From Deltaproteobacteria bacterium (GTDB lineage: Bacteria > Myxococcota_A > Polyangia > Nannocystales > Nannocystaceae), in NCBI GenBank assembly GCA_016709225.1, contig JADJEE010000012.1, positions 2,051,630 to 2,115,629 on the forward strand: DNA of 64,000 nt. The letters are read 5' to 3'. Positions within the stretch are counted from its first letter, which is position 1, and every line of letters starts with the position of its first letter. Both the position numbers and the translations under genes were made by a program. This document shows positions 1 through 64,000 of this stretch, piece after piece. The notes under the pieces are model-generated. The model made no database searches. It was not told the origin of the DNA and worked only from the letters and a program-made list of their open reading frames with translations.

Positions 1-9
1 GGTGCACGC

Positions 10-993
10 ATGCGTGCGATCGCCATCGGCGGACTCGCAGCGGCCGCAGCCCTGGTGCTGGCCGTCGCAGTGGCGCCACGGCTGCGCGCGTCGGGCTTCG
101 CGGTCGAGCAGGGCGAGTTCCTCGTGCAACAGGACCGCGTGCTCGACGGCAGCAGCGTCGCGCGCGGCGAGTGGGTCGAGGTCGGCGCGAACACGGCCTG
201 CCTGCGGGTCGCGCGGGCACGGGTGTGCGGCGAGCCCGGCACGCGCCTACGCGTGCTCGACGATCGGCGCATCGAGCTCGACCACGGTCGCGTGCAGATC
301 GACGCAGCGATCGCGGTCGAGACCACCCGCGGGGTCGTCGAGGGCCGCGACGACGGCCTCGTCATCGCGCTCGACGGTGGCGCGCTGGTGCTCGGCGAGT
401 TTGCGGCGACGCTCTCGCAGGGCTCGCAGCGCATCGAGCTGGCCCCCGGCACCACGTTGGCGGCCGAGCCCGAGCCGGGCGCGACGACGCTCGCACGACG
501 CCCTGCGACGGACACCAGCGCCGACGAGCCGGCGATCACGTTGCTCGACGACACCGCGAGCAGCGAGACCCGACCCACGCCGCGCAAGCCCAGCTCGCGG
601 GACTCCGCGCGCGCACCGGCGATTCCGTCGGCGGGCGACATGCTGGCGGCCGCGCGCGAGCTGGCCGCCAAGGGCGAGCTGGCAGCGGCGGCGAGCGCCT
701 ACCAGAAGCTCGTGACGACGTACCCCAGCGCGGGTGAGTCCCGCGCCGCGCTGGTCTCGCTCGGTCGCGTGCAGGCCTCGCGCGGGCGCCACAGCGCTGC
801 GCTCGCAGCCTTCGAGCGCTACCTCGCCGACGGCGGTGGGGCGCTGGCCGAGGAGGCGCAGTACGGTCGCATCCAGGCGCTGCACGCCCTCGGCCGGGTG
901 GCCGCCCGCGATCGTGCGATCGACGAGCTCGCGCGCGAGCACCCCCGCAGCGTGTATCTCACCAAGGCCCGCGCCCTCGCGACGCCGAGGTGA
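10..993 (+). CDS. FecR-like domain protein with C-terminal TPR region (N-terminus may lie upstream of the window)
   Basis: ORF 10..993. It has an N-terminal hydrophobic segment, a FecR-like core (GEWVEVGANTACLRV...RVLDDRRIELDHGRVQIDA) and TPR-like C-terminal text (AYQKLVTTYPSAGESRAALVSLGRV). The amino acid composition is protein-like, unlike the overlapping R-rich frames. Confidence 0.6.
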   Translation: MRAIAIGGLAAAAALVLAVAVAPRLRASGFAVEQGEFLVQQDRVLDGSSVARGEWVEVGANTACLRVARARVCGEPGTRLRVLDDRRIELDHGRVQIDAAIAVETTRGVVEGRDDGLVIALDGGALVLGEFAATLSQGSQRIELAPGTTLAAEPEPGATTLARRPATDTSADEPAITLLDDTASSETRPTPRKPSSRDSARAPAIPSAGDMLAAARELAAKGELAAAASAYQKLVTTYPSAGESRAALVSLGRVQASRGRHSAALAAFERYLADGGGALAEEAQYGRIQALHALGRVAARDRAIDELAREHPRSVYLTKARALATPR

Positions 994-1046
994 GGCGAAC
1001 GCGGGCCCCAGCCCGCGCGGCCCGTCACAATCAATGTGTCGAGGTA

Positions 1047-1847
1047 CTAGTTGGCGCAGACCTCGAGCTCGTCGACCATCATGGTCGTCGGCGTCGGGTT
1101 GTCGGCGTAGGTCTGCGCCATCACCAACGCCGCGGCATCGACGAGATCGCCGAGCATGTCCGCCTGCGTGATGCTGGTGTACGTCACGCCGTCGTCGGAG
1201 GTCTCGAAGTGCACGACGGTGCCGTCGGCGCGCAGCCCGATGTACGCGGGGTACGGCGCCACCGGGAACGCCTCGTGATAGATCGAGACCTCGGCCTCGC
1301 TGGCGTCGGTGATGACCTCGCCGCCGCTCAGCTCGATCGAGATCGACCGCACGTCGTTGAGCACGGTGAGGAAGAGCAGCTCGGGCCGCGTGGGATCCGG
1401 CGGCGTCACCACGCGCATTCGCACGGTCGCGTTGCTGAACGGGAACACGTGATCGAACGCGCTGACGATGCCGGTGTCGAACACGCCGGTGGTCGGCGGC
1501 CGCAGCTTGAGCACGCCTGCGGCTTCGAGCAGCTCGGCATCCGGCTCCTGCCACGTGTTCCACATCGCGTCGATCACGTCGTTCTCGAAATCGTCGCGGT
1601 AGCAACCCGGCGGCATGAAGCCACCGCCATCGAGCGCGGTGGTGCTGCCGTCCGCGCTCCCGGTGCCGGTGCCGTTGCTGCCCTCGCTGCTGCTAGCGCC
1701 GTCGCTGCTCCCGCCGCTCGTCGGTGAGAAGGTCGCGACGCTGGTCGGGCCCATCGAGGTCCCGCTCTCGAACGCACCCACGACCTCGTCGCCGCACCCG
1801 CAGGTCAGCGCAGCGACGACGAGCAACGCGATCCGGGTGCGAGGCAC
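1047..1847 (-). CDS. hypothetical lipoprotein
   Basis: Only the C-terminal two thirds of ORF 1047..2243(-) looks like protein. A GTG at 1847 gives VPRTRIALLVVAALTCGCGDE with an LTCGC lipobox, followed by a Ser/Gly/Thr linker and a well-composed domain (F/Y/N/T-rich). The opposing plus ORF 990..1727 is R/H/V-rich antisense junk. Confidence 0.6.
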   Translation of the reverse strand: MPRTRIALLVVAALTCGCGDEVVGAFESGTSMGPTSVATFSPTSGGSSDGASSSEGSNGTGTGSADGSTTALDGGGFMPPGCYRDDFENDVIDAMWNTWQEPDAELLEAAGVLKLRPPTTGVFDTGIVSAFDHVFPFSNATVRMRVVTPPDPTRPELLFLTVLNDVRSISIELSGGEVITDASEAEVSIYHEAFPVAPYPAYIGLRADGTVVHFETSDDGVTYTSITQADMLGDLVDAAALVMAQTYADNPTPTTMMVDELEVCAN

Positions 1848-1969
1848 GGGAGCCCACAGCGTAGACGCATCGGCCGGTGGAGCCAATCCGCGATCACCAA
1901 AACCCTCGCCCGGCCGTGGAACCAAACCCGCCGCACCGTGTCCTTGACCGCCACCGGAGCGACGACGTG

Positions 1970-4006
1970 ATGCGCAGACCCGAAGATTTCGCCGACGACG
2001 ACACGGTGCACGGCCAGCCCCAACGCGCGATGGGGCGCGCCAGGACGTGGGGGGTCGCAGCCATGGCCAGCACCGCCGTGCTCGCCGCTGGGGTCTTGGG
2101 TTGGATTGCCGTGCATGATGCGTCGCCGAGCGCGAGCGAGGGCACCGCGAGCGCGCAGGCCGACGTGGTCGTCGAAGCGATCGATGCATCGCACGCCCCG
2201 CAGGGCGCGAGTCCGCCCACCGCCGAGCCCGCGATCCCGGCACTGCGCGATGCGCCCTCGGGCATCCTCGGCGTCACGACGCAGGAGTCCGGCCACTTCC
2301 TCGCGAGCCCCCACGGCGGCGCGTTCGCGACCGGCAACGACGACGAGGACGTGTGGGGCGGGCTGAGCGGTACCGAGATCGGTGAGGCCGCAGGCGTCGG
2401 TGGGCTCGGGCTGCGCGGCAACGGGCGCGGTGGTGGTGGCAGCGGCGAGGGCACGATCGGACTCGGCACCACCGGTCTCATCGGCCATGGCGGCGGCGGC
2501 GGTACCGGGCAGGGCTTCGGGGGTCGCGGGGGGCATCGTGTCAGCCGCGACTCATGGCGCGAGGCCGCCATCGCGCAGCGACCCGAGTCCGACAGCGGCG
2601 ACGACTACGCCACGATCACCGAGCAGCAGTTCGTCCGCGTCGGCGACGACGCGCAGTCGACCTTCGGCATCGACGTCGACACCGCGTCGTACAGCAACGT
2701 GCGGCGCTTCCTCGAGCACGGTCAGCTACCACCGGCCGATGCCGTGCGCGTCGAGGAGCTGATCAACTACTTCCACTACGATCTCGAGCCACCCACCGAC
2801 GGCCGACCGTTCGCGCTGGAGAGCGAAGTCGCCGACTGTCCTTGGGATCGAACCCACAAGCTGGTACGGGTCGCGCTCGCTGGCGAGGGCTTCAACCACG
2901 AAGATCTGCCGGCGCGCAACTTCGTGTTCCTCCTCGACGTGTCGGGCTCGATGCAGGCACCCGATCGTCTGCCGTTGCTGCGCGAGTCGCTGTCACTGCT
3001 GGCCGACCGCATGCGCCCGCAGGACCGCATCGCGATCGTGGTCTACGCCGGCGCATCGGGGATCGTGCTCGACTCGACGCCGGGCTCCCAGAAGGGTCGC
3101 GTCCGCGCAGCGCTGCAGGAGCTCGAGGCCGGCGGCAGCACCAACGGCGGTGCTGGCATCGAGCTGGCGTACCGCCTCGCGCAGCGGCACTTCATCGAGG
3201 GCGGCAGCAACCGCGTCATCCTCGCCACCGATGGCGACTTCAACGTCGGCATCTCAAACCGCGGCAAGCTCACGCGGCTGATCGAGAAGAAGCGCGAGTC
3301 GGGCGTGTTCCTGTCGGTGCTCGGGGTCGGCCGCGGCAACCTCAAGGATGCGACCATGGAGTCGCTCGCCGACAAGGGCAACGGCAACTACGCCTATCTC
3401 GACTCGCTGTCCGAGGCCCGCAAGGTGCTCGTCGAGGGTGGCGCGGCCAACCTCGTCACCATCGCCAAGGACGTGAAGATCCAGGTCGAGTTCGATGCCA
3501 CCGAGGTCGAGAGCTGGCGCCTCATCGGCTACGAGAACCGCAAGCTCGCCCATGCCGACTTCGCCGACGACCGCAAGGACGCCGGCGAGATCGGAGCCGG
3601 TCACAGCGTCACCGCGCTGTACGAGATCGTGCCCAAGACCGGTGAGTCGGTCGGCAGTGGATCGGTCATGAAGGTGTCCGTGCGCTACAAGCGACCCAAC
3701 GAGGAGACCAGCGCGCTGTTCAGCCGCGAGGTCACCGCCGACGCGCGCTCGATGGCCGCCGCCTCGCCGGACTTCCGCTTCGCGGCCGCGGTGGCGCAGT
3801 TCGGCATGCTCCTGCGCGACTCGGACCTTCGCGGCGAGGCGACCTGGGAGAGCACACTGACGCTCGCGCGCGGCGCTACGGACGACGGCGACGGCTGTCT
3901 GCGCGAGGAGTTCATGCAGCTCGTCGCCCGTGCCGCCGAGCTCTCGAGCGCGCCGCTGCGCAAGCCGCCGGCGCGCTCGCGCTGCGAGCTCACCGCGCGC
4001 GGATGA
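1970..4006 (+). CDS. von Willebrand factor type A domain protein, YfbK-like (VWA + DUF3520-like C-terminus), N-terminal TM anchor
   Basis: FVFLLDVSGSM is the VWA MIDAS motif, with downstream ILATDGDFNVG and a C-terminal region typical of YfbK-family proteins (KIQVEFDATEVESWRLIGYEN...ALYEIVPK). The start is placed at MRRPEDF (1970) before a TM helix; 2027 is an alternative. Confidence 0.75.
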   Translation: MRRPEDFADDDTVHGQPQRAMGRARTWGVAAMASTAVLAAGVLGWIAVHDASPSASEGTASAQADVVVEAIDASHAPQGASPPTAEPAIPALRDAPSGILGVTTQESGHFLASPHGGAFATGNDDEDVWGGLSGTEIGEAAGVGGLGLRGNGRGGGGSGEGTIGLGTTGLIGHGGGGGTGQGFGGRGGHRVSRDSWREAAIAQRPESDSGDDYATITEQQFVRVGDDAQSTFGIDVDTASYSNVRRFLEHGQLPPADAVRVEELINYFHYDLEPPTDGRPFALESEVADCPWDRTHKLVRVALAGEGFNHEDLPARNFVFLLDVSGSMQAPDRLPLLRESLSLLADRMRPQDRIAIVVYAGASGIVLDSTPGSQKGRVRAALQELEAGGSTNGGAGIELAYRLAQRHFIEGGSNRVILATDGDFNVGISNRGKLTRLIEKKRESGVFLSVLGVGRGNLKDATMESLADKGNGNYAYLDSLSEARKVLVEGGAANLVTIAKDVKIQVEFDATEVESWRLIGYENRKLAHADFADDRKDAGEIGAGHSVTALYEIVPKTGESVGSGSVMKVSVRYKRPNEETSALFSREVTADARSMAAASPDFRFAAAVAQFGMLLRDSDLRGEATWESTLTLARGATDDGDGCLREEFMQLVARAAELSSAPLRKPPARSRCELTARG

Positions 4007-4064
4007 GCCCGCCGCGCTCGTCCGTCGAGCACGAGCCCGCGCGACATGTGCTCGCTGGGGCGCG

Positions 4065-6653
<2,589 letters not shown>

Positions 6654-6874
6654 CGTAGCAGCGGCCTCGCGCGCCCGGGCGCGAGTGGGCCACGACGACG
6701 CAACCGTCCGCCACATTGGGCAAGTTGCCCAGCGATACCGAAGGCGAACGTAACCGCGACCGCAGTCGTCTCCGTTTGCCTGCCGTGCCCACGCACGCAC
6801 CTGCCACCGCCCGCGCAGCGGCGGCGGCGAGCACTGCTGCTAGCCTCCAGGCCGCACCCCGGATCCCCAAGACG

Positions 6875-8191
6875 ATGAGTGACGATCGCGAAGTACCCAC
6901 CGGCCGCCTGGCCCGCCTCGGCCGGCTGGTGAGCGTCGGCGCCCGTACCGGCGCCAGCCTGCTGCTGTCGAGCGACGGCAAGGGTGCCGCCGAGCACGCC
7001 GCCGCAGTGCTGGGATCGCTGCGTGGCCTCGCGGCCAAGGTCGGACAGATGGCGAGCTACGTCGATGGCTTCGTGCCCGACGACCACCGCGCGTCCTACG
7101 AGCGCGCGATGGGTACGTTGTTGGCCGCCGCGCCACACTCGTCACCGGCGGCGATCCGCGCGGTGGTGGAGCGCGAGCTCGGCGCGCCGATCGATCAGCT
7201 CTTCACGACCTGGGAGGACGAACCCATGGCGAGTGCGTCGATCGGCCAGGTCCATCGCGCGACGCTGAAGGGCGGCGAAGAGGTGGCCGTCAAGGTGCAG
7301 CATCCCGGCATCGACCGCGCAATCGAGTCGGACTTGCGCAACGCCGGCATCATCGAGGGCCTGGTCGGCACGCTCGGCCCCAAGACGCTCAACACCAAGG
7401 AGGTCTTCGCGATCATCGCGGAGCGCTTCCGCGAAGAGCTCGACTACACGCTCGAGGCCGAACGGCAGGAGCAGTTCGCCCGCATGCACGCCGGCGACCC
7501 CGACGTGCGCATCCCCAAGGTCTACCGTGAGCGCAGCACCCGACGCGTCTTGACCACCGCGCTCGCGCGGGGCTTCGGCATCGACGAGGCCGCCGCACGC
7601 AGCGAGGACGACCGCCGCCACTTCGCCGAGGTGCTGTGGCGGTTCGTGTTCCGCGGCAACCTCGTGGGGCAGATGTTCAATGCCGATCCTCACCCCGGCA
7701 ACTACATCTTCCACGACGACGGCACGATCACCTTCCTCGACTTCGGCTGCGTACAGCCGCTGTTCGACCCCGAGCTGAGCCTCGCACGCTCGGCCCACCG
7801 CGCCGCGCTCGCGCGCGACGAGGCCAGCTTCCGCCGCTGCATCGCGGCGATGCTCGCGACCAAGGGCGGCGCCTTCGAGGCGGCCGTGCTCGAGTACGTG
7901 CGGCGCTGCTTCGCACCGCTGTTCGAGGCGCCGTTTCGCATCGATCGCGCGTACGCGGCAGAGGTCGTGCGCGGCATCCAAGACCTCAAGCGCTTCGTGC
8001 TCAAGCGCGACAAGAGCTTCACCTCGCTGCCGCCCGGCCTGGTGTTCATGAATCGGCTGCAGTTCGGGTTCTACTCGGTGCTGGCGCGGTTCGACGTCGC
8101 GGTCGACTACGCCGAGATCGAGCGCGGCGTGCTGGGGGCCGCGGACCTCCTCGACGGCCCTCGCGTGCCGCCGACGCACGCGACCCCGTGA
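6875..8191 (+). CDS. ABC1/UbiB-family atypical kinase (ADCK-like)
   Basis: Carries the ABC1 signature ASIGQVHRATLKGGEEVAVKVQHPGI and ...PHPGNYIF...TFLDFG. The start is chosen at MSDDREVPTGRLARLG. Confidence 0.8.
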   Translation: MSDDREVPTGRLARLGRLVSVGARTGASLLLSSDGKGAAEHAAAVLGSLRGLAAKVGQMASYVDGFVPDDHRASYERAMGTLLAAAPHSSPAAIRAVVERELGAPIDQLFTTWEDEPMASASIGQVHRATLKGGEEVAVKVQHPGIDRAIESDLRNAGIIEGLVGTLGPKTLNTKEVFAIIAERFREELDYTLEAERQEQFARMHAGDPDVRIPKVYRERSTRRVLTTALARGFGIDEAAARSEDDRRHFAEVLWRFVFRGNLVGQMFNADPHPGNYIFHDDGTITFLDFGCVQPLFDPELSLARSAHRAALARDEASFRRCIAAMLATKGGAFEAAVLEYVRRCFAPLFEAPFRIDRAYAAEVVRGIQDLKRFVLKRDKSFTSLPPGLVFMNRLQFGFYSVLARFDVAVDYAEIERGVLGAADLLDGPRVPPTHATP

Positions 8192-8268
8192 GCTAGCGCG
8201 CGCTCGTCCTCCGTCGATTTTGCCGCACCGCAGGTGATCGCGCCGCGGTCCCCCGGCACTCTCGGGGC

Positions 8269-8817
8269 ATGGTGATGCGCGGTTGGGTTGCATGGGTGGT
8301 GGTGGTGGCGAGCGGCGCGGGGCTGGCCGGCGGTTGCACGTTCCAGGACGACAGCTGCGCGGATGGCTTCCGCTGCGCGAGGATTCCCGATGGTTCGAGC
8401 TCGTCCAGCGACGGCGACTCGCAGGCCTCGGACTCGGGTGCTTCGTCCGGGGCCGACACGGCCTCCGGCTCGAGCTCGAGTGGCGACTCGGCGGCCGACA
8501 GCGGCACCGATACCGCGCCCGACTGCGAGGCGACCGATCCCAAGCCGGTGCTGAAGTTCGAGAATCGCACCGGCAACACCGTCGAGACCTTCGCCTTCGT
8601 GGCCTGCGACGGCACCATGCCCAGCGAGTTTCCACTACAGCCACCGGGCCTGCCGACGGATCAGGACGTCGAGGTGCCGCTGCCGGGCCCGGGTTGCTGG
8701 CTGATGAGCTACTCCGGCGACGGCTGCACCTCGGAGATGCCGTTCGAGGCCACGGTGTGCGCGGGCGAGACCGTCGTGTGGACCGCCGACGACGTGAACC
8801 ACGTGTGCATCGGATAG
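8269..8817 (+). CDS. hypothetical lipoprotein (Ser/Asp-rich linker, Cys-containing C-terminal domain)
   Basis: Signal peptide with an LAGGC lipobox, an SSSSDGDSQASDSGASSG linker, and a compact C-terminal domain containing F/W/N/T residues. Confidence 0.6.
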   Translation: MVMRGWVAWVVVVASGAGLAGGCTFQDDSCADGFRCARIPDGSSSSSDGDSQASDSGASSGADTASGSSSSGDSAADSGTDTAPDCEATDPKPVLKFENRTGNTVETFAFVACDGTMPSEFPLQPPGLPTDQDVEVPLPGPGCWLMSYSGDGCTSEMPFEATVCAGETVVWTADDVNHVCIG

Positions 8818-8857
8818 TCCCGGGGCTCGCCCTCGCGGGCGGCCGCGCGCGAAGGCG

Positions 8858-9442
8858 GTGATTCCCTTCCGGACCGCAAGGCGCGATGCTCCGGCGGAAC
8901 GTCCCTTGTCGACGCGCACCATCGGTCTGGTCGCCCTCACCTGCCTCGCCCTCGGCGGCGCGGTGGCGTGGTACGCGGCCCGCACCGACGGCGCGCACGC
9001 GCCGGTGTCGGTCGTCGTGCCCGACGACGACGACGCCGACGACACCGACGCGGACGACGACGGGGAGAAGGCCGCCATGCAAGCCAAGGCGAAGATCTGC
9101 AAGAAGCTCGCGTGCACCGACTCGCAGCGCGGCGAGCTCGGTACCCTCATCCGAGTCTTTCGCGATGACACGCGCGAGCGCCGGGTGGAGCTGAAGAACC
9201 TGCGCGCCAGCGCAGCGCAGGCGTGGGCCTCGGCGACCCCCGACGCCGCCCGCATCGCAGAGATCGAAACCCGCGTGCTCGAGCTCGAGGGCGAGATCGA
9301 GGGCGCTGCCCGCGGCGCGCTGCTCGGCTTCCATCGCGTGCTCGACGACGAACAGCGGCGCAAGCTCTCGCGCTGGCTGCGACGCAAGAGCGCGCGCGAC
9401 CTGCTGCAGGACAAGCGCGTGCGCAGCTCCGAGAGCGAGTGA
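8858..9442 (+). CDS. periplasmic LTXXQ-motif (CpxP/Spy-like, heavy-metal-sensor-like) protein
   Basis: N-terminal TM or signal segment, an acidic linker, and two helical segments with LTXXQ-like motifs (CTDSQRGELGTLIRVF and LDDEQRRKLSRWL). The ORF ends 2 nt before the next gene. Confidence 0.5.
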   Translation: MIPFRTARRDAPAERPLSTRTIGLVALTCLALGGAVAWYAARTDGAHAPVSVVVPDDDDADDTDADDDGEKAAMQAKAKICKKLACTDSQRGELGTLIRVFRDDTRERRVELKNLRASAAQAWASATPDAARIAEIETRVLELEGEIEGAARGALLGFHRVLDDEQRRKLSRWLRRKSARDLLQDKRVRSSESE

Positions 9443-9444
9443 CG

Positions 9445-11208
9445 ATGGCAGCGATCTGTGGCTACGTCGGTCGCGGCGACGAGGCGCTGCTGCTGCGCCA
9501 GCTGGGACTGCTGCGCCATCGCGGCGCGCACGCGCACGCGACCCGCATCGGTCCCGCCGGTGGTCTCGCCGTCGCTTCGCCGCCGGGGCGCGTCGCCGCG
9601 GTGGGCAGCAGCCGCGACGCCAAGGTGCACTGCGTGCTCGACGGCGCGTTGTTCGAGCACGCCGCGCTCGCCAGCCAGCTGGGCCTACCGGCCACCGCCA
9701 GCGCGGCCGAGCTGGTCGCGGAGCTGCTGGCGACCAAGGGCCCCGCGGCGCTCGGACAGCTCGACGGTGCCTACGCCGTCGCCGCGCTGTTCGAGGACCA
9801 CGTGCTGCTCGCCCGCGATCCGCTGGGTGAGAAGCCCATCTACTACGCGACCCTACCCGATGGCCGCTTCGCGTTCGCCTCCGAGATCAAGGCGTTCCTC
9901 GCCGATCCGGCGTTCGTGGTGAAGCCCCACGAGCCTTCGCTGGTGTCGCTGTTGGTGTTCTCGTTCATCCCGGGCGAACGCAGCATGTTCGACGACGTGT
10001 TCGAGCTGCAGCCGGGCTGCCACATCGAGCTCGGCGCTCGCGGGGCCTCGCCGCTGGTCTCGCACTGGCAGCTGCACGAGCAGGTCGAAGACCACGAGCT
10101 GCCCTACTTCACCGCCGAGATCGAGCGGCTGTGCATCGATGCGGTCGATCGCCGCATTCCCGCCGACGGCCGCGTGACCGCGACGCTCTCCGGTGGGGTC
10201 GACTCGTCGGCAGTGGTCGCCCTGCTGGCGCGCCGGGGCTGCAAGCCGGTGTGTTTCTCGGCTGCCTTCGGCGACGGACAGCCCAACGAGCTCGGCTACG
10301 CGCGACTGGTCGCGGAGCACTGCAAGGTCGAGCACCGCGTCATCGACGTCGAGCCGGAGGGCTTCCTCGACCTGCTGCCGCGGGTGATGTGGAACCTCGA
10401 CGATCCGCTGTGCGATTGCATCACCGTGCCCAACTACTTGCTGGCACAGGCGGCCGCCCAGGAGGCGCCGGTGGTGTTCAACGGCGAGGGCGGCGATCCG
10501 CTCTTCGGCGGGCCGAAGAACAAGTTCCTCATCCTCGGCGAGTGGTACCGCGCCTACGGCGGCTATGACCGCGCGCGGGCCTACCTGGCCTCGTACCACA
10601 AGTTCTTCGAGCACGCCCACGAGCTGTGCACGCCCGAGCTCATGGCGCGCAGTGGCGGCACCGAGGCGCTGTGCGACTACGTGCGGCCACTGCTCGAGGA
10701 CGAGCGCATGGGCAACTTCCTCAACCGCCTGATGCACCTCAACATCAAGCTCAAGGGCGGCCAGAACATCCTCGTGAAGGTCGACAAGATGCTGTCGGCC
10801 AACGGCGTCGAGCCGGCCTCGCCGCTGTTCGATCGCAGGTTGGCGGAGTTCTCGTTCAAGATCCCACCGGTGCTCAAGCGCCGCGGCGATGTCGAGAAGT
10901 TCGCCTTCAAGAAGGCCATCGAGCACCTGCTGCCGCACCCCGTCGTCTATCGCAAGAAGTCCGGCATGGGTGTGCCGCTCAACCACTGGTTCCGTCGCGA
11001 GCCGCTGCGCAGCTACACCCGCGACGTGCTGCTGTCGTCGCACGCGCGTGGGCGCGGCTACTTCGACATGCGCTTCGTCGAGCGCCTGGTCGCCGGCAAG
11101 GCCCCGCACACCATGGTCGGCCGCGATCGCACCGGCGAGCTGCTGTGGATGCTGCTGGCGATCGAGCTGTGGCACCGCGTCTTCGTCGACGGTGAGGGAC
11201 GACCATGA
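9445..11208 (+). CDS. asparagine synthetase (AsnB) family protein, non-canonical N-terminus
   Basis: PP-loop SGGVDSS, a C-terminal synthetase domain and an N-terminal glutaminase-like domain (LLRHRG). The ATG at 9445 gives MAAICGYVG, so the Cys is at position 5 rather than the canonical MCGI. Confidence 0.8.
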   Translation: MAAICGYVGRGDEALLLRQLGLLRHRGAHAHATRIGPAGGLAVASPPGRVAAVGSSRDAKVHCVLDGALFEHAALASQLGLPATASAAELVAELLATKGPAALGQLDGAYAVAALFEDHVLLARDPLGEKPIYYATLPDGRFAFASEIKAFLADPAFVVKPHEPSLVSLLVFSFIPGERSMFDDVFELQPGCHIELGARGASPLVSHWQLHEQVEDHELPYFTAEIERLCIDAVDRRIPADGRVTATLSGGVDSSAVVALLARRGCKPVCFSAAFGDGQPNELGYARLVAEHCKVEHRVIDVEPEGFLDLLPRVMWNLDDPLCDCITVPNYLLAQAAAQEAPVVFNGEGGDPLFGGPKNKFLILGEWYRAYGGYDRARAYLASYHKFFEHAHELCTPELMARSGGTEALCDYVRPLLEDERMGNFLNRLMHLNIKLKGGQNILVKVDKMLSANGVEPASPLFDRRLAEFSFKIPPVLKRRGDVEKFAFKKAIEHLLPHPVVYRKKSGMGVPLNHWFRREPLRSYTRDVLLSSHARGRGYFDMRFVERLVAGKAPHTMVGRDRTGELLWMLLAIELWHRVFVDGEGRP

Positions 11209-11987
11209 GCGCAGGCTTGCCCAGGGGCGTGGTCGAGTCGGCGGCATCGGCGATGGCGACCACCGCCGGCTTCGTGTTCACGCGCAGCCAGCTGTTCTTC
11301 GAGCTGGTGCGCCGCGGCGCACTCGCCGATCCAGGCGCCGATCTGGACGGCGCGATGCAGGCGTTCGAGTCGCGTCTGGCCGCCTTCGAGCACGACCACG
11401 GCGAGCTCGAAGGGCTCATCCGACCCGAGCGCCTGGTCGATCTCCCGCCGCCGCCCGAGCTGCCACCCGACGTGCTCGACTACACGGTGCGCCGCGTGTT
11501 GGTGTTCGACCGCCTCGACACGTGCCTGTTCTTCGTCTGCAACGGCTTCCACCGGCGCATCGAGGTCGGGCTGGTGGTCTGGCCCGACGGCGCCGCAGAA
11601 CCCGGGGCCGCGGGCTTCCCCTCCCATGTGTGCGACCGCTTGCGCGCCCAGCTCGACGAGGGCCTGCCAACCGACTTCTTCCTCATCGGGGACTGCGGCA
11701 CGGCGGCGCGATCCTGGCGGCAACGCATGCACGCGACCCTCAAGCGGCCCCACGTGCGCGTGCGCGACGCGAGCCTGACATTCCCCTGGGCCTTCCGCCT
11801 GCGCCTGCCGGTGCGCGCCACCGGGCGCGCGCCCGACCCCCACGTCGTCATCCCCGAGGACCACGAATGGCGCGGCCTCTTGATGGTCGGCAGCTACGCG
11901 TCGCTGCAAGAGATGCCGCCGATGCGACTCATGCGATGGGTCTACCGCCGCGTGGCGCGGGGCGCCGAGGACGTCGGCTTCGGCTGA
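11205..11987 (+). CDS. hypothetical protein, translationally coupled to the upstream AsnB-like gene
   Basis: An ATGA start/stop overlap at 11205-11208. The composition is protein-like (W/F/Y/H present). No recognisable domain. Confidence 0.5.
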   Translation: MSAGLPRGVVESAASAMATTAGFVFTRSQLFFELVRRGALADPGADLDGAMQAFESRLAAFEHDHGELEGLIRPERLVDLPPPPELPPDVLDYTVRRVLVFDRLDTCLFFVCNGFHRRIEVGLVVWPDGAAEPGAAGFPSHVCDRLRAQLDEGLPTDFFLIGDCGTAARSWRQRMHATLKRPHVRVRDASLTFPWAFRLRLPVRATGRAPDPHVVIPEDHEWRGLLMVGSYASLQEMPPMRLMRWVYRRVARGAEDVGFG

Positions 11988-12080
11988 CGATCGGCATGAA
12001 ACCGCGCCGTCGCGAGCGGCAGCACACGCGCGCGGGCTTGCCACCGACGCCGTCGCTTTGATAACCAACGACGAACGATC

Positions 12081-12785
12081 ATGCAGCTGCTGCTGGAACC
12101 ACGCGACGGGGACGTCATCGATGCGACCTCGACCATGTACCCCAGCAGGCTCGTGGTCGTGCGCGGACGGCGGGAGCTGGGGCCTTCGACCTCGACCTTC
12201 TTCGGCTACGTGGTCGGCGGCAGCGGGCGCATGAAGGCCGGCAGCTTCGAGCTCTCGCTCGCGCCCGGCACGTTCTTCTGCGCGCCAGGACCGGTGCAGG
12301 TCGAGATCGACGGCATGGCGGTCGCGATCGAGCGGCTCGGCTATCGCGGCCTGCCGACCGCCGGCGTCATCGAGGACACCGGCCGCCTGACGTACATCGA
12401 CGGCTGCTCCGACACCATCCTGGTGTCACCGCCCCGCCAGGGCGATCCGGTGTTCAACTTCCTGCACTTTCCGCCGGGCATCCAACAGACCGTGCACTCG
12501 CATCCGTCGATCCGCCTGGGGGTCGTTGCCCGCGGCGAGGGCCATGCGTTCGGTCCCGCGCGAGCCGACGGTCGCCACGGCGCGCAGTGGCAGCAGCCGC
12601 TGCGGCCCGGGGCGGTGTTCCTGCTGCATCCCCACGAGCTGCACGCGTTTCGCACCACCGGTGACAGCGGCGAGCACGACGGCAACGAGCACGGCATGGA
12701 CGTCATCGCCTACCACCCCGACTCCGACTGGGGCCCGACCGATGGTGTCCACCCGATGTTGAACCGCACCTATCGCGGCACGTGA
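12081..12785 (+). CDS. cupin domain protein (bicupin-like)
   Basis: Cupin metal-site-like motifs HSHPSIRLGVVARGEGHAF ... LLHPHELHAF. Composition is plausible. Confidence 0.55.
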   Translation: MQLLLEPRDGDVIDATSTMYPSRLVVVRGRRELGPSTSTFFGYVVGGSGRMKAGSFELSLAPGTFFCAPGPVQVEIDGMAVAIERLGYRGLPTAGVIEDTGRLTYIDGCSDTILVSPPRQGDPVFNFLHFPPGIQQTVHSHPSIRLGVVARGEGHAFGPARADGRHGAQWQQPLRPGAVFLLHPHELHAFRTTGDSGEHDGNEHGMDVIAYHPDSDWGPTDGVHPMLNRTYRGT

Positions 12786-12836
12786 CTCGGGCGCCCGCTG
12801 CGGGCAACCGTGATAGGCTGAACGGCTGGAGGCCTC

Positions 12837-14811
12837 ATGCGCCGACTGGCTCTGTTGTTCCGCGGCACCTCGCTGTCCCCCGCCCTGCTCGCGTTGATCT
12901 CCGCCTGTGCGGGCTCCGATGCCGGCGACAACCCGGCGAGCTTCGGGCCCGGCACCGCGAAGCGACTCGTCGAGCGACGACTCGTCCGTCGACGGCGATT
13001 CGAGCTCCGATGGCTCGGCATCGATGACCGGCGATCCGACCACGTCGACCACGATGACGACCACCACCGCCGACGACACCAGCAGCGGCGAGTGCATGGA
13101 TGGCGAGACCCGCGATTGCTACTCCGGCCCCGCGGGCACGCAGAACGTCGGCATCTGTGCCGCCGGCACCGAGTCGTGCGTCGGCGGCATGTGGTCGGGG
13201 CAATGCATGGGTGAAGAGACGCCCGGCATCGAGATGTGCAACGGCGTCGACGAGAACTGCAACGGCATGACCGACGAGGGTCTGAACGCCGGCGCCTGCA
13301 ACACCGGCTTGGCCGGCCCCTGTGCCACCGGCGTCAGCATGTGCACCGAGGGCGCGATGATGTGCGTGCCCGATGTCGAGCCCGTGGCAGAGGTCTGCGG
13401 CGACGGCATCGACCAGAACTGCAACGGCACGCCCGACGACGGCTGCATGATGTCGTGCCCGTTCGTGTACGGACACGACGGCCGACGCTGGCACTACGAG
13501 GGCGCGGTCGGTGGCGCGAGCCTGATCGGTCGCCCCGAGCAGGTCGAGCGTGGCCGCGGCAAGCGCGTCGAGTTCGCGCCGCTCGCGGTGCCGCTCGCGA
13601 GCGCGGCGGTGCAGCGCGACCACGACGGCCGCGGTCGCGCGCGCGCGCTGCTGCTGGTCGGCGAGGACGAGATCGCCTACGTCGATCGGCTCGCGCTGGC
13701 AGTGGTCGAGCACGCTCGAGGCACCGAGGTCGTCGCGAGCTCGGCGCTGCAGTGGTCGGCCTCGCAGCGGGCCGAGCGAGCGCCGTTCATCGCGCTACCC
13801 ACCGCCGGCATGCGCACCCCCGATCACGCGAGCTGGCGCGGTCGTGTGGACGTCACCGAGGCGATTGCACGCCGCGACGATCATGCGGTCGCCTTCGACT
13901 GCGCACACGAGAACTTCTACGAACTCGACTTCGGCGAGGTCGAGCACACCGACGCCGCCATCCACCTCGTGGTCGACGGCTGGAAGCTCAAGCACGAGCG
14001 CGCGCTCGGGCCCGATGTGCGCCGCCGCCGGCCGTTCGTGCAGGTGCAGCGGGCCGACGGTGCGTGGCACACGGTGATGCAGGTGCCTTCGCCGCGTGGC
14101 GATCGCAAGACCGTCGCGATCGATCTGTCCGCGGTGCGCTTCGACGGACCGCGGTACCGCGTGCGCCTGTGGACGGGTACCCACGAGGGTGGGCTGGCGA
14201 TGTGGTACGTCGATCGCGTGCGCCTGTGCGTCGGAGCCCCGAGCCCGGTGCAGGTGGCCTCGCTGTCGCCCGCGAGCGCGCGCCTTCACTTCGCGGGCGC
14301 GCCCTCGGGCCTCGACGACGGCGACCGCGCGCAGCCGCGGTGGAACGTGCCCGACGGTCGCGGCGAGCTCACCGACGCGCAGTGCACCTACGGCGACTTC
14401 ACGGCCTACGGCGAGGTTGCGCCGCTGCTGGACCGCGCCGACGACTGCGTGGTCGTGATGCGCAGGGGCGACGCCATCGAGCTGGAGTTCGAGGGCATCG
14501 CAGCGCCGGACGAGGGCCGGGTGCAGACGTTGTGGCTCGACAGCGAGCTGCTCTACAAGCCACGGGTCGTGCCGGGCACCACCGGCGACTCGTCGCTGAC
14601 GCGCAACGTCGGGCCACTGCCGCACCGCGGCATGGGGCACTACCGCGGCGACGCACCGCCGCGCCGCGATCTCGCCTATCTCGCCTATCAACGGCGCTGG
14701 AACACGCGGCGGTACGAGCCCGGCTCGACCCACTGGGGCGAGTCGCGCCACAGCCAAGGCGCACGGCGACGTGCGGTGGTCACCGCCCTGGCGGTGCCGC
14801 TCGCGGCCTGA
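12837..14811 (+). pseudogene. MopE-type Cys-rich repeat lipoprotein, apparently frameshifted near 12942-12950 (authentic frameshift or homopolymer indel in the assembly)
   Basis: Frame 0 from 12837 encodes a signal peptide with an ISAC lipobox (MRRLALLFRGTSLSPALLALISACAGSDAGDNPASFGP). Frame +1 from about 12945 continues with a typical S/D linker (APRSDSSSDDSSVDGDSSSDG), then MopE-like repeats (GVDENCNG, GIDQNCNG, CxxGxxxC) and a roughly 450-aa C-terminal domain. Removing one G of the GGG at 12945-47 joins the two frames cleanly. Confidence 0.6.
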
Positions 14812-14835
14812 CACCGCACGCCCGCGCGCCACGGC

Positions 14836-15225
14836 CTAGCGATAGTCGGTGAGGTGCTTGCGAGCTCCCGCGCGGCCGTGCTCCCGCTCGTCGGCCTGCT
14901 GACACTCGATGCACAGGCGCGCCCACGGCATCAGCTCGAGTCGACGACGCCCGATGGGCTCCTCGCAGGTCTCGCAGGCGCCGAACGACTCCGGGTCATC
15001 GTGCATGCGCTCGAGCGCGGCCTCGATCTCCCGCAGCTGCTCGGCGCGCGTGCGGTTGCGGTTCGACGCGATGACCTGGGCCATCTCCGCCAGGGGTTGC
15101 GCGTCCTCGTCGATCTTGCGCGCCGGATCGATCTCTTGCCCGAGCTCGAGGTCGCCGCCGGCTCGTAGCGAGTCGCGCATGCCGCGGAGCCGCGCTTCGA
15201 TGGTCTGACGCAGCGCGTCGTCCAT
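14836..15225 (-). CDS. DksA/TraR-family C4 zinc-finger protein
   Basis: C-terminal CETCEEPIGRRRLELMPWARLCIECQ four-Cys finger with a coiled-coil N-terminus. The start is at MDDALRQTIEARL, and the upstream part of the ORF is R-rich junk. Confidence 0.75.
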   Translation of the reverse strand: MDDALRQTIEARLRGMRDSLRAGGDLELGQEIDPARKIDEDAQPLAEMAQVIASNRNRTRAEQLREIEAALERMHDDPESFGACETCEEPIGRRRLELMPWARLCIECQQADEREHGRAGARKHLTDYR

Positions 15226-15480
15226 GATCGGGCGCGTAGCATACCGTGTAGGTGCACCCCACGCACGGGCCCGGCGGCGTCGGTGGGCCCGTCGACTTCG
15301 CGGGTCCAGGCGTTCGCTGCGAAAATCTGCCGCGGTCAGGGCGCCACGCAGCGCGCCGAACCGGTGGCCACGACGGGCCGACGCGGTTCGTCGATGAGGG
15401 TGGTGCGGCGAGCCGCTGGCCGGCGCGGCGGGATCCATGACGACGACCCCTCATCACGCCGGCACCTGCGCCGGCTCGCC

Positions 15481-15726
15481 TCACGCCGGCGCATTGCGGC
15501 GAACGCGGGCGGCGGCTTCGCCGATCTCTCCTGGTTCCGGAAAGCGATGCTGCTCGTGCTTGCTGAACACGCGTTCGTTCGCGACGAACACATCGAAGAT
15601 GCCGCGCGCGCCCTCGACGAGCTCGATCCGCAGATCGTCACCCAACGCTGCCTTCAACTCGGCGACCACACGGGTCGCCTGCGGCAGGTAGTTTCACTTC
15701 ACGCAGTAGATGATGCGGACGTCCAT
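15481..15726 (-). CDS. SelW/Rdx-family selenoprotein with in-frame TGA (Sec) in a CxxU motif
   Basis: The listed ORF 15481..15669 is only the C-terminus. Reading upstream on the minus strand gives ATG(15726) MDVRIIYCVK-TGA(15696-15694)-NYLPQATRVVAELKAALGDDLRIELVEGARGIFDVFVANERVFSKHEQHRFPEPGEI. The IxYCxxU N-terminus and GxFxV...FSK...G.FP C-terminus are the Rdx/SelW signature. Confidence 0.75.
15661..15679 (-). promoter_or_regulatory. SECIS-like hairpin downstream of the Sec-UGA (GGCGACC-CGUGU-GGUCGCC)
   Basis: A perfect 7-bp GC-rich stem with a 5-nt loop containing GU begins 14 nt after the UGA. This spacing and shape match bacterial SECIS elements. Confidence 0.55.
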
Positions 15727-16039
15727 GACGGCAATGTTAGCCCAGCCGCCGCCGCGACGATGAATCCCACCGATCGGGCCGCGCAGCCGACAATCTGAAG
15801 CAGACCTTTCGCGCCGTGACGGTTGCATCGCACGTCGATGTTACGCCCGTGCTGCGATCATCGTCGTGCGTTGGCTCGGGCGCGCGGCACGACTGCGCGA
15901 CGATGCGTGCCAAAGTGCCACGCCGCCGCCTTCAGTCCCAGCGCGCTTCCGCACTCGCGCATGCACGTGCGCTCGGGGCGAACGGGGTCACGTTGACCGG
16001 CCAGTTGCATCGCATAAGCTGTGAACACTTCGAGGTGCC

Positions 16040-17200
16040 ATGGACATCGTGAGCGTCGGACCTGTGAGTGGAGGACCTGATGCGCTGCGACGCGAGTTCG
16101 CAGCCGTGGGCTCGCGCGTGGACGGGCCCAAGCTCGCCATCGTGTACCTTCCCTTCGATGTGGATCACGCGGCGTACCTCGCGGCCGCGAGCGAGGGCAT
16201 CGGCGGGCCCGTCGTGGGCGCGACGACGGCCGGCGCCGCGTTCACCGAGCGTGGGTTCAGCACCACCGATCCGGTCGGCGCAGTGCTGTCCGGCCGCGGC
16301 TTCTCGTACTCGATCAGCGTCGCCTCCGATCTCTCGCGTGATCCCGCGACCGCCGTCCGCACCGCCGCGCGACGGCTGGTCGACGCCGCCCATCGCACCA
16401 GCGCGCGCAGCCAGGTGCTGCTGACGTTGGCCGACGGGTTCGCCTGCGATGGCGAGGTGCTCTACGGCGCGTTGCAGCAGAGCGTCCCGCCGCACTGGCG
16501 AATGCTCGGCACCAACGCTGGCGGCGGGCAGCACCTGCGACAGGCCTACGTCTTCGCCGGCCGCGAGATCCTCCGCGACGCCGCGATCCTCATCGGCCTG
16601 TTCTCCGACGCGGCGCCTTCGCTGGTCGCCCACCACGGCTGGCGCGGCGTCGACGGCAGCGCCGAGATGACGGTCACCGAGGTCGAGGGCAACATCCTGC
16701 GTCGGCTCGACGATCGCCCGGCGCTGGAGGCCTACCGCGCCGAGCTCATCCGGCTCGGCTGCATGCGCGACGGCGACGACTTCATGAGTGTCACGGCGAC
16801 CCACGAGCTCGGCATGCGCACGATGTTCGGCGACCAGCTCAAAATCCGGGCGGCGATGGCCGTGGGTGAAGACGGCGCGATCAAGCTCGCGAGTGCGATC
16901 CCCGTCGGCGCGAAGGTGTGCATCGCAACCGCCAGCGCCGACGAGCTCATCGAGGCCGCGCGCACGTTGTCGAGTCGCGCGCTCGAGCCCTTCGAGCGCC
17001 AGGCGCTACACGGCGCGCTGGTGTTCGACTGCGGCGCGCGGCTGCAACGCCTCGGTGCGCGCTACGGCGAGGAGGTCACCGCGTTCTCGGGTGGTCGCCA
17101 CTTCCCGCTCGTCGGCGTCGCCGGCTACGGCGAGATCGCCAAGTTCGCGGGCAGCATCGACGGCTTCCACAACGCGACCGCCGTGATGGCGGTGTGGTGA
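16040..17200 (+). CDS. FIST-domain signal transduction protein (FIST_N + FIST_C)
   Basis: Typical FIST architecture and length (386 aa) with conserved Gly-rich segments (GATTAGAAF, GLFS, LVFDCGAR...GVAGYGEI). Confidence 0.7.
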   Translation: MDIVSVGPVSGGPDALRREFAAVGSRVDGPKLAIVYLPFDVDHAAYLAAASEGIGGPVVGATTAGAAFTERGFSTTDPVGAVLSGRGFSYSISVASDLSRDPATAVRTAARRLVDAAHRTSARSQVLLTLADGFACDGEVLYGALQQSVPPHWRMLGTNAGGGQHLRQAYVFAGREILRDAAILIGLFSDAAPSLVAHHGWRGVDGSAEMTVTEVEGNILRRLDDRPALEAYRAELIRLGCMRDGDDFMSVTATHELGMRTMFGDQLKIRAAMAVGEDGAIKLASAIPVGAKVCIATASADELIEAARTLSSRALEPFERQALHGALVFDCGARLQRLGARYGEEVTAFSGGRHFPLVGVAGYGEIAKFAGSIDGFHNATAVMAVW

Positions 17201-17261
17201 GCGGGGCCGCGGGCGCCGACACGACCGACCACCGCTGCCGATCTGCTCGGGCTCCAGCGCG

Positions 17262-17933
17262 TCATGCCGGCGGGCGGGCGGCGAACAGCCGCGAGAGGCT
17301 GAGGTCGAGCTCGGAGTCGAGCAGCTCGACGATGCTGTCGATGCGATGCCGTTCGGCTCCGATCGCGACGCCGAGATCTCGACGCATCGACGCCAACAAC
17401 GCCTCGCGCACGCGGGCGACGCGTCGGGCGACCGTGGCGCGATGGGTGCCGTAGAGTCGGCCGAGCTCGTCCAGCGTGAGACCATCGAGGAACTTGAAGC
17501 GCAGCAGCGCGCGGTCGTCATCGTCGAGCGCGGCGACGGCATCGTCGAAGGCCTGCTTGAACTGCGCGTGGTAGCGCTGCCGCAGCCACGACAGCTCGGG
17601 CTCCGAGGTCGCCCCCGACCGCGACGGTAGCGACGCCACGGCGCGGTCCAACGGCGCGCGACCGCGACGACTGGAGATCGCGACACGCACAGCCGTCGTC
17701 CGCACCCAGTTTGCGAGCGCGCCGCGGCCCGAGTACGCCGCGATCCTCGGGCTCGGCCCGACGAACAGCCGCGCGCGCACCAGCTGGGCGCTGTCGTCGA
17801 CCGCCGCGGGCGCGACACCGGCGCGGGTGAGTGCGAGCGCGATGTCCTTGCCGTGCTCGAGCTCGAACGCCCGCAACGCCGCCGCATCACCACGCGCACA
17901 CGCAAGCGCGAGCGTCAGCTCGGCGGCGTGCAT
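17262..17933 (-). CDS. ECF-type RNA polymerase sigma factor (start uncertain; an N-terminal extension to about 18131 is possible)
   Basis: A region-2-like ARGDAAALRAFELEHGKDIALAL and a region-4 HTH LDELGRLYGTHRATVARRVARVREAL. The longer ORF overlaps the divergent kinase gene, so an internal start is needed (ATG 17933 or TTG 18131). Confidence 0.65.
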   Translation of the reverse strand: MHAAELTLALACARGDAAALRAFELEHGKDIALALTRAGVAPAAVDDSAQLVRARLFVGPSPRIAAYSGRGALANWVRTTAVRVAISSRRGRAPLDRAVASLPSRSGATSEPELSWLRQRYHAQFKQAFDDAVAALDDDDRALLRFKFLDGLTLDELGRLYGTHRATVARRVARVREALLASMRRDLGVAIGAERHRIDSIVELLDSELDLSLSRLFAARPPA

Positions 17934-18218
17934 GCCCGCGAGCTCGGCGGGCTCTCGCGCGTGCGTCGCGAGCGCCTGCAACAACGCCGGCGCGTCGAAC
18001 AGCTCCGGCCAGCGCGCGCGTGCTGCCTCGCACAATGCACGCAGCCGCTCGCCGAGCGCAGGGTCCCCGGTCCAGCGTTCGCGCTGTTCGACCGCGATCC
18101 CACCCACGAAGCTCTCGATCAGCGGATCCAAGGCTTGCCCGGCTCTCTGGCCGCAGTGTCGCACTCCCGCCGCGCAACGTGTAGACGCTGCCGCCGCCAC
18201 GGGCCAAGCTCCCTGGCG

Positions 18219-20706
18219 GAGCGAGGGGTTGTCGCAAGCGACGTGCATCGACGACGAAGGCGCGCTGGCACTGCTGGAGCAGCGCGTCGACGACACCACG
18301 CGCCGTGCGTGCCTGGCCCACGCCGCAACGTGCCCCGAGTGCCGCGAGCTGCTGGCCGAGCTCGCACGAGTGATCGCGACCGCGGGCCCCGACTTGCCGG
18401 CGGCGGAGGACCGCATCGGCCCCTACGCCCTGCGCCACCGGCTCGGGCGCGGTGGCATGGGCGAGGTCTGGCTCGCGCGCGACGATCGGCTCGCCCGCGA
18501 CGTCGCGATCAAGCTGCTGCGACACGTCGATGGCGGCAACGAGCGCGTCATTCGCGAGGCGCGGATCCTCGCGCGCATGGTCCACCCCAACATCGTGGCC
18601 ATCCACAACGTCGGCAGCTCGCCGCTCGGGGTGTGGATCGCGATGGAGCTGGTCGATGGCGAGACGCTCGCGACGTGGGTGCGCGGCCGTGGGGCGCACG
18701 AGATCCTCGCCGCGTATCGACAGGCTGGGCTCGGGCTCGCGCACGCCCACCGCAGCGGCGTGGTGCACCGCGACTTCAAGCCGCACAATGTGATGATCGG
18801 CCGCGACGGTCGCGTGCGCGTGCTCGACTTCGGGTTGGCCGCCATGGTCGGCGCGCCGGCCTCGGCCGCGAGTGCCTCGGGCCCCGGCGAGACCACGCTG
18901 AGCGCCCGCGGCGGGACGCTGGGATACATGTCGCCAGAGCAGCTGCTCGAGCAGCCGAGCACACCCAAGAGCGATCAGTTCGCGTTCTGCGTGGCGTTGT
19001 GGGAGGCGCTCACGGGCTCACGACCCTTCGTCGGCGACTCGCCGGCCGCGATCGCGATGGCCACCCTCGAGGGCCGGCCGCAGCGGCGGGGTCGGCTGGA
19101 TCTGGCCATCGAACGCGCGCTTCGACGCGGCCTCGCGCGCGAGCCGAGCGAGCGCCACGCCGACATCGACGCGTTGCTGGTCGCGCTCGCGCCCCCGCGT
19201 CGTCGATGGCGGCGCGGCGCGATCGCGACCATGGGCGTCGCGTGTTGTGCATGGTGGGCGTGGCCCAGCGCGCCCGCGTGTGAGCGCACCGCGATGGCCT
19301 TCGACGCGCGCACGCGGGCCCTCGCAGCCCGCGCCCCCGATCACCCGCTGCTGGCCCACGCCCGCGCGTGGGCCGACACCGCGCGGGCGAGCTGCGCGGC
19401 ACCACCGGCGCTCGCGCAGTGCGTCGAGGAGCGTCGCGCCGAGATCGAGGTTGCGCTGGCACGGGCCGAGGACGGCGAGCCCGCACCGGTCGTCCTGGCC
19501 GCGGTGCTGCCGATGCAGCGCTGCGACGAGCCCTCGAGCGTCGCACCGTCGGCGAGCCTCGATCCCGCCCTGACGGAGGAGATCGCAGCGTGCAGCCGAC
19601 GCGTGGCGACGTTGCGGGCGACCATCGCGAGCGACCCCCATGGCGACCACGAGATCGCCGCGCTGGCGCTGGTCGAGCGCGCCGATGCGCTGGCGTGGCC
19701 ACCGCTACAGGCGCGCGCACGCGCCTTGCTCGGACAGCACGCGTCGAAGCGCGAGGACTGGCATCGAGCCGCGGAGGCCTTCGAAGCCGCGTACCACCTC
19801 GCGCGCGAGGCCGACGACACCGACACCGAGTTCGACGCGGCCTTCGGCATGATGCCGGTCTACCAGCACCTCGCCGAGCCCGAGCTCGGGCTGGTGTGGG
19901 CGCGTCACGCCGAGGCTGCGCTCGCACGGTTGTCCGACCCGCTTCGACGCACCCGCTGGCTCAAGCTGCGCGGCGAGCTGCGTCAGACCGTAGGGCGGCT
20001 GGACGAGGCCGAGCTCGACCTGCGTGAAGCGGTCGCGACCATGCCCGCCGACGCCCCCGACGAGGACCGCGGCACCGCGACGGCGCTGCTGGCCAACCTG
20101 CTCGCCGCACAGTGGCGCTGCGAAGAGGCGGTGCCGCTCTACGACGCGGCGCTCGCCCAGGAGCTGCCCGCCTATGCGCGCACGCTGGTGATGAACGGGC
20201 TGGCGGTGTGTGCCGTCCAGCGTAAGGACTTCGAGACCGCCGAGCAGATGTTCGCCGGCATCATCGACGAGGCCGAACGCGGGGGGCTCGGTGCCCACGT
20301 GCAGCTGACCGCGAAGTCGAACCTCGCGATCGCCTACGGCGAGCAGAAGCAATACGGCCGCGCGCTGGCGCTGCTGCACGACATCTGGCAGATGCCGCTG
20401 CTCACCTCCCTCGATCGCAACGAGGTCGAGGTCAATCTCGCGCTGTACTACCTGCGCAGTGGCGACCATGGGCGTGCGGCATCCTGGGCCCTGCGGGTGC
20501 TCGAAGACCCCGCCGCATCGCCGCGCATGTCGGGGAAGGCGGCCTGGACGGCGAAGGAAGCCCTCGTCGCGATGCATCAACGCGGGCGTGCGTACGCGGT
20601 GTGGCAGCGCAGGGTCGCGCTCGACCTGGCGCAGGGCGACCTCGAGGATCTGCCCGACGACCTACTCGCGTGGCTCGAGCTCGCCGACGCTGCGAGTGCG
20701 TCGTAG
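18219..20706 (+). CDS. Ser/Thr protein kinase fused to N-terminal zf-HC2 anti-sigma-like domain, C-terminal TPR-like region
   Basis: N-terminal CIDDEGALALLEQRVDDTTRRACLAHAATCPECRELL matches the anti-sigma zf-HC2 pattern (C...H...C..C). It is followed by a kinase domain (GRGGMGEVW, VAIK, HRDFKPHN, DFGLA, SPE) and a long helical repeat C-terminus. A TTG at 18219 sits 8 nt after GGAG. Confidence 0.8.
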
Positions 20707-20757
20707 AAAAGGCGAAGCCCCCGAGACCTTCGATCTCGGGGGCTTCTCTTTCCCTTG

Positions 20758-20831
<74 letters not shown>

Positions 20832-20920
20832 ATGCGTGGGGTCGGGAGAATCCGCGAATCAGGCCGACGCTGTCAAGGGGGATTTTGAGCGCGTGCTCGC
20901 GGGCGGTGACTTCGGCCCGA

Positions 20921-21889
20921 TCACGCCCGCTGCGCGATGGCGACCAGGTTGGCGCCCCAGCGCGCGTCGGGCCCGGCGACCCGGTCGAGCATCGGGTCCA
21001 GCGCGTCCAAGCCCCGCAGCACGCTGGCGCGCAGGCCCCCTGGCGCCCGCTGCTCGCGATCGCAGCGGGCCGCAGTGGCACCGACCGAGGCGGTGCGGCG
21101 GCGAGGGGCGAGCGCCCTCACCGCGTCCACCGCGGTCAGCAGCGACGCCATGACCGTCGTGGCCCCCTGGGGCTGACTCCACAGCGTCCGCACGCGCAGG
21201 CCGCCCTGCTCGAGCACCGCGCGCAGGCTGTCGCGATCGAAGAAGCACACGTGATCGCCGAGCTCGAGTGGGCGGTAGCGCTTGCCCCACAGGCCCCGCG
21301 CGGCGTCGTCCCAGTTGGGCACCTCGATCACCGCCAGGCCGTCGGCCGTCAAGTGCCGCGCGATGAAGCGCGCGACCGTGACGGGTCGCTTCATGTGCTC
21401 GAGCACGTGGGTGATGGTCACGAGATCGAAGCCGTCGGCGCGGGCGTGCACGCGTGCGTCGTCGTCCTCGAGATCGAGATCGTGGATGACGTGCTTGGCG
21501 GCCGCGAACTCGCGCGCGCCCGGGGCCCGCTCGACCCCCTCGGTGCGCCACCCGAGCGCCTGCAGCTCGTCGAGCAGCAGCCCGGTGTTGCAGCCCAGAT
21601 CGAGTGCACGCGCGCCGGCGGGCGGCTCCGCGATCACGCCCTCGGTGAGCCGGTCGTACAGCGCAATCGAGCGCTGCTTCCGGCGACGATCGACGCCGTC
21701 GTGGGTCGCCGCGCGCAGGCCGTAGCCGGCGTCGAGCAACATCGGCGGATGGTGTCCGAGCGAGTGCACCAGCCCGCAGCGATCACATCGCGCGAGGTCG
21801 AAGCACCCGCTGCCGTCGCCCAGCACCGGCGTCCGCGCGGCGCTGCCACAGGCCGGACACTCGTGGACCAACACCGCCTGCGCCGTCAT
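20921..21889 (-). CDS. class I SAM-dependent methyltransferase with N-terminal Cys4 zinc-ribbon
   Basis: LDLGCNTGLL SAM-binding motif I, an acidic motif II, and an N-terminal CPACGS...CDRCG. The start is at MTAQAVLVHE, and its last codons overlap the upstream GT2 gene end. Confidence 0.8.
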   Translation of the reverse strand: MTAQAVLVHECPACGSAARTPVLGDGSGCFDLARCDRCGLVHSLGHHPPMLLDAGYGLRAATHDGVDRRRKQRSIALYDRLTEGVIAEPPAGARALDLGCNTGLLLDELQALGWRTEGVERAPGAREFAAAKHVIHDLDLEDDDARVHARADGFDLVTITHVLEHMKRPVTVARFIARHLTADGLAVIEVPNWDDAARGLWGKRYRPLELGDHVCFFDRDSLRAVLEQGGLRVRTLWSQPQGATTVMASLLTAVDAVRALAPRRRTASVGATAARCDREQRAPGGLRASVLRGLDALDPMLDRVAGPDARWGANLVAIAQRA

Positions 21890-22860
21890 GTGCCCTCGTG
21901 CTCCTCGCGCTCGAGCTTGCGACGCCAGCGCTCCTCGTAGATGAAGAGGTCGATCATCAGCGGGTACCACAGCGACTGCATGCCGGCGTACATGAGGCCG
22001 GGCAGACCGTCGAGCCAGGCATGCTGCGCCACCACCGTGCGACCGAAGTGCACGAACGGCCGCAGGAACAGCGGCAACTTGTTGTAGGCCCAGCGCACGC
22101 CGACCGTGCGGCCGGCCTTGGTGCGCAACGAGAAGCCGTCGAGCCCGCGACGGTGATCGTCACCGTCGACGAAGTGTCGCGCCTCGCGCTGGGCGTAGCG
22201 CACGTGCTTGCGGAACCACTCCGCCAGCGGCTTGTGATCGTCGTGGCGTAGCTTGGCACCCAGACGGGTGACCCGCATGTGGCGGTCGTCGACGCGCTCG
22301 TTGGTGCCGCGGGAGAATCGCGCGACGTCGGGCCGCATCAGCCGCAGGATCGAGGCCCCACCGAAGCCACCGTGCTCGAGCTCGCGGCCCAGCACCACGA
22401 ACGTGAGCCCGACGTAGCCGCCGTCGAGATCGTCGCGGGCACAGGCCTGCTCGATCGCCCGCCACAGCGCGGGCGTGATCTCTTCGTCGGCGTCGAGGAA
22501 GAACACCCAGCGGTAGCGCGACTGCGCCTGCTCGAGCGCCCAGTTGCGCTGGCTGGCGTAGTCGACGAATGCGTGCTCGTGCAGCTCGGCACCGGCCGCC
22601 CGCGCGAGCGCGACGGTGCGATCGCGCGAGCCCGAGTCGACCACCATCACCGGCGCACGCCCCTGCACCGAGGCGATGGCCTTCTGGATGTTGGCCTCTT
22701 CGTCGAGCGTGAGGATGATGATCACCAGGGGCTCGCGGGCACCCGCGTCGGACGCAGGCCCGCGCTCACCGACGTGGGCCGAGCCGTCGTTGGCCGAGGC
22801 CTCGGACGGGCGCGCGGCCGTCGAGCCGTGGTGCGGAGGGAGCAGTGTCGAGATCGTCAT
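21886..22860 (-). CDS. family 2 glycosyltransferase
   Basis: LVIIILTLDEEANI...VVDSGSRDRT...FFLDADE (DxD) is a GT-A family 2 signature. The start is at MTISTLLPP, and the upstream ORF portion is junk. Confidence 0.8.
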   Translation of the reverse strand: MTISTLLPPHHGSTAARPSEASANDGSAHVGERGPASDAGAREPLVIIILTLDEEANIQKAIASVQGRAPVMVVDSGSRDRTVALARAAGAELHEHAFVDYASQRNWALEQAQSRYRWVFFLDADEEITPALWRAIEQACARDDLDGGYVGLTFVVLGRELEHGGFGGASILRLMRPDVARFSRGTNERVDDRHMRVTRLGAKLRHDDHKPLAEWFRKHVRYAQREARHFVDGDDHRRGLDGFSLRTKAGRTVGVRWAYNKLPLFLRPFVHFGRTVVAQHAWLDGLPGLMYAGMQSLWYPLMIDLFIYEERWRRKLEREEHEGT

Positions 22861-23015
22861 GGGATCGCGAGCCGGCGCAACTTCGATCGAACTACGTGCG
22901 CAGCATAGCACGACGTGAGGGTGCCGCGTCGGGCCGTGCGCGCGCGTGGTCCCGCCGGCGCCGTCGACACTCGCACCGCCACCGGAGTGCCGAGGTGCTA
23001 TGTTGCGTTCTGACG

Positions 23016-24404
23016 ATGGCGTTGGACCTCGCGGACGTGTACCGCCGATCGCCGGTATGGGCGCAACATGTGATGTGCTCGGTCGAGGGCTTCCGCCTGC
23101 GTCGGCTGCGGTTTTCGGCCGATTTCGAAGAACGCCTCGCGCAGGCAAGGATTCGCAGCGGCTGGACCATGGCGCAGCTACAGGCCCACCGTCTGGTGCG
23201 CCTGCGGGCGATGCTCGTCCATGCGCAGCGTCACGTTCCGTACTGGCGCGACGTGTTCGCGAGCTGTGGACTGCAGCCGGCCCGCATGCAACACGCCGAC
23301 GAGCTGACGGTGTTGCCGCTGCTCACCAAGGACATCGTCGTACGCGAGAGTCCGCGACTACGCGCAGGCGAGCTGCCCCACGCGGTCTTGCGCACGCCGG
23401 TCGAGCTACACACCAGCGGCACCACCGGCTCCGGACTCGAGCTGGTGGCCTCGGTCGAGGCGCTGCGCGAGCAGTGGGCGACCTGCTGGCGCTACCGCGA
23501 GTGGCACGGTCTGCGTCGCGGCACCTGGTGCGCCACGCTCGGCGGACGCGTCATCGTGCCCGCCGACGAGCGGCGTCCGCCGTACTGGCGCTTCAACGTG
23601 CCCGGTCGACAGCTGCTCATGTCGGGCCACCACTTCGGGCCCGCGACCGCGCCGGCGTACCTCGAGGTGCTGCGTCGCCATGAGATCCCGTGGATCCACG
23701 GCTATCCGTCGATGGTCGCGGCACTCGCCGACGCGGCGCTCACCACCGGCGCGCAGCTGCCCGCACTGCGCTGGGTGACGCTGGCCTCGGAGTCGGTGAG
23801 CGCTGGCCAGCGCCGACGCATCGTCGACGGACTCGGCGTGCAACCACGCGAGCACTACGCCCAGACCGAGTCGGTCGCGAACTTCAGCGAGTGCCCGCTC
23901 GGTCGCCTGCACGTCGACGAGGACCACGCGATGGTGGAGTTCATCCCGCACGGCCACGACGGCGGGCAGGCGTTGCACCGCGTGATCGGCACGTCGCTCG
24001 ACAGCTGGCACCAACCCTTCGTGCGCTACGATCTCGGCGACCTCGTGGTGCTCGACCATGCGCCCTGCCCCTGCGGCCGTCCGGGCCGCATCGTGCTCGA
24101 CGTCGATGGCCGCCGCGAAGACCTGGTCGAGCTCGCCGACGGGCGCCAGGTCGGGCGCGCCGGCGAGATCTTCAAGAAGCTCGAGTTCATCCGCGAGGCG
24201 CAGATCCGCCAGCGCACCGCCGGCGAGATCACCGTCGCGTTGGTCCCCCGCGGTGCTTGGACCGCCGCACACGAGGCCGAGCTGCGGGCCTCGGTCGACG
24301 CACGGCTGGGCAGCGACACCCGCATGCACGTCGAGCTGTGCGAGCAGCTGCCGCGCACGGCCTCGGGTAAGCTCCGCCATGTCGTTCGCGAGGGGAACGA
24401 CTAG
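23016..24404 (+). CDS. phenylacetate-CoA ligase / coenzyme F390 synthetase-like adenylate-forming enzyme
   Basis: Shows the PaaK-like pattern TSGTTGSG, a mid-domain YAQTE and a C-terminal GK (TASGKLRHVV). The start ATG is at 23016. Confidence 0.7.
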   Translation: MALDLADVYRRSPVWAQHVMCSVEGFRLRRLRFSADFEERLAQARIRSGWTMAQLQAHRLVRLRAMLVHAQRHVPYWRDVFASCGLQPARMQHADELTVLPLLTKDIVVRESPRLRAGELPHAVLRTPVELHTSGTTGSGLELVASVEALREQWATCWRYREWHGLRRGTWCATLGGRVIVPADERRPPYWRFNVPGRQLLMSGHHFGPATAPAYLEVLRRHEIPWIHGYPSMVAALADAALTTGAQLPALRWVTLASESVSAGQRRRIVDGLGVQPREHYAQTESVANFSECPLGRLHVDEDHAMVEFIPHGHDGGQALHRVIGTSLDSWHQPFVRYDLGDLVVLDHAPCPCGRPGRIVLDVDGRREDLVELADGRQVGRAGEIFKKLEFIREAQIRQRTAGEITVALVPRGAWTAAHEAELRASVDARLGSDTRMHVELCEQLPRTASGKLRHVVREGND

Positions 24405-24413
24405 GCCACCGTC

Positions 24414-26312
24414 ATGTGCGGCATCACCGGGATGATTCGGACCGGCGGCAGCGTCGACGCAGCGCTGCTCGATCGCATGACCGACAGTCTCGCCCACCGT
24501 GGCCCCGACGGTCGCGGCGTGCACATCGGCGACGGCTTCGGCTTCGGACATCGGCGGCTCGCGATCATCGATCTCTCGACGGGCGCGCAGCCGATGCACA
24601 GCGCCGACGGGATGCTGTGCATCACCTTCAACGGCGAGATCTACAACTACATCGAGCTCCGTGCGCAGCTGATCCGTGCCGGCCACCGCTTCGAGACCCA
24701 CAGCGACACCGAGGTGCTGCTCGCGGCCTACCGCGAGTGGGGCGACGAGATGTTCGGGCACCTCGATGGCATGTTTGCGTTCGGGCTGTGGGACGCGGGA
24801 CGACGGCGGCTGCTGTGTGCCCGCGATCATCTCGGCGTCAAGCCGCTGTACTACGCCGAGCAGCGCTCGCCGCTCGAGGGCGACACACCGCTGTCGTTCG
24901 CATCGGAGCCCAAGGCACTGCTGCAGTGCCCGTGGGTGTCGCGCGAGCTCGACCCGGTCGCGCTCGACGCCTACATGGATCTCTTCTACGTGCCGCCGCC
25001 GTTGTCGATGTTCCGCGGCGTGCGACAGCTACCGCCCGGCTCGGCGCTGTCGTGGTGCGATGGCAAGCTCGCGATCTGGCGCTACTGGGACGCGCCACCG
25101 ACCATCGACGAGCGCCACGACCTCGAGACCTGGGCCGAGATCGTGGAGCCGGTGCTCCGCGACGCGATCGTCATCCAGACCCGCAGCGACGTGCCTCTGG
25201 GCGCGTTCCTCTCGGGTGGGCTCGACTCCTCGACCATCACCGCGGTGCTGGCCGAACACGGCAGCGCGCCGGTCTCGACCTTCTGTGTCGGCTACGGCGA
25301 CGAGGGCAAGAGCTACGACGAGCGGGAAATGGCGCGGGTGGTCGCTCGGCACTTCGGCACCGATCACCACGAGGTCGTGCTCGACATCGACGTGCTGCAG
25401 GGTCTCGAGGCGATGGTGCGCGGCTTCGACGAGCCGTTCGGCAGCCCGACTGCGCTGCTGTCGTCGGCGCTATCGAAGTTCACCCGTGGCAGTGTGACCG
25501 TCGCGCTCGCCGGCGACGGTGGCGACGAGCTGTTCGGCGGCTACCCCCGCTACCGCGGCATGATGCTGTCGGAGCGCGTGTCGGGCCTGCCCGAGGGCGT
25601 CTACAACGCCGGCGAGCGGCTCGCCCAGGGCCGCGAGGCCGCGGTCGCACGCAGCTATCGACGGTGGGCTCGCCAGTTCTTCGCCGGCGCGGCATTGCCC
25701 CCCGCCGAGCGCTACGCCCGCTGGGTCGGTTACACCAGCGTGGCCGAGCGCGACGGCATGTACACCCCGGCCTTCCGTGAGCGCATCGTCTCGGCGGGCC
25801 GCGTCGATCCGGTCGCAGCGTGCTTCGCCGGGCCTGCCCACGGCGATGCGGTCGAGCGCGCCGCCTATGCCGATCTGCACGGCTTCCTGCCCGAGAACGT
25901 GCTGCGCGGCTCCGATCGCATGAGCATGGCCTGGGGTCTCGAGCTGCGGGTGCCGCTTTGTGACGTGCGGCTGGTCGAGCTCGCGATGCAGATCCCCTCG
26001 CGGCACCGCGTCGGCGCGCTCGCGAGCAAGCGCGTGCTGCGACGCATCGCCGAGAACCTGCTGCCCAAGCAGATCCTCGAGCGCAAGAAGCTCGGCTTCA
26101 ACGCCCCGCTGGGCGTGTGGCTGCGCCGAGATCTCGATCGACTGGTCTCGCAGTGGCTCGCACCGGAGCTCGTGCGCGCGCGGGGGTGGTTCGACGCCGA
26201 CGCCGTCACCCGGATCGTGCACGAGCATCGCGAGGGGCTGCGAGACCACGGGCTGCGGCTGTGGTCGCTCATCGCGATCGAGCAGTGGCACCGCTGCTAC
26301 GGCGAGGCCTAG
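24414..26312 (+). CDS. asnB: asparagine synthetase (glutamine-hydrolysing), canonical MCGI N-terminus
   Basis: MCGITGMI Ntn-Cys start, HRGPDG, RLAIIDL, a PP-loop SGGLDSS, and a typical length of 632 aa. Confidence 0.85.
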   Translation: MCGITGMIRTGGSVDAALLDRMTDSLAHRGPDGRGVHIGDGFGFGHRRLAIIDLSTGAQPMHSADGMLCITFNGEIYNYIELRAQLIRAGHRFETHSDTEVLLAAYREWGDEMFGHLDGMFAFGLWDAGRRRLLCARDHLGVKPLYYAEQRSPLEGDTPLSFASEPKALLQCPWVSRELDPVALDAYMDLFYVPPPLSMFRGVRQLPPGSALSWCDGKLAIWRYWDAPPTIDERHDLETWAEIVEPVLRDAIVIQTRSDVPLGAFLSGGLDSSTITAVLAEHGSAPVSTFCVGYGDEGKSYDEREMARVVARHFGTDHHEVVLDIDVLQGLEAMVRGFDEPFGSPTALLSSALSKFTRGSVTVALAGDGGDELFGGYPRYRGMMLSERVSGLPEGVYNAGERLAQGREAAVARSYRRWARQFFAGAALPPAERYARWVGYTSVAERDGMYTPAFRERIVSAGRVDPVAACFAGPAHGDAVERAAYADLHGFLPENVLRGSDRMSMAWGLELRVPLCDVRLVELAMQIPSRHRVGALASKRVLRRIAENLLPKQILERKKLGFNAPLGVWLRRDLDRLVSQWLAPELVRARGWFDADAVTRIVHEHREGLRDHGLRLWSLIAIEQWHRCYGEA

Positions 26313-27563
26313 TCGCTCGTGGTGGCCTGCTGGCAGGCTCGAGCACTTCGAGCTGCACGAGCGCATCGACCAGCACGCTCACGCGCTCGACGTGGGCAGG
26401 ATCGACGCGCAACGGCGCCTCTGCGGTAGCGTGAAGGAGCTCCGCGATCGAGAACGGCACGCCCTCGGTCGCCAGCATCCATCGACTCGGATCGACGAGC
26501 GTCGGACCGAGCTCGACCTCGATGTCGTCGCAACACAGGGAGCATCCGCCCCCCTCGGCGACCTCGATCCTGGCGTTCGCCGCGTGGCGAAGTCGGAACT
26601 GCGTCGAGCTCGCGGGAAGGTGGGCGAGTCGGGAGCTCGTTGCGCGTTCGATGACCTCGCGCACGTCCAACGACTCGACCAGCGCGTGCAAGCGATCCAC
26701 GGCGGCGGCGAGCTCCCGATGCGCGTCCGACCGTGCTCGCCCCGGCAAGCCGAGACCGACCGCCGGGCGACGCAGCCGCGGATCTGCCGTCAGCAAGGAG
26801 GTCATCGCGCGAGCCAGCAGCCGCGCCCACGAGTCGGGCTGGAACATGAACGACACCGAACACGAGACGGTGTCACCGATCGCTCCCGTGCGATGCCACA
26901 TGCCACTCGGGACGAACATCGCGGTGCCTGCCACGAGACGAACGCTTCGCGGTGTGTCGAAGGCCGAGCAATCGAAACGTCGCGGCCCATACTCGGGCGG
27001 CGACAGCCCAGGCAAACCATCGAGCGGACCACGGACTGGTTCGTCGGGGTGTCCTGCACGATGGGGGTGTCGGACATCCGGGTTGTCCGCGAGCTGCCAC
27101 TGCTTGGAGCCCACCACCTGCGCGACGATCACGTCGGCACCATCGAAGTGCCAGCCATAGGCGTCGCTGGCACCGGGCGGCGAGTAGACGATCCGGGTCG
27201 TGACGATCGACGCGGGGAAGCCGAGTTCGCGCGCCAGATCAGCACCCACGTTGGCGAGCGGCGGGTGGATCTCGGCGTGCGCGATCTGGATGCTCTGGCC
27301 GTCCTCGAAGCGCCGCAGCGCGTCGTCCCGCTCGAGCTCGTGTCGCGTGACGAGCCGCCCCTGGGCATCTGCCGCGAATGACGAGAGGGTGCAGCGGCGG
27401 TCCAGGCAGGGCAGCAGCTGAGCCGGGTCATGCGGGAGCGCTGCGAGTGGTCCGAGCCGCAGGGGGTCGCCTCGAACCCCAACGACCTCGCGTCGAGCCA
27501 GGCGTGGAGCAGTGCATCGACGCTGATGCCGGGCAGTACGTCGCCGATTCGCAAGTGCCGCAT
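26269..27563 (-). pseudogene. JmjC/cupin-4 family hydroxylase (ribosomal-oxygenase-like), apparent frameshift at C5 run 27462-27466
   Basis: The ATG at 27563 lies 9 nt after the upstream gene's stop and gives MRHLRIGDVLPGISVDALLHAWLDARSLGFEATP. The JmjC domain (DDALRRFEDGQSIQIAHAEIH...VYSPPGASDAYGWHFDGADVIVAQVVGSKQWQL) is in the -1 frame from about 27466. A sixth C in the CCCCC run would give continuous ...GFEATPLRLGPLAALPHDPAQLL... Confidence 0.6.
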
Positions 27564-27571
27564 GGGGGACC

Positions 27572-29764
27572 CTAGTACACGGTGCCCGCGTGGTCGCGCG
27601 GAGCGAACATGGCGAAGCCGAAGATCGAGGTGCTCGCGGACGGCTGCGGCTCGCGCCAGTGCTCGACTGCCGTCCCTCGGTAGAGCACGGCCTCGCCGGG
27701 CTCGAGCCCGATGGCGACATCACCGGCGGCGCCGCGAAGCCACAACGGCCACAGCGGAGCATCGGGTGGCGACGTGACGTCGTAGGCGATCGAGACGTTC
27801 CAGGTGCAGCCTGGCCGATCGGTGTGTCGGAGTAGCTCGGCACGCTCGCCGTAGATCCGCACGTAGCACAACGTGGGTCGAACCTCCTCGTCGACCATCG
27901 ACGAGATGATCGGGACCAGCTGGTGCTGCCAGAAGCGGGTCGCGACCTCGAAGTGAATGCCCAGGTGACCGAGATACCGGTGCTCGCGGTGGAATGCCCC
28001 CGCGCGAGCCAGGCCCTCGAGATGGCGGCCGAGTCCCTGCAGCTGCGGGCGGTTCAGCCACCGCGGGAGGCGTGCGTAGCCGAAGCTGCGGTAGTGCTCG
28101 CGCGCAACCTCGACCTCGCGGCGCCACTGCTCGCTTCGCCGCTCGCGATCTCCGGGCGCGAGCAAGATGCCCGCCTCGCGCAACATCGCGATCTCCGATG
28201 CGTCGAAGTCCCACGCCCGCGGTCCCGAGGCCCACAGCGAGTCGAACCGCGCGGCCTCGCGCGGGGCCGCGCGGTAGGGCGCCCACATGCCGCTGCCCGG
28301 ATCCCTGACCCACGCCGTCGGTCCGTGGGGAGCGAGCCGCAACGCGAACCCGAGCGTGGTCGCGATCTGTGGCGGCACGTCGGGGGTCGTCTGCACCACG
28401 TGCTCGGGATTGACGGCGAACTCCGTCGACTCCGACAACGCGGTGGCCCCTGACGGCCGTGCGCCGATCTCGGCCACCCAATCCTGCGAGACCTCGGTAC
28501 CCAGCGTCGGCGCGTCGCCGAGGACGCGCCGAAGTGCCGGTCGAGTGCGGATCCGTCGGGCGATCGCGAGGATGTCGGCCCTGCCTCGCTCGACGTCCTC
28601 GGCGTCGAAGACTGCGGCGACACGGGCAAGCAGCGCGTCCTCGTCGCAGCCGTCGAACAGGCCTCGCAGCAAGATCTCCGAGACGGGGTCTTCGGAGAGA
28701 GCGAGTGGGTCACGCAGTTGACCGAGCCAGCCCCACAGGACCTCGTCGATCGCGTGCTCGGGGTAGAGCTGCCCGAGCAGCGCGCGCATGCATGCGCGGT
28801 CGGGAACCAGCATCAGCAGGAACAGTGCGAGCCGCTGCTCGGGGTTCACGTCGGTGCGCACGCTGAGCAGCGAGTGCCGCTCGTGGACCCGAGTGATCGC
28901 CGCTTCGATGCGCAGCATGACGTCGCCGTGCACGGTGCGACCGCTCTCACAGAGGTCGGCGAGCATCGCCGACGGCACACCGAGCGCTGCGGCCCTCGCG
29001 AGCAGCTCGATGGATGCGGCGAGCGGCGACTCGCGGATCGCGACGTCGAGGCAAGCCTCGATCGCGAAGGGCGCGAATCGTCGCGGCACCTCGGCCAGCG
29101 CCCGGTATCGGAGCCGTTCGCGGGGCGTCGGCGGCCGACGCACGTACGCGACGCCCGGCGGAAGGATGGTCCACTCGGGTTGGCGCGCCGTCGTGCGCAC
29201 GAGCACCGTCGCCGCGGCCGCGTCGAGCGTCATGCACTGACACGCGAGTGGTGCGGTTCGCACGATGCTTCGCAGGTCCCCCGGCGTCAGGACCTCGGCG
29301 CCGGCCCAGCTCAGCTCACCGAGGCGGACGTCGGCGTGCTCGCGCGCGACCTCGGCGAAACGCCATTGGGCGCGAGCGATACGTCCCTCGACGACCGCGA
29401 GCACTCCCGTATCGTGGCGCTCCACCAGCTCGGTGGTCTGCTCGAACCACAGCTCCGCCTCGATCTGGAGGCCATCTGCCGCGTAGAGCTCCACCACGAT
29501 CCCATCGCCTTCGGCGGCGGACGAACTCCCGTCGGAGAACACGAGGTGGGCGAGACCGCGACAGAACCCGATCCCGGTCGTGGGTGTCTGCACGAGCACG
29601 TCGTGGGCGATGTCATCGAACGCCGCCTCGGCCCGACCCGCACGGGTCCAGCGGCCGTCGATCCTCGCCGCGACGAGCTGGGCCCATGCGCGTACCGCCG
29701 CGGCATCGTGCGCGGGACCGAAGGCGTGCGCGCGCGCGGCCGTGAGATCCCAGGGAGCGCTCAC
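27572..29764 (-). CDS. large hypothetical protein with C-terminal 2OG-Fe(II)-oxygenase-like (HxD...H) domain
   Basis: The 730-aa N-terminal two thirds have no recognised motif. The C-terminal 200 aa contain LRHTDRPGCTW (HxD) ... GEAVLYRGTAVEHWREP (distal His), consistent with a double-stranded-beta-helix oxygenase. The GTG start at 29764 overlaps the TGA of the upstream TPR gene (GTGA). Confidence 0.55.
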   Translation of the reverse strand: MSAPWDLTAARAHAFGPAHDAAAVRAWAQLVAARIDGRWTRAGRAEAAFDDIAHDVLVQTPTTGIGFCRGLAHLVFSDGSSSAAEGDGIVVELYAADGLQIEAELWFEQTTELVERHDTGVLAVVEGRIARAQWRFAEVAREHADVRLGELSWAGAEVLTPGDLRSIVRTAPLACQCMTLDAAAATVLVRTTARQPEWTILPPGVAYVRRPPTPRERLRYRALAEVPRRFAPFAIEACLDVAIRESPLAASIELLARAAALGVPSAMLADLCESGRTVHGDVMLRIEAAITRVHERHSLLSVRTDVNPEQRLALFLLMLVPDRACMRALLGQLYPEHAIDEVLWGWLGQLRDPLALSEDPVSEILLRGLFDGCDEDALLARVAAVFDAEDVERGRADILAIARRIRTRPALRRVLGDAPTLGTEVSQDWVAEIGARPSGATALSESTEFAVNPEHVVQTTPDVPPQIATTLGFALRLAPHGPTAWVRDPGSGMWAPYRAAPREAARFDSLWASGPRAWDFDASEIAMLREAGILLAPGDRERRSEQWRREVEVAREHYRSFGYARLPRWLNRPQLQGLGRHLEGLARAGAFHREHRYLGHLGIHFEVATRFWQHQLVPIISSMVDEEVRPTLCYVRIYGERAELLRHTDRPGCTWNVSIAYDVTSPPDAPLWPLWLRGAAGDVAIGLEPGEAVLYRGTAVEHWREPQPSASTSIFGFAMFAPRDHAGTVY

Positions 29765-31308
29765 GGTGCCTCCGCGATCGAGCGAAACAGCGCGAGGTTC
29801 TGCTCCAGGCGCGGCGAGTCTGGCCGGAGACGGGCACACGACTCGAGCAGCGCGAGCGACGTGTCCAGATGACCGTCGGTGACGGCGATCGCCTGAGCCA
29901 GCAGCGCGACCCCGCATTCGTGGTGATCCTCGTCCCATGAGGTCAGGTCGTGCCGCGACAGCAACGCACGCGTGCGTTCGTACTTCCCTGTGCGGTTCCA
30001 GAGCGAAGCGAGGTTGCAGATGTGATAGGGGCTGACCGGCTCGAGCTCGGCGGCGCGCGCGAGCGATGTTTCACCACGCACGTCGTCGCCCGCGGCGACG
30101 AACGCACGACCCATCAGCGAGTGCGCGGTCGCGAGGTACGGGTCGATCTCCCGGGCCCGCTGGGCAGCGAGCAAGGCTGTCTCCGGACGGCCAGCCGCCA
30201 GCTCCCAACGGGCCCAATCCATCGGGTAGTACGGATACGTGGGATCGAGATCGAGCAATCGCCGATAGCTCACCTCCGCACGTGCGGCGTCCCCCAGCGC
30301 CCGCAGGCAGAGGATGCGGTTGTACTCGAGCACCGAGTGGTGCAGATCGACCTCGGCGCCCGCGAGTTCACGCAGACGCGCGATCCCCAGATCGAGCGAT
30401 GCGAGCGCCTCGCGAACTCGCCCACGCTTGAACCATACTAGCGCGAGGCCGTTGCGGTTGAACACGCGACGAAACGCGAGCTCCGGGTCGCGATCGGAGG
30501 GGTCGAGGCCGACGATGATCTCGTACGCCTCCTGTAGATACGCCTCGCCGCGATCGAGGTCGCGAAAGCTCGAGGCATGGTGGCGAATCGCGAGCATCGC
30601 GAGCGAGTAGCAGGCCCGCGCGCGGTCGAGCGGCTCGGCGTGGGCGTAGACCCGCCCGAAGTGGTACTCGGCCTCGAACGGCCGCAGCGTGGCGTTGGCC
30701 GCGACGCCGAGCAGCATCTCGACCTCGACGTGGAACCGCTCGCGGGCAAGTCGACGCGCGAGACGCTCGCTCGTGTGGTAGTCGCCGACGTACGTGCACG
30801 TTCGCGCGGCATCGAGGACTCGCACGAACTCGTCGTCGGTCAGCGGCCGCTCGCGCAAGCATGCGCTGGCGACCTCCGCCTCGCGCCGCCCGGCGGGGTC
30901 GTCCGACGCCGCCTCGACCTCGGCAGTTCGCGAGAACGTCATCTCGATGCGACAGCTGGGGAGGTGGTGACCAAGCGCATGGAAGAACAGCGCGGTGCCC
31001 TCGTGGATGTGCTCGCAGCCCTCGATCTCGATGCGATCGAGCCCACGGCAGGCGTGCTTGCTCGCTGCCGCGAGTGTGAACAGACGCTGCCGCACCAGCG
31101 GCTCGGTGAAGTAGCGCAGCTGGGTGTCGACGGTCGTCGCATCGGTGAGGTGGGACTCGGCGCGAACGTCCTCGACGCCGCCATCGGTCCCGCGGACCAG
31201 CAGGTGCGCAACCTGTTCGGGCACGCTGCTCGGGCGGTACCCGACGCGATCGAGGAATTCGCGGACCGGGGCGAACTCGAAGGGGGTTCGACGACAACGG
31301 ACATGCAT
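29761..31308 (-). CDS. TPR-repeat protein with N-terminal uncharacterised domain
   Basis: The start is at MHVRCRRTPFEFAPVREFL (31308). The C-terminal 350 aa are TPR-like (YYPMDWARWELAAGRPETALLAAQRAREIDPYLATAHSLMGRAF...). Confidence 0.65.
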   Translation of the reverse strand: MHVRCRRTPFEFAPVREFLDRVGYRPSSVPEQVAHLLVRGTDGGVEDVRAESHLTDATTVDTQLRYFTEPLVRQRLFTLAAASKHACRGLDRIEIEGCEHIHEGTALFFHALGHHLPSCRIEMTFSRTAEVEAASDDPAGRREAEVASACLRERPLTDDEFVRVLDAARTCTYVGDYHTSERLARRLARERFHVEVEMLLGVAANATLRPFEAEYHFGRVYAHAEPLDRARACYSLAMLAIRHHASSFRDLDRGEAYLQEAYEIIVGLDPSDRDPELAFRRVFNRNGLALVWFKRGRVREALASLDLGIARLRELAGAEVDLHHSVLEYNRILCLRALGDAARAEVSYRRLLDLDPTYPYYPMDWARWELAAGRPETALLAAQRAREIDPYLATAHSLMGRAFVAAGDDVRGETSLARAAELEPVSPYHICNLASLWNRTGKYERTRALLSRHDLTSWDEDHHECGVALLAQAIAVTDGHLDTSLALLESCARLRPDSPRLEQNLALFRSIAEAP

Positions 31309-31390
31309 GGAGACCTCGACGACGCGGCACCCACACCACGGTGCGGCCAAGTTGGGGTCGCGCCGTGGATCGCGGCGTGCGATGTGAAGT

Positions 31391-31416
31391 GTGCGGACGG
31401 ACAAACCCGTCCGCAC
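31391..31416 (-). other. stable stem-loop (GUGCGGACGG-loop-CCGUCCGCAC) immediately 3' of the small ORF; possible attenuator or partial terminator
   Basis: A perfect 10-bp inverted repeat with a 6-nt loop. There is no U-tract, so it is not a classic intrinsic terminator. Confidence 0.45.
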
Positions 31417-31428
31417 GAGGTTGGCGAG

Positions 31429-31590
31429 CTACCGCCGACTCGGCGGGACCGTGTACATCAGCGGGCCGCCAGGCTCGAGCGGCGTCGACTGTCCGACGCC
31501 ACCCTTGATCTGGGTGAGCTGCTCCAACGTCAACGATCGCTTCGTCGTAGGCGCCGGCTCCGGTGCCGGCTTCTTGTCTTGCTTCGTCAT
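31429..31590 (-). CDS. 53-aa precursor-like peptide with double-glycine-type leader (MTKQDKKPAPEPAPTTKRSLTLEQLTQIKGG | VGQSTPLEPGGPLMYTVPPSRR)
   Basis: Hidden at the C-terminal end of junk ORF 31429..32154(-). An ATG at 31590 is preceded by GAGGAGAAACA. LTLEQLTQIKGG fits the LSxxELxxIxGG leader consensus. The stop is at 31429-31431 and a 10-bp GC hairpin follows 13 nt downstream. Confidence 0.6.
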   Translation of the reverse strand: MTKQDKKPAPEPAPTTKRSLTLEQLTQIKGGVGQSTPLEPGGPLMYTVPPSRR

Positions 31591-31593
31591 TGT

Positions 31594-31603
31594 TTCTCCT
31601 CGA
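31594..31603 (-). promoter_or_regulatory. Shine-Dalgarno (GGAG, 5-nt spacer) for the precursor-like small ORF
   Basis: Minus-strand mRNA reads CUCGAGGAGAAACA-AUG. Confidence 0.5.
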
Positions 31604-31873
31604 GGCCGCCGAAGCGTCCGAGAATTCGGAACGCACCATGATGAGTAGGGCCGACCTCGCGCGCGGTAGACCTGCGGATCCGCGCTTCGATCACCCGCGG
31701 GGCCCTCGCACCGTCGCAAGACGACGAAGACACCACCCTTGGAAGGGAGCGTCGGTGCACGCAGCGCACGGCCCTGGCCTTGCGGCTCGCACGCACCCTC
31801 CGCACGCGCGGGCCAGTCGCGGCGGCGCTCGTCGTGCTGGCGCTGCTCGGGTGCCCGCTGCGGTACCCTCGAG

Positions 31874-32779
31874 GTGGTGGCCGATCCCCACGACGACGAC
31901 GATGACGACGACGTTCCCCTGCGTGCCCGCGCGGTGCCGGAGGTCGAGGTCGACGTCGACGCACTCGCGGCCGACCTGCAGACAGCGGCGTCACGGACGC
32001 CGGCGTACGACGACATCGACCTCGGCGGCGCCCGCGACGACGAACTCGACGGCGGCGATGACCTCGAGGACCTCGAGGCAGAGTTCGAGGAGCTCGATGA
32101 GCTGCTCGAGGCCGTCGAGCCCTCCGAGGCCTCCGAGCCGCCCGAGGAGGCCACGCAGCCACGTCGGCTCTACCTCGCCGTCGACGGTCGCCTGCACGTG
32201 GTGTCGACCGAGCGCTTCGTGATCGGCCGGGTCTCGAGCCAGTGCGACCTGACCATCGTCGACGCCAACATCTCGCGCCAGCACTGCGCGATCGAGCGCC
32301 GCGACGGCCTGTTCTTCGTGGTCGATCTGGGCAGCACCAACGGCATCATCGTGGACGGCATGCGCGTCGACGATCACCCGATCGCCGACGGTGAGGTGCT
32401 GGTGCTGTCGGGGCACCGAATCGTCTGCAGCTTCGAGCCGCCCGAGCTCGAGGCCGTCGCAGCGCCGCAGCCGATGGCAACGCCGGTTGCCGTGCGTCCG
32501 GCAGTGACCGCCCGCCTGTCACCGGTGTCGCCGGCGACCCCCGAGGCCTTCGTGGCGACGCCCACCGCCGCCCGCGCGCCGACGCCCGTGTCGATCCCCG
32601 CGGCCACACCCATGGGCTTCGAGCAACGCGTGGAGCAGCAACTCGCCGCGATGGCCGCCCAGCTCGCCGCGCTCACCTTCGCGGTGCAGCGCCTCGTCGA
32701 GCAGGGTGAGTCGCTCAAGGGCGTCGAGGCGCTCGCGCAGGTGATCCAGCGCCGCTTCGAGCAGAGCAAGCGCGGCTAG
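31874..32779 (+). CDS. FHA-domain protein with acidic N-terminal region (start uncertain)
   Basis: FHA core FVIGRVSSQCDLTIVDANISRQHCAIERRDGLFFVVDLGSTNGIIVDG. A GTG near 31874 is chosen because no ATG is available upstream of the domain. It ends 1 nt before the GNAT gene. Confidence 0.6.
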   Translation: MVADPHDDDDDDDVPLRARAVPEVEVDVDALAADLQTAASRTPAYDDIDLGGARDDELDGGDDLEDLEAEFEELDELLEAVEPSEASEPPEEATQPRRLYLAVDGRLHVVSTERFVIGRVSSQCDLTIVDANISRQHCAIERRDGLFFVVDLGSTNGIIVDGMRVDDHPIADGEVLVLSGHRIVCSFEPPELEAVAAPQPMATPVAVRPAVTARLSPVSPATPEAFVATPTAARAPTPVSIPAATPMGFEQRVEQQLAAMAAQLAALTFAVQRLVEQGESLKGVEALAQVIQRRFEQSKRG

Positions 32780-32780
32780 G

Positions 32781-33308
32781 ATGATCGAGGTTCGCGCGAT
32801 CGATCGTTCCCAGGAGCACGCCGGCGTCGCGGCGATCGACACCGCATTCGAGACCTCGACCATCTACGAGCTCGCGATCGAGTCGACGCGGCTGGTCCTG
32901 CGCGAGATGGCGCTGGCGACACCGCACGTCAAACGCTACCCCATCGCAGAGGTGTTCGAGCCGTGGTCGTCGTGGGAGCACGGCTTCGTGGCGTGCGACG
33001 GCGAGACCATCTGTGGCTTTGCGGCGGTCGAGTACGTACCGTGGCACCGACGACTCGTGCTCTGGCACCTGTATGTCGATCGTGCGCGCCGACGCGAGGG
33101 CATCGGCCGCGCGCTGCTCGAGCACGTCGAAGCCCATGGCCGCGCCTGCGGCGCGACACGGGTGTGGCTCGAGACCAGCACCGTCAACGTGCCTGGCATC
33201 GTCGCCTACGCGCGCCTGGGCTACACGCTGTGCGGCGTCGATGCCCACTACTACGAGAACACCCCCGTCGCCCACGAAGCAGCGGTCTACCTCAGCAAGC
33301 CGCTGTAG
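32781..33308 (+). CDS. GNAT-family N-acetyltransferase
   Basis: LWHLYVDRARRREGIGRALLEHVEAHGRACGATRVWLET matches acetyl-CoA binding motif A (R/Q-x-x-G-x-G/A). Confidence 0.75.
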   Translation: MIEVRAIDRSQEHAGVAAIDTAFETSTIYELAIESTRLVLREMALATPHVKRYPIAEVFEPWSSWEHGFVACDGETICGFAAVEYVPWHRRLVLWHLYVDRARRREGIGRALLEHVEAHGRACGATRVWLETSTVNVPGIVAYARLGYTLCGVDAHYYENTPVAHEAAVYLSKPL

Positions 33309-33415
33309 CGCGCAGCGAGCAGCTCGAGGTCTTCTGCGCTGCCGGCCTCCTGCGGAAGGTGTCCCTGCCCGCGCCATCGGGAATGCCGAGGGCGCGCGAC
33401 GGGTGGTGATGCAGG

Positions 33416-33829
33416 ATGTCATCGCCTCCGCATGCCGCCCTGGATTCGAAGCGACGTGCACTGGAGGAGCTGAGGAGCGCGGACCTCATCCTCCTCGGGG
33501 TCGGCACCGGGTCTGCAGGTGTGCCACTGTCGGGGATGATCGGTCGGTGGTCGCTGCTCGACTGGTTCACGGGCGACTCGGTGAGCAATGAGATCGCGGC
33601 GGCGCAGACCCACGTCGACGGCGCGGTACTCGAGGCCCAAGCCCACCTCCGCCGCGCGCTCAGCCTGGTGAACGGTGAGGGCTGGACGAACGGTGTCGCC
33701 AACGACGGCAACCAGCTGCTGCTGCACACCGCGGTCGGCCTGCGACGGGCGACCCGCGAGTTCTTCGATCGGATCCTCGCCAACGATCCGCAGCTGCAGG
33801 CACAGGTCGCCCCGCTCGGCGAGTGGTAG
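33416..33829 (+). CDS. hypothetical protein
   Basis: 137 aa with a protein-like composition (W/F/N/Q) and no recognisable domain. Confidence 0.4.
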   Translation: MSSPPHAALDSKRRALEELRSADLILLGVGTGSAGVPLSGMIGRWSLLDWFTGDSVSNEIAAAQTHVDGAVLEAQAHLRRALSLVNGEGWTNGVANDGNQLLLHTAVGLRRATREFFDRILANDPQLQAQVAPLGEW

Positions 33830-33883
33830 CCACGGTCGACGCCGCGACGTCGACCGTGCTGATGACCTTCGCGACAGCGGCCG

Positions 33884-34366
33884 CTACTGGTGCTTCTCGC
33901 CCGCGACCTCGATGAGCGCATGGAAGCCGTCATGCACCTTGGTGAACGCGGCATCGAAGCTCGCACGATCACCGGCGCACACCGTCTCGAGCTCCTTCAC
34001 GGACGCCGTGAGCGCGGCGGCCTTGGTCTTCCACGCGTCATCCTGGCCGTTCGCGGCGGCCGGCACCGGCTCGGCCTCGATCGCCGCGGCCTTGCCCGCG
34101 AGATCGGCCGACGCCGCGCAGGTGTCCGCGACGCGCTTCTCACCGGCGTCGGCGTGCCACAGCGGCGACAGCACGTCGTGGAAGTTCTTCACACCGCCCT
34201 CGAAGGCGTGCTGATGGGCGGGCTCGCCCTGATGTTCACCCTGGTGCTCGCCCTCGGCACCGGCCGACGCGGTCGCGGCGGTGTCGTTGGGCGTGGTGGT
34301 GTCCTTCTTCGAGCAGCCCGCGAGGGCCACGGCGACGACGAGCAAAGTGGAGAGGCGGTGCGTCAT
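33884..34366 (-). CDS. hypothetical lipoprotein with His-rich segment (HQGEHQGEPAHQH)
   Basis: Signal peptide with an LAGCS lipobox, K/T-rich mature N-terminus, two Cys and His-rich motifs that could bind metal. Confidence 0.6.
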   Translation of the reverse strand: MTHRLSTLLVVAVALAGCSKKDTTTPNDTAATASAGAEGEHQGEHQGEPAHQHAFEGGVKNFHDVLSPLWHADAGEKRVADTCAASADLAGKAAAIEAEPVPAAANGQDDAWKTKAAALTASVKELETVCAGDRASFDAAFTKVHDGFHALIEVAGEKHQ

Positions 34367-34437
34367 GCGGCACCCAGTACCCGCCGCGGGCGGCGAGCGT
34401 CAAGCCGCCACGGCGCGCAAAAACACCACCGTGGCGG

Positions 34438-35460
34438 TCAGAGCTTCCAGAACCGCTGCTGTCGCTGTTGGGCCGCACGCAGATCCTGCTCCGCGCGACC
34501 GCTGGTCCGGCGGTCGTTGGTCGGTGCCACGGCGCCGGCAAGCACGTCAATGCAGGCGTGCACGCTCTTGGCCAGGCCCGCGAGGTCGTAGCCGCCCTCG
34601 AGCGTGAGCACCATGCCGATCTCGCGGCGCTTGGCGAAGCTCTGCAGCTTGCCACAGAGGTTGGCGAAGCCGTCCTCGGTGAGTGCCATGCCACCCAGGG
34701 GGTCGTCGCGGTGGGCGTCGAAGCCGGCCGACACCAACACGAAGTCGGGGTCGTACTGCTCGGCGATGGGCAGTACCAGCTCGTCGAACACGCGCGCGTA
34801 GTCGCCATCGGCGGCGCCGGCCTGCAGCGGCACGTTCACGGTGTGGCCCAGGCCCGCGCCGATGCCGACCGCCGAGGTGTCGCCGGTGCCGGGGTAGAGC
34901 GGGAACTGATGCAGGCTGCAGAACAGCACCGAGTCGGTGTCGTAGAAGATCGACTCGGTACCGTTGCCGTGGTGGACGTCCCAGTCGACGATGAGGATGC
35001 GCCGCTTGAGATGTACCGCGCGCGCGTGGGCGGCCGCGACCGCGACGTTGTTGAACAGGCAGAAGCCCATCGGTCGGCCCGCGACCGCGTGGTGACCGGG
35101 CGGGCGCACCAGCGCGAACGCGTTGCCGACGTTGCCGGCACACACCTCGTCGACCGCCTGCACCGCAGCGCCGGCCGCCAACGCAGCTGCGCGCACGCTG
35201 CTCGGTGACACGTGCGTGTCGGGATCGAGGCTGCCGTACTGTCCCGCGAACGCGCCGACGCGAGCGATGTGCTCGAACGTGTGGACCCGCGCGATCTGTT
35301 CTTCGGTCGCGGGCTTGGGCGCATCGATGCGCAGGTGGGTGGTGGTTCGCAGGCTCAGCATCGCCTCGATCGCGCGCAGGCGATCGGGTCGCTCCGGATG
35401 ACCGGGACCAGGATCGTGTTCGATCATCCGGTCGTCGTAGAGCAGGAGCGTCTCGAGCAT
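34438..35460 (-). CDS. histone deacetylase-family (AcuC/HDAC-like) amidohydrolase
   Basis: The start is at [25 protein letters not shown] (ATG 35460). HDAC signatures are present: [28 protein letters not shown] and EGGY. The upstream 500 codons of ORF 34438..36972 are antisense of the aspartate kinase gene. Confidence 0.85.
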
Positions 35461-35661
35461 GCGCAACTCCGGCGAGCCGACCGGGCTCGCACGACGCGAG
35501 CCCAGACACCGCCGCCGAGCATAGCGGCACAGCGTGGGAGATCGCAGCCCCGTCGTGGCGACGTTGACGAACGCGGCCAAGCCCCGGAAACTCCGGCCGT
35601 CGTCGCCTGGCCCCCGCGGTCGCGAGAGGGCACCGCGCGCAAACGACCGGAGCAAGCATCC

Positions 35662-36993
<1,332 letters not shown>

Positions 36994-37018
36994 CGCAGCC
37001 CGGCTGGCACGGCGAGGG

Positions 37019-37150
37019 CTACTTGGTGGCCTTCGCGTCGGCCTTGCCGTCCTTCGCGTCGGCCTTCGCCTCGACCTTGCCGTCCTTCGCGTCGGCCTTC
37101 GCCTCCGCCTTGCCGTCCTTCGCCTCGGCCTTCGCCTCGACCTTGGCGTC
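37019..37150. repeat. tandem about 30-nt coding repeats (AKADAKDGK(A/V)E units)
   Basis: Repeated gccttcgcgtcggccttgccgtccttcgc units are visible in the sequence. Confidence 0.6.
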
Positions 37151-37927
37151 GGCCTTGGCGTCGGCCGGGCAGGCCTCCTTGTGGCCGAGTCCGCAGGCCT
37201 TCTCCTTCATCGCCACGGCGCCCTTCTTGTCCTTCTTGCCGCCGAGGCCCTTCTCCATCGCGAGGCCGAGGTTGAAGCAGCCGACCGCATCGCTCGCGTC
37301 GCAGGCGGTCTGGAACGCCGCGCGGGCCTTCTTCGCGTCCTTGGGCCCGCCCTCGCCGAGCATCATGAGGCGCGCCTCGGACACGCATGCCGGCATCTGG
37401 CCCGACTGGCACACCTGCGCGTAGAGCTCGCGCGCCTGGGTCTTGTCCTCGGGCGTGCCCGTGGTCTCGAACGAGCTCGCCGCGGCGTGGCACTCGTTCA
37501 TGTCACCGGTCTCGCACGCCGTCAGGTGCAGCTCGCGGGCGGCCTTCGGATCGGCCGGCCCACCGACGCCCGCGTCGAGCATCGCGGCGTAGTAGGTGCA
37601 GCCGATCTTGTGCCCGAGCGCGCAGCCCTTCTCGTAGAACTCGCGCGCCTTCGCGGCGTCGGCCGGACCCTCCTTGCCCTGCTCCCACATCACACCGACC
37701 GACGTGCAGATGTCACCCTTGCCACCGTCGCAGGCCTCGGTCTGGAGCGTGCGCTGGTCCTTGGGCTTCTCGTCCTCTTGCTTGTCGTACATCCCGGGGG
37801 CATCGGGATCCGTGGTGGGCGAGATGGTCGTGGCGGTCGCATCGGGGTCGACGGTGCTGGTGTCCTTGTTCTTCGAACACGCGATGCCGACCAGGCCGAT
37901 GCACAACGAGAGCGCGAGACGCTGCAT
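37019..37927 (-). CDS. Sel1-repeat lipoprotein with C-terminal Lys/Ala/Asp low-complexity tandem repeats
   Basis: LVGIACS lipobox and several Sel1-like repeats ([29 protein letters not shown]...). The tail is [20 protein letters not shown]. Confidence 0.75.
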
Positions 37928-38148
37928 GTCCTGCGGTCTACCGCCGTGCCGCCGCGCGAAGCAACCGCGAAGCGCGATGCGGCGCGAAACCCCGCGCGGC
38001 CGACCGTCCGGCCACGCGCACCGGTACGGGCGCCCGGGCCGGCACGATCCCCAGACACCCGAGCGGAACCGCCACGGGGCAGACGTGTACGTACGCTTGG
38101 CGTAACCTCGGTGTGCCGCGCCGCATCGTCGGACGCGATGGAGACCGG

Positions 38149-40140
38149 ATGCGCACCGTCATCGATCGCGCCTTGCTGCACCTCGAGCCCGGGCAGCACC
38201 AACCCGCACGCGACATCGGTGGCGTCGAGGCGGCGACGTGCGAGTGGCTCGAAGCCGACGGCCTCGGTGGCTTCGCCTCTGGCACGGTGCTCGGCGTCCG
38301 CACGCGCCGCTACCACGCCGCGCTGTTGGTCGCTGCGCAGCCACCCACCGATCGTTTCGTGCTCGTGCAGGGCCTCGAGGCCTGGCTCGAGACCGACACC
38401 GGTGTGTACGCGCTGAGCTCGAACCTCTACGACGGCGAGGTCGTGCACCCCGACGGCGTCGCGCATCTGCGCGAGTTCCGACACGACCCGTGGCCGCAGT
38501 GGCGCTACGACCTGCCCGACGGCACGCGCATCGTCGCCGAGCTGTTCGTGCCGCGCGGGCTCGCGATGGTGGCGTGCAGCTGGACCCGCGAGGGCGGTCG
38601 CGGCACCGCGTTCCTGCGCGTGCGGCCGATGCTCGGGCCCCGCGACCCCCACGGCCTGCACGTGATGAACGACGACCTCGTCGAGGGCGTGGCGATGCGG
38701 GACCGTCGCGTGATCTGGCGGCCCTACGAGGGCGTGCCCGCAATCGAGGCGCTCTGCTCGGGCACCTACGAGCACGCACCCGAGTGGTTTCGTCGGGTGC
38801 TGTACCTCGAGGAACGCGCGCGCGGCCTGCCCGATCGCGAGGACGTGTTCTCGCCCGGCGAGTTCACCTTCGAGCTGGGCAACGAGCGCGCGGAGCTATT
38901 GCTCGGCACGACCGCCGCGATGGACGGACTGGCGGGTGAGCCCTCGGCCAAGGCCGCGGCCGCGCAGCTGCGCACCCGCGAGCTCGAGCGCCGCAAGCAC
39001 GCACTGTTGCGGGCGCGCGACGCCTACGTGGTGCGCCGCGGCGAGGGGGCCTCGATCATCGCAGGCTACCCATGGTTCGGTGAGTGGGGCCGCGACACTT
39101 TCATGGCGATGCGTGGGCTGTGCATCGCCACCGGCGCGCTCGACGAGGCGGCGGGGATGATCGACGCGTGGGTTGCCGAGGTCAGCGAGGGCATGGTGCC
39201 CAACCGCCTCGCAGAGCGGGGCAGCACCCCCGAGTACAACTCGGTGGACGCTTCGCTGTGGTTCGGCATCGTGGTGTGCGAGCTGGTCGCGGCGTTTGCC
39301 AAGGCCGCGCGTCCGCTCGAGGACGCACGCCAGCGCGCGTGGCTGTCGGCGGTCGACGCCATCATCGACGGCTTCACCGCCGGGACCCGCCATGGCATCC
39401 GCGTCGATGACGACGGCCTGGTCGCCGCCGGCGAGCCGGGCCTGCAGGTGACATGGATGGACGCCAAGGTCGACGACTGGGTGGTCACGCCGCGCATCGG
39501 CAAGCCGGTCGAGGTGCAGGCGCTGTGGTGCAATCTGCTCGCGCTCGCGTCGGTGCACCGGCCCGAGCTCGCGGCGCGCTGCGAGCTCGCGCGGGCATCG
39601 TTCGGCAAATTCGTGAACGACGAGCGCGGCATCCTCTTCGACGTCATCGACGTCGACCACCAGGCGGGTCGCACCGACGGCAGCTTCCGGCCCAATCAGA
39701 TCTACGCCGTCGGCGGTCTGCCGCGCGCGGTGGTCGACGGCGCGGTCGCACGCCGCATCGTCGACGCGATCGAGCGCGAGCTGCTGACGCCGATCGGACT
39801 GCGCTCGCTGGCCCCCGGCGACCACGGTTACGCGCCGCGATACCTCGGTGGCATCCGCGAGCGCGACGGCGCCTATCACCAGGGCACGGTGTGGCCACAC
39901 CTGATGGGCGCGTTCGTCGATGCCTGGCTGCGCGTGCACGGCCGCACCCGCTCGAGCATCTCTGAGGCGCGCGAGCGCTTCTTGGCGCCGCTGCGCGAGC
40001 ACCTCGGTCATGCCGGCCTCGGCCACGTGTCCGAGATCGCCGACGCCGAGGCGCCGCACACCCCCCGCGGCGCGCCGTTCCAGGCCTGGGGCCTGGGCGA
40101 GCTGATCCGCATCGAGGCGCTGCTCGCCGACGACGCGTGA
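38149..40140 (+). CDS. amylo-alpha-1,6-glucosidase / glycogen-debranching-enzyme-like (GDE_C family) protein
   Basis: ATG at 38149 follows GGAGA by 5 nt. The central and C-terminal regions match (alpha/alpha)6 GDE_C text (GYPWFGEWGRDTFMAMRGL..., WMDAKVDDWVVTPRIGKPVEVQALW, YHQGTVWPHLMG). Confidence 0.75.
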   Translation: MRTVIDRALLHLEPGQHQPARDIGGVEAATCEWLEADGLGGFASGTVLGVRTRRYHAALLVAAQPPTDRFVLVQGLEAWLETDTGVYALSSNLYDGEVVHPDGVAHLREFRHDPWPQWRYDLPDGTRIVAELFVPRGLAMVACSWTREGGRGTAFLRVRPMLGPRDPHGLHVMNDDLVEGVAMRDRRVIWRPYEGVPAIEALCSGTYEHAPEWFRRVLYLEERARGLPDREDVFSPGEFTFELGNERAELLLGTTAAMDGLAGEPSAKAAAAQLRTRELERRKHALLRARDAYVVRRGEGASIIAGYPWFGEWGRDTFMAMRGLCIATGALDEAAGMIDAWVAEVSEGMVPNRLAERGSTPEYNSVDASLWFGIVVCELVAAFAKAARPLEDARQRAWLSAVDAIIDGFTAGTRHGIRVDDDGLVAAGEPGLQVTWMDAKVDDWVVTPRIGKPVEVQALWCNLLALASVHRPELAARCELARASFGKFVNDERGILFDVIDVDHQAGRTDGSFRPNQIYAVGGLPRAVVDGAVARRIVDAIERELLTPIGLRSLAPGDHGYAPRYLGGIRERDGAYHQGTVWPHLMGAFVDAWLRVHGRTRSSISEARERFLAPLREHLGHAGLGHVSEIADAEAPHTPRGAPFQAWGLGELIRIEALLADDA

Positions 40141-40218
40141 CCACGGCCGTGGGCGACAGCCGGGCGCCGAGCCGATCCGCGAGAGATCGGCGATGATGGT
40201 CGCCGCGACGACGCTGAG

Positions 40219-40841
40219 ATGGCACATCCGTTCACCACCGACACCGCGCGTCGACGCCTGCAGGCGGCCGCCGACGCGATCGAGGCCCGCAGCAGCGCAG
40301 AGGTCGTCATCGCCGTGCGAGTCGCCGCCACCGACATGCGAGCGGCGGCACTGCTGGGCGGCACCGCGTGCTCGTTCTTCGGCCTGCTGGTCTCGCTGTT
40401 CGCACCGCCGGAGTTCTCGCTCGCGTCGATCGCCGCGCTCGACGTGGCGTGGTTTCTCGTGGGCGTGCTCGCCGTGACGGCGATGCCGGGGCTCGCCCGT
40501 CTGCTGAGCGCCGAGGCCGGTCTCGTGGCGAGGGTGCGCGCCGCGGCCCGGGCGTGCTTCGTCGAGCTGGGCGTGCACACGACCCGCGGTCGTACCGGGC
40601 TGCTGGTGTTCATCGCGCTGCGCGAGCAACAGATCGTCGTCGTCGCCGACACGGCGATCGATCGCGGCCGGGATCCCGAGCTCGCCCGCGCACTCGCGGC
40701 CATCGAGGCCATCGGCCACGAGGTCGGTCTGACCGAGGAGGCCCTCGGCACGCTCGAACGCGGGCTCGAACGGCTGGGCGACGTGCTGCACGAACGCCTG
40801 CCGCGCGCAGCCGACGACGTCGACGAGCTGGGGGCGTGGGG

Positions 40842-40845
<4 letters not shown>
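40219..40845 (+). CDS. hypothetical membrane protein
   Basis: Two or three predicted TM helices. Its TGA overlaps the ATG of the next gene (ATGA at 40842-40845). Confidence 0.5.
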
Positions 40846-42350
<1,505 letters not shown>

Positions 42351-42376
42351 ACGACGCGGGCCCACGCGCCGCGGCT

Positions 42377-44221
42377 TCAGGGCCGCGGACCGTAGGTCGG
42401 CAGCTCGTCGCCGAGCTCGTACGCGCCGAGATCGGGCGCGGCGCCGTCGTGGGCGAAGCCCGGGATGACCGCACCGGCATCGACCGCGACCGAGCCGGCC
42501 GCCAGGCGTAGGTCGGGCGCCGCGGCGGCGGGGAACGCTGCGCTCGGCACCGCGACGGCGGCAGCGAACACCGAGGCGTCGATCTCGATCGCGTGCACCT
42601 CGGTGGTGTTGGCCTGCAGCTCGGCGAGGCTGCTGAATGCGGTGCCGCCGAGGTCGCCGGTGAACATGCCCGCGGCAGAACCGTAGCCGTCGTAGTCGAG
42701 ATCGAACTGGGTGATGGCGGCGAGGTCGATGACGTCGCCCTCGCCGTTGTCGTAGCCGGCGTAGGTCGCCCCCGGGCCGCCGAGGAAGAGGTTGTTGCGG
42801 AAGTGCTGCCGCGCGAACACGTCCTCCGTGAAGGTGCTGAGTGCATCGCCCATCTTGACGACGGTGTTGTGCCAGCCGACGTCACCGATGCTGCCGCGCT
42901 GCAGCTTGAAGGCCTGGAACGCGGCGTTGTAGATCGCGTTGCGCACGAAGTAGCTCGGCCCCCCGAGCGCGGGCTGCGACGAGATGCCCATGAACACGTT
43001 GGTCAGACGATTGCCGATGACCCGGCAGTCGTGGAAGCAGAAGTCGGCCTCGATGCCGTCGTCGGCCCCCTCGGAGATGTCGTTGTAGAGCACGTCGATC
43101 GACCACTGATCGATCGCACCGTCGTCCTCGATGAACGAGATGCAGTCACGGAAGCCGCGCACGCGGTTGTGCTCGATCACGTGACCGGGGCCGGTGACCT
43201 CGATGCCCTCGCCGATGTTGTCGCCGTCGACGCCGAGCGAGCCCTCGGCCCAAACCGTCGCGCCCTCGACGAGGTTGTCGGCGATATAGAGGTTCTCCGA
43301 GCGGGTCTTGGTGACGATGCCGTCGCCCTCGGTGATGACGTGGTTGCCGATGAACGCGAGGTCGAGCGCATCGTTGAACTTGATCTGCCCGTGGACCTCG
43401 AGGCCCTGCACGATCACGTGGGCACGACCATCGAGGCGCACCTCGCCGTCGACGACGACCGCGCCTGCGGCACGCACGACGATCGGCGCGTCCGCGGTGC
43501 CGTCGACCGGGAACGTGAAGCTGGCGTAGGTGCCGGCCGCCAGCTCGAGCACGTCGCCGGGCTGGGCCGCGGCGGCCGCGGCCGCGAAGCTGCCGGGATC
43601 GACCGCGATCACCGGTGCACCCGGCATCGCCGCGGGCACCGGCCGCGTCGACGCGGTGAGCGTCCGGATCTCGCAGCCGCCATCGGGATCCGACAGCGCC
43701 AGCTCGACCTCGTAGGCGGTGCCCGGCGACAGCCCGAACACGGTGCCGACGTGGCGATTGGGCCACTCGAAGCCCTCGAGCGCACCGGCCGGCGTGCGAC
43801 GCAGCGGCGTGCCCTCGTGCCAGCTGCCGCCGGGCTCGCGCCAGCGCACGGTGACGACGCCGTTCTCGTTGGTGTCGCCGTCGACGAGCCACTGCACGGT
43901 GAGATGTTCGAGGGTCGGCGACGGCAGCGTCGCCTCACCCGGTGTGGTACCGAGCGCATCGACGGCGTCGCCGATGCCATCGCAATCGGGCGGCGGTGGC
44001 TCGGTGGTGTCGCCGCTACTCGCATCGGCGCTGTCGCTGCTGTCGCCGATGGTGCCGTCGGTGCCCGCGGTCATCGTGCCGGCGGTCATCGTGCCCGCGG
44101 TCATCGTGCCCGCGGTCATCGTGCCGGTGCCGCCGCTGTCGGCTGCGTCGTCGCCGTCAGGGTCGCCGCGGTGACACGCGAGCAGGAGCAGCACGCCGAG
44201 GGCGAGATGGCCGTAGGTCAT
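42377..44221 (-). CDS. right-handed parallel beta-helix (pectate-lyase-like) lipoprotein
   Basis: The start is at MTYGHLALGVLLLLACHRG (LLAC lipobox). It has a TMTAG x4 linker and repeated beta-helix rungs (GNHVITEGDGIV, NLYIADNLVEG, GIEVTGPGHVIEHNRVRG, NDISEGADDGIE, VIGNRLTNVFMG). Confidence 0.75.
   Translation of the reverse strand: MTYGHLALGVLLLLACHRGDPDGDDAADSGGTGTMTAGTMTAGTMTAGTMTAGTDGTIGDSSDSADASSGDTTEPPPPDCDGIGDAVDALGTTPGEATLPSPTLEHLTVQWLVDGDTNENGVVTVRWREPGGSWHEGTPLRRTPAGALEGFEWPNRHVGTVFGLSPGTAYEVELALSDPDGGCEIRTLTASTRPVPAAMPGAPVIAVDPGSFAAAAAAAQPGDVLELAAGTYASFTFPVDGTADAPIVVRAAGAVVVDGEVRLDGRAHVIVQGLEVHGQIKFNDALDLAFIGNHVITEGDGIVTKTRSENLYIADNLVEGATVWAEGSLGVDGDNIGEGIEVTGPGHVIEHNRVRGFRDCISFIEDDGAIDQWSIDVLYNDISEGADDGIEADFCFHDCRVIGNRLTNVFMGISSQPALGGPSYFVRNAIYNAAFQAFKLQRGSIGDVGWHNTVVKMGDALSTFTEDVFARQHFRNNLFLGGPGATYAGYDNGEGDVIDLAAITQFDLDYDGYGSAAGMFTGDLGGTAFSSLAELQANTTEVHAIEIDASVFAAAVAVPSAAFPAAAAPDLRLAAGSVAVDAGAVIPGFAHDGAAPDLGAYELGDELPTYGPRP
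44063..44125. repeat. 4 x 15-nt tandem repeat encoding TMTAG pentapeptides
   Basis: ggtcatcgtgcc(c/g)gc is repeated four times. Confidence 0.7.
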
Positions 44222-44345
44222 GCCCGCATTGTCGCAGACGCTGGCCACTGCGCACGTGCGCACGCGCTCGGACGGGCGCCTGCGCCCTGCTCCGGCGCGA
44301 TTGAGCATCGCACCTCGCGGCACCTCACTTGCAGCGGGCGCGCCC

Positions 44346-46559
44346 GTGCCCGCGCGAACGACCCCGAAGAAAGCCGCCAAGACGTCCACCGCCCCCACGC
44401 GCAAGCGCAGCGCGGGCAAGCCCGCGGCGTCGAACGAGCGCGGTCGCAAGGCACGCGTCGAGAAGGCCACCGAAGGTCGCGACGCCCTCGGTCGTGGCGG
44501 TGAGCTCCACCAGGCCGCTCGTCCGGGCGGTGTCGTGCTCACGACCAACCAGGGCGTGGCGATCGCGGACGATCAGAACTCTCTCACCCTGGGCGAGCGG
44601 GGCCCGACGCTTCTCGAGGACTTCGTGCTGCGCGAGAAGATCACGCACTTCGATCACGAGCGCATCCCCGAGCGCATCGTGCACGCGCGCGGCTCGGCCG
44701 CCCACGGCTACTTCCAGCCCACCAAGTCGCTCGCGCACCTGACCCGCGCCGCGTTCCTGCAGGATCCCGAGGTGCGGACCCCGGTGTTCGTGCGCTTCTC
44801 GACGGTCGCCGGCGGCGCGGGCTCGGTCGATCTACCCCGCGACGTGCGGGGCTTCGCGGTGAAGTTCTACACCGAGGAGGGCAACTTCGATCTGGTCGGC
44901 AACAACATCCCGGTGTTCTTCATCCAAGACGCGATGAAGTTCCCCGACCTCGTGCACGCGGTGAAGATGGAGCCCGATCGCGGCTTCCCGCAGGCGGCCT
45001 CGGCCCACGCGACCTTCTGGGACTTCGTGTCGCTGATGCCCGAGAGCATGCACATGCTGATGTGGGCGATGTCCGACCGCGCAATCCCGCGATCGCTGCG
45101 CTTCATGGATGGCTTCGGCATCCACACCTTCCGTTTCATCGACCACGCCGGGCACGCGACCTTCGTGAAGTTCCACTGGCGTCCACGCCAGGGCGTGCAG
45201 TCGGTGCTGTGGCCGGAGGCGGTCGCCATCAACGGCGCCGACCAGGACTACCACCGCCGCGACCTGTGGCAGGCCATCGAGCGCGGTGACTACCCGGAGT
45301 TCGAGCTGGCGATCCAGTCGTTCGACGAGGACTTTGCCGAGCGCTTCGAGTTCGACGTGCTCGACCCGACCAAGCTGATTCCCGAGGAGCTGGTGCCGCT
45401 CGAGGTCATCGGCAAGCTGGTGCTCGATCGCAACCCCGACAACTTCTTCGCCGAGACCGAGCAGGCCGCATTCCACCCCGGCCACGTGGTGCCGGGCATC
45501 GACTTCAGCAACGACCCGCTGCTGCAGGGCCGGCTGTTCTCGTACCTCGACACGCAGCTGAGTCGCCTGGGCGGGCCCAACTTCCACGAGCTGCCGATCA
45601 ATCGCCCGCGGTGCCCGATGCACAACTTCCAGCGCGACGGCATCGCGCGCATGGAGGTCGCCACCGGTCGCGTGAACTACGAGCCCAATTCGCTGGCGAC
45701 GGATGGCCCGCGGGAGAGCGCGCGCGGCTTCACCAGCCACCCCGCCGAGGACGGCCCCCACAAGCTGCGTGTGCGGCCCGCCAGCTTCGCGGATCACTAC
45801 AGCCAGGCGCGCCTGTTCTGGCGCTCGATGTCGGAGGTCGAGCAGCGCCACATCGCGTCGGCATTCGCGTTCGAGCTCGGCAAGGTCGAGGTCGTCGCGA
45901 TCCGGCGGCGCATGCTCGGCCACCTCGACCTGATCGAGCCCGCGCTCGGCGAGGCCGTCGCGGGCAAGCTCGGCATGCGCGGCGAGGCCGAGGTCATCAC
46001 GCCGGCGCGCGAGCCGATCGATCTCCCGCCCGCGCCGTCGCTGTCGATGCTCGGCCGCGGCGCGCCGACGCTGTCGGGCCGCAACGTCGCGGCGCTCGTG
46101 GGGGATGGCTGCGACGCCGAGCTGCTGGGCGCGCTGCGCGACCGGCTCGAGCAGGCCGGCGCCGTGCTGACGATCATCGCGCCGCAGGTCGCCGGCGTGC
46201 ACGACGATGCCGGTGATGCCATCACGGTCGACGAGGCACTGCTCGGCGCACCGTCGTGCCTGTTCGACGCCATCGTCGTGTTGCTGCCCGGCGACGCCGC
46301 GCTCCCGCCCGATCTCCGCGCCGCCGCGACCGCGTGGATCCGCGATGCCCATACCCACTGCAAGGTGATCGGCCTTGTCGATCCGCGCTGGCTCACCGCC
46401 GCCGGCGTCGCGAAGGACGACGGCGTGATCGGCCTCGAGGGCAAGCGAGACATCGCGGCCTTCGTCGAGCGTGCGGGGGGCCTGCGAGTCTTCAGCCGCG
46501 AGGGCGCCCGTGACACGAAGCCGGCCAAGCGCGGCGCTCGGCCCCGAAGCAAGGCTTGA
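44346..46559 (+). CDS. katE: large-subunit catalase HPII-type (clade 2) with C-terminal DJ-1/PfpI-like domain
   Basis: Near-colinear with E. coli HPII text ([77 protein letters not shown]). The start is uncertain: ATG 44220 would overlap the divergent gene's start, so GTG 44346 is used. Confidence 0.9.
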
Positions 46560-46672
46560 TGCATCGCACCGGGCTCGCGCCGCGCGATCGACAACCGGCG
46601 GGTTCGTGGGAGAACACGATCGCGTCGAACCACACGTCGAGCGTCGGGCCCTGGGGATACGTCTCGTCGGTG

Positions 46673-48568
46673 CTACCGCGGCCCACGGGGGATCTGCGGT
46701 GGTTGGATCACCCGCGCTTGGCCCACCGGCGGCAGCTCGAAGCGCCGCAGGCCCTGCTTGGTGGCCTCGAGGAAGACCAGCTCGTCGCTGTCGAGCCGCT
46801 CGCGGAAGCGAAACGAGACCGCCTGCGGACCCTCGTTCTCGGGTGCGCGCAGCACCGTGGCACGGAACACGCCGACGTCGATGACCTCGCCCTCGTGCAG
46901 CGCGTCCTTGGGGTTGCGGAACAGCGCCTCCTGGAAGTCGACGTGGATGAAGGGCCCGATCGCCGACAGCTCGATGGTGTGATCGTCGAGTGTCCGCACG
47001 AGATGACGACGGATGTCCATGGCGAGCGCATGCCACGACTCGGGCAGCGGACGGCCGAGCATGTCCATGGTCGCGAGGCCGTAGATGCCGGTGACGAGAT
47101 CGGGTGTGGTCAGCACCATCACGTGACGGCCACGCAGGTCGATGGCGTGCACGTCCGGGCTGTCGAAGAACTCGCGATGGGCCTCGCGTACGTCGGCGAG
47201 CGCGGCCAGCTGCATGCGCACGAACAGCGCGTCGCCGACCACGTGCTCCCACAGCAGCGGCACCACCAGCAAGCTGGTGCCGAGGCGACGCAGCAGGTGC
47301 CCCGCGCGACGGCTTCGCCACATGCGGACCAGCGCCACCACGACCGCGGCGAAGAAGGTCGCACCGCCGAGGCTGGGGATGCCAATCGCCCGCGTCGCTG
47401 GCGGGATCGCAGCCAGCGGCAACAACCCCAGCAAGCTGCCCCACACCAGCCACGCCACGCCACGGCGCTCGCGCGGCGTGAGGTACGAACGACATGCCCG
47501 CCACAGGAACGTCACCACCAGCACGGTGACGATTCCGGCCAGCCACGCGTGCCGCCACGATCGCGCGGGGGGATCGAACTCGATACCGCGGAACACCGCG
47601 GGCGGGATCCCCGTCCAGCCGTAGCGCAGCCACAGGCGCTCGGTCTCGCCGGGCAACCCGATGAACACCTCCGAGGCCATGCGCAGCAATCGGTTCGCGA
47701 GCTCGTAGACGAAGGTGCTGGTGTCGGTCAGCGGATCGACGTAGGTCGTGGCGCCGTAGACCCCGCAGCCGATCGCGACATACGCGATCGCGAACGCCAC
47801 CGCGATCACGCCGGCCGGCAGCATCGCAACGATGCGCGCGCGCCAGCCGTCGCGGGTGTAGAGCAGCTCCCACACCAACAACAACGCCAGCACGCTGATC
47901 GCGTACTCACCGGCCGCGAACGCGGCCGCCCACAGCAGCAGCTCGATCGCGACCAGGCGGCCCGCGCGGCCTCGCAGCCGCCAGCGCGCGTGCACGAGCA
48001 GCGCCGCGTAGCCGAACACCGCCGAGATCAACGCGCAGCGGTTGGCCAGCCAACTCGCCGTCCAGGCCAGCGGCTCGTCGATCGCGACTGCGACCAACGC
48101 GACCACGGCGATGCGTCGCCCGACCGAGCCGGCGAGCATGCGCCACGCCCCGTAGAGCATCGCGGCCATCCACGCGAACGAGTGCACATGGGGCCAGATC
48201 GAGTCGCGCGGCAGGTACTTGGCGTCGACGTACACGAACAGGCTCGATAGCGGCCGCAGGTGCGCGAAGCGGAAGTGCGGCACCGTCCACCACGGCAGGC
48301 TGCCCTTGGCGGTGTGGACCGCGGTCGCGGCCGGATCGTCGAGCGCGAAGAAGTACAGGCCGAAGGGCGACTTGGGGCCGAACAGGCCGTCGACGTAGGC
48401 GAGCTGGAAGAGGTCGTCGGCAAGCGGCCCGAAGCGCAGCGCCGGTGCGTAGAGGATCACCGCACCGACGATCACCAGCGCGAGCACGACGCGATCGACG
48501 ACGCGCCAGCGCGCCAAGCTGACGGGGCGATGCGCACTCACGGGAGCTCTCGCCATACCACGACGCAT
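46673..48568 (-). CDS. polytopic membrane protein, GT-C-like glycosyltransferase candidate (about 14 TM helices + about 250-aa C-terminal soluble domain)
   Basis: Starting at about MRRGMARAPVSAHRPVSLARW it has a TM1, a first loop with a DD motif (GPLADDLFQLAYVDG), and many W/F-rich helices. The start (48541-48568) overlaps the upstream UbiA-family gene's 3' end. Confidence 0.55.
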   Translation of the reverse strand: MRRGMARAPVSAHRPVSLARWRVVDRVVLALVIVGAVILYAPALRFGPLADDLFQLAYVDGLFGPKSPFGLYFFALDDPAATAVHTAKGSLPWWTVPHFRFAHLRPLSSLFVYVDAKYLPRDSIWPHVHSFAWMAAMLYGAWRMLAGSVGRRIAVVALVAVAIDEPLAWTASWLANRCALISAVFGYAALLVHARWRLRGRAGRLVAIELLLWAAAFAAGEYAISVLALLLVWELLYTRDGWRARIVAMLPAGVIAVAFAIAYVAIGCGVYGATTYVDPLTDTSTFVYELANRLLRMASEVFIGLPGETERLWLRYGWTGIPPAVFRGIEFDPPARSWRHAWLAGIVTVLVVTFLWRACRSYLTPRERRGVAWLVWGSLLGLLPLAAIPPATRAIGIPSLGGATFFAAVVVALVRMWRSRRAGHLLRRLGTSLLVVPLLWEHVVGDALFVRMQLAALADVREAHREFFDSPDVHAIDLRGRHVMVLTTPDLVTGIYGLATMDMLGRPLPESWHALAMDIRRHLVRTLDDHTIELSAIGPFIHVDFQEALFRNPKDALHEGEVIDVGVFRATVLRAPENEGPQAVSFRFRERLDSDELVFLEATKQGLRRFELPPVGQARVIQPPQIPRGPR

Positions 48569-49347
48569 GCCAGGAGGAACGAGATGCCCGACAGCAGGCG
48601 CAGTCGGTTCCACACCCGCGGGATCGGCCGATCGCGCATCGGTGTGACGATCGCCACCACCGCCGGCAACGCCACCCACAGGCCGAAGTGCATCAGCGCG
48701 TGCAGGGCCGCCAGTGCCGCGAGCACGCGCGCCATCGCCATCGTCGCCGGCACACCGAGCGCGACTGCGGTGGTCCGCACGCCGCGATCGCGATCGACCT
48801 CGACGTCGCGCAGCACCTGCACGCACTCGAAGACCCCCGAGAAGAGCCCCAGCAGCAGCACCAACGGCAGCACCTGCGGCAGCCGCTCGCTCGGCACGCC
48901 GACCAACGGCATCGCCATGCCCCACGCCATCATCGCCGCGACATCGAGCAGCGGCTTGCGCTTGAGCACCGCCGAGTAGGCCCAGCAGACCCCACCGCCG
49001 AGCAGCAGCGGCAGCCACAGGCCCTCGCCCTGCCACCACGCCCACCCGAGCAGCACCGCGAGCAGCCACAGCTGCACCCGCAACGCAGCGGCGCGATGCG
49101 ACAACAGGTACTCGGTCTTGCCGCGCTCGCGACCATCCGCGTCGAGATCGGCCGCGCCGTCGCAGAAGTCGTTGTTGAGGTAGACCAGCAGGTTCAGCGC
49201 GAAGCCGAACGCCAGCCGCACCGCCACCGCGCCGGTCGACAGGCCCAGCACCAGCGCCAGCGCCAGCGCGCCCGCGAGGTTGGCCATCTCGAGCCGACGG
49301 AGGCGATAGCTCGCGACGTCGAGGAGGATCTGGATCTCGGCGCGCAC
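48538..49347 (-). CDS. UbiA-family polyprenyl transferase (NDxxDxxxD motif), start uncertain (49287-49347)
   Basis: YLNNDFCDGAADLDADGRERGKT, multiple TM helices and a second Asp-rich motif DVEVDRDRG. The upstream 110 codons of the ORF are junk. Confidence 0.65.
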   Translation of the reverse strand: MRAEIQILLDVASYRLRRLEMANLAGALALALVLGLSTGAVAVRLAFGFALNLLVYLNNDFCDGAADLDADGRERGKTEYLLSHRAAALRVQLWLLAVLLGWAWWQGEGLWLPLLLGGGVCWAYSAVLKRKPLLDVAAMMAWGMAMPLVGVPSERLPQVLPLVLLLGLFSGVFECVQVLRDVEVDRDRGVRTTAVALGVPATMAMARVLAALAALHALMHFGLWVALPAVVAIVTPMRDRPIPRVWNRLRLLSGISFLLACVVVWRELP

Positions 49348-49447
49348 GCGAGCGGGTGCGGGATGGTCCCACGGAATGCGCGGCCGCGGAAGTTGGCCGC
49401 CGGCCTCGCCCGACGCCCGCGCGCCGGGTCGAGCCGGCCCGCGTCCG

Positions 49448-52318
49448 TCAGCGCTGATGCTCGGCGCGCCACTTGGTGGCCTCGTCGCGCGCGGTGGGGT
49501 AGCCCTCCTGCGCCTTGGCGTAGCCGGCGATCGCATCGTCGGCCAGGGTGATCGCGCGACCGCGATCGCCTCCGCCGTCCCACAGCGCACGGGCCAGCGC
49601 AAACTGGGCGTCGGCGCGATCGACCGGATCGATGTCGCTGCCGCGACGCAGCGCCACCGCGCGCTCGAGCGGCTCGATCGCGCGGGTCGGCGCATCGAGG
49701 GCCAGCTGCGCCAGCCCCACGCCGGTCAGCGGGTACGCGAGATCGGGGTGCTCGCGACCGAGCGCCTGCTCCGAGATGCGCAGCGCCGTGGTGTAGTTGG
49801 CCAGCGCGTCAGCAGCCTCGCCGTTGTCGTACTGCACGCTCGCGAGGTTGTTGTAGCCGCGCCCGAGCTCGGGGTGGTCGGCGCCGAGCGTGCGCTCGAA
49901 CAGCCCGATCGCGACGCGGTACTCGGCCTTCGACCGCTCGCGCTGCCCGGCCTGCTTGGCCAGCTCGGCCATGTTGAACGTGAGGCGCGCGATGTTGGGG
50001 TGCTCGTCACCGAGCTTCTCCCGCAGGATCTCGCGCGCGCGGCCGTAGTGGTCGAGCGCTTCGTCGAGCCGTCGCTCGGTCACCAGCGTGTTGGCGACGT
50101 TGTTGAGCGAGAACGCGACCTCGGGGTGGCGAGGCCCGAGCGAGGCCTCCTGGATCGCCAGCGCCCGCTCGTAGCGCCCCTTGGCCGCCGCGTACTCGCC
50201 GGCCTCGAACTCGATGCTGCCCAGGTGCGTCAGCGTGCGCGCGACGGTGGGGTGCTGCGGCCCGTAGCGCACCTCGATGATCTCGATCGCCCGCAGCACG
50301 TGCTCGCGCGCGCGACCGATCTCGCCGCGGGCCGCGAGCGTGCGCGCGAGGTTGACCAGCGTGCTGCCATCGACCGCGGCCGCACCCAGGGACTCGCGCA
50401 GTGCCAACGCGCGCTCGTGCAGCGCCTGGGCGGCCGGGTAGTCGCCTTGGTCGTGGGCGATCATGCCGCGGGTGCTGGCGAGCTCGGCCTCGAGATCTGC
50501 GGGCTCACCGATCCTGTGCAGCGCGACCTCGGCGTGACGGGCGTAGTCGGCCGCGGGCCCGTGCTGCGCCTTGGTGTGACCGGCCGTGTACAGCAGGCCG
50601 ATCCACGCCCGCGCCGCCAGCCCATCGTCGCCACCGGCCGCGGCGGCATCGGTCGCGCGTAGGTACGCCGCGATCGCGGGGTCGGGCTCGCCGCGACGGC
50701 TCTCGATCTCCGCCGACAGGAGCTCCGCCTCGGCCAGCAGCGGCAAGTGGCCGATCGCGGCGGCCTCGACCACCAGCGGCACGACCGCGGACTTCGCATC
50801 GTCGTAGCGACCGGCCCCCAGCAGCGCGGCCACGCGACTCGCCTCGGCGTTAGCGGCCTCGATGCGCTGGAGGACGGCCGGATCGGTCGGCATCGTCGAT
50901 GCGCCGGCGCCGGTGGTCGCGGCACACCCATCGACCGCGGGCAGCGACAGCATCGCATCGACCGCGCGCTCACCGACCGCAGCATCGGCCGTCGCCAGCA
51001 CGTCGACCATCGCCGCCAACCCCTGTCTGCGACGTTGCAGGCAGCTGATCTCGCGGTCGAGCTCGGGGCCGTCGTCCGGCTGCGCCGCCGCCATGGCCTC
51101 GCAGTTCGCTCGCTGTGCAGCGAGCAATGCGTTGGCGTAGTCGTCGAGCCCGGACAACACCGAGCTGGTGGTCGCGTCGGCATAGCTCGGCGCGGTGGCG
51201 GTGAGCGCCCGCGCGACCTCGTCGCGGCGGGTCGGATCCCAGATGCCGTCGAGCGCCGCGTCGACCCGCGTGCACGCGCCGTGATCGCTGCGCGAGCGCA
51301 CCACCGTGGCCGAGAGCGCCGCAGTGCAGGCCAGCACGCCTGCGCCGATCGCCAGCCGTCGACGCGCAGGCCGAGGGTCGTGGGCGAGCGCGTCGACCAG
51401 CGCCGTCATGCTCGCGAAGCGCTGCTCGGGCGCGGCCGCGAGCCCGCGACGCAGGGTGCGACGCAGGTGGGCCGAGACCCCGCGCCCCGGCGGCATCTCG
51501 CGCAGGTGTTGGCCGTGCTTGGCGGCGGCGAGCTCTTCGACCGAGTCGCCCGCGAACGGGCGCTGGCCGAACACCGCCTCGTAGAGCGCGACGCACAGCG
51601 CGAACTGATCCGAGGCCGGCACCGCCTGCCCACCGTGCTGCTCGGGCGCCATGTACAACGGCGTGCCCAGCACCCAACCCGACAACGTGAGCGCGGCGAT
51701 CTCGTGGCTGGTGCCGGTGGTCGCCGCGGTGCTCATCGCCTCGGGGGTCGAGTCCTGCGCGTCCGGTGGCCGCGCGAGCCCGAAGTCGAGCACCAGCACA
51801 CGGCCGGCGTCGGCGCCCGCGCCGATCATGACGTTGTCGGGTTTGAAGTCGCGGTGCACGAGGCCGGCACCGTGGGCCGCAGCGAGCCCGCGCCCGGCGG
51901 CGATGAAGCAGCGCAGGATCTCCTGCTGCGATCGCGGTGCATCGCGCAGCCAGCGTCGCAGCGTCACGCCCTCGACGAACTCCATCGCCACGTAGACACG
52001 ACCGCCGATGCTGCCGACATCGTGCACGGTGATGACGTTGGGATGCGACAACAACGCCATCGCCTGGGCCTCACGCAGCAGGCGCGCCCGCGCGATCGCG
52101 TCGCGGTCGGTGCCGAAGTCCCGGGCACGCAGCAGCTTGATCGCGACCTTGCGATCGAGGCGCTCGTCGTGGGCCAGCAGCACCACCCCCATGCCACCTC
52201 GACCGAGCGTGCGCTGCACGACGTAGCGACCGATGCGCGCGCCCGGCTCGAGGCTCGGCGCCTCGCAGGCAGGCTCGTCGAAACGCGGCGTGCGATCGTC
52301 GTCCACGGCATCGATCAT
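49448..52318 (-). CDS. Ser/Thr protein kinase with long C-terminal TPR (kinesin-light-chain-like) array
   Basis: GRGGMGVVL, VAIKLL, HRDFKPDN, DFGLA and APE, then about 600 aa of TPR_10/12-like repeats (ALHERALALRESLG..., RYERALAIQEASLGPRHPEVA...). Confidence 0.85.
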   Translation of the reverse strand: MIDAVDDDRTPRFDEPACEAPSLEPGARIGRYVVQRTLGRGGMGVVLLAHDERLDRKVAIKLLRARDFGTDRDAIARARLLREAQAMALLSHPNVITVHDVGSIGGRVYVAMEFVEGVTLRRWLRDAPRSQQEILRCFIAAGRGLAAAHGAGLVHRDFKPDNVMIGAGADAGRVLVLDFGLARPPDAQDSTPEAMSTAATTGTSHEIAALTLSGWVLGTPLYMAPEQHGGQAVPASDQFALCVALYEAVFGQRPFAGDSVEELAAAKHGQHLREMPPGRGVSAHLRRTLRRGLAAAPEQRFASMTALVDALAHDPRPARRRLAIGAGVLACTAALSATVVRSRSDHGACTRVDAALDGIWDPTRRDEVARALTATAPSYADATTSSVLSGLDDYANALLAAQRANCEAMAAAQPDDGPELDREISCLQRRRQGLAAMVDVLATADAAVGERAVDAMLSLPAVDGCAATTGAGASTMPTDPAVLQRIEAANAEASRVAALLGAGRYDDAKSAVVPLVVEAAAIGHLPLLAEAELLSAEIESRRGEPDPAIAAYLRATDAAAAGGDDGLAARAWIGLLYTAGHTKAQHGPAADYARHAEVALHRIGEPADLEAELASTRGMIAHDQGDYPAAQALHERALALRESLGAAAVDGSTLVNLARTLAARGEIGRAREHVLRAIEIIEVRYGPQHPTVARTLTHLGSIEFEAGEYAAAKGRYERALAIQEASLGPRHPEVAFSLNNVANTLVTERRLDEALDHYGRAREILREKLGDEHPNIARLTFNMAELAKQAGQRERSKAEYRVAIGLFERTLGADHPELGRGYNNLASVQYDNGEAADALANYTTALRISEQALGREHPDLAYPLTGVGLAQLALDAPTRAIEPLERAVALRRGSDIDPVDRADAQFALARALWDGGGDRGRAITLADDAIAGYAKAQEGYPTARDEATKWRAEHQR

Positions 52319-52461
52319 ACGCCGCGTCCGGCATCGACTGTTTCGGGGATTACGTAGCACCTCGACGGCGGGCGCGGGCGCGCGGTGCGATCGCGTACGC
52401 AATGATCGCCCGCACCGCGGGCGCTCGCGCGACCACGCGCGCCGAGCAGGCGCGCGATCGA

Positions 52462-54396
52462 TCAGTAGCGCTGCACGATCGCGAAGTCGGCCGGGTGCGG
52501 CGCCGGTACCCGGAAGAACCCCACCGGGTCACCTTCGACCGCCACCGGCACCATCTCGCAGCCCGGCTCGCAGTGCAGCGTCGGCGCGGGATGGAACTTC
52601 ACCAGCACATCGACCTTGGGGTCGGTGCCGCGCACGACGATGCGGTTGGTGGTGACCTCGAGCGTGCCGCGCGGTGGCTCGAGCAGGTGCGTCGCCGCCT
52701 TCACCTTGTAGAAGCGAAACGGTGGCAGCTCGGCGACGCGCTGAAGCGCTTCGTTCTTGTCCCACCACGGCGTCACCTCGCGCGACGACGACACCACCAC
52801 CCAACGGATGCCGTAGGTCTTCGCGTAGGCCTCGAGCTCGGCGGCCGGGATGATGCCCTGGGGTCGGCGGCGCAGGATGTTGGCCCAGCTGTGCTCGAGG
52901 TTGCGCCAGATGAAGCCGCCCATGATCTGCGCGTCGGTCTTCCACGCCAGCTGCTCGCCCCAGCTCCAGCCATCGACGAGCCAGCGGCCCTGCCCGTCGT
53001 CGTGCGCGCTGACCCACTTTGCGACGTCGTCGCGGTGCCAGTTGGCGTAGCTGTAGTCGACCGGCGCGACGTGCCCGAGCGCCGAGAACCACACCTTCTC
53101 GCCGTGGGGCAGCGGTCGCACGTCCGGCAGCGAGCGCGCGGTGAAGTAGAGCACGTCCTGGGCGATCCACAGCGTGGTTCCGATGCCGAGCACCGCCGCG
53201 GTCCGCCGCGCGGCGATCGGCCAGCTGCGCCACGACTTCGCACGCCACTGCGCGTGCACCCACGACGCGGCCGGGATCGTCGCGAGCAGACCGAGCGGCG
53301 CGACGTGGCGATACGGCTGCACATGCGACAGCGGCGTGCCACCCCCGAAGTAGGCGATGAGCGCGAGCACGATCATCGTCAGCCCGATCGGCAGCGCCTT
53401 GGCGTCGCCGCGACGCCACCACGCGACCACGCCGAGCGTGCCCAGCACGATCCACGTGATGCGGATCGTCGCGCGGGTGGCGACGATGCCCGTGACCGCG
53501 GGATCGTCGAGCAGGTTGAACAGGTCGTAGAGCACCGCCGCCAGGCTGCGATCGCCGAACAGCGACGAGTCGAGGATGTAGGACCACCACTGCGCGGCGA
53601 CTCGCAGCCACCACAGGTTCATCGCGACCGTGAAGATCGCCATGCCCCACACCGCCAGGTGACCGCGCCGATCGAGCTCCCGTGCCCCCCGCACGTAGAC
53701 CACCGCGAGCGGCGTGACCAGCAGCAGGAACGAGTACGGGTGCACGAGGTGGCACACACCCATGAGCAGCGCCACGCCCACGCCCCGGACGAGGCCGCGC
53801 CGCTGCCACCAGCGCAGGAACAACGCCAGCGGCAGCAGACACATCCAGCTCGCGGTCGCGTACGCGAGCATGCCGACGTACCAGCACCAGTGCAGCCACG
53901 AGTCGAACGCCCACAGCAGCACCGCGGCGGCGGCGGCCAACAGCGCGGCGTTGCGCTGGAGGTCGAGCCAACGCGCCGCGAGGTAGATTGCGGGCACCAG
54001 TCCGACGTGGGCGAACACCACGAACAGGTTGAACGCCAACGGCTGCGACACGCCGACCTCGGTGAGCAACCACGTCCACGTCGCCCAGCCGATGTTGTCG
54101 GCCTCGAAAATCGTGCCGGTCGGATAGCCCGCGACCAGCCGCGGGTCCCACACCCAGTGGCGGCGCCACGTGTGCAGCCCCTCCACCATCCGCCAGGTCT
54201 GGTGGATGTGCGTGTCGAAGTCGAGGCCGGCGACCGGTCGCGGCTCGAACAGCTCGGCGCCGCCGAAGTAGCGCAGCACCCACAGCTGCGCCGCCATCAC
54301 GGCTGCAAACGCGAGCACGAAGCGCAGCGAGGGTCGACGCCAAGTCGTTGCGGTCGCAGGCTCGCTCAAGTCCGGGCGGCAGCGTAACACGTCCAC
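52462..54396 (-). CDS. polytopic membrane protein (GT-C/YfhO-like candidate)
   Basis: 644 aa, extremely W-rich, about 13 TM helices, with a loop containing GLDFDTH and a C-terminal 200-aa soluble domain. Confidence 0.55.
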   Translation of the reverse strand: MDVLRCRPDLSEPATATTWRRPSLRFVLAFAAVMAAQLWVLRYFGGAELFEPRPVAGLDFDTHIHQTWRMVEGLHTWRRHWVWDPRLVAGYPTGTIFEADNIGWATWTWLLTEVGVSQPLAFNLFVVFAHVGLVPAIYLAARWLDLQRNAALLAAAAAVLLWAFDSWLHWCWYVGMLAYATASWMCLLPLALFLRWWQRRGLVRGVGVALLMGVCHLVHPYSFLLLVTPLAVVYVRGARELDRRGHLAVWGMAIFTVAMNLWWLRVAAQWWSYILDSSLFGDRSLAAVLYDLFNLLDDPAVTGIVATRATIRITWIVLGTLGVVAWWRRGDAKALPIGLTMIVLALIAYFGGGTPLSHVQPYRHVAPLGLLATIPAASWVHAQWRAKSWRSWPIAARRTAAVLGIGTTLWIAQDVLYFTARSLPDVRPLPHGEKVWFSALGHVAPVDYSYANWHRDDVAKWVSAHDDGQGRWLVDGWSWGEQLAWKTDAQIMGGFIWRNLEHSWANILRRRPQGIIPAAELEAYAKTYGIRWVVVSSSREVTPWWDKNEALQRVAELPPFRFYKVKAATHLLEPPRGTLEVTTNRIVVRGTDPKVDVLVKFHPAPTLHCEPGCEMVPVAVEGDPVGFFRVPAPHPADFAIVQRY

Positions 54397-54437
54397 CGCG
54401 CCGCCCCCAAGGCCGGGCTCGGGTGACGCCTCCGACG

Positions 54438-55034
54438 TCAGTCGATCGGCAGATCGCCGTCGTCGCCCCCGCCGCAGGTCGAGTATTCACGACCGGTGCA
54501 CTCGACGAACTCGTGGGGCCGCCGGATCGGGATGTGCCACCACTGCTGCCCGGTCTGCAGGTCTTCGCAGATCTCGAGGCTGCAGTTCGAGCACGAGTTC
54601 TGGCACACGATGTCGTCCACGATCTCGGCATCGACTTGGTAGCAGTTGTGCGGCGGCCACCACGGCCCCGGCGGGATGTCGAAGCTGGGCGCGGCGGGGG
54701 GCGCTTCGACGGTGAACCGCGTGGGCTCGGGCTCGCCGACATACGGTGTCCACGGTTCGAGGTCATGGAAGTCGCACTGCCACACCAACTCGTAGGTACC
54801 GGTGTAGAAGCGACAACCCTCCTCGTACGAGCTGGCACAGGCCGCCGCCGGCTCGACTTCGCCGTGCAGCTCGTCGCTCGCGCTGGGCTCGTCGACGGCG
54901 TCGCGAGTTCGCAGGTCGACGTCCTCATCGAGCTCGATCTCCGGCGCCGGCGCCACGTCGTCGAGGTCTCCATCGTCGTCGAGATCGCAGCTCGCAGCAA
55001 ACCAGAGCATCAAGAGGATTCGTGACTTGGTCAT
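54438..55034 (-). CDS. acidic Cys-rich lipoprotein
   Basis: MTKSRILLMLWFAASCDLDDD has a lipobox with Asp at +2. There are 14 Cys residues and it is very acidic. Confidence 0.6.
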   Translation of the reverse strand: MTKSRILLMLWFAASCDLDDDGDLDDVAPAPEIELDEDVDLRTRDAVDEPSASDELHGEVEPAAACASSYEEGCRFYTGTYELVWQCDFHDLEPWTPYVGEPEPTRFTVEAPPAAPSFDIPPGPWWPPHNCYQVDAEIVDDIVCQNSCSNCSLEICEDLQTGQQWWHIPIRRPHEFVECTGREYSTCGGGDDGDLPID

Positions 55035-55277
55035 GACCTGCTGACTCGCGAGGCGTCCAGCTGATCACGCGATCGTGCGATGACGTCGGACCCAGCCGCG
55101 ATCGCGATCGAACGGCCATTGCGCGCGGGCGTTCGTCCCACGGACGAGTCACCGATGACGGATTCGCCCGGTCGTGGGCATTGCTCGCAGGACGAAGGCC
55201 GGAACGCGGTCGGGCGGACGCGTGGGCGTCCGCTGTGGGCGAGCAATTGGACGCGCGGGTGCGCGAAGGAGGCGAGC

Positions 55278-57803
55278 GTGGCGGTGGACAACAAGCTGAT
55301 GGGTACCTGTCTGGTGTTTGCGATGGTGGCTGCGTGCGACGACCCGGGCGACGCTGGCGGCGATACCGGCGAGGTCGACGCGCGCGCAGGCCACCATGCA
55401 CAGGGGCAGGTGTGCGAGCCAATCGACCTCGATCCGCGTCGTGCGATCTTCGAGACCAACGTCGCAGTGCTCGAGCCGTTCACGCTGCGGGCGGTGCTCC
55501 ACCACGCGGCCAAGAACGCCGGCTATCGGGTCGATGCCGATGACGCCTACCAGCGCCTGATCGACACCTACGCAACCGCGGCGCAGGGTCGCTTCGATGG
55601 GCAACACTGCGACGACGAGCAGCCCGATCCATCGTTCACCGATCCGAACCTGCCGTGCGGCCTGCTGGGCTGCGATCAGGAGTTCTTCTGCGCCGCCCAC
55701 GAACCCGCGTGCTTCTCGTGCGCGGCCGACGGGCATGCGTGTCAGCCCAGCACCGGCCTCGACCCCGGGGTGCACGAGGTGTGCGGGTTCGGACCCGACG
55801 GGCTGGAGCTGTGCAGCTTCGACGGACGTCAGGTGACCGACTGCGTACCAGCGCCCGAGGGTGCGTGCGACGACGCAGGCTGCGACTCGCTGGGCTGCGA
55901 TGCAGTGACGCTGTGCGACACGAGCTTCGAGCTGTGCATCACGTGCACGGCCGAGCTCGACCAGTGCCGAGTCGATCAGGGCGTCACGGACGAGCCCGTC
56001 GAGACGGTCTGCCGCGACGTCGACGCGTGCCAGTTCGACGTCGATGCCGGCACGGTCTCGGGCTGCGAGCCCGACCCCGCGTGCGAGCAGGCGCAGTGCG
56101 GCGCGCTCGGCTGCGATCAGCAGTTCTTCTGCACCACCGACTTCAACTTCTGCTTCGCGTGCAGCGAAGACCTCTTGCAGTGCGAGCTCGACGGGCAGGC
56201 CGTGCCGTCGCCCTCGCAGGTGTGCAACTTCTCGACCAACGAGGTGTGCGAGTTCTCGGACGGCACCGTCGGATCGTGCGCCACCGACACCGAGGGCCTG
56301 TGCTTCGGTGGCGGCGGTGGCGAGGGCGGGACGACCGACGCGAGCGACACGTTCACGAGCTTCGGCTTCATCTCCGATGGCGAGGCCGGGGGCTCGGAGG
56401 TCGGCAGCGAGGTCGGCGGCGACTTCACCGGCACAGGCGGTGTAGAGGGCAGCGCCTCGGCCACCGCGACCGGTCCCGGCGACGGCTCGGCCACCGCGAC
56501 GAGCGACGGCGGCAGCTTCGGTGACGGCACGAGCTTCGGCAGCACCACCACCTTCGGCGACGGCGGCAACGACGGCGGCGGCGCGGGATTCGGAGCGATC
56601 GACGGCTACCCGCTCGAGTGCCCGCGCGCCGAGGCCGACCAGATCGACAACATCGACGCGTGGTTTCCGATCTCGATCAGCAACCGCTTCGACCACGCGC
56701 CCGAGGACGGCGCCAACTGTGGCCAGCAGCGCATCGTATTCGCCAACAACGCGCAGAATCGCATGTTCATGATCTTCGAGGCGGTGATCCCCAACCCGAA
56801 CCCGGGCTGTGGCATCGAGGCGTGTCGCCCCGTGGTCGAGTTCTGGGCCAAGATGAACGACATCACCGACGTCGATGTGCGACGGCGGCAGCTGAAGAAG
56901 GCGTTCCTCACCGGCCACCCGAAGCTCGAGGCCGCTGGCTTCGGACCGTTCATCGACGCGCGCAACTTCGCGTTCGGCACCGGCCAGGTGCGGACGAACA
57001 ACTTCGATCAGGGCCCATGGACCCTGCGCGAGTACAAGCTGGTCGAGCAGCCACGACCAGGCAAGAAGTCGCTGATGCACGCGGCGCAGGTGCCGGTGAC
57101 GTACAGCCCGATCGGCGATCACTTCAATGACGCGCTCGAGACCCCGCTCGGGCCCGAGTGTCGCGAGAGCTTCCTGGTCGCGATGGAGGGCCTGCTCACT
57201 GATGAACCCGACGCGATGAGCTTCCCGATCGACCCGATGTGTCGCGCCGCCGAGAGCCGTGACGACGGCGTATCGGACTTCGCCCAGCAGCTGGTGCTCG
57301 GCACCGGTGCGTTCGAAGCGGCCATCGAGGCCCGCCTCGACGAGCTCGGCTCGTCGCTGACGGCGATCGACATCGCGCAGCGGGCCCACTTCGCGGGCGC
57401 CTGCATCGGCTGCCACGAGCAGAGCAACGGCGCCGATCTCGGCAACGGCGTGGTCGCGCCGTTCTCGGCCGGCTTCACCCACAGTGTCGAGTTCTTCACC
57501 GAGGAGTGCTTCGACGGCGAGCAGTGCTTCGCGATCTCGGACGCACTGACGTCGAGCTTCCTGCCCCATCGCAAGGCGGTGATGGAGTCGTTCCTCGCGC
57601 AGACGCCGTGCCAGGGCCAGTGCTCGTACGAGCTCGAGTACGGGCCCACCAGCGAGCTCGTCGCCGGACCGATCGACGTGCGCCGCGCACTGACGCGCGA
57701 CGGGCGACTCGACGTGCAGCGAATGCTCGAGCTCGAACGACGCACGCGTGCGGCCGGGGCCCAGCGCACGCTCGGCGGGCAGTCGACGCGCAGCGGCCAC
57801 TAG
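55278..57803 (+). CDS. large secreted Cys-rich repeat lipoprotein with Gly/Ser/Thr/Asp linker and about 400-aa C-terminal domain
   Basis: A GTG at 55278 lies 5 nt after GAAGGAGG. The signal peptide is ...MGTCLVFAMVAACDD (lipobox). Repeated CGxLGCDQxFFC units are followed by a GGGGEGGTTDASD...GGNDGGGAGFG linker and a C-terminal domain with conserved Cys pairs. Confidence 0.7.
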   Translation: MAVDNKLMGTCLVFAMVAACDDPGDAGGDTGEVDARAGHHAQGQVCEPIDLDPRRAIFETNVAVLEPFTLRAVLHHAAKNAGYRVDADDAYQRLIDTYATAAQGRFDGQHCDDEQPDPSFTDPNLPCGLLGCDQEFFCAAHEPACFSCAADGHACQPSTGLDPGVHEVCGFGPDGLELCSFDGRQVTDCVPAPEGACDDAGCDSLGCDAVTLCDTSFELCITCTAELDQCRVDQGVTDEPVETVCRDVDACQFDVDAGTVSGCEPDPACEQAQCGALGCDQQFFCTTDFNFCFACSEDLLQCELDGQAVPSPSQVCNFSTNEVCEFSDGTVGSCATDTEGLCFGGGGGEGGTTDASDTFTSFGFISDGEAGGSEVGSEVGGDFTGTGGVEGSASATATGPGDGSATATSDGGSFGDGTSFGSTTTFGDGGNDGGGAGFGAIDGYPLECPRAEADQIDNIDAWFPISISNRFDHAPEDGANCGQQRIVFANNAQNRMFMIFEAVIPNPNPGCGIEACRPVVEFWAKMNDITDVDVRRRQLKKAFLTGHPKLEAAGFGPFIDARNFAFGTGQVRTNNFDQGPWTLREYKLVEQPRPGKKSLMHAAQVPVTYSPIGDHFNDALETPLGPECRESFLVAMEGLLTDEPDAMSFPIDPMCRAAESRDDGVSDFAQQLVLGTGAFEAAIEARLDELGSSLTAIDIAQRAHFAGACIGCHEQSNGADLGNGVVAPFSAGFTHSVEFFTEECFDGEQCFAISDALTSSFLPHRKAVMESFLAQTPCQGQCSYELEYGPTSELVAGPIDVRRALTRDGRLDVQRMLELERRTRAAGAQRTLGGQSTRSGH

Positions 57804-57933
57804 CAGCCGGCGTGCGGGCCTGGACTCGCCAGCGCAGCACGCGTGGCACGTCGGGGGGACGGAGGCTCGCAAGGGCCCCGACCTCCGGACGTGCGCCATG
57901 GGGCACGCCCACCTGCTAGGCTGCGCAGCACCG

Positions 57934-58545
57934 ATGTCCGGAGACCCATCGTTGCGATGTCGCTGCGGCTCTGTGCGGGGCCGCGTGGTCGAGCTGTCAC
58001 CCGCGAGTTGCTCGCGCGTGGTGTGCTACTGCCGAGACTGCCGCGCGTACCTGCGGTGGCTCGGCGCCGACGCACTGCTCGATGCCTACGGCGGCACCGA
58101 GATCATCCAGCTCGCGCCGCGTCAGCTGACGATCGAGCACGGCGCGGAGCAGCTGCGTTGCGTTCGCCTGAGCGAGAAGGGCCTCATGCGTTGGTACGCC
58201 GCGTGCTGTCGCACGCCGGTCGCCAACGCGGTGTCTGGCAAGGTACCGTTCATCGGGGTCGCCAAGGCGATGCTGCCCGAGGTCGGCGACGCCGAGGTCG
58301 GAGCCGCGATCGGCATCCACGGCCGACTCGCCCCCGGTGGCTGTCCGCCCGGCGTGCATCCGCGGGGTCCGCTCGGCCTGGTGTTGCACGCCTCGCGACT
58401 GATGTTGCGCTGGTGGTGGCGTGGCATGGGCCAGCCGTCGGCGTTCTATGACGAGCACGCGCAGCCCCGCGTGGTGCCCGAGGTACTCGGTGCCTCGACG
58501 CGCACGTCGCTGGCCGAGCGGGATCGCATCGCGACCCCGGCTTGA
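57934..58545 (+). CDS. GFA-like Cys-rich (CxC...CxC...CxxC) zinc-binding protein
   Basis: MSGDPSLRCRCGSVRGRVVELSPASCSRVVCYCRDCRAY...YAACCRTP resembles the glutathione-dependent formaldehyde-activating (GFA) / CENP-V fold motif spacing. Confidence 0.5.
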   Translation: MSGDPSLRCRCGSVRGRVVELSPASCSRVVCYCRDCRAYLRWLGADALLDAYGGTEIIQLAPRQLTIEHGAEQLRCVRLSEKGLMRWYAACCRTPVANAVSGKVPFIGVAKAMLPEVGDAEVGAAIGIHGRLAPGGCPPGVHPRGPLGLVLHASRLMLRWWWRGMGQPSAFYDEHAQPRVVPEVLGASTRTSLAERDRIATPA

Positions 58546-58680
58546 TGCGCCGCGAAAGCCGTGCCGCAGGCACGTCGCCACGGCGCACATGGTGACGCCC
58601 CCGCCGGCCACGTGGCGGCGGCGGCTCGGCGGCTGCCTTCGACTTCGTCGGTGCTCCACGGCTTGCATCGTGCTCGGACC

Positions 58681-58848
58681 ATGAGCCGCGCCATCTGGAA
58701 GGGTCAAATCTCGTTCGGGCTGGTGCAGATACCGGTTTCCCTCGTCAAGGCTGAGGAAACCCACGATCTCGATCTGCACCTCGTCGATCGTCGTGATCGT
58801 GCTCCCATCGGGTACGAGTGCATCAACAAGAACACCGGCGAGCCGTGA
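58681..58848 (+). pseudogene. ku: Ku (NHEJ DNA-end-binding) N-terminal fragment, truncated by TGA after 55 codons
   Basis: MSRAIWKGQISFGLVQIPVSLVKAEETHDLDLHLVDRRDRAPIGYECINKNTGEP-stop matches the Ku N-terminus (MRAIWKGxISFGLVNIPVKLY...). Weak Ku-like text continues in frame after the stop (TDEWVG..TRYERVSAARDELVLV) but is overrun by the convergent BON gene. Codon usage is unusually AT-rich for this genome (ata, gtt, gct, gat, cgt). Confidence 0.6.
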
Positions 58849-58922
58849 ACGGATGAATGGGTGGGGACCCGCGACGTCCGCGGACCCCCACCAGGTTCGT
58901 CTGCTCCCGCTACTGCTACGCG

Positions 58923-60074
58923 CTACGAGCGGGTGTCCGCGGCGCGCGACGAACTCGTGCTCGTCTGCGCCGCGGTACTGCCAGATGTGCTGGTCGCGTT
59001 GCGACCGCTGTTCGCGCCCGAGTCGCTCGACTGCGAGCCACTGGTCCGCAGCTGGTTGTGGCACTCCTTCACGCCACGGGCAGCGCACACACAGTCCTCG
59101 ACCTGTCGCTTCACCGAGCGACCGCTGACGGTCCCCTTCAGCGTGACCTCGCCGTCCTTCACCGACACGTCGACGTCACTGGCATCGAGGCCCGAGTCCT
59201 CGAGCATCTCGCAGACGATCTCACGGACTCGATCATCGGATCGGGTGAAGTTCTTGGGGCTGTACGTCTGTCGCTGTTCGCCGCCCATGTTGCCATGGGA
59301 GCCCCGCCCGTACTCGCTGCCGCTGAAGCTGCCCTGCTGGCGTCCGCCGCCGAAGTCATCGCGGCCTCCCAGGCGCTCGCGATCGTAGCGACCACCGCCG
59401 AACCGGCTCCCGCCGTACTCGCTACCATAGGTGTGGCCATACGGGCCAGAAGGCCTCCCGGGCCAGTCGCCGCGCTCATGGCTGTAGTGCTGCGGGCTCG
59501 AATCGTACTGACGATGGTAGCGACCGCCATCCCACGGACTGTCGTCCATGCCGCGCCCAGCCGAGTAGCGGGCATCCCTGCCCGACGCCAGCGGTCGCTC
59601 GTCGAAACCACGCGACCTCCCGAAGTCGCGCGACCCGTAGTCGCGCGGACTGTACTCGCGCTGTCCATAGCTGCCGTCACGTGCACCCTGCCCGCGAGAT
59701 CCGAAGTCGCGCTGCCACGGCTCGCGCTGCCAATCCTCGGGCTGCCACGATTCGCGCTGCCAGCCCTCGCCGCGCCACGGCGTACGCTGCCAGCCCTCGC
59801 CGCGCGAGACGTCACGCTGCCAGTCGTCGCGGTGTTGCCAATCATCGCGCGAGGTCCTCGAGTCATCGCGCGAGGTCCTCGAGCCCCAGCCCGGCGCGTC
59901 GTCGAATTGACCGCTGGCGCCCCGCTGATATCGACCGCCGTCGCGATACTCGGAATCGCGATACTCGGAGTCGGGATATCCCTCGCGACCGCCGCGGTCG
60001 AACTGCGGACGCGACCGCATCGATTCGTCCTCGTACCTGTGCTGATGTCGGCGTCCATTCATGTCGTGTGTCAT
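58923..60074 (-). CDS. BON-domain protein with long disordered R/D/G/Y/W-rich N-terminal region
   Basis: C-terminal TRSDDRVREIVCEMLEDSGLDASDVDVSVKDGEVTLKGTVSGRSVKRQVEDCVCAARGVKECHNQL is a BON (OsmY-like) domain. The N-terminal 280 aa are repetitive (SEYRDSEYRDGGRYQRG, DWQRDVSRGEGWQRTPWRGEGWQRESWQPEDWQREPWQRD). Confidence 0.75.
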   Translation of the reverse strand: MTHDMNGRRHQHRYEDESMRSRPQFDRGGREGYPDSEYRDSEYRDGGRYQRGASGQFDDAPGWGSRTSRDDSRTSRDDWQHRDDWQRDVSRGEGWQRTPWRGEGWQRESWQPEDWQREPWQRDFGSRGQGARDGSYGQREYSPRDYGSRDFGRSRGFDERPLASGRDARYSAGRGMDDSPWDGGRYHRQYDSSPQHYSHERGDWPGRPSGPYGHTYGSEYGGSRFGGGRYDRERLGGRDDFGGGRQQGSFSGSEYGRGSHGNMGGEQRQTYSPKNFTRSDDRVREIVCEMLEDSGLDASDVDVSVKDGEVTLKGTVSGRSVKRQVEDCVCAARGVKECHNQLRTSGSQSSDSGANSGRNATSTSGSTAAQTSTSSSRAADTRS

Positions 60075-60807
60075 GGCCTGTGCTTTCTCTGTCTGCCAGC
60101 CGGCGAGCGGCATGGGCGAGTCGTGGAGTCGTCGATATGAGCCCGCGCGAGCGACGCGGGAGGCAGTTTCAAGTGCACGCGCAGTCCAGGAGCTTCGAGG
60201 TGCTCTTCCACGAAGTGAACGAGGCGATTCAGATCCTCGGTCCATGCGAGGTCGCTTCGAGCGAGGCCCGGATTTGCAACCCCCGAGCCAAGCCGTCTCC
60301 GCGGATCGAGGGCGTTGGATGGGTATGCCTGCCGCGCACGATTGCCTCCTCTGGTCCTCCGGAGATCGCCGGAGATCGCCGCGTACAGCGACTTGCGTCG
60401 CGGGCGATTTCGCGCGATCGATTCGATCTGCACCGTGGCAAAGTCGTCAGCGAGAATCGTATGCGGCGGCGGACTTCGATCCGTCGACCACGATCGGCGC
60501 GGACGACCCGTCTGAGCGGATCCGCGGCAGGGTGGTGTGCAATGCGTGTGCCCCTTGGCCACGTCGGACGATGTGGCGTGCCGCTGGGCGTCGATCGGCT
60601 CCGATCCCTGCGCGCTCGCGCACGTCATGCTGCAGGCGTGATCTTCTTGTCGAGCCGCATCGAGTGCCATGGGCAAGTGTTCACGGCAAGCGACTGGGCA
60701 GAGATCAGCAGATGCCCCTATCCAATCGATCGGGGCTCGACGCTTTCGGGTCGCTGAATGACGACCTCGCTTGCGCGCCGGGCCGCGCGGCGCAGTCTGT
60801 CGACTCC

Positions 60808-61920
60808 ATGTCCACGTCCGACAACGTCCGATTCGCCGTCGTTGGCCTCGGCCACATCGCTCAGGTCGCGGTGCTGCCGGGCTTCGCTCACGCCGAGGCG
60901 GCGCAGCCGGTCGCGCTCTTCAGCTCCGATGCCGCGAAGCGCCGCGCGATGTCGGCGCAGTACGGTGTCGATCACGCGTACGACTATGATGAGTACGATC
61001 GCGTGCTCGAACAGGGTCTCGTCGACGCTGTGTATATCGCCCTACCCAATCATCTCCACTGCACGTACGCAGTGCGTGCCGCGGAGCGTGGCGTGCACGT
61101 GCTGGTCGAGAAGCCGATGGCGGTCGATGCCACCGAGTGCTTGGCGATGATCGAGGCCGCCGAAGCAGGAGGCGTAAAGTTGATGGTCGCATATCGCCTC
61201 CACTTCGACCCTGCGAACCTCGAGGTCATCGAACTGGTCCGCAGGGGCCGGCTGGGCCGCCCGCGACTGTTCTCCTCTGTGTTCTCGCAGGTCGTCGTGC
61301 CCGGCAACGTCCGGCTGGTAGGGAGCGATCGCGGCGGCGGGCCGGTCTATGACATGGGCGTCTATTGCATCAACGCCGCACGCTACGTCTTTCGCGACGA
61401 GCCGACGCAAGTCGTTGCGCTCGCGGCGTCGGTTGATGATCCCCGCTTTCAGGGTGTTCCCGAGATGGTGAGCGCCACGCTTCACTTCCCCGGCGAGCGC
61501 CTCGCGACGTTCACATGCAGCTTCGGCGCGGCCGACAGCTCGCGCTACGAGATACTCGGCGATCGCGGGCGCCTCGTGATGGAGCCCGCGTTCGAGTACG
61601 CCGAGGGCCTCCGCTATGCGCTGCAAGTGCAGGACGCAGATCCGGAGGTACACAGGTTCGGCAAGCACGACCAGTTCGGGGCGGAGCTCCAGTACTTCAG
61701 CAAGTGCATCCTCGACGACCTCGCGATCGAACCGGATGGGCTCGAGGGCCTCGCAGACGTCAACGTCGTGCAGGCGATCCATCGCTCGGCACAGGAGCGA
61801 CGTGCAATCGCCGTGCTCCCGGTGCAGCGAGAACGGCGGCCCGAACACGCTCAGGCCTACCAGCTGCCGCCAGTCCCCAAGCCCAAGACCGTGAACACCC
61901 GATCGCCCAGCGGAGATTGA
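60808..61920 (+). CDS. Gfo/Idh/MocA-family NAD(P)-dependent oxidoreductase
   Basis: VRFAVVGLGHIAQVAVLPGF Rossmann N-terminus, ALPNHLH, EKP, and a C-terminal alpha/beta domain. Confidence 0.8.
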   Translation: MSTSDNVRFAVVGLGHIAQVAVLPGFAHAEAAQPVALFSSDAAKRRAMSAQYGVDHAYDYDEYDRVLEQGLVDAVYIALPNHLHCTYAVRAAERGVHVLVEKPMAVDATECLAMIEAAEAGGVKLMVAYRLHFDPANLEVIELVRRGRLGRPRLFSSVFSQVVVPGNVRLVGSDRGGGPVYDMGVYCINAARYVFRDEPTQVVALAASVDDPRFQGVPEMVSATLHFPGERLATFTCSFGAADSSRYEILGDRGRLVMEPAFEYAEGLRYALQVQDADPEVHRFGKHDQFGAELQYFSKCILDDLAIEPDGLEGLADVNVVQAIHRSAQERRAIAVLPVQRERRPEHAQAYQLPPVPKPKTVNTRSPSGD

Positions 61921-61959
61921 CCTGCCCGAGCGAACGACCTCGACGAGGAGAACGCCACC

Positions 61960-62394
61960 ATGCCCCGCGGATCCAAAGACGCCTACACCGACAAGCAGAA
62001 GCGACAGGCGGAACACATCGAAGACAGCTACCTCGAAGAGGGTGTCTCGAAGAAAACCGCCGCGGCGCGCGCCTGGGCCACCGTCAACCGTCAAGACCAC
62101 GGCGGCAAGAAGAGCGGGTCGGGCCGTGCCAAGCGGCGCACGACCAAGAAGACCGGACGCAAGACAGCAACGAAGAAGCGCCCGTCATCGAAGAAGCGTT
62201 CATCCACGAAGAAGCCCTCATCCGCGAAGAAGCCCTCATCCGCGAAGAAGCGTTCATCCGCGAAGAAGCCCTCATCCGCGAAGAAGCCCTCATCCGCGAA
62301 GAAGCGCCCGTCATCGAGGAAGCGTTCATCCGCGAAGAAGCGTTCATCCGCGAAGAGGCGCTCGTCCGCGAAGAGCCGCTCGGCTCACGGATAG
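61960..62394 (+). CDS. ChaB-like N-terminal domain fused to Lys-rich histone-H1/AlgP-like repeat tail
   Basis: MPRGSKDAYTDKQKRQAEHIEDSYLEEGVSKKTAAARAWATVNRQ resembles ChaB-family text (..KE.A.RIAWAAVK). The tail is (P/R)SSAKK x about 12. Confidence 0.6.
   Translation: MPRGSKDAYTDKQKRQAEHIEDSYLEEGVSKKTAAARAWATVNRQDHGGKKSGSGRAKRRTTKKTGRKTATKKRPSSKKRSSTKKPSSAKKPSSAKKRSSAKKPSSAKKPSSAKKRPSSRKRSSAKKRSSAKRRSSAKSRSAHG
62200..62390. repeat. tandem 24-nt coding repeats (gaagaagc(c/g)(c/t)tcatccgc...)
   Basis: Seven or eight near-identical units, generating several spurious overlapping ORFs on both strands. Confidence 0.7.
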
Positions 62395-62544
62395 GGCGCG
62401 ACCCGCCGGACCTGTCCGGCGCTTCATCGGAGGGTGATCCCTGAGGCCTGACGGCTCGCTCGCGCGGGGGTGGATGGCGCGTCAGAATCTCCGCCGAAGC
62501 TGGCCGTGACTTCGCGCGCGGCGTACCCTTGGAACTCGCTGCTC

Positions 62545-63720
62545 ATGGCCCTCACGACGACCAGCCACGACATGACACTGGCGAGACAGCTGGCCTGGCA
62601 GGCGGCGATCGTCGAATCGTGCCCTGACGCGATCATCGGCATCGATCTCGACGGGGTCGTCGTGAGCTGGAATGGCGCCGCGGCGCGATTGCTCGGGTAC
62701 GCGTTCGCCGACATCGTCGGGCGACCGTGGCGAACGTTGCTGCGCACCCACTCGGGCGAGGAGCCCTGCGCGCGCATGGCCGACTTGCTCCAAGGTGCCC
62801 CTGGCAGCACCATCGAGTTGATCGATCGCACCGGCGCCCTCGTGGACGGCGTTGCGACGCTGTCGCCGATTCGCGATCGCTCGGACGCGACCATCGGCGC
62901 GTCGATCATCGTGCGCCCACCGGGCCGATGCGGGCCAACCGCCGACAACGACGAGTTCCTCTCGACGCTATCACATGAGCTGCGGGCGCCACTGCACGCG
63001 ATACTCGGGTGGGCGCAGGTGCTGGAGCACTCGGCCACACCGTCCATGCGGCACGGACTCGCGATCATCGAGCGCAACGCGCGACTGCAGGCGCAGCTGC
63101 TCGAGGACCTACTCGACGTCGGGCGGGGGAGCTCGGGCAAGCTACGCCTCGAGATCGCACCGGTCGATCTCGGCACCATCCTCTCGGAGCGCGTCGACTC
63201 GATTCGGCCCGCCGCCGAGGCCAAGCGGCTCGAGCTCACGCTTCGAAGTCCTTCGTACCATTGTGAGGTGCTGGGCGACGCCACGCGACTGCAGCAGGTA
63301 CTCTGGAACCTGCTGTCGAACGCGGTTCGGTACACTGCGCCGGGCGGCCGCGTCGAGGCTTCGCTGCAGGGTGGGCCAAATGGATTTCGAATCGAAGTGA
63401 CAGATTCCGGTGTCGGCATCGATTCCGAGTTCCTACCGCACGTCTTCACCCGGTACGCGCAGGCGCATGCACCGACCGGTGAGCAGGGCGGTCTCGGGCT
63501 CGGCCTCGCCATCGCTCGACAGCTGGTCGAGCTACATGGAGGCACGGTCACTGCCGCGAGCGACGGCCCCGGCCGCGGCTCCACCTTCACGGTGACACTG
63601 CCGCGGGTGCCCGAAGCCCCGCGCCCGCGCATCGATCGACGCTCGAGCGCACCCGCGACCGTGGGCGCTCGAGCGTCGGGCGCCCACGGCCAGGCCCGCA
63701 GCCGCCTGCGCCCCGCGTGA
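62545..63720 (+). CDS. PAS-domain sensor histidine kinase (HisKA + HATPase_c)
   Basis: PAS-like IVESCPDAIIGIDLDGVVVSWNGAAARLLGY, an H-box LSHELRAPLHAILGW, an N-box LQQVLWNLLSNAVRYT, and G1/G2 boxes DSGVGI...GGLGLGLAI. The start is at 62545 or 62572. Confidence 0.8.
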   Translation: MALTTTSHDMTLARQLAWQAAIVESCPDAIIGIDLDGVVVSWNGAAARLLGYAFADIVGRPWRTLLRTHSGEEPCARMADLLQGAPGSTIELIDRTGALVDGVATLSPIRDRSDATIGASIIVRPPGRCGPTADNDEFLSTLSHELRAPLHAILGWAQVLEHSATPSMRHGLAIIERNARLQAQLLEDLLDVGRGSSGKLRLEIAPVDLGTILSERVDSIRPAAEAKRLELTLRSPSYHCEVLGDATRLQQVLWNLLSNAVRYTAPGGRVEASLQGGPNGFRIEVTDSGVGIDSEFLPHVFTRYAQAHAPTGEQGGLGLGLAIARQLVELHGGTVTAASDGPGRGSTFTVTLPRVPEAPRPRIDRRSSAPATVGARASGAHGQARSRLRPA

Positions 63721-63768
63721 GCGTTCGGCCGCTCCATCGCGGACGGACGCTGCGTGTTCATCCGCTGC

Positions 63769-64000
63769 TCAGCACAGGCCGATGCCGAGGTCGCAGACGC
63801 ACACCATCGACACGCACTCGGCGGTGCAGCTGTCGGCCTCGCTGCAGCCGATGACGCAATCGCTGCCGCACGTCAGCGTACAATCGCTGCCGGTGTGACA
63901 GCTCTGATTGCAGCTCTCGGCGCAGTCGAACGTGCAGTCGCCACCATCGCAGCTCTGCTGGCAGTCCGCGCCGTTGCAGGTGAAGTCACAGGTCGCCCCG
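63769..64000 (-). CDS. Cys-rich repeat protein, C-terminal part only (gene continues beyond window end)
   Basis: The minus-strand translation is ...CDFTCNGADCQQSCDGGDCTFDCAESCNQSCHTGSDCTLTCGSDCVIGCSEADSCTAECVSMVCVCDLGIGLC-stop, a regular Cx3-4C repeat. It is not in the ORF track because it is truncated. Confidence 0.5.
   Translation of the reverse strand, partial: GATCDFTCNGADCQQSCDGGDCTFDCAESCNQSCHTGSDCTLTCGSDCVIGCSEADSCTAECVSMVCVCDLGIGLC

Follow-up and report, generated by a model that had tools for sequence, protein, structure and literature searches.

A gene on the minus strand of the analysed 64-kb stretch of DNA (hereafter the window) is very probably a genuine SelW-like selenoprotein gene of the Rdx family, in which an in-frame UGA would be decoded as selenocysteine (Sec) by SelB acting on a hairpin inside the open reading frame. 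The full coding sequence occupies positions 15481..15726 (-) and, read through the TGA, comprises 80 residues and a stop, MDVRIIYCVK-U-NYLPQATRVVAELKAALGDDLRIELVEGARGIFDVFVANERVFSKHEQHRFPEPGEIGEAAARVRRNAPA. The gene has been truncated by gene callers because the in-frame TGA at 15694..15696 (-) is most likely a selenocysteine codon, and the same TGA is found in the same column in its relatives.

On the established knowledge of this protein family and of bacterial Sec decoding, SelB binding, Sec insertion and redox chemistry may be expected to proceed as follows. With the ribosome at UGA 15696-15694, the hairpin 15679-15661 in the coding sequence would act as a bacterial SECIS, and its small apical G-U loop, located 21 nt past the UGA, would be presented to the SelB-GTP-Sec-tRNA(Sec) complex, which would deliver selenocysteine in place of release-factor-2 termination. 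The product is predicted to be an 80-residue protein of the thioredoxin-like fold with a Cys8-x-x-Sec11 redox centre. As a small thiol-dependent oxidoreductase, it may alternate between a selenol/thiol state and a Cys8-Sec11 selenenylsulfide.

Reading Frame and Family Membership

The minus-strand frame consists of 81 codons from ATG 15726 to the stop 15483-15481 and crosses the in-frame TGA at 15696-15694, its translation reading MDVRIIYCVK*NYLPQATRVVAELK... The start codon ATG (15724..15726, -) lies 10 codons ahead of the proposed Sec codon, and from ATG 15726-15724 the codons run GAC GTC CGC ATC ATC TAC TGC GTG AAG, followed by the TGA. Beyond this TGA the frame is open to the terminal TGA at 15483-15481, and the translation reads MDVRIIYCVK*NYLPQATRVVAELKAALGDD...NAPA. 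The first-pass annotation had claimed that a 62-aa ORF continues 5' through the in-frame TGA in the same frame, and that the resulting protein starts at ATG 15726 and reads MDVRIIYCVK up to the TGA; both claims were verified by translation. The 10 codons located 5' of the TGA have a GC3 of 1.0 and a GC2 of 0.2, which is the coding signature of this window with its GC content of 70.5%. Judged by this codon signature and by the 27 bits that it adds to the Pfam Rdx score, the extension of the frame 5' of the TGA is well beyond chance.

For profile scoring of the 80-residue protein, Sec was entered as Cys. The protein scored 60.4 bits against the Pfam Rdx profile PF10262 (cutoff 22.6), with residues 3-69 falling on profile positions 2-69 of 74, and 50.4 bits against NCBIfam TIGR02174 CXXU_selWTH, which is over the cutoff of 34.2. 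The best-scoring NCBIfam model was the Campylobacter-type NF041051 SelTWH_Campy with 79.7 bits; this score is under the equivalog cutoff of 88, and membership of that equivalog was rejected. A sequence search of the PDB matched six solved bacterial Rdx proteins, namely 3DEX, 2FA8, 2OKA, 2OJL, 2OBK, and 2P0G, among which 3DEX was matched with E = 2e-6 over residues 3-69. Homology to these six solved proteins of the Rdx fold indirectly points to a thioredoxin-like fold for the 80-residue product.

The CxxU redox motif, made up of TGC (Cys8, 15705-15703, -), GTG, AAG and TGA (Sec11), occupies positions 15694..15705 (-) and sits right after the N-terminal beta strand, the TGA taking the position of the second Cys of the CxxC found in the Cys homologues. 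In the printed alignments of the PDB search, C8-V-K-U11 is superposed on the CTQC of 3DEX, 2FA8 and 2OKA. The full-length Cys homologues P0007 and P0008 carry CAPC at the CxxU site, where they read IEYCAPCNYLPR, and the TGA column coincides with the second Cys of the CxxC in P0007, P0008 and a Cys-form metagenomic locus termed L085. The alignment of the read-through protein to Rdx/SelW (PF10262) and the placement of the TGA at the U of CxxU, both of which had been proposed from the sequence beforehand, are in full agreement with the Pfam score and with this column.

The Hairpin Downstream of the TGA

The SECIS-type hairpin (15661..15679, -) is composed of the 5' arm GGCGACC (15679-15673), the loop CGUGU (15672-15668) and the 3' arm GGUCGCC (15667-15661), the two arms pairing perfectly over 7 bp around a 5-nt loop, with an energy of -12.1 kcal/mol. 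Its 5' arm begins 14 nt past the UGA, and the distance from the UGA to the loop amounts to 21 nt; the perfect 7-bp stem with a GU-containing 5-nt loop, as given in the first-pass annotation, is exact in the sequence. The published bSECIS criteria (PMC13188914, Fig. 2 legend) comprise a loop of 3-9 nt, a stem of 4-16 bp and a UGA-to-loop distance of 16-37 nt, together with a G in the first two loop positions and an energy of at most -7.5 kcal/mol. The window hairpin lies within all of these bounds, its loop CGUGU having the G at position 2, and the N1-N2 pair that closes the bSECIS loop in its commonest pattern is absent from it. Rfam returned no SECIS or other relevant family for the whole window at the gathering threshold, the tRNA-Asp being the only match, and a permissive E-value scan of 15450-15800 likewise gave no SECIS or relevant family, only sub-threshold noise.

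Against dinucleotide shuffles, the hairpin has a fold z-score of -1.53. When the peptide was recoded synonymously 200 times, 26 of the variants folded no less well than the original, and about 5.5 of the 7 stem pairs are already dictated by the amino-acid sequence alone. As a background, 16% of the 956 TGA triplets in the window are followed by a hairpin within the generic bSECIS limits, 3.2% by one at least as stable as the present hairpin, and 0.9% by one of at least that stability that also has the G[G/U] loop motif. Taken alone as evidence for a SECIS, the window hairpin is therefore not statistically exceptional and only suggestive.

Related DNA was obtained from two sources. Loci L001-L008 represent the DNA of the six closest database proteins together with two loci of Nannocystales MAGs from a genome collection, and a metagenome scan seeded by the protein alignment yielded 80 further loci. 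The comparative evidence for a SECIS-type stem is strong, and the comparative data alone carry the putative SECIS assignment. In the ungapped alignment A2, which contains 73 unique sequences and pairs stem columns 24-30 with columns 36-42, 92.5% of the cells are paired versus 82.5% in shuffles, and the covariation score is 0.292 versus 0.109, neither value being reached by the shuffles (0/500 in both cases). When the 3' arm was slid by 1-3 columns, the pairing dropped to 19-60%, and RNAalifold predicted the same stem on A2 independently. At pair 27/39, where two third positions that are both four-fold degenerate face each other (GCN with GYN), 70 of the 73 sequences form a pair, with five pair types in use, versus about 57% expected from the base frequencies at these two positions (CG 41, UA 11, GC 8, GU 6, UG 3-4, unpaired 3). 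Pair 24/42, which also matches wobble with wobble, changes between GC (50) and CG (9). Since the compensatory changes at pairs 27/39 and 24/42 concern synonymous wobble positions, they cannot be explained by protein-level selection. A compensatory pair difference is also seen between the window and loci L001 and L002, with GGCGACC/GGUCGCC in the former versus GGCCACC/GGUGGCC in the latter. The earlier description of the hairpin as what is expected of a bacterial SECIS accords both with the published bSECIS constraints and with this covariation among relatives.

With perfect stems alone counted, 60 of the 73 relatives pass the bSECIS criteria and 13, including the close relative L005, fail. Pair 28/38 is A.C or U.C in 13 sequences (A2 columns), and the aligned sequences indicate that the failing relatives mostly carry a single internal mismatch in the same stem register. 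A soil clade (L006, L007/L014, L008) possesses a post-UGA hairpin of other sequence, GCCAAGCC-GUU/GUC-GGCUUGGC, which in L006-L008 is nearer to the UGA, by about 3 nt, than the hairpin of the other family members. Locus L085 (Ga0210385_10004437), the sole Cys-form locus recovered, has lost the family-register stem, with 3 of the 7 pairs left, and carries another hairpin of 11 bp, which includes G-U pairs, has the loop GACCG and starts 14 nt past the Cys codon; this second hairpin may be what is left of a SECIS after Sec was exchanged for Cys, or it may have arisen by chance.

The same data bear on the possibility that the UGA is read through without selenocysteine, by a near-cognate Trp or Cys tRNA or in a reassigned code, and that the hairpin is a by-product of an Ala/Val-rich peptide or a generic stimulator of read-through. 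Such a reading could appeal to the roughly 5.5 of 7 stem pairs given by the amino-acid sequence alone and to the Cys-form L085, which likewise has a stable hairpin nearby (11 bp, 14 nt past the Cys codon), but it is considered very unlikely. TGA is the normal stop in 17 of the 30 confidently called genes of the window, which means that the genetic code is not reassigned, and this usage at 70% GC is unlike that of UGA-reassigned genomes. In addition, the site corresponds to the redox Cys in a listed CxxU selenoprotein family (PMC13188914, PMC1088965), the loop retains G-[G/U], a feature of SECIS elements that bind SelB, and the stem shows covariation at synonymous positions, all of which argue for Sec insertion as the preferred reading.

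A second selenoprotein was sought across the window among in-frame TGAs with coding-like GC3 flanks, and the two candidates obtained were rejected. The TGA at 27379-27381 (+) runs antisense to a JmjC/cupin gene (26269-27843, -), and that at 31991-31993 (-) is antisense to the called gene 31739-32779 (+); both were put down to the spurious frames that arise antisense to genes in high-GC DNA.

Conservation of the TGA and the Truncated Product

All eight loci L001-L008 contain the TGA in frame at the same column (8/8), and in each of them it is preceded by the motif M-x-[VI]-x-[IV]-x-[YW]-C-x-x. Among the metagenomic loci, 79 of 80 have TGA at this column, and the remaining one (L085) has TGC. 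The metagenome scan employed two patterns, one of them near the C-terminus and distant from the TGA column and the other requiring Cys, so that the count of 79/80 is unbiased toward TGA. Relatives with as little as about 40% identity still share the TGA, and the sequence on either side of it is conserved at the protein level. A start codon lies 10 codons ahead of the TGA across the related loci and is mostly ATG; in a few of them it is apparently GTG, TTG or CTG, and in some none is evident. On either side of the TGA, variability is highest at the third codon position, with an entropy of 1.24 versus 0.95 and 0.97 at the other two positions upstream, and of 1.23 versus 0.89 and 0.70 downstream. 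The expectation, raised with the original observation, that the upstream frame and the TGA would be kept in relatives is thereby borne out in both sets of loci.

The product reported by the gene caller is the 62-aa ORF with a GTG start (15481..15669, -), a truncated fragment which corresponds to the C-terminal three quarters of the 80-residue frame and is devoid of strand beta1 and of the CxxU motif. It is identical to the database protein P0001, labelled 'hypothetical protein'. The six closest proteins in a collection of 5.8 billion proteins are all C-terminal fragments of 48-62 aa, just as had been anticipated for the output of standard callers, and the DNA of all six displays the same upstream frame and TGA. 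A functional 62-aa protein translated from GTG 15669, with the TGA as a true stop and possibly with a 10-codon upstream ORF, would have a legal start codon, and with 33.3 bits the short ORF alone is still over the Pfam cutoff. Those bits, however, cover profile positions 21-69 only, without strand beta1 and the family-defining CxxC/CxxU centre. The internal start is not conserved, since it was placed differently in the relatives, giving lengths of 48-62 aa, and in the related loci the 10 codons ahead of the TGA are conserved as the motif given above. This explanation is likewise considered very unlikely.

ARAGORN found no tRNA-Sec in the 64-kb window or in 49 related loci, and tblastn with E. 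coli SelA, SelB and SelD found no selA, selB or selD homologues in the window or in the related loci, a search space of 407 kb of related DNA that is uninformative on the whole genome. The only tRNA gene of the window recognized by ARAGORN and Rfam is a tRNA-Asp. A pseudogene, in which a Cys-type Rdx gene has been killed by a nonsense mutation and nothing functional is made, would take just a single transition from TGC to TGA and would suit both the lack of Sec machinery in the 64-kb window and the database annotation of the gene as a fragment or hypothetical protein, but it is the least probable of the three alternatives and effectively refuted, because the TGA is common to divergent lineages (8/8 and 79/80 related loci, to about 40% identity, with protein-conserved flanks), as a nonsense mutation would not be, while the upstream codons retain the coding GC3 signature and the hairpin covaries.

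Comparison with Known Systems

Knowledge of bacterial SelW-like CxxU selenoproteins goes back to 2005 (PMC1088965, PMC1794560, PMC13188914). With 48 genes, they outnumbered every other selenoprotein family in the Sargasso Sea data (PMC1088965). They are present in Geobacter, Desulfotalea, Symbiobacterium and others (PMC1794560), and were listed in a 2026 review as a high-confidence prokaryotic selenoprotein family with the Pfam family PF10262 and the CxxU motif (PMC13188914). The window gene resembles this family in its HMM scores above cutoff (PF10262, TIGR02174), in its size of about 75-90 aa, in the CxxU directly past the N-terminal beta strand, and in the in-ORF hairpin that directly follows the UGA and carries a G in its small apical loop. 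No categorical difference was found; the commonest loop of the family is GGUCU, compared with CGUGU in the window. The host of the window gene is a 70% GC, apparently Nannocystales-type myxobacterium, and literature searches combining Nannocystales or Myxococcota with selenocysteine or selenoprotein returned nothing relevant.

The window gene possesses every SelW-like family feature that was tested, and the family itself is already known, so that the existing knowledge of selenocysteine decoding and of the Rdx family is unchanged by it. The value of the finding lies mainly in annotation. This gene and its six closest database relatives are stored as fragments of 48-62 aa without the active site, which makes the selenoproteome and the redox repertoire of these myxobacterial lineages look smaller than they are. 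Moreover, the 73-sequence alignment offers unusually clean wobble-site covariation evidence for an in-ORF SECIS in the SelW-like family.

The solved Cys-containing Rdx proteins (3DEX SAV_2001, 2FA8 Atu0228, 2OKA, 2OJL, 2OBK, and 2P0G) are homologous to the window protein over residues 3-69 and have the C-terminal FP-x-P motif in common with it. They differ in carrying Cys (CTQC) rather than Sec and in their length of about 105 aa, which includes extra C-terminal sequence, and the similarity is weak, with E values from 2e-6 to 2e-2. Mammalian SELENOW and the SelT/SelH/Rdx12 group belong to the same Pfam family as the window protein, and the CxxU of the SELENOW group takes the equivalent position of the thioredoxin-like fold. 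In eukaryotic members of the SELENOW group, the SECIS is located in the 3'-UTR, contains a kink-turn core and is served by the SBP2/eEFSec machinery, whereas the window shows a simple hairpin within the reading frame itself, 14 nt past the UGA, in the bacterial style.

The SECIS of E. coli fdhF is an experimentally defined SelB-binding hairpin, which likewise lies directly downstream of the UGA within the coding sequence. In the E. coli genome, its apical loop GGUC starts 18 nt past the UGA, versus 21 nt in the window. The G-U of the loop is the established contact with SelB and is common to fdhF (GGUC), the window (CGUGU) and the commonest loop of the family (GGUCU). The upper stem of fdhF has a bulged U and a 4-nt loop, in contrast with the perfect 7-bp stem and 5-nt loop of the window hairpin, and outside the loop there is no sequence homology between the two.

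Genomic Neighbourhood and Upstream Region

The closest genome loci to the window derive from Nannocystaceae and Nannocystales MAGs. The downstream neighbour of the SelW-like gene encodes a DksA/TraR C4 zinc-finger protein (14836..15438, -; PF01258, 47.2 bits), which is syntenic in L001, L002, L003, L009, L010, L011 and L012. Its true start is probably near 15225, since the 200-aa ORF is conserved only from about residue 54-70. The divergent neighbour on the other side encodes a sensor protein with FIST N and FIST C domains (16040..17200, +; PF08495, PF10442) and is syntenic in L001, L002, L003, L005, L009, L010 and L011. The order FIST, SelW-like, DksA/TraR is kept in seven related loci. The distance separating the SelW-like gene from the DksA gene ranges from about 0.25 to 1.4 kb, which speaks against an obligatory operon. 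In the soil clade (L006, L007/L014, L008), the neighbours are GST, glyoxalase, adenine glycosylase and cytochrome oxidase genes.

Upstream of the SelW-like gene, the sequence TAACAT (15734..15739, -) forms a -10-like TANNNT element that ends 7 nt ahead of the ATG. An element of this type occurs at the same place in eight Nannocystales-type loci (the window, L001, L002, L003, L005, L009, L010, and L012), in the forms TAACAT, TATCAT, TATACT and TATGCT. A consensus promoter scan reported nothing at 15734-15739, and no Shine-Dalgarno sequence is visible upstream of ATG 15726. The TANNNT box combined with the absent Shine-Dalgarno sequence suggests that the SelW-like mRNA may be leaderless. A broader proposal, in which a leaderless SelW-like mRNA of the Nannocystales type belongs to a conserved redox- or selenium-linked regulatory module of FIST, SelW-like and DksA/TraR genes, appears rather unlikely at present; if true, it would give a physiological context to the bacterial SelW-like family.

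Several further features of the surrounding DNA were recorded. The SelW-like and DksA genes are separated by about 1.4 kb in L001 and L003 versus about 0.25 kb in the window, and the gap in L003 contains a called 462-aa ORF without a Pfam match. A MopE-type Cys/Asp-rich protein of 634 aa (12907-14811, +), with putative metal-binding repeats (PF11617), is 98% identical in L009 and 72% identical in L001. Beyond the FIST gene, domain matches identified a sigma-70 region-4 protein (17262-18416, -) and a Ser/Thr kinase with TPR repeats (17827-20706, +), whose ORFs lie on opposite strands and show an apparent overlap of about 590 nt. The 5' end of the kinase ORF is probably over-extended, as the kinase domain begins at residue 200.

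The tRNA-Asp(GTC) gene (20757-20831, -; ARAGORN, Rfam) is found within a few kb of the SelW-like gene in L002 (7453-7527) and L010 (469-543) as well, and in the window, L002 and L010 alike it adjoins a class I methyltransferase gene. The recurrence of the tRNA-Asp near the SelW-like gene in these three places implies that the synteny spans at least 6 kb. Ahead of the FIST gene on the plus strand, a promoter-like arrangement was noticed, in which TTGACC (15993-15998) is followed after 16 nt by TAAGCT (16015-16020) and, 11 nt further on, by GAGGTG (16032-16037) in front of ATG 16040. The arrangement is conserved in six relatives, namely L001, L002, L003, L005, L009 and L012.

Follow-up and report, generated by a model that had tools for sequence, protein, structure and literature searches.

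A conserved four-gene cassette combining a double-glycine-type leader peptide with two predicted Fe(II)/2OG oxygenases: a candidate RiPP-like system in a Deltaproteobacteria MAG

The stretch of DNA analyzed here (64,000 nucleotides, hereafter the window) carries on its minus strand, in this order, a gene for a 53-aa peptide, a hairpin, and genes for a TPR protein, a two-part fusion enzyme, and a JmjC oxygenase. The best explanation, which we consider probable, is that these genes form a self-contained cassette in which a ribosomal peptide is oxidized post-translationally, that is, a RiPP-like system. The gene anatomy, conservation, synteny, and catalytic residues of the cassette were established, and its features were located as follows.

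31591..31873, no strand: intergenic region separating the divergent peptide and FHA-domain genes, presumed promoter site
31429..31590, minus strand: precursor-like peptide gene, 53 aa (sequence, homologues, codon-position pattern)
31590-31498, minus strand: peptide leader, M1-G31, terminating in LTLEQLTQIKGG
31497-31432, minus strand: peptide core, V32-R53, VGQSTPLEPGGPLMYTVPPSRR
31391..31416, minus strand: GC-rich stem-loop between the peptide and TPR genes, 10-bp stem and 6-nt loop
29761..31308, minus strand: TPR protein gene, 515 aa (Pfam, PDB sequence search, AF2, Foldseek)
27572..29764, minus strand: fusion protein gene, 730 aa, whose GTG start at 29764 overlaps the TPR TGA as GTGA
29764-28511, minus strand: N-terminal part of the fusion, residues ~1-418
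28447-27575, minus strand: C-terminal part of the fusion, residues ~440-730
26269..27563, minus strand: JmjC_2 (cupin-4) oxygenase gene (Pfam, YxbC match), frameshifted here

On the minus strand, the peptide ORF ran from an ATG at 31590 to a TAG at 31431-31429, and its translation was exactly the 53 residues quoted in an earlier sequence-only reading of this DNA. A Shine-Dalgarno sequence, GAGGAG, was located at 31601-31596 (minus strand), 5 nt ahead of the ATG. That reading had also placed the hairpin and the three genes after it (TPR, 730-aa with its GTGA coupling, and JmjC), and all of these, like the ORF and its Shine-Dalgarno sequence, were found where it had put them. Its remark that the small ORF is hidden within a junk ORF was borne out by GC content at the three codon positions and by an antisense gene. 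The peptide ORF is the tail of an in-frame 241-aa ORF (31429-32154), the upstream part of which had a non-coding composition (GC2 0.78, GC3 0.79) and ran antisense to a genuine FHA gene on the plus strand, for which the call in relatives is 301 aa. The 53 peptide codons were gene-like, with GC1/2/3 of 0.60/0.55/0.85, and the GC3 of neighbouring genes was 0.83-0.86. NCBI already annotates the small ORF, under IPH07_33610, as a hypothetical protein from a Deltaproteobacteria MAG, and gene callers also predicted it on other contigs. Because no sigma-70 consensus was found in the region upstream of the peptide gene, a promoter within 31591..31873 can only be presumed.

A scan of all six frames of the window with the pattern L[ST]xx[EQ]Lxx[IVL]xGG returned a single match, LTLEQLTQIKGG at 31533-31498, in agreement with the LSxxELxxIxGG-type leader described before. 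The peptide scored above no curated NCBIfam cutoff for GG-leader family models and had no Pfam match; its similarities to the NCBIfam models EntF induction factor (13.6 bits, cutoff 35) and RiPP_CCRG-2 (12.5 bits, cutoff 24) were weak and below threshold.

A profile built from three peptides was searched against 5.8 billion proteins and recovered six peptide variants, namely that of the window and five more in four other lineages. At least four further uncultured bacteria, all of them distant, carried the same four-gene set, giving five lineages in all.

Lineage 1: the window and its close relatives L001, L007, and L014-L021
Lineage 2: L002/L003
Lineage 3: L008
Lineage 4: L009-L012
Lineage 5: L013, on a partial contig

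Conservation and synteny of the small ORF, on which the sequence-only reading had staked its proposal, held up: the gene order was the same around every variant with a sufficiently long contig. The genes flanking the cassette were unrelated between lineages. The leader followed the consensus KR-L-[TS]-x-EQL-x-x-I-[KR]-GG across the peptide family and L[TS]KEQL[ED]AIRGG in the five other variants, and it was followed by an 18-residue core, V1-x4-P6-x5-P12-[LV]-[MF]-Y15-T16-x-P18, and a variable tail; a single invariant Tyr (Y15) lies within this Pro-rich core. The peptides of L002 and L008, the two lineages that match best, shared 21 of 34 aligned residues. Different codons encoded 10 of these 21, and the nucleotide differences numbered 9/6/16 at the first/second/third codon positions, the distribution that purifying selection on a translated gene would produce. 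Judging from the conserved leader and core and from this substitution pattern, the peptide ORF appears to be a real gene. The window enzymes were 34-48% identical to those of the other lineages overall; gene by gene, identity was 37-41% for the peptide, 48% for the TPR protein (to both the L002 and L008 counterparts), 34-36% for the fusion, and 43% for the JmjC protein. The other lineages were closer to one another, with the window version an outlier for all four genes, a pattern that indicates, as far as sequence comparison can, that the genes were co-inherited. The cassette is rare: it was absent from 185,579 species-representative genomes, and hence no cultured carrier was identified.

A strong hairpin, of differing sequence, occupied the equivalent position in all five lineages. 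In the window it reads GUGCGGACGG-GUUUGU-CCGUCCGCAC and begins 12 nt past the peptide stop, and an 81-nt segment containing it folded with a z of -2.67 relative to shuffled sequences. It lacked a U tract and intrinsic-terminator prediction was negative; it may act as an attenuator or a transcript stabilizer. Structure modeling established, at the level of prediction, the TPR, cupin, and oxygenase folds of the TPR and fusion proteins. Residues ~152-515 of the TPR protein formed a superhelical TPR solenoid in the AF2 model, which matched the OGT TPR domain in Foldseek; Pfam TPR matches were slightly under their cutoffs, and the PDB sequence matches were TPR proteins. Residues 1-151 make up a domain with four conserved Cys (C5, C87, C98, and C119). 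The 4-nt overlap between the TPR and fusion genes was kept in all five lineages.

Neither the fusion protein nor nine relatives matched a Pfam or NCBIfam model above cutoff; one relative showed a weak 2OG-FeII_Oxy_2 match below cutoff. The sequence-only reading had noted an HxD...H oxygenase-like motif at the C-terminus of the 730-aa protein, and the model of the protein (pLDDT 87.5) agreed, giving this part a double-stranded beta-helix fold closest to 2OG oxygenases and like that of prolyl hydroxylases, with the motif H647-x-D649...H702-x-R704. H647, D649, and H702 were at least 90% conserved among 74 sequences and invariant in a 9-sequence set. The fold neighbours also included the halogenases, carbocyclases, and epimerases HalB, SnoK, and SnoN, and similarity of the modeled fold is only a lead toward prolyl hydroxylase activity. 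The N-terminal part was modeled as a helical region, a cysteine-dioxygenase-like cupin (residues 82-208), and a helical bundle. This cupin, which the sequence-only reading had missed, has a fold like those of thiol (cysteine) dioxygenases but, unlike them, lacks the metal-binding histidines: ERH, RIAR, and ACQCMT stand in place of HQH, SSVH, and IHQLFH. The histidines were present in nine relatives and replaced in the window protein, P0006, and P0007, which lack the three-histidine iron site. Because of these replacements, metal-dependent catalysis by the cupin of the window branch is unlikely.

Sister branches carried related enzymes with other peptides. In L004 and L005, an 82-85-aa peptide with MIPANEPCPTxPHNHD was followed by the fusion and then the JmjC gene, and L006 had several Cys-rich GG-leader peptides, the fusion, and a LanC-like protein. 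Sister-branch cupins retained histidines (IHQH...H) and their peptides contained Cys, whereas the branch of the window has neither; peptide type thus co-varied with enzyme subfamily.

The JmjC gene starts with ATG at 27563, after an 8-nt spacer from the fusion stop, and scored 42.3 bits against JmjC_2 (PF08007; cutoff 22). The closest solved structure by sequence was B. subtilis YxbC (1VRB/7ZCC; E = 6e-15, residues 71-310), and the HxD...H triad, present as WHFD and WHRT, was conserved in five lineages. A profile covering the last 110 aa of the JmjC protein produced nothing meaningful in PDB or Pfam. In L008, the two oxygenase genes are separated by a gene for a TylF-family O-methyltransferase, an arrangement that would suit methylation of a newly made hydroxyl.

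We propose the following course for the pathway. The 53-aa product would consist of a Lys-rich, N-terminal double-glycine-type leader, the conserved 18-residue core, and the variable tail, and the stem-loop 3' of the peptide stop would allow the short peptide message to accumulate relative to the enzyme genes. The translationally coupled TPR and fusion proteins probably form a complex, in which the peptide, as the presumed substrate, may be held by the TPR superhelix acting as a scaffold, by the degenerate cupin-helical module, or by both. The prolyl-hydroxylase-like Fe(II)/2OG domain of the fusion would then oxidize the core, most likely hydroxylating at least one invariant proline, and the YxbC-like JmjC oxygenase would carry out a further C-H oxidation, of another kind and at a different conserved residue, the candidates being [MF]14, Y15, and T16. 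Finally, a peptidase-transporter whose gene lies elsewhere in the genome would cut off the leader behind GG and export the product.

Double-glycine-leader peptides, which include class II bacteriocins, peptide pheromones, and many RiPP precursors, are processed by C39-peptidase ABC transporters. The window peptide resembles them in being short with a Lys-rich N-terminus, and its leader, L-T-x-E-Q-L-x-x-I-K-G-G, fits LSxxELxxIxGG at -12, -11, -7, -4, -2, and -1. In contrast to typical bacteriocins or lanthipeptides, its core is Cys-free and Pro-rich. It also differs in that genes for a C39 peptidase or an ABC transporter are missing from the window and from the surroundings of the cassette in other lineages. 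A Pfam scan of 37 window ORFs found neither domain, as the sequence-only reading had said, and no protease or exporter was found in the flanks of L002, L008, L009-L012, or L014-L021. Since the cassette has no linked protease or transporter, it is the motif by itself that points to export and to GG as a possible cleavage site. A leader-binding domain of the RRE/PqqD type was likewise sought with Pfam in the TPR, fusion, and JmjC proteins and gave no match.

The lack of a linked exporter or leader peptidase, repeated in five lineages, would be consistent with a modified peptide that remains in, or comes back to, the cell as a signal or as the precursor of a small redox cofactor, rather than one exported as an antibiotic-type product. 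PQQ and mycofactocin, made from PqqA and MftA, are such peptide-derived cofactors. Tyr15, with Thr16 and the prolines, would then be oxidized, for example to a dihydroxyphenyl, a quinone, or a cross-link, and GG would serve as a recognition element only. One invariant Tyr in a rigid Pro-rich frame, two different oxygenases in series, and a location among housekeeping and regulatory genes instead of a large biosynthetic cluster are all consistent with this idea. We nevertheless consider it unlikely, since the leader closely matches the exported double-glycine type, and the known pathways of this kind use radical-SAM enzymes and dedicated proteases that are absent here. The C-terminal tails, moreover, vary greatly, and a processed, secreted peptide would account for this no less well than any other explanation.

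The oxidized, leader-bearing peptide that we favor has partial precedents. CzlI, a YxbC-like JmjC oxygenase of the curacozole pathway, hydroxylates a precursor Phe (PMC11575548); like the window JmjC, it is a JmjC-subfamily Fe/2OG enzyme next to a precursor gene, and YxbC (1VRB) is the closest structure for both. CzlI is dispensable, serving as an accessory tailoring enzyme of a cyanobactin-like azole pathway, unlike the window oxygenases, which are the only enzymes present. In the biphenomycin pathway, the JmjC ornithine gamma-hydroxylase BipG occurs alongside BipC, annotated as 'TPR' (PMC12707348), a pairing that recalls the JmjC hydroxylase and TPR-annotated protein of the window cassette. 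BipC, however, is a UPF0489 arginase with Mn-binding motifs, whereas the window TPR protein has no such Pfam match or motifs; biphenomycin also needs an MNIO, a B12 radical-SAM enzyme, an HExxH hydroxylase, and a TldD protease, all of them missing from the window cassette. Since CzlI and BipG act on RiPP precursors, a JmjC enzyme in a RiPP pathway is not new by itself, a precedent that the sequence-only reading had missed. Its statement that no RiPP class with this set of genes is known stands to the extent that no description of the cassette was found in the literature searched. The cassette is best read as a new RiPP-like family with two Fe/2OG oxygenases and a putative TPR scaffold as its only maturases, and the candidate system proposed from sequence gains support from both conservation with synteny and the oxygenase folds.

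The closest structures to the C-terminal domain of the fusion were PPHD, which acts on EF-Tu in Pseudomonas, and HIF PHD2. The fusion domain is only 13-15% identical to them, lacks a Pfam 2OG-FeII_Oxy match, has its basic residue at +2 from the distal His (H702-W-R704) rather than at ~10, carries an extra N-terminal segment of ~100 residues with a conserved Trp, and is joined to the cupin-helical module, with a small peptide as its presumed substrate. PPHD, PHD2, and YcfD-type JmjC enzymes modify full-size proteins, which counts against a peptide substrate. The oxygenases and TPR protein might accordingly modify a cellular protein, as PPHD and YcfD do, with the small ORF being a regulatory upstream ORF that controls the operon together with the hairpin. 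The JmjC_2 family does include ribosomal-protein hydroxylases, a small ORF and conserved hairpin upstream of an operon is the layout of an attenuator, and the window peptide contains a Pro-Pro pair. On balance this possibility seems slightly less likely still than a cofactor or signal: the hairpins lack U tracts, the Pro-Pro pair is not conserved in other variants, the leader has the specific double-glycine form, and peptide type shifts along with enzyme subfamily. Maintenance of the leader and 18-residue core at 37-41% identity while codons drift would also be unexpected for an attenuator peptide.

The family and position that the sequence-only reading gave for its JmjC/cupin-4 hydroxylase stood, but it had missed that a 1-nt deletion, located between 27479 and 27478, breaks the frame here and leaves WHFD...WHRT in the downstream frame. 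At this site the window has TTGG-GGTT where relatives have TTGGTGGTT or TTGCTGGTT. Ten other assemblies of the same or close organisms read through it: the gene is intact, at 431 aa, in L001 and in the eight assemblies L014-L021, which have the identical peptide, and L007 has the extra base. Although the frameshift could mark a decaying, non-functional remnant whose small ORF has no consequential product, this is very improbable, because the gene reads intact in those ten assemblies, the catalytic residues are all conserved, and the loss of one base within a run of Gs is most easily explained by an error of assembly or a private mutation.

A lasso peptide cluster was also considered, as an asparagine-synthase homologue is adjacent and a core Glu lies nine residues after Gly. 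Such a cluster would comprise a lasso cyclase, a B protease/RRE, and a conserved acidic residue at core position 7-9. It was rejected: the homologue (AsnB) reached only 261 where the lasso cyclase model requires 525, best matched an exopolysaccharide-type amidotransferase with the N-terminal Cys kept, and is convergent and missing beside the cassette in other lineages; the acidic core position is not conserved, being Asn in L008.

It counts against the favored reading that the enzyme families of the cassette also occur outside RiPP contexts: the C-terminal domain of the fusion is often joined to sulfotransferases in other proteins, and in Haliangium a stand-alone domain of the N-terminal type is coupled to a rhomboid protein.

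The sequence-only reading had placed on the minus strand a 53-codon peptide gene with a double-glycine-type leader, a hairpin, a TPR gene and two oxygenase genes. The peptide ORF was present as claimed, with a Shine-Dalgarno site (GAGGAG) 5 bases 5' of its ATG, and the leader motif, LTLEQLTQIKGG, occurred only once in the six frames of the window. Three further minus-strand genes were established from the ORF list and a frame-specific GC plot, and both the TPR gene and the 730-aa gene overlapping it with a GTG start were found as proposed.

Features of the cassette in the window
31590-31429 (ATG 31590, TAG 31431-31429), minus: peptide ORF of 53 codons, encoding MTKQDKKPAPEPAPTTKRSLTLEQLTQIKGGVGQSTPLEPGGPLMYTVPPSRR
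31416-31391, minus: stem-loop with a 10 bp stem and a 6-nt loop
31308-29761, minus: TPR protein gene, 515 aa
29764-27572, minus: fusion gene, 730 aa, GTG start overlapping the TPR stop
27563 (ATG), minus: JmjC_2 gene, starting 8 bases after the preceding stop

The 53-codon frame is the tail of a longer 241-aa ORF (31429-32154), and gene-like composition was confined to its last 53 codons (GC1/2/3 of 0.60/0.55/0.85; GC3 of the neighbouring genes, 0.83-0.86). Upstream of these codons GC2 was 0.78, and the extension runs antisense to a genuine FHA-domain gene on the plus strand. The stem-loop after the stop was confirmed, and the segment was more stable than its shuffles (z = -2.67); a U tract is absent, and a canonical terminator was not called. 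GG-leader models gave two matches to the leader, both weak and sub-threshold. The leader resembles double-glycine leaders in operation, but membership among them was not established, because the model scores lay under the cutoffs and no cognate transporter was linked.

The JmjC gene likewise began where expected, but its frame is broken in the window. The GC3 phase shifts within the gene, and alignment with two related contigs located one missing base between 27479 and 27478, where the window has TTGG-GGTT vs TTGGTGGTT in L001 (99.5% identical) and TTGCTGGTT in L007 (97.4% identical). A 431-aa JmjC gene was intact in 8 of 8 further assemblies with the identical peptide. Because the related contigs and these eight assemblies do not have the break, it is private to the window's assembly and reflects either an error of assembly or a mutation of recent origin; the alignments point to a complete JmjC gene in the ancestral cassette. 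The 3' end of the gene overlaps the convergent asparagine-synthase gene (24414-26312, plus) by 44 nt (26269-26312), and the same overlap was seen in related assemblies (L014).

The suggestion that the downstream proteins include two oxygenases agreed with the family searches and structural models, which predict intact iron sites in both. The JmjC protein scored above the cutoff for Pfam JmjC_2; among solved structures B. subtilis YxbC was the closest in sequence, and the WHFD...WHRT residues of the JmjC protein were conserved in five lineages. A profile of its C-terminal 110 aa, used to look for a winged-helix/RRE-like domain, gave no informative match in PDB or Pfam. The 730-aa protein had no match in Pfam or NCBIfam, and its relatives are labelled 'hypothetical' in the sources, or 'sulfotransferase' if so fused. 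Its AlphaFold2 model was confident (pLDDT 87.5, 74 sequences), with a degenerate cupin and helical N-terminal part joined to a prolyl-hydroxylase-like (PHD-like) 2OG domain. Most relatives carry IHQHxFSGAF...SSVH...IHQLFH in the cupin; the window protein and the two relatives nearest to it have replacements at all of these histidines, and the cupin of the window's fusion is probably non-catalytic. The TPR protein was modelled as an OGT-like superhelix from about residue 152. Its first 151 residues matched no family and had a pLDDT below 50 with three sequences (AlphaFold); they were 48% conserved between lineages, with four conserved cysteines and the motifs SPFEFAxVRxFL, SHLTD and TQLR kept.

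For the 730-aa and TPR proteins, word-indexed searches returned near-identical copies only, and an exhaustive HMMER search gave 2197 relatives of the 730-aa protein. The closest full-length relative (P0006, 34% identical) is encoded on contig L002, in the order small ORF, hairpin, 514-aa TPR gene, 743-aa gene and 416-aa JmjC gene. A metagenome scan yielded contig L008, with the same order and a fusion 36% identical to that of the window; here a TylF-family O-methyltransferase gene is inserted between the two oxygenase genes. No relative was found in a scan of species-representative genomes. When a profile built from three peptides was run against 5.8 billion proteins, six peptide variants were obtained.

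Peptide variants (a slash separates leader and core)
Variant 1 (window): MTKQDKKPAPEPAPTTKRSLTLEQLTQIKGG / VGQSTPLEPGGPLMYTVPPSRR
Variant 2: ...PKQRRLTKEQLEAIRGG / VSNSQPNPGTKPVFYTEPAT
Variant 3: ...RSKRLSKEQLDAIRGG / VTTNLPDPTSKPVFYTQPTTETGTKPTGG
Variant 4: ...RSKRLSKEQLDAIRGG / VANNLPDPKSKPVFYTQPTTEPVSKPVGG
Variant 5: ...RAKRLTKEQLEAIRGG / ISTNLPDPSARPVFYTQPVKI
Variant 6: ...RVKRLTKEQLEAIRGG / LTTNLPDPTTQPVFYTEPVGVEPTGTRPTG

On contigs L009-L012 the cassette was complete and its flanking genes were unrelated, and L013 carried the first half of the cassette. Loss of conservation or synteny of the small ORF had been named as the main point on which the reading could fail; the ORF proved to be conserved in these six variants, within the same cassette order in other lineages. 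Eighteen core residues aligned without gaps, with P6, P12, Y15, T16 and P18 (counted from the residue after the leader GG) invariant, V or L at position 13 and F or M at position 14. The 4-nt TPR/fusion overlap was kept in every lineage. The window version was the outlier for all four cassette genes, its identity to the other lineages being 37-41% for the peptide, 48% for the TPR protein, 34-36% for the fusion and 43% for the JmjC protein (62-67% among the other lineages). Because it is the outlier for every one of them, the four genes travel together. All carriers were uncultured bacteria, and a 'Deltaproteobacteria bacterium' MAG includes the window's peptide among its annotated proteins.

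At the level of genomics, these data support a candidate new RiPP-like oxidation system, in which a known RiPP logic is combined with a new enzyme set. The 53-aa peptide would be the substrate of the cassette enzymes and may be bound by the TPR protein, the degenerate cupin-helical module or both. The PHD-like domain would hydroxylate one or more of the invariant prolines, the JmjC enzyme would oxidise another conserved residue, and in L008 the TylF-type enzyme could methylate the newly made hydroxyl; a peptidase-transporter encoded elsewhere would cut off the leader after GG. That the peptide is oxidised by the cassette enzymes, stated generally, appears fairly probable, whereas prolyl hydroxylation specifically is rather doubtful. 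Cross-linking or other oxidative outcomes are possible, since the fold neighbours of the PHD-like domain include halogenases, carbocyclases and epimerases.

Three other explanations were weighed. The small ORF might give rise to a non-exported product of cofactor or signal type; no exporter or protease was linked to the cassette and the core holds a single invariant Tyr, as this explanation would have it, and we regard it as unlikely. Slightly less likely still is a regulatory role for the upstream ORF, in which case the enzymes would have cellular proteins as their substrates. The fold neighbours that are protein hydroxylases and the ORF-hairpin arrangement fit such a role, and a strong GC hairpin, different in sequence, lay directly 3' of the peptide stop in every lineage. 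However, these hairpins lack U tracts, and leader and core are conserved at the amino-acid level. The L002 and L008 peptides shared 21 of 34 aligned residues, ten of them by different codons, and their genes differed by 9, 6 and 16 nucleotides at codon positions 1, 2 and 3; this codon-level comparison provides evidence that the small ORF is translated. A decaying locus is very improbable, as other assemblies have intact copies.

RiPP pathways rank among the main sources of new enzymes and new peptide chemistry, and new RiPP families turn up regularly. To our knowledge, the 2OG and JmjC oxygenases of known RiPP pathways are accessory tailoring enzymes. A peptide oxidation system of the kind proposed here could form a new RiPP class, with the TPR scaffold, the pseudo-cupin/PHD-like fusion and the JmjC enzyme as its class-defining Fe(II)/2OG maturases and several oxidations on an 18-residue Pro/Tyr core; these would be hydroxyprolines, a Tyr-Thr unit in oxidised or cross-linked form, or both. 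We hold this to be a real possibility, if a tentative one. If true, the C-terminal domain family (the 2197 HMMER matches) would include a new peptide-modifying oxygenase branch, and a sister branch with an intact thiol-dioxygenase-like cupin and Cys peptides would suggest peptide-cysteine oxidation, a second new chemistry. Two oxygenases and a TPR protein as the whole pathway would make a minimal, portable peptide-oxidation system, and linking the 730-aa enzyme to a defined 18-residue substrate would give a first testable function to an annotation-less family of thousands of members. With four genes in about 5.3 kb, the cassette is small enough for heterologous expression to be feasible.

Full-text searches of an incomplete library found no cassette with this combination, but JmjC enzymes acting on RiPP precursors have precedents in the YxbC-like CzlI of curacozole (PMC11575548) and in BipG of biphenomycin (PMC12707348). 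Unlike the enzymes considered here, both are accessory in pathways centred on other chemistry. They were the only precedents retrieved for cupin, prolyl-hydroxylase or JmjC RiPPs, and the core motif PVFYT gave none, in a library whose incompleteness makes absence no proof. According to an early comparative-genomics study (PMC2938197), JmjC genes of bacteria are often found together with classical 2OG oxygenases, methyltransferases and sulfotransferases in neighbourhoods that modify peptides; a cassette of the window's type is not described there.

Small ORFs adjoin the fusion family in other branches too. At the sister-branch loci L004 (7734-7982) and L005 (655-912), 82-85-aa ORFs with the common pattern LxxxELKxVFGxR...MIPANEPCPTxPHNHD...FQKVIV lie directly upstream of a fusion gene with the cupin histidines kept, followed by a JmjC_2 gene; they look like a second, different peptide family with the same enzyme pair. 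At another such locus (L006, 316-8022), a 753-aa fusion-family enzyme and a split LanC-like gene are surrounded by five small ORFs, whose leaders are of the KKLKLNKETVKDLTAK...VKGG type and whose cores contain Cys; a JmjC gene is absent from this stretch. The CoiH/LanH sulfoxide-forming family was rejected for this LanC-adjacent enzyme, being described without a 2OG motif or known fold. These branches keep the cupin histidines and have peptides with cysteine, whereas the window's branch has neither. This link is only suggestive in a handful of loci; the metal site was lost exactly where the peptides lack cysteine, and a catalytic cupin may have turned into a binding domain.

The cupin and PHD-like domains also occur outside peptide contexts, and the C-terminal oxygenase domain is frequently fused to sulfotransferases. 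Proteins P0049, P0051, P0073, P0083, P0098, P0134 and P0135 combine a sulfotransferase-like N-terminal domain, bearing a PRSGSTLLFDLLA motif, with the PHD-like domain; an example from Micromonospora, WP_148801362.1, is labelled only 'sulfotransferase', its oxygenase half having no annotation. A Haliangium MAG (L022, 4734-8326) encodes a stand-alone homologue of the cupin-helical N-terminal part (441 aa), whose gene overlaps the end of a 756-aa rhomboid-domain gene by 4 nt; no peptide, JmjC or 2OG gene was found near it.

Other identities were rejected. A lasso peptide had been prompted by the adjacent AsnB homologue and the Gly...Glu9 spacing; the homologue, which is convergent, fell under the lasso cyclase cutoff and retains its glutaminase Cys, and its place beside the cassette is not conserved; nor is the acidic core position. 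The RR end of the window's core had raised a BipC/OspR-type peptide arginase for the TPR protein. BipC, however, belongs to the UPF0489 enzymes and has Mn motifs; the TPR protein showed neither, and other core variants lack Arg. Against an RRNPP-type quorum-sensing receptor with its pheromone, no DNA-binding domain was detected, and translational coupling ties the TPR gene to that of an oxygenase.

Several other genes of the window were recorded. Directly upstream of the asparagine synthase, a 519-aa protein (22845-24401) resembled adenylating ligases of the PaaK, F390-synthetase and DVU_1553 types, though only at sub-threshold scores; as a pair, the two resemble exopolysaccharide-type (PEP-CTERM amidotransferase) neighbourhoods and not part of a peptide cassette. 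At 9169-12782, a second asparagine-synthase homologue, with a weak, N-terminally truncated glutaminase domain, fell under the cutoff for lasso and macrolactam cyclase models; the two proteins after it, each about 260 aa long, are unannotated, and one of them has a faint cupin_2 match. An 844-aa minus-strand ORF with a histone-deacetylase domain (34441-36972) lies opposite a plus-strand frame (35209-36990) and is for the most part a long-ORF artefact; in related assemblies a 340-aa deacetylase is called there, with a 443-aa aspartokinase-like gene on the opposite strand.

Follow-up and report, generated by a model that had tools for sequence, protein, structure and literature searches.

A truncated ku gene fragment beside a BON-domain gene in a Nannocystaceae genome, a probable relic of a decayed gene

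The locus and its genes

The window, by which the whole 64-kb stretch of DNA analysed is meant, contains an open reading frame of 55 codons that starts with ATG at position 58681 and is closed by a TGA codon (58846-58848). The predicted product begins with MSRAIWKGQISFGLVQIPV and ends with NTGEP, and its complete 55-aa sequence is MSRAIWKGQISFGLVQIPVSLVKAEETHDLDLHLVDRRDRAPIGYECINKNTGEP. Its only similarity is to the beginning of the Ku family: positions 1-52 of the 259 in the NCBIfam profile TIGR02772 (Ku_bact) are matched at E=2.2e-16 with a score of 60.1 bits, and positions 1-46 of the 190 in the Pfam profile PF02735 (Ku70/Ku80 beta-barrel) at E=5.8e-5 with 23.5 bits. Both scores lie under the curated cut-offs of these families, which are 150 bits for TIGR02772 and 25 bits for PF02735, and an intact relative reaches 280 bits with TIGR02772 over positions 1-259. 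When 1.84 billion representative proteins were searched exhaustively with phmmer, the remnant product gave 1426 hits at E<=1e-3, every one of which was aligned to Ku N-termini; the top matches show 82-85% identity, and the best of them is a 314-aa Ku (82%). Judged from these profile and pairwise scores, the similarity of the fragment to Ku is real and far beyond chance. The first-pass annotation had noticed that 55 codons match the Ku N-terminus and then run into TGA, and the Pfam, NCBIfam and phmmer results agree with this reading.

The identical 55-aa sequence is deposited at NCBI as 'MAG: hypothetical protein IPH07_33710 [Deltaproteobacteria bacterium]', and among 5.8 billion clusters formed at 90% identity a single one holds this protein, as its only member. 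Gene callers predicted the ORF in all eight of the independent assemblies (three of NCBI and five of the Logan short-read collection) that carry the same layout of a DUF6151 gene, the 55-codon Ku ORF and a BON-domain gene at an identity to the window of at least 99.9%. These assemblies derive from different samples and have the same bases across the end of the Ku homology, and all eight copies of the remnant represent one population. No Shine-Dalgarno-like motif is present in the 15 nt preceding the ATG, a consensus promoter scan detected no promoter-like site at the remnant, and no known RNA family of Rfam was recognised in the interval 58300-59200.

The features of the locus are listed in Table 1. 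The remnant is followed by the convergent BON-domain gene, which does not overlap it. This gene encodes a protein with a repeat-rich N-terminal half, and its stop codon (58923-58925) is separated from the Ku TGA by a 74-nt spacer. The spacer accommodates a GC-rich hairpin with a predicted dG of -37 to -44 kcal/mol on the plus strand (z -3.6 to -4.2), which on the minus strand forms a perfect 14-bp stem immediately past the BON stop. The stem lacks a U-tract or T-run, and for this reason a consensus terminator scan was negative at the hairpin; it probably represents a 3'-end or terminator structure of the BON gene.

Table 1. Position of the ku remnant and of the surrounding features in the window
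Feature	Position	Strand	Remarks
DUF6151 (GFA-like) gene	57898..58545	+	left neighbour; synteny anchor
Variable lower-GC3 block	about 58550..63762		5.2 kb; Ku remnant, BON, oxidoreductase, Lys-rich protein, kinase
Segment without counterpart in L028 and L029	58585..58834	+	250 nt; 96 nt 5' of the ATG and Ku codons 1-51
Ku N-terminal remnant	58681..58848	+	55 codons and TGA; profile, phmmer and tblastn matches
Junction	58835..58849	+	last four Ku codons (ACC GGC GAG CCG) and TGA; sister has CCGGCTGGCCGTGG
GC-rich hairpin	58850..58905		between the convergent ORFs; conserved in the sister species
BON-domain gene	58923..60020	-	365 aa as called in eight assemblies; Pfam BON E=2.6e-12
GFO/IDH/MocA oxidoreductase gene	60712-61920		within the 5.2-kb block
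Gene of Lys-rich 144-aa protein	61960-62394		within the 5.2-kb block
PAS-histidine kinase gene	62545-63720		within the 5.2-kb block

The block that extends rightwards from the DUF6151 gene may be called stress-type from its gene content (BON, oxidoreductase, Lys-rich protein and sensor kinase), and the remnant is situated at its left edge. No integrase or transposase is found among its gene calls, neither a tRNA nor a terminal repeat marks it, and no repeat of at least 7 nt is common to its two edges.

Extent of the Ku homology and intact relatives

Ku homology comprises codons 1-55 (58681-58845). In a codon alignment with two intact ku genes of Nannocystaceae (L010 and L009), the remnant is colinear up to codon 55 (GAG CCG at its end) and unrelated thereafter, and all tblastn alignments obtained with five full-length Ku proteins end at residue 54-55. 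The tblastn searches covered the whole window plus L001-L004, reaching ~68.8 kb. Throughout the 64-kb window and the next 4.8 kb they revealed no Ku sequence past residue 55 in any frame and no second Ku, and residues 56-310 of the L010 Ku, including the C-terminal region that recruits LigD, had no match. The first-pass annotation had also described faint Ku-like text continuing in frame beyond the stop; this is not supported in view of the ends of the five full-length alignments, the emptiness of the other frames, and the fact that the sequence from ~58835 onwards is also found in a sister species without Ku at this place. The string TDEWVG that follows the stop was considered as a relic of the Ku motif AWEDIV and rejected, the bases in question being those of the left arm of the hairpin, which the Ku-less sister has in common with the window. 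The gene was likewise not, as had been proposed, overrun by the BON gene: besides the 74 nt that lie between the two stops with the conserved hairpin inside them, BON has an identical C-terminus and stop in the sister species, and the interval first annotated (58681-58930) reaches into BON by no more than its last 8 bases.

Since no Ku is encoded in the other frames, the gene is not recoverable by indel correction; a frameshift or indel that could be repaired to yield a longer product was ruled out by three-frame translation together with the five-Ku tblastn search, both of which were empty past residue 55. The description of the locus as a decayed NHEJ gene (ku) is upheld to this extent. The earlier statement that no ligD is nearby also stands: with the three-domain LigD of L010 as query, the best tblastn match in the window had E=2.7, and none was found in the next 4.8 kb. 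The rest of ku, or ligD, was also sought beyond the block, and tblastn detected neither up to ~68.8 kb in L001. Of the 5421 proteins that passed the threshold as Ku homologues, none of the best 120 lies on the 3.67-Mb source contig.

The remnant thus holds ~20% of the Ku domain (profile positions 1-52 of 259), and not a complete core in one frame. Of the Ku core it is predicted to encode no more than the initial beta-strands, and it has neither the DNA-encircling ring, nor the dimer interface, nor the C-terminal arm that recruits LigD; a product of this kind would therefore be unable to act as Ku. The end of homology is a rearrangement junction, placed at 58835-58848 both by the codon alignment and by alignment with the sister species.

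The closest intact ku genes are, by sequence identity, those of Nannocystaceae metagenome-assembled genomes. Over the 55 codons, L010 is 87% identical to the remnant at the amino-acid and 81% at the nucleotide level, L009 shows 78% amino-acid identity, and several metagenome Ku proteins show 85-87%. Each intact relative examined has a ku-ligD operon that begins with ku, and in every relative for which DNA was to hand (L010, L024, L025, L026, L107 and L111) it is directly followed by ligD, which encodes phosphoesterase, ligase and primase-polymerase domains. A DUF6151 gene adjoins intact ku in none of L009, L010, L024, L025, L026, L106, L107 and L111. A BON gene adjoins ku in L026 and lies near it in L025, in an arrangement that differs from that of the window. 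The 96 nt preceding the ATG of the remnant show no resemblance to what lies upstream of the intact ku genes, where the sequences are not conserved from one gene to another either.

Syntenic relatives and base composition

Two contigs of a sister species (L028 and L029) with conserved gene order were found by scanning metagenome contigs with the DUF6151 neighbour as query. Their flanking proteins are 83-97% identical to those of the window, namely 96% for an upstream 907-aa protein, 83-85% for DUF6151, 91-93% for BON, which has the same stop, and 96-97% for the GFO/IDH/MocA oxidoreductase. The spacer between DUF6151 and BON measures 160 nt in the sister species and 378 nt in the window. Homology between the two continues up to 58584 and resumes at 58835, and the 250 nt in between are replaced in the sister by 28 unrelated nt (the blastn breakpoints are 58580 and 58834). 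The sequence that the window has in common with the Ku-less sister includes the four final Ku codons, the hairpin and also the TGA, which is TGG in the sister, so that the stop codon of the remnant appears to have been supplied by spacer sequence. At the right junction, Ku sequence and sister spacer agree in 8 positions of an 11-nt stretch, which may be either a microhomology join or the last shared scrap of the remnant.

The 28-nt filler of the sister was considered as a derivative of Ku codons 33-39. A score as high was reached by 4 of 500 shuffled sequences, but also by 6% of genomic segments, and the match is accordingly no proof that the sister once carried the remnant. Matches of the same filler to LigD are at chance level.

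The remnant is dispensable in the sense that it is absent from L028, L029 and a third lineage (L104) despite their close kinship and shared gene order. L104 has 97% identity to L029; the entire 5.2 kb corresponding to positions 58550-63762 of the window is missing from it, and the stop of its DUF6151 gene is followed after 20 nt by the stop of the next minus-strand gene. In L028, ~1 kb of the PAS-histidine kinase gene, which is most of the gene, is gone. These losses in L028/L029, in L104 and in the kinase of L028 indicate that the segment is deletion-prone. The block genes that the sister retains show ~91% nucleotide identity to those of the window, similar to the 88-95% of the flanks, which indicates that the block is older than the split of the two species. 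Among DUF6151 homologues, through which an outgroup was sought, identity drops from 83% straight to 54%, and the homologue at 54% (L105) lies in an unrelated context with a PIN-domain gene.

The Ku fragment has a GC content of 58% and a GC3 of 0.745, compared with a GC3 of 0.90 +/- 0.05 in 31 other genes of the window, in which 0.9% of 55-codon windows are as low as 0.745 or lower, and its codon use differs from that of the window bulk (p about 0.001-0.01). In the four genes to its right (BON, oxidoreductase, Lys-rich protein and kinase) GC3 is 0.79-0.81 and 11.8% of 55-codon windows are at or below 0.745, and against this background the remnant is no outlier (binomial p=0.16). The GC content of the block is 0.65-0.67, versus 0.70 elsewhere. 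The same 55 codons have a GC3 of 0.855-0.927 in seven intact relatives, and GC1 and GC2 of the remnant equal those of the relatives, so most of its low GC reflects the amino-acid composition of Ku. The atypical codon use asserted in the first-pass annotation therefore holds with respect to the bulk of the window and fails with respect to the four right-hand genes. The resemblance in GC3 to the block genes suggests that ku was a long-term resident of the block.

Relative to the seven intact relatives, the remnant has 12 lineage-unique substitutions, of which eight are synonymous and four non-synonymous; nine are changes from GC to AT, and none is from AT to GC. Three of them (E16Q, E29D and R47C) fall on residues that do not vary among these seven relatives. 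Third positions carry a disproportionate share of the unique changes (8 of 55, compared with 4 of 110 at the other positions; Fisher p=0.02), which implies that most of them arose under constraint at the protein level. Support for neutral decay since the truncation is thin.

Origin of the remnant and comparison with known systems

The most probable explanation, to which a probability of about 0.7 may be given, is that a Nannocystaceae-type ku gene has left behind this fragment as a non-functional, ordinary pseudogene remnant in a deletion-prone segment. At the left edge of the block the ancestor would have carried ku, probably together with ligD in one operon, and the gene presumably functioned there for a long time in its lower-GC3 surroundings. 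A deletion or rearrangement, comparatively recent if so, would then have removed everything after codon 55, presumably the rest of ku and ligD, and would have joined the stump to the hairpin of the convergent BON gene, where the frame meets a TGA of non-Ku sequence. Erosion would have proceeded further in the relatives, with loss of the remnant in the sister species, of most of the kinase gene in one sister contig and of the whole block in the third lineage. Against decay in place stands the finding that the search yielded no outgroup in which a full ku-ligD pair lies between DUF6151 and BON, intact ku genes of the relatives being located in other neighbourhoods. In addition, with only two lineages compared, parsimony favours one insertion of 250 nt in the lineage of the window at least as much as two successive deletions.

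Such an insertion is the substance of a less probable, indeed unlikely, scenario, according to which the spacer never held ku, and 250 nt consisting of the 5' region of ku with 96 nt of upstream sequence were inserted into a break in the lineage of the window. The join would have been made at the microhomology CCGGC..GCCG, the inserted piece being filler DNA of illegitimate recombination or end joining and its product non-functional. A single event would suffice for this outcome; the sister spacer is intact at 160 nt with only 28 unrelated nt at the site, the right junction falls in the stretch with 8 of 11 agreements, and no relative has ku beside DUF6151. However, a copy taken from a resident intact ku would be expected to have the GC3 of ~0.9 seen in all seven relatives and not the block-like 0.745 of the remnant, the 96 upstream nt are unlike the upstream regions of intact ku genes (themselves unconserved), and deletions are demonstrably common in the segment.

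It is more doubtful still that the remnant, and possibly the whole 5.2-kb block, came from a donor of lower GC content and was truncated on or after integration. The first-pass annotation had proposed horizontal acquisition, and the part of the evidence that favours it is compositional: GC3 of the block and the remnant is well under that of the surrounding genes, GC is also lower than elsewhere, and some close relatives have the block and others lack it. Nevertheless, the remnant resembles its block neighbours in composition, the nearest Ku proteins belong to the same family (78-87% amino-acid identity), with up to 81% identity at the nucleotide level, the block diverges from the sister like its flanks and thus predates the species split, and it carries no integrase, transposase, tRNA or terminal repeat. 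Transfer within the Nannocystaceae, together with the 5.2-kb block, may have taken place.

The two readings that would give the locus wider interest, namely that a double-strand break was repaired with the 250-nt ku piece as filler or that the 55-aa peptide is an expressed modulator of a full-length Ku encoded elsewhere, are together very improbable. If the former were true, the 5' end of an NHEJ gene would itself be the scar of end joining. For the latter, in which the peptide would for example pair with or poison full-length Ku, the chance is slimmer yet. The ORF is uninterrupted between its ATG and its TGA and was called in all eight assemblies, and in a 138-aa Ku from another metagenome (P0003/L110) the same 47 N-terminal residues are retained and joined to the C-terminal arm; were the peptide functional, this independent 'mini-Ku' would hint that shortened Ku proteins recur as a class. 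On the other hand, the stop and the last codons lie in spacer sequence common to a species without an ORF there, Ku-invariant residues are substituted, the 15 nt that precede the ATG contain no Shine-Dalgarno-like motif, a promoter-like site is absent, and the protein is the sole member of its cluster among 5.8 billion. A frameshift or chimeric join in a long-read assembly has a practically negligible probability; the source is a metagenome-assembled genome, but the base-for-base agreement of eight assemblies at the junction, short-read ones from different samples included, rules out a sequencing or assembly artefact, and Ku is absent from every frame downstream.

Interpreted as a relic of a decayed gene, the remnant documents that a lineage of Nannocystaceae has lost one copy of ku-ligD, or that this copy has at least eroded, and it marks the edge of a small block that is variably present among close relatives. 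The product IPH07_33710, now a 'hypothetical protein', would be better annotated as a fragment of a ku pseudogene. A tidy case of stepwise deletional decay, the locus opens no new question and matters little beyond annotation.

Bacterial Ku is the DNA-end-binding partner of LigD in prokaryotic NHEJ. Residues 1-55 of the remnant align to the start of the family profiles (TIGR02772 and PF02735) and are 78-87% identical to Ku of Nannocystaceae; unlike a bacterial Ku, the remnant represents ~20% of the domain, scores below the cut-offs, and has no ring, dimerisation region, C-terminal arm or ligD neighbour. The 138-aa Ku of P0003/L110, which has an internal deletion and lies beside ligD, belongs to the same Ku clade (87% over 46 residues) and is likewise broken near residue 47-55. 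It differs from the remnant in keeping the C-terminal arm and the downstream ligD and in coming from another locus and organism (79% nucleotide identity), and it is encoded on an unrelated 719-nt metagenome contig that may be an assembly artefact.

The resemblance is closest to the remnants of deletional pseudogenes, as the fragment is an unrecoverable 5' stump in a segment with further deletions in relatives, and its unique changes are biased from GC to AT and in part located at invariant residues; it departs from them in that inactivation seems recent compared with the divergence gained under constraint. NHEJ has been gained and lost many times across bacteria, with repeated secondary losses (Sharda et al. 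2020, PMC7719229). The remnant fits this known history, of which a ku stump is an expected leftover, and it is thus a feature of an already known kind, the ordinary footprint of gene loss.

Composition and boundaries of the block

The Ku stub, a 55-codon N-terminal ku remnant, is part of a 5.2-kb block (Table) that also encodes a BON-domain protein, a GFO/IDH/MocA protein, a Lys-rich protein and a PAS-histidine kinase. GC3 is uniform across this block, at 0.79-0.81, compared with 0.90 in the surrounding genes. In L104, a close relative, the entire block is cleanly missing, and the ends of the genes that flank it are separated by 20 nt. Neither mobility genes nor border repeats were seen in the block (window 58550-63762). 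The region is bordered on either side by cysteine-rich proteins of 882-907 and 244 aa, neither of which belongs to a Pfam family.

Table. Coordinates of the block, its components and related loci
Feature	Position	Strand	Remarks
Cysteine-rich protein, 882-907 aa	window 55155-57803	+	many C-x-x-C-like motifs
5.2-kb block	window 58550-63762
Site of the missing block	L104:1679-1690
BON low-complexity stretch	window 59300-59990	-	N-terminal half
BON-GFO/IDH/MocA spacer	window 60021-60711		690 nt, between divergent genes
Lys-rich protein, 144 aa	window 61960-62394	+	N-terminal part conserved, repeat tail
Reduced kinase gene	L028:4410-4784		counterpart of window 62381-63564
Cys-rich protein, 244 aa	window 63763-64000	-	gene 3' end at window edge
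P0003 (mini-Ku)	L110:50-466		138 aa

Genes and spacer within the block

A second gene of the block in decay is the PAS-HisKA-HATPase kinase gene: in the sister-species locus L028 it has lost about 1 kb, leaving only a 180-nt piece. The spacer between the BON and GFO/IDH/MocA genes has the lowest GC content of the region (0.63-0.65) and contains long ORFs, none of which, on either strand, has a Pfam match; it could represent regulatory sequence or another decayed gene.

The 144-aa protein, which shares 88% identity with its sister-species counterpart, has no family match in either Pfam or NCBIfam; the tandem KKPSSAKK / KKRSSAKK repeats that form its tail give it a lysine-rich, histone-like character. 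The N-terminal half of the BON protein comprises a long low-complexity stretch in which R, D, G, W and Q abound and RDDWQ / GEGWQR-like units recur. The likeness of the whole protein to the 160-aa BON protein of a relative with intact ku (L026), whose gene lies directly 5' of ku, is limited to the C-terminal part, where residues 255-339 of 365 (approximately the last 90 residues) align with 53% identity.

ku and its neighbourhood in other genomes

In P0003, the mini-Ku encoded by a contig from a different metagenome and organism, Ku residues 1-47 are fused directly to the C-terminal arm, the entire beta-barrel core being deleted, and ligD starts immediately 3' of the gene. Since this contig (L110) is only 719 nt long, the internal deletion could be real or an assembly artefact.

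In relatives with intact ku, stress-type or signalling genes recur around the ku-ligD operon (flanks of L025, L026, L107, L024 and L106), the neighbours including BON, YtxH, a Phage_holin_3_6-family membrane protein, response regulators and a sigma factor. This recurrence hints that NHEJ in the clade is part of a stationary-phase or stress neighbourhood.
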